DNA of 64,000 nt from positions 1-64,000 of the forward strand of contig NW_021832529.1 of assembly GCF_006345805.1 (NCBI RefSeq), written 5' to 3'. Made by a program: the position numbers and the translations under genes. Shown piece after piece: positions 1-64,000 of the stretch. Position 1 is the stretch's first letter. Each line of letters starts with the position of its first letter. The stretch is from Octopus sinensis (Eukaryota). Under the pieces are notes generated by a model that was not told where the DNA came from, made no database searches, and was given only the letters and a program-made list of their open reading frames with translations.

Positions 1-499
1 TTATAAAGTTTCTAGATAACATGGAATAACTCTTTTTAGGAATTGGTTCTTGAAGTACACCTAAAACTATAAGTAATATCATATAAATATTGGGTTGAAA
101 AACCCTTTTTTGATAGGAAAAATCAAAGGCTGCCCCTATGAATCGAACCCACATCTCCTGTAGACATGACAAGCATTCTACTGTTGTATGAAAACAATCC
201 TTCGAATTTCTTTATCCATTTTAGAAACTGTATTCTCACCAGTGTCAATTGTATGCTTGTGTGGGTTGGATGGGTTAGCCAACTCTGAGTCAGTTCTTAT
301 TTATGTCCTCTTAGACAAATCAGAATACCATGTCTCTCACTTGTATATTACATTTTTGGCTTGTTTTCTACAGTTGCAGACATTGCAGTAATGATTTCCA
401 TCATTTGGGAGTAGATTAGACCCAGCTATACCCTGTTTTTTTTTTTTTTCCTTCGGGAAGCCTTCTTATCTCCCTCAATACTGCACACCCTCAATTTAG

Positions 500-715
500 G
501 GGTCTTGTCTTGTGAGTTACCTAGAAACTTCACTGTCAGTGCTGCATGAAAGCACCCAGTACACACTGTAAAGTGGCTGGTATTAGAAAGGGTATCAAGC
601 TGTAAAAATCATGCTAAAGCAGACATTTGAGTTTGGCATAGTCTTCTGGCATATCTACTTCTGTCAAACTGTCCAACCCCTGCCAGCATGGGATATGGAT
701 GTTAAATGATGATGG
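500..715 (+). mobile_element. SINE / RTE 3'-terminal module (AAAAGCACCC...GCATCCAGCTGTA...CATGCYAGCATGG...(GAT)n family)
   Basis: Diverged copy of the module repeated at 1665-1985, 9300-9590, 16140-16425, 25445-25955 and 36600-37075; ends in ATGATGATG. Confidence 0.7.
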
Positions 716-849
716 AGAGAAAAATTTCATTTCAAATCGCAAGTGTTAAACACATTGCCAAATTTCTTTTAGCAACATGTTAGATTATTTATATATATAT
801 ATATATGTGTGTGTGTATAATGTAAAGCAGATTGTATGATGCTTGTGTA

Positions 850-1985
850 TGAATGGCTGTACTTCATTGTAGTGGGACAGGGACTCTAAATGCAGAAGAC
901 ATGCATAAACTTGAGAGCAATGAAGCTAGTATGCTGTAATGCACATGTAACATAAATGTGCATGTACAATAAAGTGTAATAAAGATAAAGAAGTGTCAAT
1001 CATTTAAAGTTGATGGCAAATATGGAAGAAGACATGGGATGAAGTAGTGAGGACTGATTACAAGATGTTAGGCTTCACAGACTGAGATGTCTGGTTTTAT
1101 GAGGTTCTTGAGAAGACCCACCCACCTCAGCAAAACTGAATTCTAGAAGTACTGTGTTACACCCATATGTAACATTAAAAAGCTTTTCACACACCTTACC
1201 CTAATAAACGAAACTACATCTCCCCTTCGCCTCTTCCTCACTCCTGCAGCCCAGTTCTGTCCTCACTGCCCCACCCACTGTATCATTGTGATCCTGTTCC
1301 CCCCACCACCACCACTCTGTATAACCAAGGTTTCACTAGTTGCTGCATTCCACCCTCCCTCCTTTGCATTCTCATGAACTCTCTACTCATGCACCCTTAG
1401 CAATGCTCTACCATCGAATTTGTATTCTCATCTCTATACCTTAAGAGTATCTCCTGGCATATCACCACCATCTCTCTCACTCTCGTTCTCTTCCACTCTT
1501 GCTTTCCCTCATTCTCAATTACTCTCTCTATCTCTCTCTCCAACAATGGTAACCATATATCTCTTCTACAGCAAGACACCTACTTCTGACCCTCTTTTAT
1601 ACTCTAATCCCTCATCACCAGGCACAAAGCGACCTCCTTCAATACCATCCCACCTCTCAGAGGATCTTTGTCTTGCAAGTTACTTGGTAACCTCACTGGT
1701 GTTGGTGCCACGTAAAAAGCATTCAGTCCACATTGTAAAGTGGTTGGCATTAGAAAGAGCATCCTGCTGTAAAAGCCATATGCAAAGTAGACCTTACCAG
1801 TGCTGGTGCCATGTGAAAAGCATTCAGTTCACATTGTAAAGTGTTTGACGTTAGGAAAGGCATCCAGCTGTAAAAACCATGCCAAAACAGACAGTGGGGC
1901 TTTGTGTAGTCCTCTGGCTTGCCAGCTCCTGTTGAGCTGTCCAACACATTGGCATGGACAAATGGATGTTAAATTATGATGATAT
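850..1985 (+). mobile_element. RTE LINE 3' remnant with C-rich 3' UTR and terminal module
   Basis: 850-1130 is a degenerate homologue of 36020-36400 (GAAGACATGGGATGAAGTAGTG ~ RKTWDEVV; GAGAAGACCC); terminal module ends at (GAT)n near 1980. Confidence 0.6.
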
Positions 1986-2544
1986 ATGATCCAAATAAGA
2001 GAAAGAAAGACTTTGACACATCTTTAATGATCAGTACCAACTATTTTCTGTACCAACTCTGCTCTGAATGCCAGCTTATGCAAAAGTTTAAAATGAAAAT
2101 TTATGTAATATTTGTGATCTTAGACATTAGAGTAGCACTTCCTCAGACCTTTATCAAATGTGCACTTTTACATGGTGTGTCTGCCAGACTTTGCATTTTG
2201 CTTTTATCAGGAAGAAACAAAAAGTAAATAAAAGCATGGTTAGGGGATGAAAGAAAAAAATGATGACGAAAGAGGACAAGAACATGAAGAAGTTAAAGAT
2301 AGAGAATTGGTAGAAGCAGAAGAAAGAGAAAGCTAAACAAATAGTTGGATGGTAGAAGTGAGCTAGTGTTTACAATTACAAGTAAACCCACAGACGCCAG
2401 TATCAAATTACAATTAATGGGTGAAAAATCATTTCAATTTAGTACAAGCGACAAAATTAAAAAGACTAAAAGGGAAAGAACGATGAAATTAAAAATAATA
2501 ACAATACTAATAATAGGAAAATGATAATCCTTACTACTAAATGA

Positions 2545-2985
2545 TGGGGGAGTGGACTAGTTGATTATATTGACCCCCACTGTTTCACTGGTACTTAATT
2601 TATTGACCCCGAAAGGATGAAAGGCAAAGTCAACCTTGATGGAATGTAAAGACATAAAGCATTTTGCCTGGCATGCTAATGATTCTTGGAGCTCACTGCC
2701 TCAATAATAATAATGATACTATTAATAATAAAGACGATAATACTAGTATTATAAATAATGGCAATAGCAATGATAATAATCCTTTCTACAAGGCCTGAAA
2801 TTTTGGGGAGGAGTCTAGTTGATTACATTGACCCCAGTGTGTGACTGGTACTTATTTTATCAACCCCAAAAGGATGTAAGACAGAGTCAACCGGGGCGGA
2901 ATTTGAACTCCGACTGTAAGGCAGGAAGAGATACCACTAAGCATTTTGCCTGGCATGCTAATGATTCTGCTAGCTCTGTGCCTTA
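2545..2985 (-). mobile_element. Two tRNA-derived SINE copies
   Basis: Reverse complement of the GTTCAAATTCCGCC..GACTTTGCCTTTCATCCTTT.GGGGTC.ATAAA..AAGTACCAG family, also seen at 8960-9140, 12090-12300 and 37110-37430. Confidence 0.7.
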
Positions 2986-2997
2986 ACAACGACAATG

Positions 2998-3110
2998 ATA
3001 ATAATAATAATAACAATAATAATACCACTATTAATAATAATAAAGACAGTAATACTAGTATTATAAATAATGACAATAACAATAATATGAATAATAATAA
3101 TGATAATGTT
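2998..3110. repeat. (TAA)n-rich microsatellite
   Basis: ataataataataacaataataat tract. Confidence 0.85.
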
Positions 3111-3319
3111 CAATAACCACTAAGGGTTCACAAAAACATTGGAGACAGTACAGGGCAATACAATGTGGGGTTACATAAAAGACATGTAAAAAATAAAACT
3201 AACAATGTAAATTATAACAATGAATAATTCCCCAAAAGAAGGAGACTTCTTAGGGCTGCTTGTGGAGATCTCACAAAAACCAGGATTGTGCTGACCACTA
3301 GGACAAGTGTTCTCTTTAC

Positions 3320-3900
3320 ATTGTCCTCCAACTTACAGGTGCATGCTTAGTTGGACCATTCTTGCAGCATTCACCCACCTTTTAGTAAAATTATGGGGAA
3401 GCAGCACTTCCCTTTCCACCCTCACTTTCCATTTCAAGTTAAGCTTAAGAAGTTGAAGGCTTGGCCAAAGAGGAAAGTGTCTGTCTTCAGCCCTTTCAAT
3501 ATGGTTCACCACATAACCTCATTTGCTAAGGCTACCGAGCAAAGAAAGACAATCCTGCCACCTTCCTTCCTTTCGCTTGGAAGTCCTGCCAGTTACCCCC
3601 TGGTAGTACTGCGAAGTCAAGGATTTCTGGAAATTATCCGTAGGCCCTGGCCCAAAAACTTGAAACAGACCGACCAGTTGATTCTCACCAACGCCCAGAA
3701 TCTCCCCGAGAACATCATTGTACTTGCCTGCCACTAACCCTCTATAGAAGGCCGGAGTAGATCTTCCACTGACTGCTTTTCCTGATTGACAGAGGACTGT
3801 GAGCACCTGACAACACTCTATGTCTATGCTTGATTCAAGACTGCAGCTCAGTCAAAGAGACAAACTGGAAAATCCCATCTGAAAAACTATGACCACACCT
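3320..3900 (-). mobile_element. L1/Tx1-like LINE 3' remnant
   Basis: Minus-strand pieces PGP.DNFQKSL and FLCSVALANEVMWWTILKGL..KLNLKWKVRVEREVL...F..RW resemble the post-RT C-terminus of L1/Tx1 ORF2; frameshifted. Confidence 0.5.
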
Positions 3901-4410
3901 ACTCACCATCAAGGAAGCACTGGAGATGTCATAACTTCAGCACATGTTTGTACATCAGTAACCACAGCATGCCCAGCCCTCCATTCAGCAGATTTTTATA
4001 GCAAATGGAGCACCTGAACAAAGGAACTCATTCCTTTCACAAAAAAAACAGAAGGGTGGAAAGTAAGCTAGCAGAAGTATTCTGCTGACCTTAGAATGTG
4101 ACATGCAGAGACATAACAGAAAAGGAGAAAAAGAGGGAAGAAGTTAGTAAGGGGTAGGGTGTGCCTTAAAGAGTTAGAGTAGAAACCTAAAATTAAGGAA
4201 GAAACCAAAATTTGGTTGGGATATTTATAAAATATTTAGTTTTGAATAAACATACAGCTGGTAATGAAATAGGGTGAATTGAAATAAGATACAATTCAAA
4301 ATTAAAATATGTCTCGGAACAGTGGTAGAGTACCAAGACAGAGTTGTAAAATAAGGAGAAAAGTATATAGTGTTGCTATTGCTATATGTAAGAATATAGA
4401 TACTTATATA

Positions 4411-5387
4411 CAGGGGTTGGACAAAATAATGGAAACATCTTAAAATTTCTAACAAATTTATTTTAATATGGGGTAGGACCGCTTTTGGCAGTATTTACAG
4501 CTTGAATTCTATGAGGTATGGACTCATACAAATTTTGATTTGTTTGCAAAGAAATTTTTGTCTATTCTTTAGCTAAATCAGTCTCCAGTTCTTGTAGTGA
4601 TGATGGTGAACGATATCAACTCCTTACTTGTTTTCTTAAAATTCACCATAAATGTTCAATAATATTGAGCTCTGGGGACTGTGGTAGCCAGAGATGTTCA
4701 ACTTCACTAAAATTTTCCTCATGCCATTCAGTAACAATTTTAGCTGTGTGAATTGGTGCATTATCATACTGAAAGAAAATAACATTCTTCTACTGCTCTA
4801 GGGACCAATTCTGTAGGTTTTTACTCCACTCTAAATGCTTTGCAATGTTTGTTTTTGAAAGTAGTAGTTTTCTGATTGCAGCCCTCCCATGCAGCTCCTG
4901 GCGAACAGTTTTTGTGGAAACTGGGTTCTCAAGGTAGTCATTAAGCTCTGCAGTAATTTTGGGAGCTGTACTGTTGTGATCCTCTCTAACAATTCGCATA
5001 AGTGTCTGATGGTCCCCATCTGAAAGTTTTGATTTTCTTCCAGAGTTTTGTTTTGACAAGGAGGTTTTTCCCTCTTTCTCAAAGGCTGTCATTACTTTTG
5101 TGATAGTACTTCTTGATACACCAAACATTTCGTCTGTTTTCATTATGCTAGTGCCTGCCATATGAGCACCAACAATTTGACCTCTTTGAAAGTCCGATAG
5201 ATCTGTCATTTTTAATGAATTTTAATTACCTTTTTATGATGATATCTGAAAAGAAACAGCAATTTTAGCAAAACATTAAGCAACACTAATAATAAATCAA
5301 AACACAAAAATAAACAAGCTTTAGACGGTTTTATAGATATTTCAAAATTATGATGCTAGGTGTTTCCATTATTTTGTCCAACCCCTG
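4411..5387 (-). mobile_element. Internally deleted Tc1 (DD34E) transposon
   Basis: TIRs CAGGGGTTGGACAAAATAATGGAAACA at 4411 and its reverse complement ending 5387; TA on both sides; HTH N-terminus ORF 4790-5209; C-terminal remnant QYDNAPIHTA...PQSPELNIIEHLW; first catalytic D region deleted. Confidence 0.93.
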
Positions 5388-7229
5388 TATATCCATCTGT
5401 TTAGTTTGTTTTGAGCAAAAGCCTCAGAATGTTCTCTTAAAAGCTCCTATGCTTCTTGTTGTCAGCTACCACCTGTCAGTCTCATCTCCCAGTGGAATGG
5501 TTATACAGGTGGAACTCCTTTCAGCTAAGGATAAATATAATAATAATAATAACTTGTGGATGGTAATTCGAAGGCTATCCCACATGTCTATTAGTTAGGA
5601 ATTTTTCATATTCATAAGATATCTATCATAATAATGAGCTTGTTTGTAAGTTTGTCCAAAATCATGCAATAAGAGAGTAGACGTCGGCATAAGTAAGAGT
5701 AAAAAAAAGGGAAGAGACAAAATGGTAATAACAATGAGAGAGGGATTGGTATCAAACACCTCTCGCCCTCTCCCTCTCGCTTTCTCTCTCTGAACAACAG
5801 CCTTTTCACTTTATTGATGAACACTGCCTCGCTCTTTCTCTCACTTTCTATTTACAAATGCGCACACACACTCTCTCTTTGTCTCTCACTCTTTTCACTC
5901 ACTCTCTTTCTCTCTCTCAGCAACATTTTCATTTTTATTCAATGAACACTGATTTTTTTCTGATAAACATTAATAACAATATATAAGATAAGTAAATAAG
6001 ATTTTTGCACCTCAAAATTATATTTTCTGTATATCTATGGATGTTTGACTGTTCTGGAAGATTTTTTTTGTTTAAAAATCTGCAGCAAAGTTAATAGAAT
6101 ATAAGATAAGTAAATATGTAGTAATTTTTAAGTCATAAAATTAAAATATTGTCTATTGAAAGAAAGCTTGATAATTGTAGTGGGCTGGATGTGATGTACC
6201 CACATCCTTTTTTCCAAGCTGAGATTTGAAATCAAGTCTAAGAATTCTCGCTCATTTGATCCACCACTGGCCAAACAAGTGCAAAAGAAATTTCTTTGTC
6301 CTGTCAAAAGTGATCAACGGATTTCCCGTCAACCTATGACCTGAACCGTGTCATTTAAGGTTCAAGTGGACAGGAGGTGACCTACATTGGTAGAAATTAC
6401 TCTTGTGGTATGTCTGTCCTTCTAGCTGTCATGACCATTATAAATACAGTCAGACATATGACAGAGGCAGATAGCCGTCACCAGGCGAGACAGCCAACAA
6501 GTAACTTGCACCAGTCAAGCAGCCAACAAAGAATCACATATTCAGCATGAACAACCCAACACAGTAGCAGTCGCAGAACATAAACAGACACCACCGAATG
6601 ACCAGCGCACACACAGACACAAAACATGTCCAGTTCTACCTCATATATTGGCACAGTATTTCCCCTGTTTATTTTCTTCTTTGCCAACTTGAAGCAAGTT
6701 GGTAATGTCATGTGGTGAATTTTTTGGTGTATCCAAGAAGTAAATGCAAGTGTTGATTAAATAAATTATTTAAAACACAATCCGATGCTTTCCCATTGTT
6801 TTACTTTGATGTCATCCACATGCCTATTTTATCTGCTACCTCAGCATTTTTTGCTACACCATCTCACTACATAATATTGTCTGTTTAAAGAAAGCTAAAT
6901 ATAAAGGGAAGGTGATTATAAATATTTACAAATGCTTGCTGATACAGTGATGTTTGTAAATATTTATGAATGAAGAATTTTGCCAAGGCGGTAAGAGTGT
7001 GAAAGAGACAGAGATAGAGACTGTGTAGATGTTGCTTGGAAAAAAACTCTCTGTGTATGCCATTAATATAATCCTGTGTAATTTTATACTTTGTATGGTT
7101 GTGTATAGAAATATAAACAAATTAACGTACGTACACACACACACAAATATACTCATTTGTTTTGAAGTTTGTAATTTGTTGTATTAAATATATTTATCCA
7201 CCTGCTATGGAGAATGAATCTGATAGAAG

Positions 7230-7610
7230 GCGATGGTTAGCCAGAGAGAGACAAAGGTGAAGAACAGCCAGTCTCACTCAGGAAGAACTGGATGCAAGAA
7301 GATTAAACAATACATTAAGGTTATTAAATCAATCACGAGAAGTGAGACAAGAGAGATGAGTGCAAAATGCAAGAAGACAGGCTCGAAGACGTCAAAATGA
7401 AAAGGAGCACCTAATTGCACAAAGGAGAGATATCCAAAGAAAGGGAGGGCAGCACAAAAGTGCCGAGATGAAACAGAAGAGCAAGCAGCAGTGAGAAGAG
7501 AATATCTAAGAATGAAAGCATCACAAAGACGATGATGAAACAGAAGAGGAAGCAGCATAAAGGAGAGAAATCAATGAGAAGAATGGAAGAATTAAACGAA
7601 CCATCCAAAA
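7230..7610 (+). mobile_element. Degenerate ETEEQAAVRR-type repeats, possibly a Helitron N-terminal (STPR-like) relic
   Basis: Purine-rich repeats translate as ETEEQAAVRREYLRMKASQRR / ETEEEAA*RRE with stops and frameshifts. Confidence 0.35.
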
Positions 7611-8841
7611 CAAGGCAAACTCATTGCTGGTAGGGTTTTCACTAGAAACGTAGTGCTGAAGCAATTACTGAGATAAAGGTTGTAATGTTTTTATTTTGAT
7701 TTTATTATCTGTATCATTTTCATGCTGTCATTTTTGACGGTACGGGTACACAAGTTATCTAAGATTATTCTTAATACACACAAACACAACTCACATAATA
7801 CATATCCACAAGCAATACCACTTGATTCAATAAATGAATACCAGTTGCTTGACCTGCTAGAAATAACAACCGGATCTGTTCAGTTAAGTATGGCTGTGGA
7901 AGTTAAGAAGTTTGCTTTGTAACTAAGTGGTTTTGAGTTTGATCCTGCTGCGCAGCACCTTGGACAAGTGTCTTCTACCTTACCCTCAGGTCAATCAGAG
8001 CTTCTGGAATAAAAACTGGTATATGGAAGCTATATGGATCCCATTAAAGGGGCCATTCTTGGTGATAACGGTAGACTTAATCCTTAACACAACTACCTAA
8101 TCCTTGAGGAACCTTCAACAGAGTCTGCTCTTCTGCTCTGATTTCAGGATAACCTCTTCCCTTCAGTTACATGGGTTCCTGAAATCAATAATGGATACTG
8201 TCCTTCTTCTTAATCATTAAAAAGAAAAAAGCTTCTAATAGTCCCTGAGGAATCAAAGTGAGCCATAATGGCCAATTCTGTTTGCTTGTATTCACTGCAA
8301 TCATCAGTACTGTACACCAACTAAAATGAAATACGTTCCGATAGTCATGATAAGCACTGCATATATACATGTGCAATGTGGGCCCAGACTAGAACTAAAC
8401 CTTAACAACAGTCAAGTCAGTCACTTTATTGACTGATGGACAAAACTACAGGTTTAGTTTGACTGCTAGAAATAGGGAGAAATCTCCCTCAAATCACACC
8501 TTACAGTCTGCTTGGTCAAGGATAACATTGGACTAAACAACTACTGCTACTATTGTTGCAACAGATAAGATTGAAGATATATTTGCTATGTCACCTGGCA
8601 CTCATGAATAATGATTTCTCTGAAACACAAAATCAGAAATGTGGAAGAGAAAATAAAAGTTTTAAGAACTGAAACTTTATCCTTATGTTTCACTCTGTCT
8701 ACTATTTCCCAGTTTCAGTGCATTTATCACTTCCAGTCACCTCATTACTTTTAAATCCTGCCCAATTCACTACCACTCCAATCTTTGTTTTAAACAATAA
8801 TTGAAATTAAACATTTACAGAAGATATTTCTTCTTTTTCAG

Positions 8842-8942
8842 GACTGAATGTCAAGAACAGATAAATGGTTTCTATGGCGCCAAGTTTAAGAAGTTCAGTA
8901 CAGAAGAGGAAGCTCTGGCTTTTGCAGAAATTCCGGCATCAG
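8842..8942 (+). CDS. RNASEH1-like: RNase H1-like exon: hybrid-binding domain
   Basis: ttcag|G ACT GAA TGT...TCA G|gtgaat; ECQEQINGFYGAKFKKF matches the RNase H1 HBD (ECRAQVDRFPAARFKKF). Confidence 0.92.
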
Positions 8943-11900
8943 GTGAATAGAATTTTAGTGCTGTTTGGTATAATCAGTAGAGTGTTGAATGAATATCTTG
9001 TGGTATTTAGCTCAGTTTTTTACGTTCTGAGTTCAAATCCTAGTTAGGTCAATTAACTTTCATCCTTCTGGGGCTCAATAATGGTCCAGTACTGAGATTG
9101 ATATAGTCAGCTGTTCTCTCATTGTGACTTTGTGTCTGTATCAAAAAATAATTATTGTGCAGGTTTGGTTGTGTTGTGAAGAAGCTTGCTTTGCAATCAT
9201 ATGATTTCAGGTTCAGTCCTACTATGCTTGCATTTTGGGCAAGTGTCTTATACTATAGTCCAGGCTGACCAATACCTTGTGAGTGAATTTGGTAAACAGA
9301 ACGTGGCCGATGCCAGCGCCGCCTTGACTGGATTCCGTGCCGGTGGCATGTAAAAAGCACCAATCCAATTGTGGCTGTTGTCAGCCTCACCTGGCACCTG
9401 TGCTGGTGGCACGTAAAAAGCACCCACTACACTCACGGAGTGGTTAGCATTAGGAAGGACATCCAGCTGTAGAAACATTGCCAGATCAGACTGGAGCCTG
9501 GTGCAGCCTTCTGGCTTCCTAGATCCCCGGTTGAACCATCAAACCCATGCTAGCATGGAGAACGGACGTTAAACGATGATGATGATGAAACTGAAGCCCA
9601 TCACACAAAGTGTGTCTGTCTTGTGTTTCTGCTTGACAACCAGAGTTAGTTTGTTTATGTGCCCATAACTTTGTAGTTTGACAAAAGAAACTGATGTAGT
9701 AAGTACCAGACTTTTAAAAAATTAGTACTGGCTCACTTTGTTCAACTAAATCGTTCAAGGCAGTGCATGGCTGCAATCCAAAAGCTGAAACAAATAAAGA
9801 TGAAAGATTGCTGTTGTGGCAGGATTAGTAGTGTCAGACAAAATGCTGTGCAGGTTTTGTTCCATCTCTTTCTATTGTGAGTTTAAATCCCACTATGATA
9901 AACTTTGTCTTTCATTTGTTGAGGGCCAATAAAAATAAAGTTCCAGGTAAGTACTATATTGGGCCACCATTGGTCAAGGCTAACCACATATCTGCTCTCG
10001 TGTATGTTTGAACAAGATTTTTGAAGAAGACTAGCAGATACCTATTCCAGTCACCCCATCAACTTGATGCCCTTGTTATTTGCAACCCTTAAGCAAGGTA
10101 ATATTTTCCCTCATAGCCAGACATGTTTTTCACAGGAGATTAGAGATAAATAGCATTGTTTTAATGATGGAGATGTTCATTTACAATCATCACATCACAC
10201 ACACACAAGGAACTTCTTTTAGTTTCCATCTTACAAATTCATTCATAAAGCTTTCTTTGGCCCAGGACTATAGCAGAAGATATTTGGTCTAGGTGCCACT
10301 GAACCTGAAACCATGTGGATGACTAACAAATTTCTTAAATACACACACACTCTCTCTGTCTCTCAGTGGATATATATTTAATAGTCTTTTCCCATTTTTG
10401 CTCTCCCAAGTAATTAGTGTTTTTTTGTTAATATTATGTAACTAATTTGCTATTTTATTTATATATTAACAGACAAAACTCTCTCCAGTGTAGCAAAATC
10501 TATTCAACCGATTGTGAAAAAACTCATGTCCAGAGTGAAAGAAGTCTCTCCTCTCTGTCAGACACTGGTGTCAATGCTGGCTGATTTGGATGACTCAGAA
10601 GAAAGCAAAGAATTTTCAACATTAGCATGTAATGTTGAAAATGATTTGGCTAAGTTGACAACAAGTGTTAAACTGGCAATTGATTCTAAGCTTTTGACAG
10701 GAACTACTAAGAGGAAGGCTTCTGATTCATCTGAAGACGCATCAGAACCTCCTGAAAAGAAGAAGTGTGTTGAAGAAGAAGGAGGTTTTACTGGTAATGT
10801 ATCATGTTTTCATTCTCCTTTTAAGAGATTGTTAATATTTTATTATTGTTTTTTGTTAATGAAAACTTGCAGCTTATTTTGCTTGGTATGATAAAAAGTG
10901 TCAGCTTCTCCTAGCCAGCAGGCTAAAGTGACACTTGTTTACTGATCATGGTTCAAGAACTCTGTGGAGAACTCTTGCAGTTCCAAGCAATGCTGATTTT
11001 TACAGGTGTTCTATTTTTACATTTGTACCAATCTTCTTGAGCTGTATTGGTATTTGATAACTGCTGATTCTTCCACCTGCACCAATCACTATTTGTATCA
11101 TGTCCACTCTCTCCATTGCCCATAACCTGTGTATTTCCCACTTCAATTCATCATAGTTGTTCACTTTTTCTTTTTCTTTCTCTTCGATCCTGTTATCACC
11201 AGACATGCTTGTCAATTATCAGGCATATTTTATTTTATTTTCTGTTCACCACAACAATGTTAGGTTTCCATTGTCTAATCTGATGATCACACTGAATCAT
11301 TGTATTTCACAGGGTTTTGCAATCTTCATTCGCAGTAATTCCCTCTGAAATTTGGTCATACCATGTCTGATCTTTCTAGGCCATAATTTCCACAAATCTC
11401 CAATGGATCATTCTTGCCTCATTGTCTTGTCGTCTTTGTATTTACAATGTGCTGATTTTGGTTATTCACTAACAATGCACACTGTTTCACTCCTCTCACC
11501 ATTCATTTGGCATTTGTCACTCTTAGTTGTGCTATCAATTTTGCACTTTAAATAGTTTGTCCTCAATGCTTGTTCTTGTGCTGTGCATATAAGTGCTTCT
11601 GTGTCTGTCTTGGAGCTCATATCTCTTGCAAACTGACTGTACTTTTTTTTGTGTTCTTTTCTTCTTTAGATTTCTCTTTCTTAACACAATTATCAATTTT
11701 AATGATTTTGGACTTCTTCACATGTATCAGCAATGGTTCTGTGGTATTTTTTACATATCATCCTAAGCTGCTTTTCTCTGCTTCAACACAATCCCAGCAA
11801 CTGATCAAATCCTTCCCATCCTTTCTTCTGGACAAGTACAACCTATATGTATCACTCTTGGAATAAATTGTTCCATGATCTGTCAATAGTTTCCATGACT

Positions 11901-14341
11901 TCATAATCATACTCATCAGTCAATAGTTTCTGTGTCTTTGAATCCATACTCATCATCATCATCATCATTATTATTATTGCAATCCCTACCAAGATCTACT
12001 TTGCCATTCACCTCTCCATGGTTAATAAAATAATGTACTTGTCAGTTACAAGGCAGGTTTTGTGCCTATACTAGAAACAATTATTATTATTAGGGATTGG
12101 TAGAATCAGTAGAGCATCAAGAAAATTTCTCACATGTGTTTGCTCTGGCTCTTTATGTCCTGAGTTCAAATTCTGCCAATGCCAACTTTGTCTTTCATCC
12201 TTTCAGAGTTGACCTTGAACTCACCAATCAAGTAAGTTTAAGGTCAATGGTTTTGACTAACCTGCTCCCCTCAAAAATGTTGGCCTTGTGCCAAAATTAA
12301 AATCATTGGTATAGTCTCTCACCAACGCTTCTCAGCCTCTGGGTCACAAACATGCTATTCCTTCACTCTGCCTTTTCTACCACTGATGCTGTGGTTTCTG
12401 CTCTTTGGAGCTGGCTGGTCTCAAGCCAATTTCTCTCATCTCTATCTTACTCTCCTCTGCCATATTCTGTCTAACTACTATGCCCAAGCCTACTTCACCA
12501 GGACATCAGTCTTTTGAAATCTACTTGCTACTCTTCTTTTCCTGGAGTTGTATATAAACATAAACCACATTGATCTCATTGGTTTTGGAAGATTTGTCAG
12601 ATATTCGTAGAGCCCTTCCTCACAGTAAAATTGATAAAAAAGAAACAGCTTAACAATTACATTCACTCATTTGTCTCACCCAAATATTCTCCCTAGAGAT
12701 TACACTCTCCATAATTTCTAGCCAGTTCATAGATGATTTATATAAAGAGCCAGGCAACAATATATTTTTTATAATTTCTATAAAGAGCCAAGCTGCAATA
12801 TATTTTTATATATAATTTATGCAAATTTTTTATTTACAGGGAAAAAATTGGCTGATGATGATAAAGATGTTTTCATTGCTGGCAGCTGTCTCAACAATGG
12901 TAAACCTGATGCCTCAGCTGGACTTGGTGTCTACTGGGGAGAAAGAGAAAAGTAAGTTTTTTGTTGTTGTTTTGTTTCTTGTTAGCGCTTGACTAATAGT
13001 CACATAACAACATGGGATGGATGGGGATAGAGCTAGAAATATAGAATGTGGTCCCCCATTTCTATTTATTCTTTGGGAACAGAAGGATTATTGTGCCTTT
13101 ATAGATTTGAATTGTTTCAATATATCGCTTAGTAATGTTTCTATAAGCCATAACCTATCTGTCTTTTGTATATTTAGGACTACTTTATATAGTTTATCTT
13201 TTATGTAAAACAGTAAGGCTGTGATATGATGGGAAGAAACTTAGCAGATTTTCCTAGGAGATTGAGTGGGTAGAAACAACAAGGATGAGGGGGAATAATT
13301 TCTTTGGCATCAAGGAGGAATTGCAAGTGAAAAAGCATCTGTTGGGGTACATCTGTGTTGAGGAAAATAAGGAGTCTCCGATTTTACAAATTTATAGTTA
13401 CGTCACGTTAAATTACTCTTTTGGACTTAAGGGTTGAACTTAGTTTTATATGGGTTTTTTTTAGGTTACATCAGTGGCTGGTTTCAAATTTCACCCTCAG
13501 GTAATGTGTGGTCCATCCATCACATATAGATTCCTTTGTTTGCTCAGTTGAAGATTTTGTCAGTGTCAGGAACAACATTGCCTGGACTGAGTTGCAGTAT
13601 GGTGGTCATATTAAGATAATGGCACCTAATTTACTCCTTTAATTCATGTATATCTTTGTCATAATAAATATCCCTCACCCCTCATACTCTCCATCACAAA
13701 TTAACTGGTAAGTCTTTACTTTATGTATTGAAGTTTGTTAAAATGTTGGTTTGTATATTGATAGGCGTTTCAGGGTGTGAACATTGTATATACTCTTTTT
13801 GTGTATGAATGTGTGTATATAGTGTGTGTAAATGTGTATATTTGTATGTCTGTAAATGTGTATCAGTCGTATCATTTTTGTGAAACCTGTCTTCCAGTTC
13901 GCTTTACTCACCCCTCTCTGCATGTATATTTGTATGAACACAGATTGGCGGGGAGGCCTAGTAGTTAGTGTTGAACTTGTGAATGTGAGATCATTTCCTG
14001 GACTGGGCTGCTTGTTGTGTTCTTGAGTAAAACATTTTGTCTCACGTTGCTCTGCAATCACTTTGACATCTGATGTATGACACATCATCCATCTGTACAA
14101 ACAGTGTCAATTTGATGGAGGGAGTGACCTAATGTGCAGTACAAACTTTTGATCTCTATAAACATCATCTGTGCAGGTGTTTCATTGAGAGTCCATGTAT
14201 GTACAGACACACATATATTTCTCAGCACTATTTTTAACACAAAAATATGAATCGCTATTCTGTTCACATATCTCTTTCTTTCCCCCTCTCTCTCTCTGTT
14301 TGTCTTTCTCTGTATAATGACATGTGTATACACATTCACAC

Positions 14342-14383
<42 letters not shown>

Positions 14384-17300
14384 ATGTATGTATGTATGAA
14401 TATGACACAATATTATTTATCTGTCTGTATACATATGTATGTTTATACAGAAACTCATTTATCAACAAAATCATTAAAGATATTTAGTCAATTGGAGATA
14501 TGACTATAGAAAGCATGAAATGTTTTATTTTCAAAAGCATTAGCTTTATTTAACTAAATGTTTCTAACAATCACATAGAGAAATTTGTGTTTATCTGTGT
14601 ACATACATTCACACATACTGAGAAAGAGTTACACAATGAATACAGTTATATTCATAAGAATGTGTATGTGTGTAGTGTATCATTGTATAGGGAATGAAAG
14701 ACTTGACAGACTGAAAGAATGGAGATTCTTATTTTTTTCCTTCCAATATTGCAATAAGCTACTTCTTCTAAAAGATCAGTCTGTCTGTCTATCTACTTAC
14801 CAGCTATCTACTTATCACAATTTTTTTACTTTGAATGTGCACGATGGTGTATAGTGTGTGTGTGTGTATGATGATATATGTCGGATTGTGTGTATGTCTG
14901 TAGGTGAGTATATATGATGGTGTATGTTGCTTTGTGTATGTATATGATTGTATTTGAAGATGTATATTGGTTTATTGCTTCATATGATGAAAAGCAGTGT
15001 AATTTTTATTAGTCAGCAGAATTACTAAGTCTAGCATGCTCTGTTTTTACAGGAACACAAGTGAAAGACTTGGTGGCCGACAAAAAAGCAATCGCGCTGT
15101 ATTATATGTAAGCTATTCTATTTAAGTTTTCAAGTGAAAATACTGAGAGAATTATTTGTTGGGAAGCTCCTCATTAATTGACACCTTGTGTGTGGAGTGG
15201 GGGTGACTTCATCTGAAGGCACAAAAACTCTTCCCCCTTCTTGCTATTGTAACTTCAACCTTTATATTTAAGCATCTAGAGATGTTTTTTTGTTTTTGTT
15301 TAGTCTTTTTCTAAAATGAAATTATTTTGTTTGCAGGCTGCCATTAGAGCTGTTGAACAAGCAAAGGCCAAAAAGATTTCAAACCTTATTATCAAAACTA
15401 ATAATCAGAACCTAATAGACAGTAAGTTATGTTTGTTTCTCCTATGAATCAACTAATCCTTAACCTATTTAGTGTTTGTGGATGTTATTCCCTAACTTCT
15501 TTCATTTCGAACCCAAGTATTTTACTTCCATCAGTGAATGTCCAGAGGATCTCTTAGTGTTGTGTGTGACTGCATCCTATTGCAAAATTACTATATGTTA
15601 AGGTTGAAGCAGAAAATTGTGCATGTTATTTTAGATCGATGCTGATTGAACAAAGCAGACTATCCCGTTTTTTTATTTTTTTATTTCTTAAATGTATCTA
15701 GAACTACATTTATCCAATGTGTCTATCCATTTTTAAGATGGTAGGGAGTGATTTGAGGGAGATCAGATTGCTATTTCTAGCATGTTAAGTAATTATAGAG
15801 CCTCCCTCATTGGCCTGGGGATTAGGTATTTCCAGAATACCTCTTTTACAATATTCACCTTTAGCAGCAGGGCTTTTTACATGTAGTCTTCCAGGAACAA
15901 ATTGGCAGGACTTACTACAGATGTTTATATTGTTTATTGGTCAGCTTCATTGTAGCAAATAACAGCTGGAGCTACACTTATCTTTGCTCTTCACAAAATA
16001 TTTGTACAAGTAAATCTGTTACAGGTAATATTTATGTGGAATACTTTTGTTTTTATTTTTCAGTTTGTTTATCTACTTCTCATTCATCATAATATTGTTA
16101 TTTCTGTTTGTATAGCTGTGCATGGGGAGACTCATTGAACCAAGTGACACCATAGTCATGACCTTTGCTAGTGTCATGTAAATGGCACCTGTGAAATCGT
16201 AGTCATGGCTGTTACTGGTGTCATGTAAAAGGTGCCCATGCCAGTGGCACATAAAAAGCACCCATTACACTTTCAGAGTGGTTGGCATTAGAAAGGGCAT
16301 TCACCTGTAAAAACCCATGCCAAATCAGACTGGAATCTGGTGCAGCTCTCCAGCTTACCACTTCCAGTCAAACCATCGAACCCATGCCAGCATGGTAAAC
16401 AGACATTAAATGATGATGATAATGATGATAGCCACACCCACATCTCTCATGTCACAGGTGTTATTTTATTAACCATACATATCTTGGAACTATTGGGTCA
16501 TGCCATAAATAATGTGGTTTTTTGTACTTCTTTCATTTTTCAAAATTAAGATAAACAAAATTCTTTTCCAGTCTAAAATATACTCTCCTTCATTTTCTAC
16601 AATGCTCTTCCATATATCTGGTACACTTGCCCCTCTTCCAAAATTCACTTGTCTGTGACGAAAAATACTCCTCCAGTACAGTTCTGACCTCATCTGCAGA
16701 ATTCCTATTTTTTAGCCCAAATAATTTTGAAGACTGCAGAATAAATGATAATCAGATGGGGCAATGTCCGGTGAATATGGTTTCCCATTCAAACTGCTCA
16801 AGCCTTTGGAATGTCATCCTTGCTATATGTGGCTGAGCATTATTCTGATGGAAGAACACCTTTCGTCTTGAAACCAAAAATAGTTGTTTTTCTTTTAGTG
16901 CTGACTTAAGTTGCTCAAGCTGCTCACAGTAGATCTCCTTTGTTACTGTTTGGTTTGGGTTTAAAAGTTCAATGTGGACTAAACCTTTCATATCCCACCA
17001 TACAGATAACAACACATTATGTGGTGCCAGTGTTTCTCCTTTTCCTACCCACTGTCTTCAGTGCTTGACATGTTTATAGAGAACCCATTTCTTGTCACCA
17101 GTCACTACTTGGTCCAAAAAAGTTCATTTGTGAGATGTAACAGCAAAGAAGAACACCCATTCACTCTCTGCGCGCAATTAGACTCAGGACGTTTGTGGGG
17201 GACCCATTGACCTAATTTGCTGACTTTTCTAATGGCACACAGGTGTTGATGAATGGTTGAATGACCAAATCCAAGTTTCTCTGCTAGTTCCTCAACAGTT

Positions 17301-18243
17301 ACAATGGGATTTTGTTCCACCAGGGTTTGCAGGATGTCCTTGTTGGGCTCTACAGATCTTCCAGAATGAGGCTCGTCTTCTAGGCTGTAGTTTCTGGCTC
17401 GGAATTTCTGGAACCACTGTTGATACTGGCTTATGCTTATTTCTGAACCCCATATACTGCATTAATATACCTTGCAATTTCTGTTGCTTTGTTGCCTTTA
17501 TTGAACTTATAAAGCATAATATACCGAATATGCTCCTTTGTCATTTCCATAACAGCTTTGACAAAATAACTGTTAAAATTGCACTGTACTCTTCAAAACT
17601 TGCACTAAGAATAAGCACAAGGTAAAATTAGAAACAAAGTGAGGGTTGACAATAGGAAATACATCTGGCTGTAGAAAATCTGCCTTAACTATTTCAGTCT
17701 GATCCATGCAAGTATGGAAAAATGGATGTTAAATTATGATGATGGTGGTTTCTCTGGTGTTTGCTGTCATTATTGACTTCCATGATAATTACTTTGTGTA
17801 TTTGTGTATCTTAATCATGAGAGAAGTGGGGCCTTAACCTGAGCGTCAACACTTCAGAGCTTGCAATAAATTTAAATTAAAAGGAACCAAGAGATTAACA
17901 CAAATACTTGCAACAGAATAAGTTAGAGGCCATTAGTGACCAGAGGGTAGTGTTACGCTGGGTGGGATTTTAAATGTAACACCAAAAAGTTAGGCCTAAG
18001 ACAATAATGTTAAATCTGTTCCTTCTCTCCCTCACACCAGGTATAACTAAATGGTTGGAGGGTTGGAAAAAGAAGAACTGGATGAAATCAAGTGGAGAAG
18101 AAGTGACAAACAAAGAAGAACTGCAGGAATTGGATAAGAAATTGGAGGGAATCAATGTTAAATGGGTAAGTTTAAGCAGGACGAACTGGGAAGCTAAAAG
18201 AAAACTCTATCATGACATCTAAACCAACTGAAGGATTTTATTC

Positions 18244-18280
<37 letters not shown>

Positions 18281-20468
18281 AAACATGTTTGATTGTGTGC
18301 TTTGTTTTTTTTTTCCATTGTGGTCTAATTAGAAGAGGTTAAGATTACTTATCAAGGTTTGCAAAGATTTTGGTAAGAGATTAGAAAATCTGACTGTAAT
18401 TTTGGAGGAGAAAAATTTTTCAGTCTGTGTGCTTTTTACCTTTCCTACTGATCATCTTGATGATATAGTAGAAGTTGATGATGGTATGAGGGGTTTCTTC
18501 CATATGTTGCAGACTGTTAGGTTTGGTTGTGTGAGCAGTGTGGAAGGACATATCTAGGAGAATGGTTTCAGTCCCACATTTAACTGTCTGATGAGTCAGA
18601 GGTGAAACATATGTTGTGAAGAGTCATCAGTGTAGAACTGGTAGTGTCAACCAGTGAGTTGAGGTACCAGAGAACTGGCAAGGGTTGTTGTGCTTTGATT
18701 AGCTGTAAGTTGGAGCATTCTGTGAGGTGCAACTCTAAAAATGTTGTTGTTTTAACCCTAATTGAACAGACTTATGATCAAAGGTATTCTAGCCAAGGCC
18801 ATGCATCTTTTCTGAAGTATGTCCTATTCCAAGACAGCAGGGTGTGATTTAAGAGAAATTTGGCTTTTTCTAGCAAGTTGTTACTACTTAGATGCTCTCT
18901 CCTCCCTTTTCTCTGATAATGAAGTAAAAGCTTTGAGGTGAGAAATAGATCAATAATTTTTTAATATTTAATTTTATGGATTTGGGCAGGTGACAACACA
19001 AATTAGTGCAAAATTTAGGGATGGAAAACTGCTCATCCTCAACAGTAGCTGCATTGGTGTAGGAGGAGTGAGAGAGGAAAGAAATGTGATGAGAATAAGT
19101 ACAAAGAAAGGTGAGGCAAGATGTCATCAGTGTAAAATAATTGGTAGTTGAACTACTGTTGATGTTGGAGAGGTTTGAAGAAAAGTAGTGGCTATAAAGA
19201 AACTTAGCAGGGAGACTTAGAGCCACAGTAACTGGAAGTCTTTTTGCTTCCACTCTCTCCTCTTCTCATCTGGTTATCAACCAAATAATACTTTTCAGTG
19301 TGTGAAGGTGGAATATAGAATGTAGTCTGAACAACAGATGAACTGGAAATAGATGAGAAATAGCTGGCACAGAAAAGAATAAAATTTGAATGAGGGAGGA
19401 GAAAAGCAAGTATGCATATGTACACCCCTGCCACACACATCCTTAACTCTCTTAAGTTTGTTTCAACTACTGAATGAACTAGCACAAAGAATTACAATGT
19501 TCCAGATGATCTATTCTCATTGACAGATTGTCAAAGAACTCTAGAAGAATTAAATGTCATTTTAATCTCTCATCAAAAATTTGAGTAGATGCCTAGAAAA
19601 TTTTTCATGTCTAAAAATGTTAGTAATAACTTTCTATTATTCAAAGAAACAAGAAACTTTTCTTTAATAACCAATGAAAATAGTCATAAACAGTTGTTAT
19701 TATATATTGCCTAGCACTTAGAAGAAAGGGGTTTTAAAGAAAATAGTGTATTTGAATGGTTGTTTTTAATTTAAAAAAACACTATTTTATGAATGAATCA
19801 ATGCTTAAAATTTTAGACATGAATTTGAAACAGAAAAGGCAAGATACCTACTTAACTCTTTTGAGAGAAATATTAGTATAATTTGTAACTTGATTAACCA
19901 AGGAATGGTCAGTACTTAATAACAAACCAGTGGGACTGGTTTATTGTAATTAGAATTATTATTAAAAGAAAGAAAAGTGTTGGCCTTGTGCGAAAATTAG
20001 AAAGAATTATCAATATGAATTGTGTTCATGGCCCATGTAGGCCCTCTAAGAGTGGTTAAGTTGGCTGCTTCAAGTTGATTGCTACAGAAAGAACTAGGGC
20101 AGGAAGGGAATTCCAATGGGATGTTATTCAGGGAAGGGAAGGACTTGGAAGTGATTATTGTAGGCCTGGGAATACAATATGCATGTTTCAAATTGGTACT
20201 AATGTTTAGAGATTTTTAAAATTATTATTTTATTTAATTTTATAGTTTAATGAGAGTTTCTCTAATTTCTATTCTCAGTCTCCGCATAGGAGAATAAAAA
20301 TAGATAGGCTGTGGATAGCCTCCTCTTTACATCAACAAGTAAATATAAAAATTATTTTGATTGTATATTATTTCTATTTCCTAGGTCCATGTGGATAAAT
20401 GTTGTGCTGGAATCGAAGCTGCTGAACAATTGGCCAAAAAAGGAGGAGAACTTCCTCTACCTGAGTAG
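8842..20468 (+). CDS. RNASEH1-like: RNase H1-like protein with inactivated catalytic site (5' exon(s) not found in window)
   Basis: Exons 8842-8942, 10473-10793, 12840-12951, 15053-15108, 15337-15421, 18041-18165, 20385-20468, all AG/GT-bounded. Hybrid-binding domain (W)TECQEQINGFYGAKFKKFSTEEEALAF; RNase H domain VFIAG..NNG..A.AGLGVYWG..RQKSNRAVI..AAIRAVEQAK..IIKTNN..ITKWLEGWKKKNW..V.NKE..WVHV..GIEAAEQLAKKG. Phases join except a +1 mismatch after 15108. Confidence 0.9.
9160..9590 (+). mobile_element. Composite SINE: tRNA-like head plus terminal module
   Basis: GTG.GAAGAAGCTTGC...GGTTCAGTCC...TTGGGCAAGTGTCTT head joined to GGCACGTAAAAAGCACCCACTACAC...(GAT)n. Confidence 0.7.
10473..10793 (+). 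CDS. RNASEH1-like: RNase H1-like exon: long helical linker with bipartite NLS-like motif
   Basis: aacag|AC AAA...ACT G|gtaatg; phase 1-1, open frame, ends KRKASDSSEDASEPPEKKKC. Confidence 0.85.
10930..11890 (-). mobile_element. Degenerate restriction-like-endonuclease non-LTR retrotransposon (R4/Dong/NeSL type) 3' part
   Basis: Minus strand gives GERSETV.IVSE, IHW..CGNYGLER, IQCDHQI..KP.IVV, D...GDNRIEEKEKEKV..Y.ELK.EI.RLW.M..IVIGA.G; multiple stops and frameshifts. Confidence 0.75.
12090..12300 (+). mobile_element. tRNA-derived SINE
   Basis: GAGTTCAAATTCTGCC..GCCAACTTTGTCTTTCATCCTTT...GGCCTTGTGCCAAAATT. Confidence 0.7.
12840..12951 (+). CDS. RNASEH1-like: RNase H1-like exon: beta1-beta3, first catalytic Asp replaced by Ala
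   Basis: VFIAGSCLNNGKPDASAGLGVYWG vs canonical VYTDGCCSSNG...AGIGVYWG; GCT codon at 12878-12880. Confidence 0.92.
14346..14400. repeat. (TA)n/(TATG)n microsatellite
   Basis: Direct inspection. Confidence 0.9.
15053..15108 (+). CDS. RNASEH1-like: RNase H1-like exon: helix A, catalytic Glu replaced by Val; 1 nt too long
   Basis: NTSERLGGRQKSNRAVII vs NVGIRLPGRQTNQRAEIH; tttacag and gtaagc boundaries; 56 nt. Confidence 0.85.
15337..15421 (+). CDS. RNASEH1-like: RNase H1-like exon: catalytic Asp replaced by Asn
   Basis: AAIRAVEQAKAKKISNLIIKTNNQNLID vs [28 protein letters not shown]. Confidence 0.9.
16140..16425 (+). mobile_element. SINE terminal module with internal short repeats
   Basis: Repeated GTGTCATGTAAA..GCACC units, then GAGTGGTTGGCATTAGAAAGGGCAT and (GAT)n. 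Confidence 0.65.
16490..17480 (-). mobile_element. Mariner (DD34D) transposase relic
   Basis: KVSKLGQWVPH; MLLSVWWDMKGLVHIELL...YCEQL..L...FHQNNAQPH; C-terminal IVENEGEYILD; frameshifted; only one TIR-like end (~16492) seen. Confidence 0.85.
18041..18165 (+). CDS. RNASEH1-like: RNase H1-like exon: basic protrusion
   Basis: ITKWLEGWKKKNWMKSSGEEVTNKEELQELDKKLEGINVKW vs [27 protein letters not shown]. Confidence 0.93.
20385..20468 (+). CDS. RNASEH1-like: RNase H1-like terminal exon: His loop lost, last Asp replaced by Glu
   Basis: VHVDKCCAGIEAAEQLAKKGGELPLPE* vs [28 protein letters not shown] at 20503-20508. Confidence 0.88.
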   Translation, partial: VHVDKCCAGIEAAEQLAKKGGELPLPE

Positions 20469-20930
20469 ATTTTCCTGCATGTTGTTAATTGGAATGTCAA
20501 CAAATAAATCATAAAGTCACACACACACAAACACAGTCTCTCTCTCTTGCACAGATATAGTGATAAGCATAATCTTACAATAATACTTTCCAAACATCCT
20601 CTCACAAAGATATATAGTAGTATTTCTACAATAAAAGATATATGCATTCATAATTTAGTTCATGTGGTTATTTCTTGTTGGTGCGTCAAATAATTATGAT
20701 AAAAGTGGCATAATTGAAATATGTTTACAATAAAATAGCAGAGAAAATATAAAGACTCCAGTTACAAAGAAAAAGTGATTAGCCAGTCATCTGGCAAACA
20801 ATGTGCTATTCTGATACTTTCTGTGGGTCTGTTTCTCTTTTCTAACCAAAATTAGTTTTTATGTCTGTGTATCATCATTATTTTTATATCCCATTTTTCA
20901 GACAGACATAGGTTGGACAAGACTACAACA

Positions 20931-22084
20931 CTAGCAAATCTACCCATCTATGATGGGGACATAAAATGAGGGAGGGCGGTCACAAGAGCAGTATGTATTG
21001 AGAAATGTATAAATGGACTTGATAGATTATTGGGTGATGTCTTAAAGAAATCACATTATTGTTGGTGATGCAGCATTCTATTGCAGCTACATGACATGTT
21101 TGCGACTAAGTGACGTGATGACAATTCACTCCCGAACTGAAATAAGCTCCTAGCCCCTGTATCCTGAATGGTTATGGGGACCACACCTAACAAAAGCCAG
21201 ACCTTCCTTCAATCACTACACAAAAAGTATTAAGAAAAAAAATGTTATTTAGATATACTTTTATTTTAGTTGTTTACGCTATTTTATGCAGGCTTATAGT
21301 CTTAAACATTCAAAGTTCACAAATTTCCTTATTTAAATTGTGAATCATATTCCTTTCGATAATATCAATATGATTACAAAACTTCTTTGTAGACGATATT
21401 TTCTCTTTGGTCGACACTAATTTTCAAATTACTGGAGTCCTTTTCTCTACTCATGGCGACATATAACTGGCTGTGTGTAAACATCAGAACAGGTAAAAAT
21501 ACTCCTACACGATCTAAAGTCTGGCCTTGTGCCTTGTTTGCTGTGAATGCATGCACAAGTAGAATCTTTAGGTATCTGCCCATCTACGATGGGAAATAAA
21601 GGGATAGTATCGCAAATCTAAACCCTCTAAATTCACGAACTATATAGGGAGGGGAATCCAGAGTTAATCCTCGTTACTGGAATTTAAGAAAAAAATCAAA
21701 GGTGATTTATTGATACAAAACTCGATATACACTAAATAATCATACTTCTTCACATTTTTTCCTATTTACCTCCTTTGTAATCCGGCCATTTGACCATGAA
21801 AAGGGAGCAGACAGACGGAAAGACATAACACTCATTATAAGAAGTTGACTTACTTCCCTTTACTTCTTTTATTAGTTATCTCCCCCGTAATTTTTATTTA
21901 CTTTTTTACACCTGTGAACTGAACAATTACCTTCAGTATCCAGTAATAATCGTAATTTTTCATGTTTTTTTCACTAAAAACTTCCTTGATTTCCTCCTTC
22001 ATAATTCTGAAAAACACTGGTCCAGCTCTTTGACCATGAAGAGGGCAGAGACAGATGGATATAACGCCCATTATAGTAAAATGA
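20931..22084 (-). mobile_element. Composite non-autonomous Helitron with helicase C-terminal fragment
   Basis: 5' A|TC at 22084 (second TC-like start at 21848); hairpin CCCATCnnnGATGGG plus CTAG|T at 20931-20957; second hairpin plus CTAA at 21568-21593; PIF1-type fragment in between. Confidence 0.75.
21374..21560 (-). pseudogene. Helitron Rep/Hel PIF1-helicase C-terminal fragment
   Basis: AFTANKAQGQTLDRVGVFLP..FTHSQLYVAMSR..NIVYKEVL matches helicase motifs V-VI (TINKSQGQT, HGQLYVA.SR, N.VY.EV). Confidence 0.85.
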
Positions 22085-22189
22085 TATCCTTCCTGTCACC
22101 AACTCTTGTTTTTTTCTTTTTTTAAGTAAGGTATTTTTATTCCATTAGTATTAACATGTTGCTGCCAATGAAACTTGAGCTACAGGATG

Positions 22190-23511
22190 CATTGTTTACC
22201 TTGGTAGATAAAGCAATTAAGGGTATGAAGACAGGGAAAGCTTCCAGCCCATCAGGAATCACCGCAGAGATGCTTAAAATATCTAGCAGTGTTGGCTATA
22301 GTCTAGTCACCCGTATAGTCAATCAGGTGACACATGAAAGAGGAGCAGCACCATAGTCAACTGCTACAAAAGTAAAGGTGATGATGTATTAGATACGAAT
22401 AATAATAGAGGTATTAAGTTGTTGGATCAGGTAATGAAAGTCACGGAGAGGGTCAGTTTAGATGAGATGCAGTTTGGGTTTGTGCCAGGAAAAAGCACCA
22501 CTAATGCTATATTTCTGGTAAGACAACTGCGGGAGAAATACCCAGCCAAAGATAAATCTCTGTACCTGGCTTTTATTGACATAGAGAAAGCCTTTGAAAG
22601 ACCTGGGATGAGGTGGGCCTCACAGTGGCGTTGACAAGTTTCTCCTCCCATTCATTCTCCACATTCAGCAGTCTTTCATAATAACATTTTGAAGCCTCTT
22701 TCTTTGCATAATCATTAAATACAAGTGCACCATCATCCATGCAGACACATTTATCTCCTATGACATCACGATTTCTCTCATAAACTGTCTTGAAATCCGA
22801 AACACTCTGTATTTAAGAGCAACAATGCATCCTGCTGCTTGGTGAGAATGTAATCAATCTGGCTAGCGTAGCCACCTGATTGGTAGGTTATCAGCTGGCT
22901 GGTCAGCTTCTTGAAGTTAGTGTTGCAGATCAATAGGTTATTTGCATTACAGAACACCAGTAACCCTGTTCCCTCCAATTCCATGGCCCCCATGTACATC
23001 ATGGAAAATACCGGGCTGCCGTTTGATATGCTCATTGAAATACCCAGCCACAAAGATGAGATTCTTGTCATTTGTCTTGGAGGTAGCCTGCAGGAGAATA
23101 TCATAAAAATAGTCCTTCTGTTCATTTAGTAGGCTTGCTTGTAGGGTATAGACAGAGATAATTGATGCTATGCTATTCTGCAAGACTAGCCCAAGCTTAA
23201 GCACTCTATTGCTCACTCTGACTACTTCTATGACCTTATCTACCCATTTCTCTGCAAGAAGTATACCTACACGTCTTGCCTGTGAGGAACATGGCTGAAG
23301 CTCCTCCCCACCTTACCTCCTGAATGCAGCATACAACAACATGCCTCCATTCAAGCAGCTCAACAATCTTGCAAGATCTACTTTTCAATGTGCCTATATT
23401 CACAGTGCCAACCCTGAGAACTGGGTAAGGGACACTGGAGGTTACATGGGCAGGAGAGATGGTATTGGGCACCTGAAAAGAAAGTTTCAGTGATTGTTTG
23501 GCAACAGACAT
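22190..23511. mobile_element. RTE LINE relic with internal inversion
   Basis: APE and linker on - strand 23511-22605 (RVGTVNIGTL, CIQEVRW); RT piece on + strand 22190-22603 (KASSPSGITAEML, LDEMQFGFVPGKST); homologous to 33390-35230. Confidence 0.85.
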
Positions 23512-24204
23512 GTCACATCGGTTCGTCTTGCTTTAACCTACCATCATTCAAACATGTTAAAATTGTTGTCCCTATTGGTAGTGAGTAGCGTTGTAAATAT
23601 AAGCGTTACTGCTGCAAATATAAATAGGTCAATTATATAAATGATCTGCCACGGTTAGTCCATTATACATAGGGAGAAAGAGGTAGGTGGCATGTTAATT
23701 TACTAATAATTTCCTAAGTAACATATCACCCTTTGGTGCATGCAGTTTTGTTTGTAGTGGGGAAGGAGGGAAGAAGGTATGTAAGTCTTCTGGTTCAGAA
23801 GCAAGGCAGAGCCCTGTAGGGGTTTCCAGTATAGGTGGTGGGGGCACTGCAGACAAGCAATGGCCAGTTTACTATTGTTGGGGAGAGAGACATGACTATA
23901 TTGAGAGACATAAGTAAAACAAGAATGCATACAAATTTTAGAGAACAATGTCGAAAACATTATGAAACAGTGACAGAGAACTAAGATTTTAGGGAATTAC
24001 AGTTTGAAGGTTATTTGAAGAATCAAACATGTAATATAAACATGATAGTACATGTTGGTATTACGGGTTACATGAGTGAATGAATGAATGAGGCAATTGA
24101 GAAAATGAGAGAAAAATTCTTAGCTATGCATATTGCAAAACAACAGTGAATCAAGTGGCGTAAAAGTCTAAGAAAACATGTGCTAAAGATCCTTTATAAG
24201 AACT

Positions 24205-24230
24205 ACAGCCGGAAGTGGTCAAATAAGATG
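24205..24230 (+). promoter_or_regulatory. Housekeeping-promoter-like site: ETS motif followed by ATG|GT first-exon end
   Basis: ACTACAGCCGGAAGT (CCGGAAGT at 24209-24216), then AAGATG|GTCAGT; good acceptor at 24358. Confidence 0.35.
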
Positions 24231-25444
24231 GTCAGTTTTATTTAAGGAAAAGTTTGGTAACAAAACTAAAATCAAAAAGGAAAATTTTTTGTTTTTAGAT
24301 TGAAACAATAAATCAGATTCATTTCTTTAAAATAATAATTTACATATTTTATTTACAGTTGGTAAAGAAACTTTGTTTGGACAGTATGAAATCTCTGATT
24401 TTGGCTATTCTGGTCAGTATTGTATTGGTCATGTTAGATGTTTCATTTAATTATATTCTCAGTCAAATATACTTAGAAACCAAAGGAGTTCCTATCCACA
24501 ATCTTGGTTATGTTTCTGACTAACATTAATAATATCTATGAGAAAAGCATGTATATCACATCTCATTCCCTTATGAAATTTTTGGGGGACAAAAACAGTT
24601 AAAAGACATTAGTATTTATTTACTTATATGAAGCATTGTAGCTTGATTTTATTATTACAGGTACAACATTGATTTTCTGAAAACTTTCAGATGACTGATT
24701 TTTCCAAACCAGGGGTGGTCACCTCTATATTAAACAAATATTAAATTTACTTAATTAAATGAAATATAGAGCTACCAAGTAAGCTAGTCTGGCAACTGTG
24801 AGAATTTGAAGTTCCTGTTCATAAAGCAGAGTGGATTACAAGAGGTTCTGGACCATCAGAGTCCGGAAAGTCAGTGTTGTACCTATTTAGAACTTAAATA
24901 TTACAAAAGATAGGGGATGGGAGCAAATATTTGATAATTCTTGTTTGTCACAAAGCTGGACTTCTCTCCAAACTATGTCAACATAAAAATATCTTTCAAC
25001 TAGATGTAGGGCGTTGTGTAAGATGGTGTACCAAATTCAGTGTATTACTGGTATGTATCTTGGCACAAAGCCAAGGAAATGGGATGCAATATATGACCTG
25101 GTGACTATTTTTTCAACCTGCAAGGCTGAAAGAGTCTCGGTGAGATTTGAACTCAGAAAATAGATATATCTAAATATTGTCATCAACCACTTTTATGTGT
25201 AATTCTATTTTTAAACAGATACAAGAACACATTTCTAGGGAGGAGTGTAATTGACTCAATTGATTCCTCCAGTAATTCATTGGTCCCAGAAGGATGAAGG
25301 GAAAATCTGTCTTGGCTGAATTTCAATGAAAAAAGTTAAATTGTTGTAACTAAATTGCATTTCAATTTAGAGAAGTGTTGATTACAGCAACCCCATTATT
25401 TGACAAGAAATTTATTTTATCAATCAAAATCAAAGTGAAATTCG

Positions 25445-25955
25445 ATGACAGGCACCCGTGCTAGCGGGGTGCAAAGAGCACCATATGAGCATGATCGTTG
25501 ACAGAGCAGCTAACTGGCTTCTGTGCCAGTGGCACATAAAAGGCACCATTCGAGTGTGATCGTTACCAGTGTCGCCTTACTGGCACTTGTGCCCCGTGAT
25601 AGTAGGGTGCTAAGAGCACCATCCGAGCGTGATCGCTGCCAGAGTGGCTAACTGGCTTCGGTGCCGGTGGCATGTAAAAGGCACCATTCGAGCAGGATCG
25701 TTACCAGTATTGCCTTACTGGCACCTGTGCCGGTGACATATGTAAAAAGATTTGAGCGAGGTCGTTGCCATTACTGCCTGACACGTAAAAGCACCCACTA
25801 CACTCTTGGAGTGGTTGGCATTAGGAAGGGCATCCAGCTGTAGAAACTCTGCCAGATCAAGACTGGAGCCTGGTGCAGCCATCTGGTTCGCCAGCCCTCA
25901 GTCAAACTGTCCAACCCATGCTAGCATGGAAAGTGGATGTTAAACGATGATGAAC
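25445..25955 (+). mobile_element. SINE terminal module preceded by GC-rich minisatellite
   Basis: Repeated GGCAC.TAAAAGGCACCATTCGAG..GATCGTT units, then standard module and (GAT)n. Confidence 0.75.
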
Positions 25956-26893
25956 CCTCGGAAGGACAATAGGCAAAGTTCATCTCAGAGGGATTTAATT
26001 GCAAAACGTTAAACGGCTTTAACTAAATGCAGCAAAACATTTTGTCCAACACTAAAGATTCTCCCATTCATCATCCTCTAATAATTGCTTCCAATATAGG
26101 CACAAGGCCAGACATTTAGATTGAGGAAACAGTTAATTATATTGCCTCCATATTACTTACCAAAAACTTTATTTTCCTTAACCACACCAAAGAATGGAAG
26201 GTAAAGTTGACACCAGGGGATTTAAACTTAGAATCTAAAAGGTTGTATTGAAACACCACAAGGTATTTTATTTGCTATGAATCCACATCCCTCTAGTATT
26301 AAAAGTCAGTCAGAGTTCATATTTAGAATGGAGAGATAGGAAGTTGTGACATTTAGATATATTAGCAAAGTAGGTTAAGTACTTTCTGCATAAAACTGAA
26401 ACTAAACTGAAGACTAAGGTCAATCATGCACAGCTGGTGATAGGTTTATGATGTTTATGCCTTTACTAAAATCTTTGGTAGCATAAACAAAATGGCATCA
26501 TCCAGAATGTAAAAAGGTAGTATAGTGTGTATAGTGCAATGTTTGATAATATAAATAATAATTGATTTTAATGCAGGTAAGGAGGTTGTGATGTTCATGT
26601 ATCTCTGAAGAATGTTGGTGTACCATCTTGTCAATAACCTCTACTAAATATGCCAAATAGATTCTGTAATCATTGGTCAGCCTTAACCATACAAAAGTTG
26701 TGAAATTCATGCCTTACCTAAGGACAGGAAAAAAATACAACTGTGAATCAGATGATTTCTGAATTAAGCCTATTGAGATTGGGGAAAGGAAAAAGGAGTT
26801 TGTGTTATCTATTCAGAGTTTTCCTAAGAGCACCAAGTCTGAACTGTTTCTGCAGAGAATTCATTTGCCAAGAAGACAGCTGTACATTATTTG

Positions 26894-29800
26894 TTATGAT
26901 GAATTCAGGTTGTCCATTATGGTATCAACTTGTTTTAGTTCTAGAAATATAAAATAAAAAAAAATTCACTTTAAGAAGAATGGAGAAAAAATTGAAAAAA
27001 ATTCAATCACAATAATCATAAATCTTGCTTTAAAATTAGTTTTTCCAAATTGGAAATGAGCAAATGTCATCTCATATTTGTGGCATAATATCCAGAGACA
27101 AATCTGCCTCACTTCCTCTCACTTTGTCAACACACTTTTCATTCATCTTCTATTATTTACATGTCCCTCTCAGTTAGCATAGTTATCTCTCCTTCATATA
27201 CTGATTAATACCTTTAATGCCCTGACACTTTCTCAACTCATTTATACTGTCTCTCATGGAAGATGTTATACACACAACAGATTATATTCAATTTCTCTCC
27301 AGTCTCCATATTCAGTGTCTATATTGTTGATGTTATCCCCAAATCACCCCATAACTAATGTACCTCATCTATGACGCCCACCACACTCAATCAGCACCAG
27401 TGTATCAAGGACCTTTGTAGGGATGTGAGGCTTCCTCTCGGAGATACAAGCAAAGGCATCTACTCAATGTCTTTGAGCATAACAGACCTGGTCCTCTAGA
27501 TTGGTAGATGGACAGAAGGTTAACAGGGCTGCCAGCTAAAAACATTAGATAGGAAGCAAAAAAAACTCACTTATCTTGAGGAAAGAAAGTTCCCTGCCTC
27601 AGAAATTGATGACATCCTCTGGCTAAAGCTCTTCTGAAGTTAAAGTGCCCTCTGACATCAGGACATGAAGATGATATCTATACACAAGTAATAGCACTCA
27701 AAACTATCTAACAATGTAAAATTTTCTTAAGTAACCAACAGGAATAAGAATCATCTCAGCAACAGACAAACAAGATGAAAAGAACTGGGAGTTACTAGAA
27801 AGACTGCATGAGAAAGGAGAACTTGGATGTCCTATGTATCACAGGAGACTGAAAGGCTGAGATGAACTGCAACTAAACCTACATTATTCAATATACACTT
27901 TTTTAACATGGTAAAGTGAGCTATGAGAGAGATTCAGCTGTTATTTCATGAAGGTCAAGCAACCATTAACATTTAAACAGTGGGAAAGGGTTGCATGAAT
28001 GTATGTACCAATGAGGCAAAAAGCAAAAAATATCTCAAGAGTAATTTTTATACATACCCACTTTAAATAAACACAAAAACTATAATAATTGTTAGCCTCT
28101 TGTACAATAACATTTTCAATCTCATTAAAAAGTGTTGTAAAATATTCACTTTTTTTTTTATGATGGTTGTATCTATGTAAAACTTTTGAAACATCAATTG
28201 ATAATGTCTGCTGTTTTCTATTGAAATATCAATTGATGATTTCTGCTGCTTATGGGGTAAAAGTTCAAGTATCCATCATATTCCTTTCCAAACATAAATT
28301 ACATCTTATCTTTTACTTGTTTAAGTCCTGAGACTGTGACCATGCTGGGACACCACTTTGAAAAATTTTTTAGTTGAATCAATCAACCCCAGTACTTATT
28401 TTTTAAGCCTGATACTTATTCTATCAGTTTCCTTTGCCAAACCACTAAGTTATGGGGATGTAAACAACCAACACCGGTAGTCAAGCTGTGGTGGAGGACA
28501 AACACAGATATGAAGACACATATATATACAGGATAGGCTTCTTTCAGTTTTTGTCTACCAAATCCACTCACAAGGCTTTGGTTGGCTTGAGGGTATAGCA
28601 GAAGACACTAGCTCAAGGTGTCATACAGTGGACAGAACCCAGAACCATGTGGTTGGGAAGCAAACTTCTTACCACACAGCCACGCCTGCATATTATAAAA
28701 AGTTACAACCTATTTTTAGAGGATCTTGGATGTTGTCCACTAAACATATCTCTCACAATTCTTGTTAATTCCAGGTAAAATAGCTACTTCAAAAGAATAG
28801 TGGTCTCTGTACTGGTTGTAGATAAAATAAAGAAAGAACAACACATTTTACCAACTCCTTAGGTGTACTAATGGACACAGAGTAGGTTGTTTGTATTTAT
28901 TCTAGCATCACTGTTGCCATTTCAGATATAACAGTATTTTATTTTAGGTCACACTTGAACTTTGATTAGGGTTAGTAATTGTTAGAAACTTCTCTGGCCC
29001 TGAGGAAGCAAGCCAGTCTTTGCGATAGTCTTTAGTATGGTAAGGAGAGTGAGAGATCATCAGTGCTAGTGAGACCCAGCATTTGTAGCAATTATGAGTT
29101 CTGTTGCTGGTTTTTTGTTTAATCTCTAGACAGGACAATAATGTTTTTATGATTCCTAACATGTATATACACTGATATGAAAAACTGCTAAACATGCACG
29201 CACACATATATATTTAAACATTTTGACATCATTGTTATTATGCTTGCATGAGTCAGACAGGATTAGCTGAAGCAGCTTTTCTATAGCTGTATGTCCATCC
29301 TGTCACCAACTCTTACTTGTTTCCAAGCAAGATAATATTCTTCCATGGCCAGACATGCTTATCAAAAATGGCTGGAAACAAATAACATCATTTTTATAAA
29401 AGTGATGCTTGTTTACAATCATCATTTGAGGTCAAGGAAAAGGCACATGCATGCGTGCATATACACGCTCACACATTCACATGCGATGGGCTTCTGTGTA
29501 CGATATCTATTCACATGGCTCTGATCAGTCTAGGACTTTTGTAGAAGGCTCTGACCACATGTGCTGCACAGTGGAACAGAACCCAAGACCACATGCTTCT
29601 CAACAACACAGTCACCTCTATGCCGAATCACAAAAATATCCTCTTTAGAAAACCAGGACTTAAAAATTCAAATTTAAATAGGCTTTAATCAAAAGACTTA
29701 CCATTTAGAAAAACACGAAATTTTTCTGCAGACATATTAAATACAACTGGTTTTGCGTTTTCTGTGTCTGGGTTTACAACTTTTAAACATATCTGTACAT

Positions 29801-32673
29801 TTGGTTTGTTTACTGTCTGGAAAAGAATTCAAGAACATTGAAATAACAAAAACTGACCAGCTGTTGTTATTGCTTCTCCTCATGTACTGCAATGGCTATA
29901 GTATGAAGAATAAGGAGGATTTAAGACTCTTGCTGCTTTTTAATGCAACCAACATAATTTGCAACACACTTTAAGAAACCAGCCAGTCGTCTCATCACCT
30001 ACAAATCAAGTGAGATTGGTTTCATCCTCACAAGGAAATACGAGAGGCAAGCCACTGTAAATATGAAATCCTTTCCTGGTAAAAAATGCACTCTCCAACA
30101 TAAAATATTGGCTGATGACATCAGAGTCAGAGCTAGACAAACTCAGAGACAGAAGACATGGAACCTGTAGTTAGCTATAGGTTTGAAGAAATACAACAAG
30201 ATCTAGGGAGGCAAAGCTAGGTCCTTATAGCATAGATGAAGACCATGAGTTCCTCTGAGATAACCTTCTCAGGGTTACAAATCAGACACGTGACCAAATC
30301 AAAGTTCCAGCTAGATCGAATATTGTGGTGGAATGACATGGTATATAGAGTTGTAAAGAATGTAGAAATTGAGAGAATTATCAAGTAGCTGAAAGAGAAA
30401 CTCAGGGTGAACCAGAAAGGAAGAGATGTGCACGTATTCTGCAATATGAGGATCACAGGTTGAGGTGTTCAGTATCACAAGAGAGTGAGTAAGTCAGAAG
30501 GAAGCTAGATGTCATCAGAGAATAGTATATCCAAAATGATGAAAGCACACTTGTTACTTCTAATGACATGGAAGTGCTACCATGATAGGTTGTTGAATGA
30601 GCAGAATGCATAGGATAAATAAGGTTTACCTCATGCTAACAGAGTGAGCAGCAATTCAAACTGACAACAGTGTGACGGAAAGACAAAGTACTAGAGTCAA
30701 TATAACTGACTAAGGTCTTGAAATTAGTATGAAGGTTAGTTGCAGTTTATGAAATGAAACTAGTAAGGGACAAAAAAATATTCAAAACATTATACTTCAG
30801 AGTCCTTAATATTACCACATCACTTGAGAGAAATATCTAGACCAAGAAAATTTCACAGTTAAGTAGTATGTAATACAAACATATTAACAAAAAATTTAAT
30901 ACATAGAAAGACTGATTTGAAAAAAAAATATTAGTTCAATTTTATATTATAGTATCAATAAACAGTCATGATATATTGAAATCCAACATTTGTAAATAGC
31001 TGAATAATAAAAAAACTTTTAAATTACTATATTATATGTCTTAATGCCTTACCTTTAATGATTTCGAACTGATAACATAATCAACCCGCCACTGAACTGA
31101 GTTCATATGTGATACTAAATTAAAAAAGAAACATAAAGAATTAATATATTTGTATACTTGCTGTAAGCCTAATTTCCTCCAATAAAGGAGGAATATGTAA
31201 TGATTATTATTTTTAACTTGTTTCGCTGGAGACCATCCATGGATTTACAATCTAGAATTGTGATGAACTGTGATGCCATAAGTATACCAGGTATGCCAAC
31301 AGAGAGCTTATGAAATATTTTGCCTGGATTGATAATCACTCACTATTAGCTATATATGTATGTATATCAATATCACACCAACACAAATACATACATATAC
31401 ACACACATATATATAAACACATACACACATATGCATACATACATAGCTTGCCAGCTGCGATATAAAAAAAATATTGATGATGTCAAAACTAAGTTGGTAA
31501 CTCTCGCTCTCCACTAAACATGAAATTTTAAAATTTGTGTGTGTGTCTGTGTGTGCGTGTACGTGTGTATGTGTGTGGAATTATGTGTGTGTGTGCATGG
31601 TTAGTTGAATCATAATGTATACCTGTTTGATAATGCACATTATTACATCAACCAATCACTGAGTTTTTAAAACAACTGTAAGGATTTATCAAAGACTGTC
31701 ATTTTTTTTCTTAATTATAATTCTGCTGATTTAATATCTTTATAAATGACCTGATGTCATATATAACTGCTTGGGTATGTGGTAAGAAGCGTGTTTCCCA
31801 ACCACATGGTTCAGGACTCAGTCTCAGTGCAAGCACCTTGAGCAAGTGTTTTATATTATAGCCTTGGGCTGACCAAAACCTTGCGAGTGGATTTGGTAGA
31901 TGGAAACTGAAAGAAGTCTGTTGTATATATGTACATATATGTGTGTGTGTGTGTCTCTGTGTCTGTCCTCACTACCACCACCACCACCACTTGACAATCA
32001 GTGCTGGTGTGTTTATGACCCCATAACTTAGTGGTTTGGCAAGAGATCGACAGAATAAGTACCAGTCTTTAAAAAAATAAGTACTGGGGTCAATACATTT
32101 GACTAAAAATTCTTTGAGATGGTGTCCCAGTATGACCACAATCTAGTGACTGAAACCAGTGAAAGATATATAGTTGATATTATAAGAATTTAGAAACTTT
32201 GAGAGAATGTAAAATAATTCTTTTTCAGAATGTTTTTGAACAAATAGGGTGTGTATACACATAATAACACTTGGTAACAAATAGAGTGTCTCTATATACA
32301 CTGAGTATTATCAACATAACAAGTGAGCAAAATAAGGTTCACCTCAATTGTTCTGTATAGACTGTGTTGAGTCAGTCAGCCTAAAATTTAAAGTTTGTAA
32401 GTTAGTGGATATTAGTTGATACTTTTTCAACTATTGTACTTAAAATGTACTTAGCAGACCCAAGTCCTTATTTTTATCTCAGCATTTTACCCTGACAATA
32501 TAATAAGTAGCACACAATTTCTATTGATTTAATGTGCTTTAGCTAGCATACTAACTAGAATATGTGAGAACTACTAAATATTTTATACTTACTTCGTAAA
32601 CTTTGTTTGCGTAACTGTTCCTGAAACTTGGTTACATTATCACCATAGAGTTTACAAAGTGGTATAGAATGTT
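26894..32673 (-). CDS. COMMD4: COMM domain-containing protein 4, last four exons only
   Basis: Exons 32673-32593 (EHSIPLCKLYGDNVTKFQEQLRKQSLR; acceptor AG absent), 31114-31053 (ISHMNSVQWRVDYVISSKSLK), 29816-29702 (TVNKPNVQICLKVVNPDTENAKPVVFNMSAEKFRVFLN), 26940-26894 (ELKQVDTIMDNLNSS*). Phases join; matches COMMD4 WRVDY..SS..P.V...V...SA.KF..LL.ELKQ. Confidence 0.9.
28330..28690 (-). mobile_element. tRNA-derived SINE
   Basis: Reverse complement of GGCGTGGCTGTGTGGTAAGAAG.TTGCTTCCCAACCACATGGTTCTGGGTTC family. Confidence 0.75.
31765..32160 (+). mobile_element. tRNA-derived SINE
   Basis: GTGTGGTAAGAAGCG.GTTTCCCAACCACATGGTTCAGG...CACCTTGAGCAAGTG...GTACCAG...GACTAAAA. Confidence 0.75.
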
Positions 32674-33149
32674 ATGGAATGATATATAAGATAGGTATTC
32701 AAAAATGCATTAAATAGTATCTAAAACACAATCATCACCATCATTACATATAGGCTAGATGGTTTTACAGGATCCAATGTGTACAAGGACCATGCTGTCT
32801 TCTAGTGTCTGCAACGGCCTAGTTTCTATGGCTGGATAACCTTCCTAACACCAATCACTTTAAAATGTGTACTGAGTGCATGGTGAGGTCACAAAACTAC
32901 AAGACCTGTGGTGGTGGTGATGGTGGGTGTCGTGTATGGAAGAAAATGAGGGGTTAAAGTATGAAGGAAAGGGAGAAGGGAGAGGCAAATATGTTCTTGT
33001 AGAGGAGCAACATGGTTACTCAACTTTAAGAACGAGAATGAGAATGATTAGAAGGAGCAGCAAGTCTGGGTGTTTCCTTAATGTACAAGGTGAGTATAAG
33101 TGTGTTGAGACAGAGTGTGAGCAGGTTGGGATTTGCAAGAGTGTACGGT

Positions 33150-36100
33150 GAAACCAGAAGTCCTTATCTCATCTTGTCTTCCTTTGCTTTTCTTCCATGA
33201 ACACCTAAAGGCCTTAAGCCAATACCACCCCTACTATATAAGGTAGTGACCATACGGCGCAAAACATGATAGTGTTGTGAAGCAGGTTGAACTTAAGATC
33301 ATTGCTTTGCTTATGAATTCTGCCAAATGCGAGCTTTCTTTTCAGGTACATGACACCACTGCTCCCCGTCCCTGGGCCTCTAGGGCCCATACCTTCCACA
33401 CCCTCAGGGTTGGCACTCTCAACGTAGGCACACTGAAAGGTAGGTCTGGTGAGATTGTTGAGATGCTTGAACGGAGACGAGTTGATATCTGTTGCATCCA
33501 AGAAGTAAGGTGGAGAGGTGGTTCTGCTAGGTTCCTCACAGGCAAAGGAAACAGGTACAAGATTTTCTGGGCAGGAAACACTGATGGGGTTGGAGGCGTG
33601 GGTATACCTCTCGTTGAAAAATTGGTAGATAAGGTACTTGAGGTAATCAGAGTAAGTGACAGAATACTTAAGATTAGAATAGTGCTTCATCATAGATTAG
33701 CAACCATTATATTGGCCTATGCCCCTCAGCCAGAACTACCCGATGGACAGAAAGACAGTTTCTATGACACCCTACTGCAGACCACCTCATTGACGAACGA
33801 CAGGGACCTTCTCTTTGTGGCTGGTGACTTCAATGGGCATGTTGGACGATATGCAGGGGCCTTCCATGGCGTACATGGAAGCTATGGTTATGGTTCCCGC
33901 AATGAGGAGGGAACCAGGCTGCTGGAGTTCTGCGATGCGAATAGTCTTATGGTTTGCAACACTAACTTCAGGAAACCGACAAGCCACCTGGTCACCTACC
34001 GATCGGGCCGGCATACTAGCCAAATCGACTACATCCTTGCCAGAAAAAGGGAAAGAAGGCTGCTTATAAATGCCAAAACCTTCCCAGGCGAAGAATGCAC
34101 CCCACAACATAGACTGGTAGTTAGTGACTTTAGGATCAGGACTAAGAGGATGACTAGAAGATGACCAACATGGAGAAGAAGGGTCTGGAAGCTTAAAGAC
34201 CCTGCGAATGGACAGAGATTTAGAGATATGTTACTTGAAGCCTTTGACGAAATAGAAGTGGGTATAGCTACACATGGGGTAGAAGACAACTGGACGCTTC
34301 TGAGGGACAACCTGCTGAAAGCCACTGACCAGATCTGTGACTGGTGCAAAGTCCCCTCAAGACCCAAAATAACGTGGTGGTGGAACAATATTGTTGACAG
34401 GGCTATTAGACAAAAGAAACAGACTTGGAAGGACTGGAAGAACGGTGGTAGCAGGGAAGTGTATCAGACTGCCAGAAGGGAAGCTAGGAGGCAGGTGTAT
34501 TTAGCCAGAGGGAAAGCAGATAAGAAAAAATTTGCCAATGTTCTGCGCCGTGAGGATGAAAGACTTGAGGTATTTCGTGTTGCAAGACAGTGTGTGAGAG
34601 AGAATCGTGACGTGGTAGGAGAGAAATGTGTTCGCAAGGATGACGGTTCACTTGTGCTAAATGAGGATGCAAAGAGAGAGGTTTGGAGACGCCAATATGA
34701 AAGGTCGCTGAATGAGGAAAATGAATGGGATAAAGAGAGTCTGCCGAATGTCGACCCAACAGAGGGACCAGCAATCCGAGTTGACAGTTCCTTAGTAGTT
34801 AAGGCAATTACAAGCATGAAAACAGGGAAAGCCCCAGGCCCATCAGGAATTACTGCAGAGATGCTCAAAATATCTGGTAGTGTCGGCTTTAGCCTAGTCA
34901 CCCATATAGTTAACCAGGTGATACACGAAGGAGTCATACCCAATGACTGGTGTAGCAGCATACTAGTCAACTGCTACAAAGGTAAAGGTGACGCCCTAGA
35001 TACAAATAACTACAGGGGTATTAAGCTGGTGGATCAGGTAATGAAGGTTACGGAGAGGGTTATAGCCCAACTTATTAGAGAGAGAGTTAGCTTAGATGAG
35101 ATGCAGTTTGGGTTCGTGCCAGGGAAAAGTACTACTGATGCTATATTCCTGGTAAGACAGCTGCCGGAGAAATACCTAGCCAAAGATAAGCCCTGTACCT
35201 GGCTTTTGTTGACATGGAGAAAGCCTTCGACAGGGTCCCCCGATCTCTTATCTGGTGGTCAATGAGGAAACTAGGGATAGATGAATGGTTAGTGAGAGCT
35301 GTGCGAGCCATGTACAGAGATGCTGCTAGTAAGGTGAGGGTTGGCAATGAGTACAGTGAAGAATTCCGGGTAGAGGTTGGGGTCCACCAAGGTTCAGTCC
35401 TCAGTCCCCTCCTATTTATCATAGTCCTCCAGGCAATAACGGAGGAATTCAAGACAGGATGCCCCTGGGAGCTCCTCTATGCTGATGACTTTGCTCTAAT
35501 TGCTGAGTCACTATCAGAACTGGAGGAGAAGTTTCAGGTGTGGAAGCAAGGATTAGAATCGAAGGGCCTTAGAATCAACCTAGCCAAAACCAAAGTCCTA
35601 ATAAGTAGGAAGGTAGACCAATCACAAACGACTTCAGGTAGATGGCCCTGCTCGATCTGTAGAAAAGGTGCACCAAGTGTAAGCTATGGACACATAAGAG
35701 GTGCAGCAATGTCAAAGGAAGGCTAACTAGGAAAATAGTTTTTGAATGTGGCTGATGCTCAGGAGCAATAAACACTGGAAATGTGCAGAGACCAACTTCT
35801 ACCACGTTCCAGGGAGTCAAACTAGAAGTAGTTGATAGCTTCCGATACCTAGGTGACCAAGTCAGTAGCGGGGGTGGGTGTGCTGAAAGTGTAACTGCTA
35901 GAGTAAGAATAGCCTGGGCAAAGTTTAGAGAGCTCTTACCCCTGCTGGTGACAAAAGGCCTCTCGCTCAGAGTAAAAGGCAGACTGTATGATGCATGTGA
36001 ACGTACAGCCATGCTATATGGTAGGGAAACATGGGCCGTGACTGCTGAGGATATGCGTAAGCTCGCAAGAAATGAAGACAGTATGCTCTGATGGATGTGT

Positions 36101-37075
36101 AATGTCAGTGTTCATAATCGACAGAGTGTAAGTACCTTGAGAGAAAAGTTGGACCTAAGAAGCATCAGTTGTGGTGTGCAAGAGAAACGTTTGCACTGGT
36201 ATGGTCATGTGACGAGAATGGCTGAAGATAGTTGTGTGCAAAAGTGCCACACCCTAGCAGTTGAGGGAACCTGTGGAAGCGGTCGACCCAGGAAAACCTG
36301 GGACGAGGTGGTGAAGCACAACCTTCTCACTTTAGGTATCACCAAGGAAATGACTAGAGACCGAGACCTATGGAAGTATGCTGTGCGTGAGAAGACCCGG
36401 CAAGACTAGTGAGACCATAACCCGTGGCCTCTACCTGGTATGTAGCCAGTCGACTTATACATACCTTTCCTTCTTGGGACACAAAACTCCACTTGTGAAG
36501 ACCCGTTGAGGTAAGTGAAAATCAAAATCAAAATCAAAATCAAACCAAATCAAATCAGATATCAGAAGCAGAACCAAAATCGAAGTCGATCAACATCAAT
36601 GGAAATTGCAGCTGTGATACCAGTGCCGGTAACAAGTAAGCGAACCATCCGATTGTGGCCATTGCCAGTGCCGCCCCGACTGGCCTCCGTGCCAGTGACA
36701 CGTAAAAGCACCATCCGTTCGTGGCCGTTGCCAGCACCGCCCCGACTGGCCTCCGTGCTGGTGGCACGTAAAAGCACCATCCGTTTGTGTCCGTTGCCAG
36801 CCTCACCTGGCCCCCGTGCCGGTGGCACGTAAAAGCACCATCTGTTCGTGGCCGTTTGCCAGCTCCGTCTGGCTCCTGTGCAGGTGGCACGTAAAAAGCA
36901 CCCACTACACTCGCGGAGTGGTTGGTGTTAGGAAGGGCATCCAGCTGTAGAAACACTGCCAGATCAGACTGGGCCTGATGCAGCCTTCTGGCTTCACAGA
37001 CCCCAGTTGAACCGTCCAACCCATGCTAGCATGGAAAACGGATGCTAAATGATGATGATGATGATGATGATGATG
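33150..37075 (+). mobile_element. Near full-length, mutated RTE-clade LINE (APE + RT)
   Basis: APE ORF 33277-34164 (CIQEVRW, AGDFNGH, SQIDY, QHRLV); RT 34228-35726 (LYADD); C-terminus to 36409. In-frame TGA at 34162 and 36089, frameshift ~35190, small deletion ~35668. 3' end has (CAAAAT)n, minisatellite, terminal module and (GAT)n. 5' boundary approximate. Confidence 0.92.
36610..36895 (+). repeat. ~58-bp GC-rich minisatellite (about 5 units) in LINE/SINE 3' region
   Basis: Repeated GGCACGTAAAAGCACCATCCGTTCGTGGCCGTTGCCAGC. Confidence 0.85.
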
Positions 37076-37781
37076 CCAAAATTTGAAACCAATATTTAGT
37101 CACATCAATGTGGTAAGCTGGCAAAATCATTAGCACACTGAGCAAAATACTTGGTGGCATCTCACCTATCTTATGTTCTGAGTTCAAATTCTGCCAAATA
37201 CCAGTTGAACTATGGAGCTGATGTAATCAACTTACCCACTTCCCGAAATTGCTGGTCTTGTTCCAAAATTTAAAATCAATATTTAGTTACATATGCATTC
37301 AAACCCCATCAAAGTCAACACAGCCTTTTATCTTTCCAGGTTGATAAAATAAAACCAGTCAAATAATGGATTTGATTTAATCAACTGTTCTCTGCTAGCA
37401 AAATATGTAGCTTTATGCCGCCTGTTAGGAAACATTATTATTAGGATGATGGCATGTCACATTACTTCATTTATGTCCCCAATTTTGTAAGTTCATGAGC
37501 CTTTTCAAGGAATATAAATCTACAGGCTTCAGTCTACTTGGTTGATAAAAATGCATTTTATTCTCTGTTCCCTGGGTTAAGTGGTAACAGGTAGCTGTAA
37601 CTGTAAATTTGCTCCAACACAAAACAAAAATTTAACATCTTGGCTATATGTTAACACAGAACAATGGAAATAAAACTGTCATAAAAATAGAATTCTGAGA
37701 GGATAGCTGCTTTATTTGTGTGAAAGATATAATCATTAAACCAATGATGACGGTAATAATTTCTTGATATTTTATTTGTAG

Positions 37782-40195
37782 ACTCTGAAAACATTATCTA
37801 ACATGTACCTTGCTATTCCAATGAGTGGTGATAATCCATGGGTGTTGAGCAAGGAGCATGTTGTTGTGGCTTTTAGACTGAGGGTAAAGTATTCTACTGT
37901 TTAACTATTTTCTTTTATAATCTTTAACTAATTGTGAAGATAGACTCAGCAGATACCATATTATGCTAAAGAAGATTAATTTTGATTGAATATACTTTGA
38001 GAAGAGTAAATACTGTAAAAGATATAACATGAATCTTGATTGTAGGGCCTAAATTATCCTAAAAACTTTAGAGTAACATGTAACATGCAGTGTTGCATAT
38101 TTACTCCAAAAGTACATCTATTTTAATCTAGTCAGTAGCTGACTTTCATTTTTGTGGTCCTAAAGTTTGAACTATTACATCCCACACCTTCCACTCTTGT
38201 AGGATAATTATAGAATACCTTTCAGCAAGATGTGAAAGGCCCTACTACCCATGCAAGGACTTTGAAGCCCAAAGGATGGAAAATGTGAAATCTATGGAAA
38301 AAAGGGCCATGCAGTGAGCCTCTTTCTCCCAGTAACATGCACTGAGTGATCACTGTTACCTTTTTCGATATGCTTGTTCCATGACAGATTACTAGAAATT
38401 TTTAAATAAAATTTAACCAGCACATCTCAGCTTTTGGTTTAAATTGCTATACTGTGTTACTTCTCATATAGTTTTTAAGATATGGAAGGATGAAAATTAG
38501 GCATTATTTATGCTTGATGATATGTAGATTAATGAAATAAAACATAGCAAAGACTAGAGTTAATATAATCTTTCATTTTAAACACCTGTGAGAATACATA
38601 TTACATGAACCACATTTCACAAACTGCTCTTTTTTCTGCAATTTATTCATGTAAACTTAACTTTTATCATATTAAGAGTTTCCTTGCAATGTCATTCTTT
38701 ACAGACTGTTTGGATAAAGAATGTAAGCGCTCTTCAGTAATAGTAGAGTGAAATTTGTTCTTTATAAAGACTATCTTTGAGGAATTATTTTCTGCTTCGC
38801 AGCTCATGATAGACATTGTCAAGTACCTTGTATGTCATTCTTTACAGACTATATGGATAAAGAATTTAAGTGCTCTTCAGTAATAATAGAGTGAAATTTG
38901 TTCTTTATAAAGACTATCTTTGAGGAATTATTTTCTGCTTCACAGCTCATGATAGACATTGACATGTACATTGTATGTCCTTGTAGATGAACACAGCCAA
39001 GTGTATGCACATATTTATCTAAAGTATCTCAGATCAAGAATCTTTTGAACATCTTACAAATTTTTGCTGTGCCATTAACAGATTGGATTTTTTTTGTGCA
39101 GATCCCTAGATACATAGCCTAATGCACTTATGATGATATGTAAAAATGAAAATTTATAGCCTAGATTCAAGAGCTATATATTTTGCATTAGTTTATCATA
39201 AATCTTACCTTTCACCAGAACGTTTGAGGCCACATTCACATCTACATGCCTCGTGTAATCCCTTTATGTATGAAAAGGAATAAACCCTGTATTTCAACAA
39301 TTAGTCCAAATAATAGATATACTATCTAGCATATTCATTAGGTCAATTAATACAATTACAGTAATATTGTTTGTTCTCTTATTTTCCTTTTAATTCTCTT
39401 TCTGTTTCTGAAGGGTGTTGAAGTAGCTGAAGAAGTCATCACTCTGCCTGATAAAGTAATTACAGAACCTGAGGAAATAGATATACAATTGAAAGTAAGC
39501 TTGTGTTTTCAAGTTACTTCTAGAAGATCACCGACAATTTTATTGTTGTTATTTATATATCTTGTCTGTATTTCTCTACTGTTACTCTATCTCTACTAAA
39601 ACAATAGTGAAAACTAAGTTTTACTCTCAATTTTGCCTTTTCTGTTTCATTACCTGTAATACATGCATTGACTTCTTATACTAACTGGATGTATTAAAGC
39701 CAATGATGGAGACTCTTCATGATCACCCAGTATGCCAGAAATAGTAAAACCTTTCTCAAATCTTACCTTATCATCTAAAAAATTGAAGAAGGCTACATTG
39801 GATAATGAAGTCCTAGATGCTCTATGCTTGAAGAGAATAATGATCATGACTGGAATACCATTAATTATAGGTCTGGCCTAGGGCTAAACAATAACTGGAT
39901 GCATTGTCAGAGACTTGAATTGGCTTAATATTAAGCCAGTTGTTGAACCAAACATGCTGTTTAAAGAAATGCATGTACTTTTATTTCACACACACACACA
40001 CACACACACAAGTACACACCAGATACCTGTGACTATATTTACTTCTTTACATTTCAGATGAATGGTAAAGAAGAGGTGACGGTGAAATGCCTCATTATTT
40101 TGAAACATAAAGATCCTTCGAAAGACGTTATTCCTACCAACTTACCAACCACATTAAAAAGACAAAAGGAGCACAGACAAATAGGGAATGATTAA
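37782..40195 (+). CDS. MRPL9: Mitochondrial ribosomal protein L9 (bL9m), last three exons only
   Basis: Exons 37782-37883 (TLKTLSNMYLAIPMSGDNPWVLSKEHVVVAFRLR), 39414-39494 (GVEVAEEVITLPDKVITEPEEIDIQLK), 40058-40195 (MNGKEEVTVKCLII...*). All phase 0 with AG/GT; resembles the metazoan MRPL9 C-terminus (M..D.PW.L..H, GV.V....LP...IT, VNG.E.V.V). Confidence 0.78.
38692..38978. repeat. Two-copy ~144-bp tandem duplication in MRPL9 intron
   Basis: GTCATTCTTTACAGACT...GATAGACATTG occurs twice with few substitutions. Confidence 0.9.
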
Positions 40196-40966
40196 AATTG
40201 CTATATCTCTTATTATAAAAGGCAGATTTTATCTGCCTCCCTTTGTCAGTTATAGAAATCTACAATATAGGATTTCTTCAATTACAATTTACCTAGCATT
40301 TTAAGAGTAGAATGCATCGGGTCATGCCAGGTCCAGTTTTTAAAATTTAAACTCCAATTAAGCAAAATTTACAGAAAACTCACATTCTGGTGTGTATGTC
40401 AAATGCTTTTCTTAATGTGGTTTACACCACACGCACACGCACACACACAGTGTGCAACGAATAAACTGAAAGTAATTCACTGTGTGTGTGTTGACAGGTA
40501 GACAATAGAATGCGATGGCGATGTAATATTTGTTTCTGTATATCACGCTGATAGATACATGAGTAAAATGTATGGCAAGCTAAGAGATAAGAGTGAGTGA
40601 AAATGTTCTTGGAAGAGAGTAAATAGCGACAGAGTGATTTGAGGAAGACTAAACTGAAAGTATTTCTATAAAACGGATCACTCATGCTATCAACATAATT
40701 TCTCCCACTTTCTCTTTGCAAGTGTACCGTAAACCACTACTCAAAAAATAAAAAAAAAACACAGCAAACAGAAACAAATAAATACATAACGATTTACTCC
40801 TCACACAATTTCTTCAATTAGAGTTTACCTAAGATTTTTCAAAGTACTCCATTCGGTCATGCCATAACAAATTTCTTTCAATTTCACCCCCAATTAAGAC
40901 AAAATTCGAGAAAACTCAATATTTTAACATTTCACTCCGAAAGCATTGATGTACATGTGTGCGTGC

Positions 40967-40970
<4 letters not shown>

Positions 40971-41046
<76 letters not shown>
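40971..41046. repeat. (TG)n microsatellite
   Basis: Direct inspection. Confidence 0.95.
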
Positions 41047-41049
<3 letters not shown>

Positions 41050-42163
41050 ATGGGTTGTGCGACACAGAAAGTGTCGTGTGTAAGTGAAGTGCTTTTGTTA
41101 GTGTGTGTAAAGAGACAGAGAGAGTGAAAGACAGAAATAACTGAACTTTTTTTATTCACTTTTTGTAGTGAGTGACTGAGAGAGAAAAGAGAGAGAGAGA
41201 GGTTATGTATGTATATATGTATGTATGGCTTCAGTGACACACACACACAAAAACACATACCTACGTACACCTAAAGCACGCACACACACACACACACACA
41301 AGCGGAGCGCGAACTTCAAAATTTTGGTAGTATTGATTTGCGAGCGTACTTCTAAGCGCGCGTAATTGAAAGTTTTCACTATGATATCATCACGTGCGAA
41401 AAAATTCGAAGGGTTTTGAACAATTGAGATACAGATGTCACGCCTGTATTGAAACCATTGCTAAGCTGCCGTAATTGCTTAATTAAGACTTTGTTTAAAT
41501 TGAAAGGGGCAAATATGTGACGAGGTTGAAAAAAAATACCCCAGAAAAAAAATGTACTGCTGGTATTTATATAATTCACTACTATTTTGCTACAATGTCA
41601 TGAAAAAGAAAAAATTTAGGTATGTACAACATATATTATACATTTTTTCTATTCATTCAACGAAAATAAAAAAATCGAATTCGCCACCCCCTTTTCCCCG
41701 TTCGCGTTTGTGTAAAAAAAATTATTATTTAAGTTTTAAAAATTATTTACTTTGTTCAAAAAATATTAATATTAATTAATTTTCAAGAATTATTTAATTT
41801 TATTCTGTAAAATAGTAATTAATTCATTTATCTGTAAATCCGCGAGGTTGTTACTCAGGCACCTAGAAATAGCAGCCAGATTTTTATATTCTAAATAATT
41901 TGCAATTTCAAAAAATATATTAATTTTGCGTTATTTAATTTGATAAATTGTACGGAATAATTTTGCGCGTTATATACGTTCGCGTTTCTGTAAAAAAAAG
42001 TAATTATTTAAGGGCGATCGAGTATCGAGTACCTACGTCTGGCTCGCACGCGCGAATCCGCGTGTGCGCAACCGGGACCACTCTGCGATACAAGTACCCA
42101 TATATACATCCATACATACATGTGTGTGTGTGTCTATGTATGTGTATTAATGTGTGTGTGTTA

Positions 42164-42521
42164 TCTCTATATAAAGCTAAAGTTGTCTGTGTGCGCCACG
42201 TTTGGTAACCTTCAACTAACACTATCTCCTCCGAGACCCTGCGGCGCAAGTCGACCAAAATTGAGAGTATGATAGAAGAAGGGTTGCTCTTCCTTCCGTA
42301 GAACATAAAATTCAAATCGGACCATGTTAACACCAAAAATTATTTACATCAAAAAGATGCTTTTTTCTATGAAAATCCCTATTTTTTACGATTTTTTCAC
42401 TGCTGTGTCGCCACTTTTCGGTGTATTTCGACCAGAAAAATGTTCACAAAATTTTTACTCTTCAAAATTACAATTCCAGCGGGTCGAAACAAACCCGAGC
42501 AACGCCGGGCGATACTGCTAG
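42164..42521 (+). mobile_element. Short non-autonomous Helitron
   Basis: A|TCTCTATATAAAGC start; CCCGAGCAACGCCGGG hairpin at 42494-42509; CTAG|T end. Confidence 0.85.
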
Positions 42522-44963
42522 TATTTGCTAATTAGAAAGTTTTTTTATATTTGTTTTTAAATTAAATCATTTTAAAAAGTACCATTGTAGTTTCTTGTTT
42601 TTTAATATTTCTTTAAATTTTGCTTTTGTTTTGTTTTTGTTATAAAGTACCCTTGTTTGTTTTTTAATACTTTCAGATGTGCCTATCTAAGGTCAATCAA
42701 TTTTCATAGAGGTTTTATAACATTGCTGCTATATGCCATGGACATATTGCATAACATTTTATTTGTGAGTGTATATAATGTGTTCATCTGTAACTGATAT
42801 ATTTACCCTGTTTGCTCTTTTCCCTCTTCTTTGTTCTCATTAGAGACTAGCAAAAAATTCAATATCTCTAACTGTAGTGAAGGTATCTTTCTCCCTACCC
42901 ACCCTGAAACTAAAAAGCAGGACGCAGGAAGTGTCCTTCACAAGGAAGTAGATTGGGAAAATCGTTAGACTCTTGGGCCAGAATGCTTCACAGTATTTGT
43001 TCTGACTCTCTGCACTCTCAGTCCAAATCCCTCCCTGGTAAACTTTGCCATTCATGTTTTCAGGGTTAATAATGGTAGATTGGCAGAACTTGGATCAAGT
43101 AGGACATCTGGCAGTATCTGTTCTGGCACTTTGTGGAACAGATACAGACTGGTCTTTCTATTGGATAAATATTAATGGTGTGAATAGGGTAACTGCTATC
43201 TTTAAGAAAGCTTGCCTTATTTTAAAAATGCATGTGCAGATGTATATTCAACATAGACTAACCAAGACCCTATCAACCTCCACAGTTTAGCTGTCGATAC
43301 AAATATTGCTAAGAACTTTCTAGCTCATGTAAAATATTTTTCAGCCTCACACAAATACCACAAAATTTTCAATGCTTACAATATTAATTTAGCTATTCTT
43401 ACCTAGATAACACATACTTTCAACAGTACTGAAATATTTGTTTAATAACATTTTATTTGTACTGTGAGTGTACACAATCTGTTCATCTGTAGATTGCCCT
43501 TTCCCCTCTTTTGCTCTCATTAGAGACCAGCAAGAAATTTGATATCTCTAACCAAAGTGAAGGCACCTGTCTTGAAGAAACTCATCAGTATAAAAGAATT
43601 TCCCTCTTGTTTAATAGATATAGCAACTTGTGAAGAAGAGAATTAAAAGTGATACATGGTGGGCAGTCCCAAATACTAACTGTGACTATGTAATATTGTT
43701 TTTTCCTCACTGCTTACTTATTTCTAGTGAGCTTTTTTTAATAATCCTTGGAAGGGTTCACAAAATAAGAACATCTAGCTGTAAAACAAAGGATGAATAA
43801 GTAATTATTCAATCTATGCTAGCATGAAAAAATGGACATAGAATGAATGAACAAATTTATTTATTGCTTTTCAAGTAAAGGTTATTTCTGAAGCACTTAT
43901 TCTCTAAATACTTCTGGTTTCTTACAATATACAATAATTTACTTACTGAAATATTTATCACTGTTTCAGCAATTATGGTGAAGATTTATGCTTCAATAAT
44001 GAGGACAGAATTATATTGAAATATAGCTAGAGTTGACTCCCATGCCTGCTACAAGACTGACAACACTATTAGTTATTATTCTTCAAGACTAAAAACTTAA
44101 TTTTTTGAGGTTGCTTACATTAAATATGTTAACACTAACTTATTGTTGCTGGCTTTTCATGCCGATGGTGCTAGCATAACTTGCAAGAAGTGTTTCGCAC
44201 CCTGGATGATGCTTTTATGGAGCAGCATGGTGTTGCTAGAGTGTGTGCCACAGAGGTAACTCTTGAGCTTTCCACTTACTGGGACAACAAGCCTACACAG
44301 GACGGATCTGTTCAGTTTCGCTCACAGATTAAAAAATTATCTTTTTTAACTAAACAGTTTGAAACTTCGTATACTGGTGTAATTTCTCATGCTGAACACG
44401 GTTCACTTTCAACATTTTTGACAAAATTTCGTATCTTAGAAGTTATTTCGTGTTAAAGTTGTCCTATTTGTGTAATTTTAACCAATCAAAGAGGATATGA
44501 AAAAAGTAAACAATTACAACTAAGAACCATAAGAAGGTAGTAAAAATATTTTTTTATTTCGAGATTTGGAAATTAACTAAATTTGGGACATTTAGCGTGT
44601 CCCTGAAAGATCAGTACGGGACAGGAGACAAAATTATCAAATATGGGCCACATCCCTTATATAATGTTATTTTGCACGCTATTGACTCATCACCAATAGC
44701 CACATTTGGTCAGATCTCTTTACGCCTTGACATAAATCTTCGTCGAGATTTTCAGTGGGTTTTTGTCATTGCTGACATTCCGCATCCTATTTTAGGAGCG
44801 GATTTTCTAAATAACTTTGATTTATTGGTAGATGTCAGACGTCGGAGGCTAGTCGACAGTTCAACTACACTCTCCACGCCGACCAGAGAATCTACCGATT
44901 CAGCTCTTAGCCCGACATTTATTGTTTCTACATCTGGAGATGTTTTTCATTCTCTTTTGGCTT

Positions 44964-45395
44964 TGTAGTGATGCTGCTGTGTATGGTTCAGCGCGCATGC
45001 GTAGAATGGGACTACTTCCGGGTGGCCACCGGAAGTCTTCCCCATGCGCATGTGCGGGAAACTGACCCCTAAAATACCGTCCACTCATTCAGTCTCTCTG
45101 GCCCTGATAGCCCTCGTGAACAGACGCGCATTGGCAGTCTCTGAGAACTATGCACTGACTTAGCAGCGGACCACATCGAACCACTTCGACCAGCCAACAA
45201 GAAGCAGTACAACAGATTCGGCTGTCGGTCCCCCTCAGAAATACGTACACCAGATCTACACCATCACGAGTAATAAAACAACATTTGCTGTCTTTCCCAG
45301 ATAACCTGACTTCGTCTGTTATATTTAACTAAATTGAATGTGACGGGATCAGATCGGACACCCCTTCAGTGATATCGATTCCAGATCCTGTTACA
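44964..45395 (+). repeat. 5' LTR
   Basis: TGTAGTGATG...CCTGTTACA; about 11 differences from the 3' LTR by manual count. Confidence 0.95.
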
Positions 45396-45397
45396 AT

Positions 45398-45409
45398 TGG
45401 TGACCCCGA
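45398..45409 (+). promoter_or_regulatory. Primer-binding site, tRNA-Trp
   Basis: TGGTGACCCCGA two nt after the LTR; identical to the first 12 nt of the avian ASLV tRNA-Trp PBS. Confidence 0.85.
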
Positions 45410-45782
45410 GTAAAAAAAAAAAAAGAACAGAAGACGCAGCGAACAGGTTTTGCCAGTTAGCACACTGAACACTCAGTTTCATTATCATTTTCTTTTCCTT
45501 TCAGGACAGCGAAGGTGCGTACAAACAAAAGTTTTATCCATCGCACTCAGTACACTGAAAAAAAAAAAACACACACACACATTATTTTTTTTCTTTTCTG
45601 TAGCTTTTGTTTTTCCTTTGTGCACACACACACCTATTTCTTTACTACCCACGAGGTGCACACACACATACACCAGTACACAAAACACGATTTTTTTTTG
45701 GTTTGCTTTGTCGGTTCCACGTGTTCTCCACTTCTCGTTCTTACCTTCTGCCCCTTTCTGACAGGCGATTTTTCGGACAAAC

Positions 45783-46532
45783 ATGGCTGCATCAGGTTTG
45801 CCTTCATTCACAGGGGATGCGGGTCTGTGGCTTGCCCATGTGGAGTCGCATTTTGCCGCACATGCCGTTCCTCCACAGCAGCAGTTGCATCTGCTATATT
45901 CGAGTTTGCCTTCCCGACTCGCCACATCGGTCAGGGATCTCATAATGAGTCCCCACCCTGACGCCACATACGCGTCAGTAAAAGCCGAAATCCTCCGCCG
46001 CAACACGCGGTCGGAGGAGAGTCAATTTAATGAGCTGATGGCCGACGAACAGTTGGGGGACAGGACTCCATCCCAGTTCCTGCACCACCTAAGGGAGCTA
46101 AGCGGGAACGCAGCAGACGCACCACTCTTGCGGAAGATTTTCTTCTCCAGGTTGCCTGCCCACGTGCAGACAATGTTGGCCACGGCACTGGAGTCTGTGT
46201 CAGTAGACCAGATTGCCACGATGGCCGATAAAATATTAGAATTTTCGGGACCATCTCCATCGCAAGGCCTGTACGCATGTACAGAGCCCCCTCCGACATT
46301 TTCTCCGACGCAAAATTCTCTAGCCGAGAGGATCGATGCACTTACGCAGTGAATCAATGATCTGTGGCGTGCGATCGGGCGCCGACCTCGCAGTCGTAGT
46401 CGCAGTGGCCCTGTTTCTTGTAGTCGGAGTGACTCTGTTTCTCGTTCCGGCTGGTGCTGGTACCATTCCAAGTATGCCGAAAAGGCAGAACGGTGTACCC
46501 AGCCGTGCACTTTCCAGCCCTCGGGAAACTAA
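45783..46532 (+). pseudogene. Gypsy gag with premature stop
   Basis: MAASGLPSF..W..VES.F; TGA at 46350-46352 (probable CGA>TGA); reading on gives CWYH.KY..KA..C..PC.F..GN* ending 46532. Confidence 0.85.
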
Positions 46533-49500
46533 ATCAGGAGGAGGTGAACACGTCACCTTCTTCTTTCTCGTTTCCCAAAAATCGTGCGTTCTTTGTAAAA
46601 GATCTTGTGTCGAAGAAATTCTTCATGGTGGACACTGGCTCTTGTTGCAGCATCTGGCCCCTTCGTCTGACTGCAGACAAGCCCAAGCGCTCTTCAATTG
46701 TCTTGCATGCCATTGACTCGTCTCCCATAACCACCTTCGGTCAGATTTCGCTGCGCCTCGACATCAACATTCGTCATCCCGCTGACATCCCGCATCCTAT
46801 TCTCGGCGCTGATTTCTTGGATAGATTTAATCTATTGGTGGATGTCAGGCGTCGGAGGCTTCTTAACAGCACGACGTCGCTCTCGACGCCGACTGGGAGT
46901 TCCACCAATGCGGTCCTTAGCCCGACATTCTTTGTTGCCACCTCTGGAGACGTTTTTCACTCTCTTTTGGCTTCATTTCCGGAGCTATTGGATATTGCCT
47001 TTCAACCGGAAAAGCCTACCCACTCGACCCTTCATTTTATCACCACCACTGGGCCGCCTGTTTTTTCGCGCCCACGGCGCCTTGCGCCTGACCGTCTAAA
47101 GACGGCTAGGGCCGAGTTTGAGCACATGCTTCAACTTGGCCTTATACGCCCCTCCACCAGCCCATGGGCGTCTCCCCTTCATTTGGCGCGAAAGGGCGAG
47201 TCTGATTTTCGCCCGGTAGGAGACTATCGACGCCTCAATGCCGTAACAATAGCCGACAGGTATCCAATCAGAATTATACAGGACTTTACGGCAAATCTCC
47301 ATGGTTGTACCATTTTTTCGAAGGTCGACCTTATACGCGCGTACCATCAAATACCGGTCAACCCAGCCGACGTTCCGAAAACTACGATCACTACCCCTTT
47401 TGGGTGTTTTGAGTTTTTGTATATGAGTTTCGGTTTGCGGAATGCTACCAGCACTTTCCAGCGTTTCATTGATGAGGTTGTCCGCGGTATTTATTTTGTG
47501 TTTGCCAATGTCGATGATATACACATTGCGAGCGACACACGTGAAAATCATCTCCAGCACCTTTCTCAGTTTTTTCAGCGTCTTCGCGCTTATAGTATAC
47601 GTATAAATCCCGACAAGTGTGTTTTCGGACGCTCTTCTCTAGATTTTCTAGGCCATCATATTGATTCGAGTGGAATCAGCCCTCTGTCGTCAAAGGTCGA
47701 TGCCATTCAACGCATCGCACCTCCCACTTCCTTGCGCCAGCTCAGGCATTATCTAGGGATGATCAATTTCTACAGACGTTTTATTCCCGGTTGTGCAGAT
47801 AAGCTACTTCCTCTCACCAGGCTATTAAAGGACACTCCTAGAAAGGACGGTCAAGTCACCCTCTCTGTTGAGGCAGTGACAGCCTTTGAGTCCATTAAGA
47901 AGGAGCTGGCTTCTGTTTCTTTGCTTGCACATCCGGTTCCTGGTGCTTCTCTCTCTTTGACTGTAGACGCATCGGACACTGCGATTGGCGCTGTGTTACA
48001 ACACACAGTGGATGATCATATTCGACCTCTGGCTTTCATTTCCCGTCAACTGCAACCAGCTGAACGACGATACAGCACCTTTGATCGTAAGCTCCTAGCG
48101 ATCTATCTATCGGTTCGTCATTTCCAGCATCAACTTGAAGGGCGAGATTTTGTGATCTATACGGATCACAAGCCCCTTACGTTTGCCCTGTGTTCAAAAA
48201 CGGACAAACTCTCACCTCGTGCTTTCCGGCACCTGGATTTTATCTCTCAATTTACTAGTAACATTCGACACATACCTGGAAAAGAGAACGTTCCTGCTGA
48301 CGCTCTCTCTCGCCTTCTAGTCTGCGCCCTTTCGTCTCCTGCTGCTATCGACTTAAGTGCCATCTCGCAGGAGCAGCCACCTTTGGCGTCGTTAGACTTA
48401 ACTTCTCCCAAGTTCTCCTGTTACCAGTTTTTCTACCCTCTGCTTCTGTCGGCCGAAGGCACCATTCTCGGTGATACTTCCACTGGTTCTCCCAGGCCAC
48501 TCGTGCCTGAGAATCATCAACGCTCAGTGTTTGAAGCACTGCACTCCTTATCACATCCTGGCATCGCTGCCACCCTTAAGCTGATCACTGCTCGGTTTTT
48601 CTGGCCGAATATGCGTTGCACTATTACTTCTTGGACACGCACCTGCTCCAAGTGTCAACGGTCCAAGATTCAACGGCACGTTCGTGCCCCGCTTGGACAT
48701 TCCCCCCTACGGAGGCCCGTTTTCGCCATGTCCACATCGATCTGGTTGGACCATGGCCTGAGAGTCGAGAGTTTTCTTATCTGTTAACTTGTGTCGATCG
48801 TTTCTCCCGCTGGACAGAAGCCATTCCGATAGCAGACATTTCTACTGAGACTGTTGCGCGAGCCTTCGTTTCGAACTGGATTTCCCATTTCGGAGTTCCG
48901 TCCAGATTGACTACAGATTGTGGACGTCAGTTTGAAGCTTCGCTATTTCGCGAATTGTCGCGCATTTTAGGTGTGCATCATATCCACACTACCAGCTATC
49001 ATCCAGCGTCTAATGGATTAGTTGAACGGTTCCATAGACAGCTCAAGGCCGCTCTTCGTGCCTCTTCAGATCCACAGTCCTGGATCGAATTTCTGCCAAT
49101 TGTGCTTCTCGGTTGTCGCACTGCTGTCAAGGCAGACCTGGGGTTTTCTTCTGCAGAGCTACTGTATGGTACCACTCTGGCATTGCCTGGTACGATGTTG
49201 GTGCCAGACACTTCCCAGCCCCATGATCCGGCGACCTATGTCGCCAGACTGCGTTCCTATTTTTCGAATCTTCCACCCATGGTTCCCAGGAAACAATCTC
49301 CACCATCCCATCTCTCACCGGATATGGACACTTGGTCGCATGTTTTTGTTCGGAACGACTCTGTCAATGGACCACTTGTTTCTCCTTATAAAAGACCTTT
49401 CCGTGTGCTTTCTCGAACACCTAAGGTTTTCACCATTGAAATAAATGGTCATTCGGAGACTGTTTCCGTGGACCGACTGAAGAAAGCATACTTTGAGGCG

Positions 49501-49736
49501 TCTTCATCTTTTGATGACAACGTTGCCACACCCACCTATGCACCTTTAACAACACCTTCACCAGCGCCGACACCTTCACCTGCACAAACACATTCACCTG
49601 CACAGACACCTTTGCCTTCACCGGCTCCCACAACACCACCTTCGCCGTCAACGGTGCCCCGAGCACACCGTATGTTACAAGATCGGGCAGAACAGTGCAT
49701 TGGCCAAAGAAACTCTCAAAGACAATTTATATTTGA
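46454..49736 (+). pseudogene. Gypsy pol (protease-RT-RNase H-integrase), frameshifted
   Basis: VDTGS protease; RT motif mutated to NVDD; DASD RNase H; HHCC and DDE integrase; frameshifts at ~48695 and ~49665; true end YVTRSGRTVHWPKKLSKTIYI* at 49736. Confidence 0.9.
46523..46529 (+). other. -1 ribosomal frameshift slippery site G GGA AAC
   Basis: XXXYYYZ heptamer immediately before gag TAA; pol ORF lies in the -1 frame. Confidence 0.8.
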
Positions 49737-49861
49737 CTTTCTTTCTTTCAAATTTCTTGTTTTTTGTATTATATTGTGTACCAAATCTTCTGGGGGATCG
49801 GCAAGCCGTCTGTTTTTCTGCAGCACCACTACAAATTTTCTTGTTTTCGTACTTCCGCACT

Positions 49862-49874
49862 CGAGGGGTAGCCA
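49862..49874 (+). promoter_or_regulatory. Polypurine tract
   Basis: GAGGGGTAG just upstream of the 3' LTR. Confidence 0.6.
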
Positions 49875-50306
49875 TGTAGTGATGCTGCTGTGTATGGTTC
49901 AGCGCGCATGCGCAGAATGGGACTACTTCCGGGTGGCCACCGGAAGTCTTCCCCATGCACATGTGCGGGAAACTGACCCCTAAAACACCGTCCACTCACT
50001 CAGTCTCTCTGGCCCTGGCAGCCCTCGTGAACAGACGCGCATTGGCAGTCTCTGAGAACTATGCAGCGACTTAGCAGCGGACCACATCGAACCACTTCGA
50101 CCAGCCAACAAGAAGCAGTACAACAGATTCGGCTGTCGGTCCCCCTCAGAAATACGTACACCAGATCTACACCATCACGAGTAATAAAACAACATTTGCT
50201 GTCTTTCCCAGATAACCTGACTTCGTCGGTTATATTTAACTAAATTGAATGTGACGGGATCGGATCGGACACCCCTTCAGTGATACCGATTCCAGATCCT
50301 GTTACA
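49875..50306 (+). repeat. 3' LTR
   Basis: TGTAGTGATG...CCTGTTACA. Confidence 0.95.
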
Positions 50307-52245
50307 GCTTCTTTTCCAGAGCTACTTGATATTACCTTTAAAATGGCAAAACCCGTACACTCGACACTCCATTTTATTACAACTACTGGGCCGCCTGTTT
50401 TTTCGCGCCTACGGCGTCTTGCACCTGACCGTCTTAAAACGGCTAGGGCTGAGTTTGAGCATATGCTCCAGCTTGGTCTGATACGCCCATCCCCCAGTCC
50501 ATGGGCTTCACCCCTTCATTTAGTTCGAAAAGGGGATACAGATTTTCGTCCGGTGGGAGATTATCGGCGTCTAAATTCCGGACAGATATCCAATTAGGAA
50601 TCTCAATGACTTTTCAGCAAATCTCCATGGCTGTACCATTTTTTCTAAGGTTGACCTCATACGTGCTTATCATCAAATACCGGTCAACCCAGACGATGTT
50701 CCTAAAACGGCAATTACCACTCCTTTCGGTTGTTTCGAATTTCTATACATGAGTTTTGGTTTGCGGAACGCCTGTAGTACGCTCCAACGTTTTATAGATG
50801 AAGTTGTTCGTGGACTTGATTTTGTTTTCGCGTATGTCGATGATATTCTCATCGAAAGTGATACACATGAAAATCATCTCCAGCACTTGTCTCAGCTTTT
50901 TCAGCGTCTTCGCGACTATGGTGTTCGCATTAATCCAGACAAGTGTGTTTTTGGGCAATCATCTCTTGATTTTCTCGGTCATTATATTGATTCGAGTAGA
51001 ATCAAACCACTCTCGTCTAAAGTCGATGCAATTCAGCGCATCGCACCACCTTCTTCTTTGCGTCAACTTCGCCATTTTTTGGGTATAGTTAATTTCTATC
51101 GACGCTTCATAAACCGGTGTGCGGACAAGTTGTTTCCTTTAACGCAGATGCTAAAGGGCAATTCTAAAAAGGACGCCCGTCTTACTCTTTCAGCTGAAGC
51201 ACTGTCTGCCTTTGAGTTAGTTAAAAAGGAACTAGCTTCGGTTCCTGTTTTAGCACATCCGGCTCCTGATGCTCCACTTACTTTATCTGTGGACGCATCA
51301 GATTCTGCAGTTGGCGCTGTCTTGCAGCACACCATAGATGGTGAAACTAAACCTTTGGCTTTCTTCTCTTGCCAGCTAATTGGATTTCTAGGTATGGTGT
51401 ACCGTCCAGTTTAACCACAGATCGTGGTCGAGAATTCGAAGCGGTTTTATTTCGTGAGTAATCACGAATCCTGGGGATGCATCATATACGCACCACTAGT
51501 TACCATCCCGCTTCTAATGGGATGGTGGAGCGTTTCCACAGGCAACTTAAGGCCGCGTTGCGTGCCTCGCCGAATCCACAGTCGTGGACTGAATTTCTTC
51601 CTATCGTCCTGCTTGGATGTCGGACTGCGATTAAAACAGATCTTGGTTTTTCTTCTGCCGAGCTCTTGTATGGTACCACACTGGCATTGCCTGGTACGAT
51701 GTTGGTGCCAGACAAGTCACAGTTTCTTAATTTAGAGTCTTATGTTGCTCGACTATGCAGATATTTTTCTGCCCTTCCTCCAATGGGCCCTCGACACCAA
51801 AATCCTCCTTCTAATGTGCCATCAGATCTTGATTCTTGGACGCATGTTTTTGTTCGTGATGATTCTGTCAAAGGACCTCTTGTTTCACCTTATAAAGGAC
51901 CTTTTCGTGTGATTTCCCGAACGCCGAAAGTGTTAAAACTTGACATTAACGGTCGTTCGGAGACCGTCTCCGTAGACCGTCTAAAAAGGGCATATTTTGA
52001 GGTGTCCACATCTTTTGATGACCCCACTTCCACAACCATCGTTGAACCTTCACATGCACCTTTGAGAACACCACCATTCACACATGCACCTTTGACAACA
52101 CCACCATTTACACATGCAACTTTATCAACACCAACATCGTCGTCGCAGCCCGCATCGAACAAACCTTATGTTATGAGGTCAGGCAGAACTGTTCACTGGC
52201 CAAAGAAACTTTCAAAGACGATTTATATTTAACATTCTCAATTGA

Positions 52246-55200
52246 CTATATTGTAGATTTCTATAAGATACAAAGGGAGGCAGATAAAATCTGCCTTTTA
52301 TAATAAGAGATCCCTTGGTTCTGGGCGTGCAAGGCTGAACTTTAACGCTGTAAGATTTTACAATGTTCAACTGCAAACAGAACTGGTCAAAATGGCGTCC
52401 TTAGGGAGCGAAGATAATACGCGTCTGCTTCAATGAAAGGCTTTCTGCTGTCTGCTGACTGCTATGTGTCCCTCTGGACGCTCAGTTGGTCAACGTTTTA
52501 CGCTCCCTTGCCTCTTTGTTAAGGTTCGCATTCCCCTGCCATTCAACTAATGCCACGACAGCAAATCTGTTCTTCCGGTCATCGCGCATGCGCGAGAGGG
52601 CCCTTCCCTTCCGCCTTCGCGTATGCGCGAGAGAGCGTTGGGCGCACGCACCGTTGTATTGATCACTACAAATCTATTTACCACGCTCTGTATTTAGACA
52701 CACACACATTTTCCGTTTTGTTGCTAGGAAACCATTAACTGTTGCAGATAGTGTTCTATTTTTATAAGACATCAGTGCTAGTTGCTGGCCTCTTAAGACG
52801 CCCGACCGCTATTTTAAATACACTCAAGCCTGCTTGCTGCTTAGATAATTTTATCGTCATGTCTGACTATCCTGTGAAAAAAGGACGTGAACCGGGGTAC
52901 ATGAGACACGGTGAGACAATATTATTATTAATAATTATTTGCACATATAATTTGCCATTAATAGCCGACCAGAATGTATCGTGGCTCTCCACTCCGATAT
53001 TCGAAACTTTGAGTACTATAATGACAACCTTTTACTGTTTGTTCTAAATTATAATATACTAGCAGTATCGCCCGGCGTTGCTCGGGTTTGTAAGGGAAAT
53101 AACTATATAAGCATTTTTAGAGAGTTATAGCCAAAAAATAGCAAAAAAAATGCATTAAAAATGGAAAAAAAATTAAGGTAAATTTTTTTTTAAATCGTTG
53201 ACACATCGGAGATGTTTTTAGAGAGTTATTTCCCTTATATAATAGCGAAAAAATGCATTAAAATGGAAAAATATGATGGTAAATTTTTTTTAAATCGTAG
53301 ACTCATCGTAGACGCGCGCTAATACCCAGTAGGGCTCGATATGACTCACGACTATAAGATACCCGGTTTTGGTTACACTGCACCGCAAAATGTGGGAGTA
53401 GTTAGGAATCTAAATCGTAGGAGACAGACACACAACCTTTCTTTTATATATAATATTTTCGTCCTAAAAGACTTTGTATGGATTGAATGGTTACCTCTAT
53501 GGAAATATATACACGCACATTATACATACATGTGTGTATAGATGAATATATAAATACATTTAAATATCTATTTACACTTTTGGGCGAACTTTCTGTTTCT
53601 TAGAGATAACTTTATCCCGTCCGATTCGCTCCAAAATTTACAGGGACATGTAGAATGAGGTGATGATGCTCGTGGGCTACCTTAGAAATCCATATCTTAA
53701 AACGTGTGGTTGCTAGGGGCCATCTTCCTCACTCACCCTATTTCCTCCAGTACCCTGTCACTCCTCTTCATTGACAGGCCACTACGGTTATTTAATGTAA
53801 AGTCTTCCTCAAATCACTCTCTCGCTATTTACTCCTCTCTTCCAAGAACATTTTCACTCACACTTATCTCTTAGCTTCCCATACATTTTACTCATGTATC
53901 TATCAGCGTCATAGACAGAAACAAATATTACATCGCCATCGCATTCTATTGTCTACCTGTCAACACACACACAGTGAATTACTTTCACTTTATTCGTAGC
54001 ACACTGTGTGTGTGCGTATGCGTGTGCTGTAGCCCACACTAAGAAAAGCATTTGACATACACACCACAATGTGTGTTTTCTCTAAATTTTGCTTAATTGG
54101 GGTTGACATTTTAAAAACTGGACCTGGCACGACCCGATGCATTCTACTCTTAAAAATGCTAGGTAAATTGTAATTGAAGAAATCCTATATTGTAGATTTC
54201 TATAAGATACAAAGGGAGGCAGATAAAATCTGCCTTTTATAATAAGAGATCCCTTGGTTCTGGGCGTGCAAGGCTGAACTTTTACGCTGTAAGATTTTAC
54301 AATGTTCAACTGCAAACAGAACTGGTCAAAATGGCGTCCTTAGGGAGCGAAGATAATACGCGTCTGCTTCAATGAAAGGCTTTCTGCTGTCTGCTGACTG
54401 CTATGTCCCTCTGGACGCTCAGTTGGTCAACGTTTTACGCTCCCTTGCCTCTTTGTTAAGGTTCGCCTTCCCCTGCCATTCAACTAATGCCACGACAGCA
54501 AATCTGTTCTTCCGGTCATCCCGCATGCGCGAGAGGGCCCTTCCCTCCGCCTTCGCGTATGCGCGAGAGAGAGCGTTGCGCGCGCGCACCGTTGTATTGA
54601 TCACTACAAATCTATTTACCACGCTCTGTATTTAGACACACACACATTTTCCGTTTTGTTGCTAGGAAACCATTAACTGTTGCAGATAGTGTTCTATTTT
54701 TATAAGACATCAGTGCTAGTTGCTGGCCTCTTAAGACGCCCGACCGCTATTTTAAATACACTCAAGCCTGCTTGCTGCTTAGATAATTTTATCGTCATGT
54801 CTGACTATCCTGTGAAAAAAGGACGTGAACCCGGGGTACATGAGACACGGTGAGACAATATTATTATTAATAATTATTTGCACATATAATTTGCCATTAA
54901 TAGCCGACCAGAATGTATCGTGGCTCTCCACTCCGATATTCGAAACTTTGAGTACTATAATGACAACCTTTTACTGTTTGTTCTAAATTATAATATACTA
55001 GCAGTATCGCCCGGCGTTGCTCGGGTTTGTAAGGGAAATAACTATATAAGCATTTTTAGAGAGTTATAGCCAAAAAATAGCAAAACAATGCATTAAAATG
55101 GAAAAAAAATTAAGGTAAATTTTTTTTAAATCGTTGACACATCGTAGATATTTTTAGAGAGTTGTTTCCCTTATATAATAGCGAAAAAATGCATTAAAAT

Positions 55201-58200
55201 GGAAAAATATGATGGTAAATTTTTTTTAAATCGTAGACTCATCGTAGACGCGCGCTAATACCCAGTAGGGCTCGATATGACTCACGACTATAAGATACCC
55301 GGTTTTGGTTACACTGCACCGCAAAATGTGGGAGTAGTTAGGAATCTAAATCGTAGGAGACAGACACACAACCTTTCTTTTATATATAAATATTTTCGTC
55401 CTAAAAGACTTTGTATGGATTGAATGGTTACCTCTATGGAAATATACACGCACATTATACATACATGTGTGTATAGATGAATATATAAATACATTTAAAT
55501 ATCTATATACACTTTTGGCGAACTTTCTGTTTCTTAGAGATAACTTTATCCCGTCCGATTCGCTCCAAAATTTACAGGGACATGTAGAATGAGGTGACGA
55601 TGCTCGTGGGCTACCTTAGAAATCCCTATCTTAAAAGGTGTGGTTGCTAGGGGCCATCTTCCTCACTCACCCTATTTCCTCCAGTACCCTGTCACTCCTC
55701 TTCATTTGACAGGCCACTACGGTTATTTAATGTAAAGTCTTCCTCAAATCACTCTCTCGCTATTTACTCCTCTCTTCCAAGAACATTTTCACTCACACTT
55801 ATCTCTTAGCTTCCCATACATTTTACTCATGTATCTATCAGCGTCATAGACAGAAACAAATATTACATCGCCATCGCATTCTATTGTCTACCTGTCAACA
55901 CACACACAGTGAATTACTTTCACTTTATTCGTAGCACACTGTGTGTGTGCGTATGCGTGTGCTGTAGCCCACACTAAGAAAAGCATTTGACATACACACC
56001 ACAATGTGAGTTTTCTCTAAATTTTGCTTAATTGGGGTTGACATTTTAAAAACTGGACCTGGCACGACCCGATGCATTCTACTCTTAAAAATGCTAGGTA
56101 AATTGCAATTGAAGAAATCCTATATTGTAGATTTCTATAAGATACAAAGGGAGGCAGATAAAATCTGCCTTATAATAAGAGATCCCTTGGTTCTGGGCGT
56201 GCAAGGCTGAATTTTAACGCTGTAAGATTTTACAATGTTCAACTGCAAACAGAACTGGTCAAAATGGCGTCCTTAGGGAGCGAAGATAATACGCGTCTGC
56301 TTCAATGAAAGGCTTTCTGCTGTCTGCTGACTGCTATGTGTCCCTCTGGACGCTCAGTTGGTCAACGTTTTACGCTCCCTTGCCTCTTTGTTAAGGTTCG
56401 CCTTCCCCTGCCATTCAACTAATGCCACGACAGCAAATCTGTTCTTCCGGTCATCGCGCATGCGCGAGAGGGCCCTTCCCTTCCGCCTTCGCGTATGCGC
56501 GAGAGAGCGTTGCGCGCGCGCACCGTTGTATTGATCACTACAAATCTATTTACCACGCTCTGTATTTAGACACACACACATTTTCCGTTTTGTTGCTAGG
56601 AAACCATTAACTGTTGCAGATAGTGTTCTATTTTTATAAGACATCAGTGCTAGTTGCTGGCCTCTTAAGACGCCCGACCGCTATTTTAAATACACTCAAG
56701 CCTGCTTGCTGCTTAGATAATTTTATCTTCATGTCTGACTATCCTGTGAAAAAAGGACGTGAACCCGGGGTACATGAGACATGGTGAGACAATATTATTA
56801 TAAATTATTTGCACATATAATTTGCCATTAATAGCCGACGAGAATGTATCGTGGCTCTCCACTCCGATATTCCAAACTTTGAGTACTATAATGACAACCT
56901 TTTACTGTTTGTTCTAAATTATAATATACTAGCAGTATCGCCCGGCGTTGCTCGGGTTTGTAAGGGAAATAACTATATAAGCATTTTTAGAGAGTTATAG
57001 CCAAAAAATAGCAAAACAATGCATTAAAAATGGAAAAAAAATTAAGGTAAATTTTTTTTTAAATCGTTGACACATCGTAGATATTTTTAGAGAGTTGTTT
57101 CCCTTATATAATGGCGAAAAAATGCATTAAAATGGAAAAATATGATGGTAAATTTTTTTTAATCGTAGACTCATCGTAGACGCGCGCTAATACCCAGTAG
57201 GGCTCGATATGACTCACGACTATAAGATACCCGGTTTTGGTTACACTGCACCGCAAAATGTGGGAGTAGTTAGGAATCTAAATCGTAGGAGACAGACACA
57301 CAACCTTTCTTTTATATATAAATATTTTCGTCCTAAAAGACTTTGTATGGATTGAATGGTTACCTCTATGGAAATATATACACGCACATTATACATACAT
57401 GTGTGTATAGATGAATATATAAATACATTTTAAATCTATATACACTTTTGGGCGAACTTTCTGTTTCTTAGAGATAACTTTATCCCGTCCGATTCGCTCC
57501 AAAATTTACAGGGACATGTAGAATGAGGTGACGATGCTCGTGGGCTACCTTAGAAATCCCTATCTTAAAAGGTGTGGTTGCTAGGGGCCATCTTCCTCAC
57601 TCACCCTATTTCCTCCAGTACCCTGTCACTCCTCTTCATTTGACAGGCCACTACGGTTATTTAATGTAAAGTCTTCCTCAAATCACTCTCTCGCTATTTA
57701 CTCCTCTCTTCCAAGAACATTTTCACTCACACTTATCTCTTAGCTTCCCATACATTTTACTCATGTATCTATCAGCGTCATAGACAGAAACAAATATTAC
57801 ATCGCCATCGCATTCTATTGTCTACCTGTCAACACACACACAGTGAATTACTTTCACTTTATTCGTAGCACACTGTGTGTGTGCGTATGCGTGTGCTGTA
57901 GCCCACACTAAGAAAAGCATTTGACATACACACCACAATGTGAGTTTTCTCTAAATTTTGCTTAATTGGGGTTGAAATTTTAAAAAGTGGACCTGGTAAG
58001 ACCCGATGCATTCTACTCTTAAAAATGCTAGGTAAATTGTAATTGAAGAAATCCTATATTGTAGATTTCTATAAGATACAAAGGGAGGCAGATAAAATCT
58101 GCCTTTTATAATAAGAGATCCCTTGGTTCTGGGCGTGCAAGGCTGAACTTTAACGCTGTAAGATTTTACAATGTTCAACTGCAAACAGAACTGGTCAAAA

Positions 58201-61200
58201 TGGCGTCCTTAGGGAGCGAAGATAATACGCGTCTGCTTCAATGAAAGGCTTTCTGCTGTCTGCTGACTGCTATGTGTCCCTCTGGACGCTCAGTTGGTCA
58301 ACGTTTTACGCTCCCTTGCCTCCTTGTTAAGGTTCGCATTCCCCTGTCATTCAAGTAATGCCACGACAGCAAATCTGTTCTTCCGGTCATCGCGCATGCG
58401 CGAGAGTGCCCTTCCCTTCCGCCTTCGCGTATGCGAGAGAGAGCGTTGCGCGCGCGCACCGTTGTATTGATCACTACAAATCTATTTACCACGCTCTGTA
58501 TTTAGACACACACACATTTTCCGTTTTGTTGCTAGGAAACCATTAACTGTTGCAGATAGTGTTCTATTTTTATAAGACATCAGTGCTAGTTGCTGGCCTC
58601 TTAAGACGCCCGACCGCTATTTTAAATACACTCAAGCCTGCTTGCTGCTTAGATAATTTTATCGTCATGTCTGACTATCCTGTGAAAAAAGGACGTGAAC
58701 CGGGGTACATGAGACACGGTGAGACAATATTATTATTAATAATTATTTGCACATATAATTTGCCATTAATAGCCGACGAGAATGAATCGTGCTCTCCACT
58801 CCGATATTCGAAACTTTGAGTACTATAATGACAACCTTTTACTGTTTGTTCTAAATTATAATATACTAAGCAGTATCGCCCGGCGTTGCTCGGGTTTGTA
58901 AGGGAAATAACTATATAAGCATTTTCAGAGAGTTATAGCCAAAAAATAGCAAAACAATGCATTAAAAATGGAAAAAAAATTAAGGTAAATTTTTTTTTAA
59001 ATCGTTGACACACGATAGATATTTTTAGAGAGTTACTTCCCTTATATAATAGCGAAAAAATGCATTAAAATGGAAAAATATGATGGTAAATTTGTTTTAG
59101 ATCGTAGACTCATCGTAGACACGCGCTAAAACACAGTAGGGCTCGATATGACTCACGACTATAAGATACCCCGTTTTGGTTACACTGCACCGCAAAATGT
59201 GGGAGTAGTTAGGAATCTAAATCGTAGGAGACAGACACACAAGCTTTCTTTTATATAAAAATTTTCGTCCTAAAAGACTTTGTATGGATTGAATGGTTAC
59301 CTCTATGGAAATATATACACGCACATTATACATACATGTGTGTATAGATGAATATATAATACATTTAAATATCTATATACACTTTTGGGCGAACTTTCTG
59401 TTTCTTAGAGATAACTTTATCCCGTCCGATTCGCTCCAAAATTTACAGGGACATGTAGAATGAGGTGACGATGCTCGTGGGCTACCTTAGAAATCCCTAT
59501 CTTAAAAGGTGTGGTTGCTAGGGGCCATCTTCCTCACTCATCCTATTTCCTCCAGTACCCTGTCACTCTCTTCATTTGACAGGCCACTACGGTTATTTAA
59601 TGTAAAGTCTCCTCAAATCACTCTCTCGCTATTTACTCTCTTCCAAGAACATTTTAACTCACACTTATCTCTTAGCTTCCCATAGATTTTACTCATGTAT
59701 CTATCAGCGTCATAGACAGACAAATATTACATCGCCATCGCATTCTATTGTCTACCTGTCAACACACATACAGTGAATTACTTTCACTTTATTCGTAGCA
59801 CACTGTGTGTGTGCGTATGCGTGTGCTGTAGCCCACACTAAAAGCATTTGACATACACACCACAATGTGAGTTTTCTCTAAATTTTGCTTAATTGGGGTT
59901 GACATTTTAAAAACTGGACTGGCACGACCCGATGCATTCTATTCTTAAAAATGCTGGGTAAATTGTAATTGAAGAAATCCTATATTGTAGATTTCTATAA
60001 GATACAAAGGGAGCAGATAAAATCTGCCTTTTATAATAAGAGATCCCTTGGTTCTGGCGTGCAAGGCTGAACTTTAACGCTGTAAGATTTTACAATGTTC
60101 AACTGCAAACAGAACTGGTCAAAATGGCGTCCTTAGGGAGCGAAGATAATACGCGTCTGCTTCAATGAAAGGCTTTCTGCTGTCTGCTGACTGCTATGTG
60201 TCCCTCTGGACGCTCAGTTGGTCAACGTTTTACGCTCCCTTGCCTCTTTGTTAAGGTTCGCCTTCCCCTGCCATTCAACTAATGCCACGACAGCAAATCT
60301 GTTCTTCCGGTCATCGCGCATGCGCGAGAGGGCCCTTCCCTTCCGCCTTCGCGTATGCGCGAGAGAGCGTTGCGCGCGCGCACCGTTGTATTGATCACTA
60401 CAAATCTATTTACCACGCTCTGTATTTAGACACACACACACATTTTCCGTTTTGTTGCTAGGAAACCATTAACTGTTGCAGATAGTGTTCTATTTTTATA
60501 AGACATCAGTGCTAGTTGCTGGCTCTCTAATAAGACGCCCGACCGCTATTTTAAATACACTCAAGCCTGCTTGCTGCTTAGATAATTTTATCTTCATGTC
60601 TGATTATCCTGAAAAAAGGACGTGAACCCGGGGTACATGAGACACGGTGAGACAATATTATTATTAATAATTATTTGCACATAAATTTGCCATTAATAGC
60701 CGACCAGAATGTATCGTGGCTCTCCACTCCGATATTCGAAACTTTGAGTACTATAATGACAACCTTTTACTGTTTGTTCTAAATTATAATATACTAGCAG
60801 TATCGCCCGGCGTTGCTCGGGTTTGTAAGGGAAATAACTATATAAGCATTTTTAGAGAGTTATAGCCAAAAAATAGCAAAACAATGCATTAAAAATGGAA
60901 AAAAAATTAAGGTAAATTTTTTTTTAAATCGTTGACACATCGTAGATATTTTTAGAGAGTTGTTTCCCTTATATAATAGGGAAAAAATGCATTAAAATGG
61001 AAAAATATGATGGTAAATTTTTTTTAAATCGTAGACTCATCGTAGACGCGCGCTAATACCCAGTAGGGCTCGATATGACTCACGACTATAAGATACCCGG
61101 TTTTGGTTACACTGCACCGCAAAATGTGGGAGTAGTTAGGAATCTAAATCGTAGGAGACAGACACACAACCTTTCTTTTATATATAAATATTTTCGTCCT

Positions 61201-63129
61201 AAAAGACTTTGTATGGATTGAATGGTTACCTCTATGGAAATATATACACGCACATTATACATACATGTGTGTATAGATGAATATATAAATACATTTAAAT
61301 ATCTATATACACTTTTGGGCGAACTTTCTGTTTCTTAGAGATAACTTTATCCCGTCCGATTCGCTCCAAAATTTACAGGGACATGTAGAATGAGGTGATG
61401 ATGCTCGTGGGCTACCTTAGAAATCCCTATCTTAAAAGGTGTGGTTGCTAGGGGCCATCTTCCTCACTCACCCTATTTCCTCCAGTACCCTGTCACTCCT
61501 CTTCATTTGACAGGCCACTACGTTTATTTAATGTAAAGTCTTCCTCAAATAACTCTCTCGCTATTTACTCCTATCTTCCAAGAACATTTTCACTCACACT
61601 TATCTCTTAGCTTCCCATACATTTTACTCATGTATCTATCAGCGTCATAGACAGAAACAAATATTACATCGCCATCGCATTCTATTGTCTACCTGTCAAC
61701 ACACATACAGTGAATTACTTTCACTTTATTCGTAGCACACTGTGTGTGTGCGTATGCGTGTGCTGTAGCCCACACTAAGAAAAGCATTTGACATACACAC
61801 CACAATGTGAGTTTTCTCTAAATTTTGCTTAATTGGGGTTGAAATTTTAAAAACTGGACCTGGCACGACCCGATGCATTCTACTCTTAAAAATGCTAGGT
61901 AAATTGTAATTGAAGAAATCCTATATTGTAGATTTCTATAAGATACAAAGGGAGGCAGATAAAATCTGCCTTTTATAATAAGAGATCCCTTGGTTCTGGG
62001 CGTGCAAGGCTGAACTTTAACGCTGTAAGATTTTACAATGTTCAACTGCAAACAGAACTGGTCAAAATGGCGTCCTTAGGGAGCGAAAATAATACGCGTC
62101 TGCTTCAATGAAAGGCTTTCTGCTGTCTGCTGACTGCTATGTGTCCCTCTGGACGCTCAGTTGGTCAACGTTTTACGCTCCTTTGCCTCTTTGTTAAGGT
62201 TCGCCTTCCCCTGCCATTCAACTAATGCCACGACAGCAAATCTGTTCTTCCGGTCATCGCGCATGCGCGAGAGGGTCTTCCCTTCCGCCTTCGCGTATGC
62301 GCGAGAGAGCGTTGCGCGCTCGCACCGTTGTATTGATCACTACAAATCTATTTACCACGCTCTGTATTTAGACACACACACATTTTCCGTTTTGTTGCTA
62401 GGAAACCATTAACTGTTGCAGATAGTGTTCTATTTTTATAAGACATCAGTGCTAGTTGCTGGCCTCTTAAGACGCCCGACCGCTATTTTAAATACACTCA
62501 AGCCTGCTTGCTGCTTAGATAATTTTATCGTCATGTCTGACTATCCTGTGAAAAAAGGACGTGAACCCGGGGTACATGAGACACGGTGAGACAATATTAT
62601 TATTAATAATTATTTGCACATATAATTTGCCATTAATAGCCGACGAGAATGTATCGTGGCTCTCCACTCCGATATTCGAAACTTTGAGTACTATAATGAC
62701 AACCTTTTACTGTTTGTTCTAAATTATAATATACTAGCAGTATCGCCCGGCGTTGCTCGGGTTTGTAAGGGAAATAACTATATAAGCATTTTTAGAGAGT
62801 TATAGCCAAAAAATAGCAAAACAATGCATTAAAAATGGAAAAAAAATTAAGGTAAATTTTTTTTAAATCGTTGACACATCGTAGATATTTTTAGAGAGTT
62901 ACTTCCCTTATATAATAGCGAAAAAATGCATTAAAATGGAAAAATATGATGGTAAATTTTTTTTAAATCGTAGACTCATCGTAGACGCGCGCTAATATCC
63001 AGAAGGGCTCGATATGACTCATGACTATAAGATACCCGGTTTTGGTTACACTGCACCGCAAAATGTGGGAGTAGTTAGGAATCTAAATCGTAGGAGACAG
63101 ACACACAACTTCAGTTTTATATATAAAGA
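52246..63129. repeat. Tandem array of ~1.935-kb Helitron-composite unit (~5.6 copies)
   Basis: Marker CTAGCAGTATCGCCCGG at 53059, 54998, 56929, 58866 (variant), 60794 and 62734; units nearly identical. Confidence 0.97.
62734..63129 (-). mobile_element. Short non-autonomous Helitron (family B), terminal copy of the array
   Basis: A|TCTTTATATATAAAAC at 63129; CCCGAGCAACGCCGGG hairpin plus CTAG|T at 62734; equivalent copies in each unit (e.g. 53059-53452, 54998-55390). Confidence 0.88.
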
Positions 63130-63499
63130 TATAAGCCACGTAGTTGTATACACATACTTTGTTATATACACATTCTTAAAAGAAAATGTTATTTTGAACA
63201 CAACATTTATAAAGAATAAAATATTTTTTGGTTTTCCTAAACCCTTTCGTTACTATATTTCTGACCAAATTCACCCCTTATGTGTTTCAATTATTTTCTA
63301 ACGTAATCATAAATTTAGTCTGGTTTCATTAAACAACAATAACTTTTTTATTTATCAATATATTAATCTGGTTTTTGGAAGATAATCTAATGAAATGTTC
63401 TCAACCAATTCTATACTATAATTTTTGTCACAAAGTGACTCTAATTGCAGGTAGATACAGGTAAATTCAACAATATATAAAATTATTAAAATTTTGTTC

Positions 63500-63910
63500 A
63501 AACATCGCTATAGAAAATGGGTTATTAGCTAATATTCAGTTGGGTATACCAGAAAATTTTACGATAGAATTTGTTATTCTGGGCAACTTTCTGATACCCA
63601 TAATAATATTTATGGCAAAATAGGCCTTAATTTCATTTAAGGTTGTGGGAAACCACAAACTATCGTTTCTTTCGTTTTGTTTACATTTTAGCGTAACAGT
63701 TCGTTTCTGCCGTAATGATTTCAAATAGGCTTATTCGAAAAAGTAAAAAGAAATAGTCTAAGGCTTTACTCTCCTGGGAAAGTCTGTGGCTTGGTCCAGT
63801 TTCTTCAAAAGAATCACCGAAAGAAACAGTTTTTAAATTTTCACTCCATTCAGGTGCCAATTCATTTTCTTTATCGCTGTCGGATTCACTGTTTTCACTT
63901 TAATCGTTGC
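63500..63910 (-). mobile_element. piggyBac (PGBD-type) transposase N-terminal relic
   Basis: Acidic SESDSDKENE; GP...KALDYFFLLF..LFEIITAETNCYA; WFPTTLNEIKAYFAINIIMGIRKLPRI; stops and frameshifts. Confidence 0.75.
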
Positions 63911-64000
63911 AAACAGAAAGGAGAAATTAGAGTGATAGCGTCAGTGAAACAGTTCGCTCCGTTTGTGTGTGTGTGCGTATGCGTGTGCTGTAGCCCAAAC

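What the first reader, a model, noticed from the sequence alone, without database searches (positions are those of the whole stretch)
8842..20468. RNase H1 homologue with every catalytic residue removed but hybrid-binding surfaces kept: candidate R-loop-reading pseudo-enzyme
Seen in the sequence: a spliced multi-exon gene with an HBD, a linker and a full-length RNase H fold. Aligned by eye to human RNase H1, the DEDD tetrad reads D145>A (VFIAG), E186>V (NRAVI), D210>N with S211>N (KTNN) and D274>E (AAEQLA), and the H264 loop (HVPGH) has become HVDKC. In contrast, the HBD FKK motif, the N151-equivalent NG, R179, the basic-protrusion W221/W225 (WLEGWKKKNW) and N240 (V.NKE) are retained, all splice sites are canonical, and no exon has an internal stop. 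Established: single D145N or D210N changes abolish cleavage while leaving binding, which is the basis of dead-RNase H1 R-loop probes. Inference: loss of all metal ligands with no general decay suggests selection for a non-cleaving RNA:DNA hybrid binder (R-loop or retroelement-intermediate sensor, protector or competitor of active RNase H1). I know of no described natural animal example.
Basis: partly seen in the sequence, partly recalled or inferred. Interest (0 to 1): 0.85.

Follow-up and report, generated by a model that had tools for sequence, protein, structure and literature searches.

The report
Fast-evolving dead RNase H1 gene copies
This octopus gene is one of several recent tandem copies of the RNA:DNA-hybrid-cutting enzyme RNase H1 that have lost their catalytic residues yet are changing their protein sequence far faster than neutral DNA, which points to a new, selected, non-cutting function rather than decay.

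Summary
The window is Octopus sinensis unplaced scaffold VCDQ01002521.1, positions 1-64000. The gene at 8842-20468 is real. It has seven GT-AG exons, no stop codon, half of a hybrid-binding domain (HBD), a linker and a full RNase H fold. D145A, E186V, D210N, H264C and D274E are all confirmed.

It is not a lone gene. It is one copy (W1) in a tandem RNASEH1 array found in O. sinensis and O. vulgaris. O. bimaculoides has a single intact gene in the 59 kb I could read. All six dead copies lack D145 and D210.

These copies are not decaying neutrally. Between copies, introns differ by 0.3-2.3% and synonymous sites by 0.5-1.6%. Non-synonymous sites of the RNase H domain differ by 4.5-12%. dN/dS is far above 1 (likelihood-ratio p down to 4e-5). 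The changes cluster around the former active site.

But the selection is diversifying, not conserving. W1 has also lost three substrate-contact residues (T181K, N182S, F213N).

Expression, binding, and the existence of a fully intact RNASEH1 in these two species could not be tested here.

The parts
8842..8942 (+). Exon 2 of copy W1: second half of the hybrid-binding domain (…GAKFKKFSTEEEALAF…). It starts with the last base of a Trp codon, so an upstream exon 1 is required.
   Evidence: Its protein is identical to exon 2 of the RefSeq model P0125.
10473..10793 (+). Exon 3: linker. The RefSeq model P0001 starts at the Met at 10526.
   Evidence: It is predicted as two long helices followed by a disordered stretch.
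12840..12951 (+). Exon 4: first strands of the RNase H fold. VFIAG gives D145>A. N151 is kept.
   Evidence: It has 12 substitutions and 1 gap against P0125 in 37 residues.
15053..15107 (+). Exon 5: GRQKSNRAVLY. R179 is kept; T181>K, N182>S and E186>V.
15337..15421 (+). Exon 6: KTNNQNLIDS. D210>N, S211>N and F213>N.
   Evidence: It has 11 differences from copy W2 in 85 nt, while the 229-nt intron 5 upstream of it is identical between the two copies.
18041..18165 (+). Exon 7: basic protrusion (WLEGWKKKNW). W221, W225, S233 and N240 are kept.
   Evidence: Its protein is identical to P0125.
20385..20468 (+). Exon 8: HVDKCC--AGIEAAEQLAKKGGELPLPE plus stop. H264>C, a 2-residue deletion and D274>E.
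20469..30510 (.). Downstream flank duplicated together with the gene. On the chromosome the matching stretch holds the 3' part of a COMM-domain gene on the minus strand.
   Evidence: It is 99.2% identical over 10 kb to the flank of chromosomal copy Z. The same flank follows copies W2, S559, V2 and V3.
52246..64000 (+). Six tandem units of about 1935 bp, each with an RNASEH1 exon-1 copy. They serve the next paralogue (W2), whose exons 2-8 lie beyond the window. The mitochondrial-presequence ATG is AAG in all six.
   Evidence: The RefSeq models P0128-P0130 start at MSDYPV….

Best explanation
The gene (copy W1) is one unit of a recent tandem segmental duplication of the RNASEH1 locus. The array lies between RPS7 and a COMM-domain gene and is shared by Octopus sinensis and O. 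vulgaris.

**What is shown.**
- The extra copies have lost the metal-binding carboxylates, so they cannot cleave by the RNase H mechanism.
- They keep open reading frames, every splice site and a confidently predicted RNase H fold.
- Their RNase H-domain exons accumulate amino-acid changes 5-29 times faster than their own introns, with almost no synonymous change.
- Exon variants are shuffled among copies and shared between the two species.

**What is inferred.**
- The copies encode non-cleaving RNase H1-derived proteins.
- Their former active-site and substrate cleft is being remodelled by diversifying selection.
- The basic-protrusion tryptophans, N151 and N240 are retained, which could still anchor a nucleic-acid strand.
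- At least the neighbouring copy's first exons have lost the upstream Met that would begin the presequence. The product would then be nuclear or cytosolic rather than mitochondrial.
- The pattern fits a genetic-conflict or specificity-diversifying role better than a housekeeping R-loop reader. Examples would be binding or sequestering retroelement or viral replication intermediates, or acting as a decoy or competitor for something that engages RNase H1.
For: **Identity and locus.**
- The window equals VCDQ01002521.1:1-64000.
- The array lies between RPS7 and COMMD. It spans 134 kb in O. sinensis and about 225 kb in O. vulgaris. O. bimaculoides has one intact 39-kb gene in the 59 kb read.
- Each copy carries the same downstream flank.

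**Loss of catalysis.**
- The six copies read A/Y at D145 and N/S at D210. E186 is V in three copies. D274 is E or N in four. H264 is C in five.
- GAT>GCT and GAT>TAT at D145, and GAC>GAA and GAC>AAC at D274, are each single steps from Asp. This implies repeated independent hits.

**Selection (Nei-Gojobori counts, RNase H domain).**
- W1-W2: 24.5 non-synonymous against 0.5 synonymous differences.
- W1-V2: 44.5 against 1.5.
- V2-V3: 35 against 1.
- Pairwise GY94 likelihood-ratio tests against omega = 1 give p = 0.0025, 1e-4 and 4e-5.
- pN against intron divergence is 6.7% vs 0.55%, 12.2% vs 2.3% and 9.6% vs 0.33% (Fisher 9e-17, 6e-17 and 6e-28).
- W1 and W2 differ by 95 substitutions over 12.8 kb, and 36 of them fall in the 883 nt of exon.
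- Across the six copies, 60 codon columns vary in amino acid and 2 vary only synonymously.

**Location of changes.**
- Changed sites cluster within 3 residues of catalytic or contact residues (OR 3.0, p = 0.0016).
- Against the same-species model P0125, W1 has 0 changes in exons 2, 7 and 8 but 12, 4 and 5 in exons 4, 5 and 6.

**Fold and integrity.**
- The RNase H domain is predicted at pLDDT about 96. It matches the human RNase H1 catalytic domain at TM 0.92 and rmsd 1.3 Å.
- Splice sites are intact in all copies.
- The mutation spectrum is broad, not A>G only.
- The first ATG of exon 1 is AAG in all six array copies.
Against: - There is no expression, protein or binding evidence. The database held no octopus transcript-derived RNase H1 at all, so absence is uninformative.
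- Only seven sequences were used, the pairs are not independent, and recombination or gene conversion among copies violates tree models.
- Several codons carry 2-3 changes. Multi-nucleotide mutations could therefore inflate dN.
- The HBD plus linker evolve at omega about 1.
- Some family members show real damage. V3 has lost the exon-3 acceptor and the FKK motif. Z has a 1-nt deletion in an A run. Three of six exon-1 copies are frameshifted.
- W1's own exon 1 is off the scaffold.
- W1 has lost T181, N182 and F213, so hybrid binding may be weakened.
- The scaffold is unplaced. The O. sinensis assembly of this locus is probably collapsed, so copy number and allelism (W1 vs S559 vs Z) are uncertain.
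Confidence: 0.55

Rival explanations
1. This is a conserved natural 'dead RNase H1' whose hybrid-binding surfaces are kept by purifying selection. It would act as an R-loop or RNA:DNA-hybrid reader, protector or competitor of active RNase H1.
For: - All five catalytic residues are replaced, while N151, R179, W221, W225, S233, N240 and the HBD FKK motif are kept.
- N151, W221, W225, S233 and N240 are invariant in all six dead copies.
- The fold is predicted with high confidence.
- Exons 2 and 7 are identical in protein to the P0125 model, which bears catalytic residues.
Against: - The RNase H domain shows omega far above 1, not below 1.
- W1 has lost T181, N182 and F213.
- Contact positions R179 and Q183 also vary among copies.
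- The HBD plus linker show omega about 1.
- In the neighbouring copy, the RefSeq models use an exon 1 that gives W43>R in the HBD.
Confidence: 0.15
2. These are young unprocessed pseudogenes. The redundant duplicates are drifting, and their open frames survive only because they are recent.
For: - Intron divergence is very low, so the copies are young.
- Some copies or exon-1 units are visibly damaged (V3, Z, three exon-1 copies).
- The HBD plus linker evolve at omega about 1.
- The RefSeq model P0001 lacks the HBD.
Against: - Neutral drift predicts that exon divergence equals intron divergence and that omega equals 1.
- Observed pN is 5-29 times intron divergence, and omega = 1 is rejected.
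- Changes are enriched at and near functional residues.
- Every exon 2-8 splice site mapped in the seven copies is retained; only V3's exon-3 acceptor could not be mapped.
Confidence: 0.1
3. This is one complex RNASEH1 transcription unit. The duplicated exon sets would act as alternative cassettes, spliced to the upstream canonical exons to give active and inactive isoforms from a single gene.
For: - Annotated models join exons of different copies.
- P0125 uses upstream exons 1-6 plus exons 7-8 of copy Z, about 130 kb away.
- P0016 uses upstream exons 1-5 plus exons 6-8 of copy V2.
- No annotated O. sinensis or O. vulgaris product carries all of D145, E186, D210, H264 and D274.
Against: - These are computational models over a repeat-rich and probably mis-assembled locus.
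- Each copy has a complete exon 2-8 set and its own exon-1 units with donor sites.
- I could not read the first 47-59 kb of either chromosomal locus, where the canonical copies' own 3' exons may lie.
Confidence: 0.1
4. The pattern is a mutational or gene-conversion artefact. Exon-limited patches would have been copied from an unseen diverged donor such as a processed copy, or produced by clustered multi-nucleotide mutation, without selection on the protein.
For: - Differences have sharp exon boundaries.
- Many codons carry 2-3 changes.
- Exon types are distributed among copies as a mosaic.
Against: - A donor that had diverged neutrally or under constraint would bring many synonymous differences. 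Only 2 of 62 variable codon columns are purely synonymous.
- Several positions have 3-4 different states among the copies, for example I/N/C/H at column 280. One donor cannot explain this.
Confidence: 0.07

Closest known systems
Eukaryotic RNase H1 (human RNASEH1; PDB 2QK9/6VRD)
   Same: - It has the same domain order: HBD, linker, RNase H fold.
- It is about 40% identical, with a predicted fold at TM 0.92.
- It shares the basic protrusion with W221 and W225.
- The chromosomal locus sits next to RPS7. From my own memory (not checked here), human RNASEH1 also neighbours RPS7.
   Different: - All four carboxylates and the histidine are replaced.
- T181, N182 and F213 are replaced.
- It is a multi-copy tandem family, not a single gene.
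- It evolves rapidly rather than under conservation.
Engineered catalytically dead RNase H1 (D210N or D145N) used as an R-loop probe
   Same: It has an RNase H1 scaffold without catalysis. W1 even carries N at position 210, as do the crystallised D210N proteins.
   Different: The laboratory probes change one residue and keep every substrate contact. The octopus copies change 39 of 144 domain positions, including contact residues. Their binding specificity is untested.
Multigene families with 'accelerated evolution', where exons diverge faster than introns (snake-venom PLA2 isozymes, conotoxins, some immune receptors). This comparison is from my own knowledge and was not checked here.
   Same: - Young tandem duplicates.
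- Nearly identical introns and flanks.
- dN far above dS, concentrated on a functional surface.
- Variant exons maintained across closely related species.
   Different: Those families encode secreted toxins or receptors. This one derives from an intracellular nucleic-acid enzyme and has lost its catalysis.
Active RNase H1 paralogue sets (four Arabidopsis RNase H1-like proteins)
   Same: Lineage-specific duplication of RNase H1 (bioRxiv 10.1101/662080).
   Different: According to that abstract the plant paralogues keep canonical activity and differ in compartment. The octopus copies are catalytically dead.

Membership tests
Type 1 RNase H / eukaryotic RNase H1 | RNase H fold (Pfam PF00075 above its gathering score) | tested here: met
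   73 bits against a cut-off of 25.8. The predicted structure matches the human catalytic domain at TM 0.92.
Type 1 RNase H / eukaryotic RNase H1 | N-terminal hybrid-binding domain (PF01693) | tested here: inconclusive
   Only profile positions 17-44 of 44 are encoded in the window. Exon 1 is not within the 8.8 kb upstream, where the scaffold starts.
Type 1 RNase H / eukaryotic RNase H1 | DEDD metal-binding tetrad (D145, E186, D210, D274) and H264 | tested here: not met
   The residues are A, V, N, E and C.
Type 1 RNase H / eukaryotic RNase H1 | Descent from the RNASEH1 locus (synteny) | tested here: met
   Sister copies lie between RPS7 and COMMD on the O. sinensis and O. vulgaris chromosomes, and the O. 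bimaculoides gene lies next to RPS7. W1 carries the same downstream flank. The scaffold itself is unplaced.
Type 1 RNase H / eukaryotic RNase H1 | [quoted passage not shown] | not testable with these tools
   This needs recombinant protein. Loss of all the carboxylates predicts no activity.
Pseudoenzyme (dead paralogue retained by selection) | Catalytic residues lost while the fold and reading frame are kept | tested here: met
Pseudoenzyme (dead paralogue retained by selection) | Evidence of selection on the protein sequence | tested here: met
   Omega is far above 1 and pN is far above intron divergence. The selection is positive, not purifying.
Pseudoenzyme (dead paralogue retained by selection) | Expressed and translated | not testable with these tools
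   Only RefSeq and author gene models exist. No transcript-derived octopus sequences were found in the databases.
Unprocessed pseudogene | Disabling mutations (stops, frameshifts, lost splice sites) | tested here: not met
   W1 has none. They are present in some relatives (V3, Z, three exon-1 units).
Unprocessed pseudogene | Neutral evolution (omega about 1, exon divergence equal to intron divergence) | tested here: not met
   This is rejected for the RNase H domain. It is not rejected for the HBD plus linker.
Accelerated-evolution tandem gene family | Exons more diverged than introns, with dN above dS among young paralogues | tested here: met

The most novel reading that the evidence does not exclude
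Octopuses of the vulgaris/sinensis lineage have turned duplicated RNase H1 into a rapidly diversifying family of non-cleaving proteins. The family would be engaged in a genetic conflict. It might act as restriction factors or decoys that recognise retroelement or viral RNA:DNA intermediates, or the proteins that handle them. Exon variants would be kept diverse by selection while introns are homogenised. A further possibility, which the evidence does not exclude, is that no single gene in these species encodes all five catalytic residues and that active enzyme depends on splicing across copies.
Probability: 0.2. Interest if true: 0.88.

Novelty: new variant of a known kind. Interest (0 to 1): 0.72.

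Why it matters
RNase H1 is usually a conserved single-copy enzyme. Dead versions are known only as laboratory tools for mapping R-loops. A natural, multi-copy, catalytically dead family under strong diversifying selection would show that the RNase H1 scaffold can be recruited for a non-enzymatic role. It would also point to an unrecognised conflict or regulatory system in cephalopods, and it would supply natural variants of the substrate cleft for probing hybrid recognition. Finally, it raises a practical question for cephalopod genomics: which copy supplies the RNase H1 activity thought to be needed for mitochondrial DNA replication?

Tried and rejected
- **Exon 1.** I searched for exon 1 of W1 upstream of 8842 by HBD motif and tblastn and found none. 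The scaffold starts there.
- **Chromosomal DNA of the canonical copies.** The copies bearing catalytic residues (P0125, P0016) could not be fetched because the gene ranges exceed 100 kb, and P0002 is not on record. I also looked for a 99-residue neighbouring gene that might give access to that region and found no candidate ORF. Whether O. sinensis or O. vulgaris has a fully intact RNASEH1 therefore stays unresolved.
- **RNA editing.** Hard-wired RNA-editing changes were rejected as the cause because the substitution spectrum is broad.
- **Assembly error.** This was rejected because the same states occur in two species and two independent assemblies.
- **W1 as a haplotig of copy Z.** This was considered because of the 99.2% identical 10-kb flank. 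It is weakened because every copy, including the internal O. vulgaris copy V2, has that flank.
- **Tandem Repeats Finder.** It could not see the 1.9-kb exon-1 array. The repeat finder did.
- **COMM-domain exons.** A six-frame look for them at 26-33 kb gave nothing recognisable by eye.
- **Literature.** Searches for natural dead RNase H1 paralogues, octopus RNase H1 and the C. elegans rnh-1.x genes found nothing relevant.
Full report
**1. What is in the window**

Motif and tblastn searches locate an RNase H1-like gene on the + strand. Reading the junctions gives seven exons: 8842-8942, 10473-10793, 12840-12951, 15053-15107, 15337-15421, 18041-18165 and 20385-20468. All introns are GT-AG and the 294-codon frame is open to a TAG.

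Pfam finds RNase_H (73 bits, cut-off 25.8) and the C-terminal 28 positions of the 44-position RNase H1 HBD profile. The best solved relatives are the human RNase H1 catalytic domain and HBD.

The V codon is inside the exon, because the stronger GTAAGC donor lies two codons further on and restores the human spacing.

Exon 2 begins with the last base of a Trp codon, so an exon 1 is needed. None lies in the 8.8 kb upstream.

**2. Where it comes from**

The protein search identifies Octopus sinensis. The window is positions 1-64000 of unplaced scaffold VCDQ01002521.1. The RefSeq model P0001 equals exons 3-8.

The gene is not alone. I call the window copy W1. Exon mapping across fetched loci shows these further copies:
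- W2, on the same scaffold, preceded by six tandem exon-1 units that lie inside the window at 52.2-64 kb.
- S559, on scaffold VCDQ01002559.1.
- Z, on chromosome CM016872.1.
- V2 and V3, on the O. vulgaris chromosome.

The chromosomal arrays lie between RPS7 and a COMM-domain gene. They span 134 kb in O. sinensis and about 225 kb in O. vulgaris. In the 59 kb read, O. bimaculoides has one 39-kb gene next to RPS7 with all catalytic residues intact. The Argonauta protein is also intact.

Every copy is followed by the same flank of at least 6-10 kb (97-99% identical). For Z and V3 that flank contains part of the COMM-domain gene. The duplication unit is therefore the gene plus its downstream flank.

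**3. State of the catalytic and contact residues**

Across the six extra copies:
- D145 is A or Y.
- D210 is N or S.
- E186 is V in three copies.
- D274 is E or N in four copies.
- H264 is C in five copies.

Several of these states are independent single steps from the Asp codon.

For the contact residues listed for human RNase H1 in PMC5363678:
- N151, W221, W225, S233 and N240 are invariant in all six copies.
- R179, T181, N182, Q183 and F213 vary among copies.
- W1 itself carries T181K, N182S and F213N.

Among 131 RNase H1 homologues from animals, only the O. sinensis and O. vulgaris proteins lack a full DEDD tetrad.

**4. Is it decaying?**

All copies keep the splice sites. The one exception is the exon-3 acceptor of V3.

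Nei-Gojobori counts for the RNase H domain (exons 4-8) are extreme:

| Pair | Non-synonymous | Synonymous |
|---|---|---|
| W1-W2 | 24.5 | 0.5 |
| W1-S559 | 16.5 | 0.5 |
| W1-V2 | 44.5 | 1.5 |
| V2-V3 | 35 | 1 |

A pairwise GY94/F3x4 likelihood fit that I wrote rejects omega = 1 for the five dead-copy pairs tested, with p from 0.028 down to 4e-5.

Introns give an independent neutral yardstick:

| Pair | Intron divergence | RNase H non-synonymous divergence | Fisher p |
|---|---|---|---|
| W1-W2 | 0.55% | 6.7% | 9e-17 |
| W1-V2 | 2.3% | 12.2% | 6e-17 |
| V2-V3 | 0.33% | 9.6% | 6e-28 |

Further observations point the same way:
- In a 12.8-kb alignment, 36 of the 95 W1-W2 substitutions lie in the 883 nt of exon. 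Exon 6 has 11 differences, while the 229-nt intron 5 upstream of it has none.
- Over the six copies, 60 codon columns of the domain vary in amino acid and only 2 vary purely synonymously. The HBD plus linker show 25 against 7, which is about neutral.
- The substitution spectrum is broad, so hard-wired A-to-I editing is not the cause.
- Changed positions cluster within three residues of catalytic or contact residues (OR 3.0, p = 0.0016). W1 differs from O. bimaculoides at 39 of 144 positions but at 5 of 5 catalytic ones (p = 0.0012).
- Against the same-species model P0125, which keeps D145, E186 and D210, W1 has no change in exons 2, 7 and 8. It has 12 (plus a gap), 4 and 5 changes in exons 4, 5 and 6.
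- Exon variants (FIAG/FIYG; NRAVLY/IQAEIN; KTNN/NTSS; AAEQ/AADK/AADN/AANI) are recombined among copies, and some are shared between the two species.

Neutral decay predicts that exon divergence equals intron divergence and that omega equals 1. Purifying selection predicts omega below 1. Neither is seen. The pattern is that of diversifying selection on a young tandem family. In form it resembles the 'accelerated evolution' families in which exons outrun introns (a comparison from my own knowledge).

**5. Fold**

An AlphaFold2 model of P0001, built with a 50-sequence alignment, gives pLDDT of about 96 over the RNase H domain. It superposes on the human catalytic domain at TM 0.92 and rmsd 1.3 Å. 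The alignment guides this model, so it shows compatibility with the fold, not proof of folding.

**6. The exon-1 array**

In all six units the upstream ATG of canonical exon 1 is AAG, leaving only the second Met.
- Three units are intact.
- Two units carry a 1-nt deletion, and one has indels and a stop.
- Two of the intact units end in CG|GT. After splicing this gives W43>R in the HBD, as in the RefSeq models P0128-P0130.

In mammals the two in-frame AUGs give the mitochondrial and nuclear forms (established knowledge, not checked here). The inference is that products starting in this array are not mitochondrial. W1's own first exon is unknown.

**7. What remains open**

- No annotated O. sinensis or O. 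vulgaris product carries all five catalytic residues. P0125 has D, E, D but C264 and E274. P0016 has D, E, H, D but S210. Both models join exons of different copies.
- I could not read the first 47-59 kb of either chromosomal locus. A complete canonical copy may exist there.
- The O. sinensis assembly is probably collapsed, so W1, S559 and Z could be partly allelic.
- Expression could not be tested.

**8. Verdict**

This is a catalytically dead RNase H1 derivative on which selection acts. But it belongs to a rapidly diversifying tandem family whose substrate cleft is being remodelled. It is not a conserved hybrid reader.

I found no description of such a family, within the limits of the library searched. 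I rate it a new variant of a known kind (a pseudoenzyme by duplication) with high interest. The conclusion is conditional on transcript evidence and on a finished assembly of the locus.

Noticed in passing
window 52246-64000 (also L006 4105-15851): There is a tandem array of six units of about 1935 bp (seven on the chromosome), each carrying an RNASEH1 exon-1 copy with its donor site. In all window copies the first ATG (start of the presequence) is AAG. Three copies are frameshifted or interrupted, and two give W43>R after splicing. In the part of the O. vulgaris locus read (L001), a single intact exon 1 stands at the equivalent place.
   Followed up: partly
window 20469-30510: This stretch is 99.2% identical to the region downstream of chromosomal copy Z, where the 3' part of a COMM-domain gene is annotated on the minus strand. 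The same flank follows every RNASEH1 copy, so a piece of that neighbouring gene has been duplicated with each unit.
   Followed up: partly
window 33277-35726 (+): ORFs that look like LINE-type apurinic endonuclease and reverse transcriptase (my reading of the translations, no domain search) lie between W1 and the exon-1 array. Related fragments occur in the introns of the other loci.
   Followed up: no
window 45783-49983 (+) and 50749-52232 (+): ORFs that look like LTR-retrotransposon gag, protease-RT-RNase H and integrase (my reading of the translations, no domain search) lie in a G+C-rich block (46-51% GC). A second partial pol copy follows. The 3' end is 99.3% identical to the start of chromosomal locus L006.
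   Followed up: no
L006 61551-81495 and L007 12473-41301: Copies Z (O. sinensis) and V3 (O. vulgaris), both next to the COMM-domain gene, have a 20-kb and a 29-kb intron 4 respectively, against about 2 kb in the other copies. This marks them as positional orthologues.
   Followed up: no
L004 37206-37289: The single O. bimaculoides gene has a small duplicated fragment of exon 4 (VVFTDGCCFHNGKHGASAGLGVF) in intron 4, about 190 bp downstream of the real exon.
   Followed up: no
window 10526-10700 (P0001 residues 4-58): The linker between the HBD and the catalytic domain is predicted to form two long helices (pLDDT 74-88) rather than a disordered tether.
   Followed up: no
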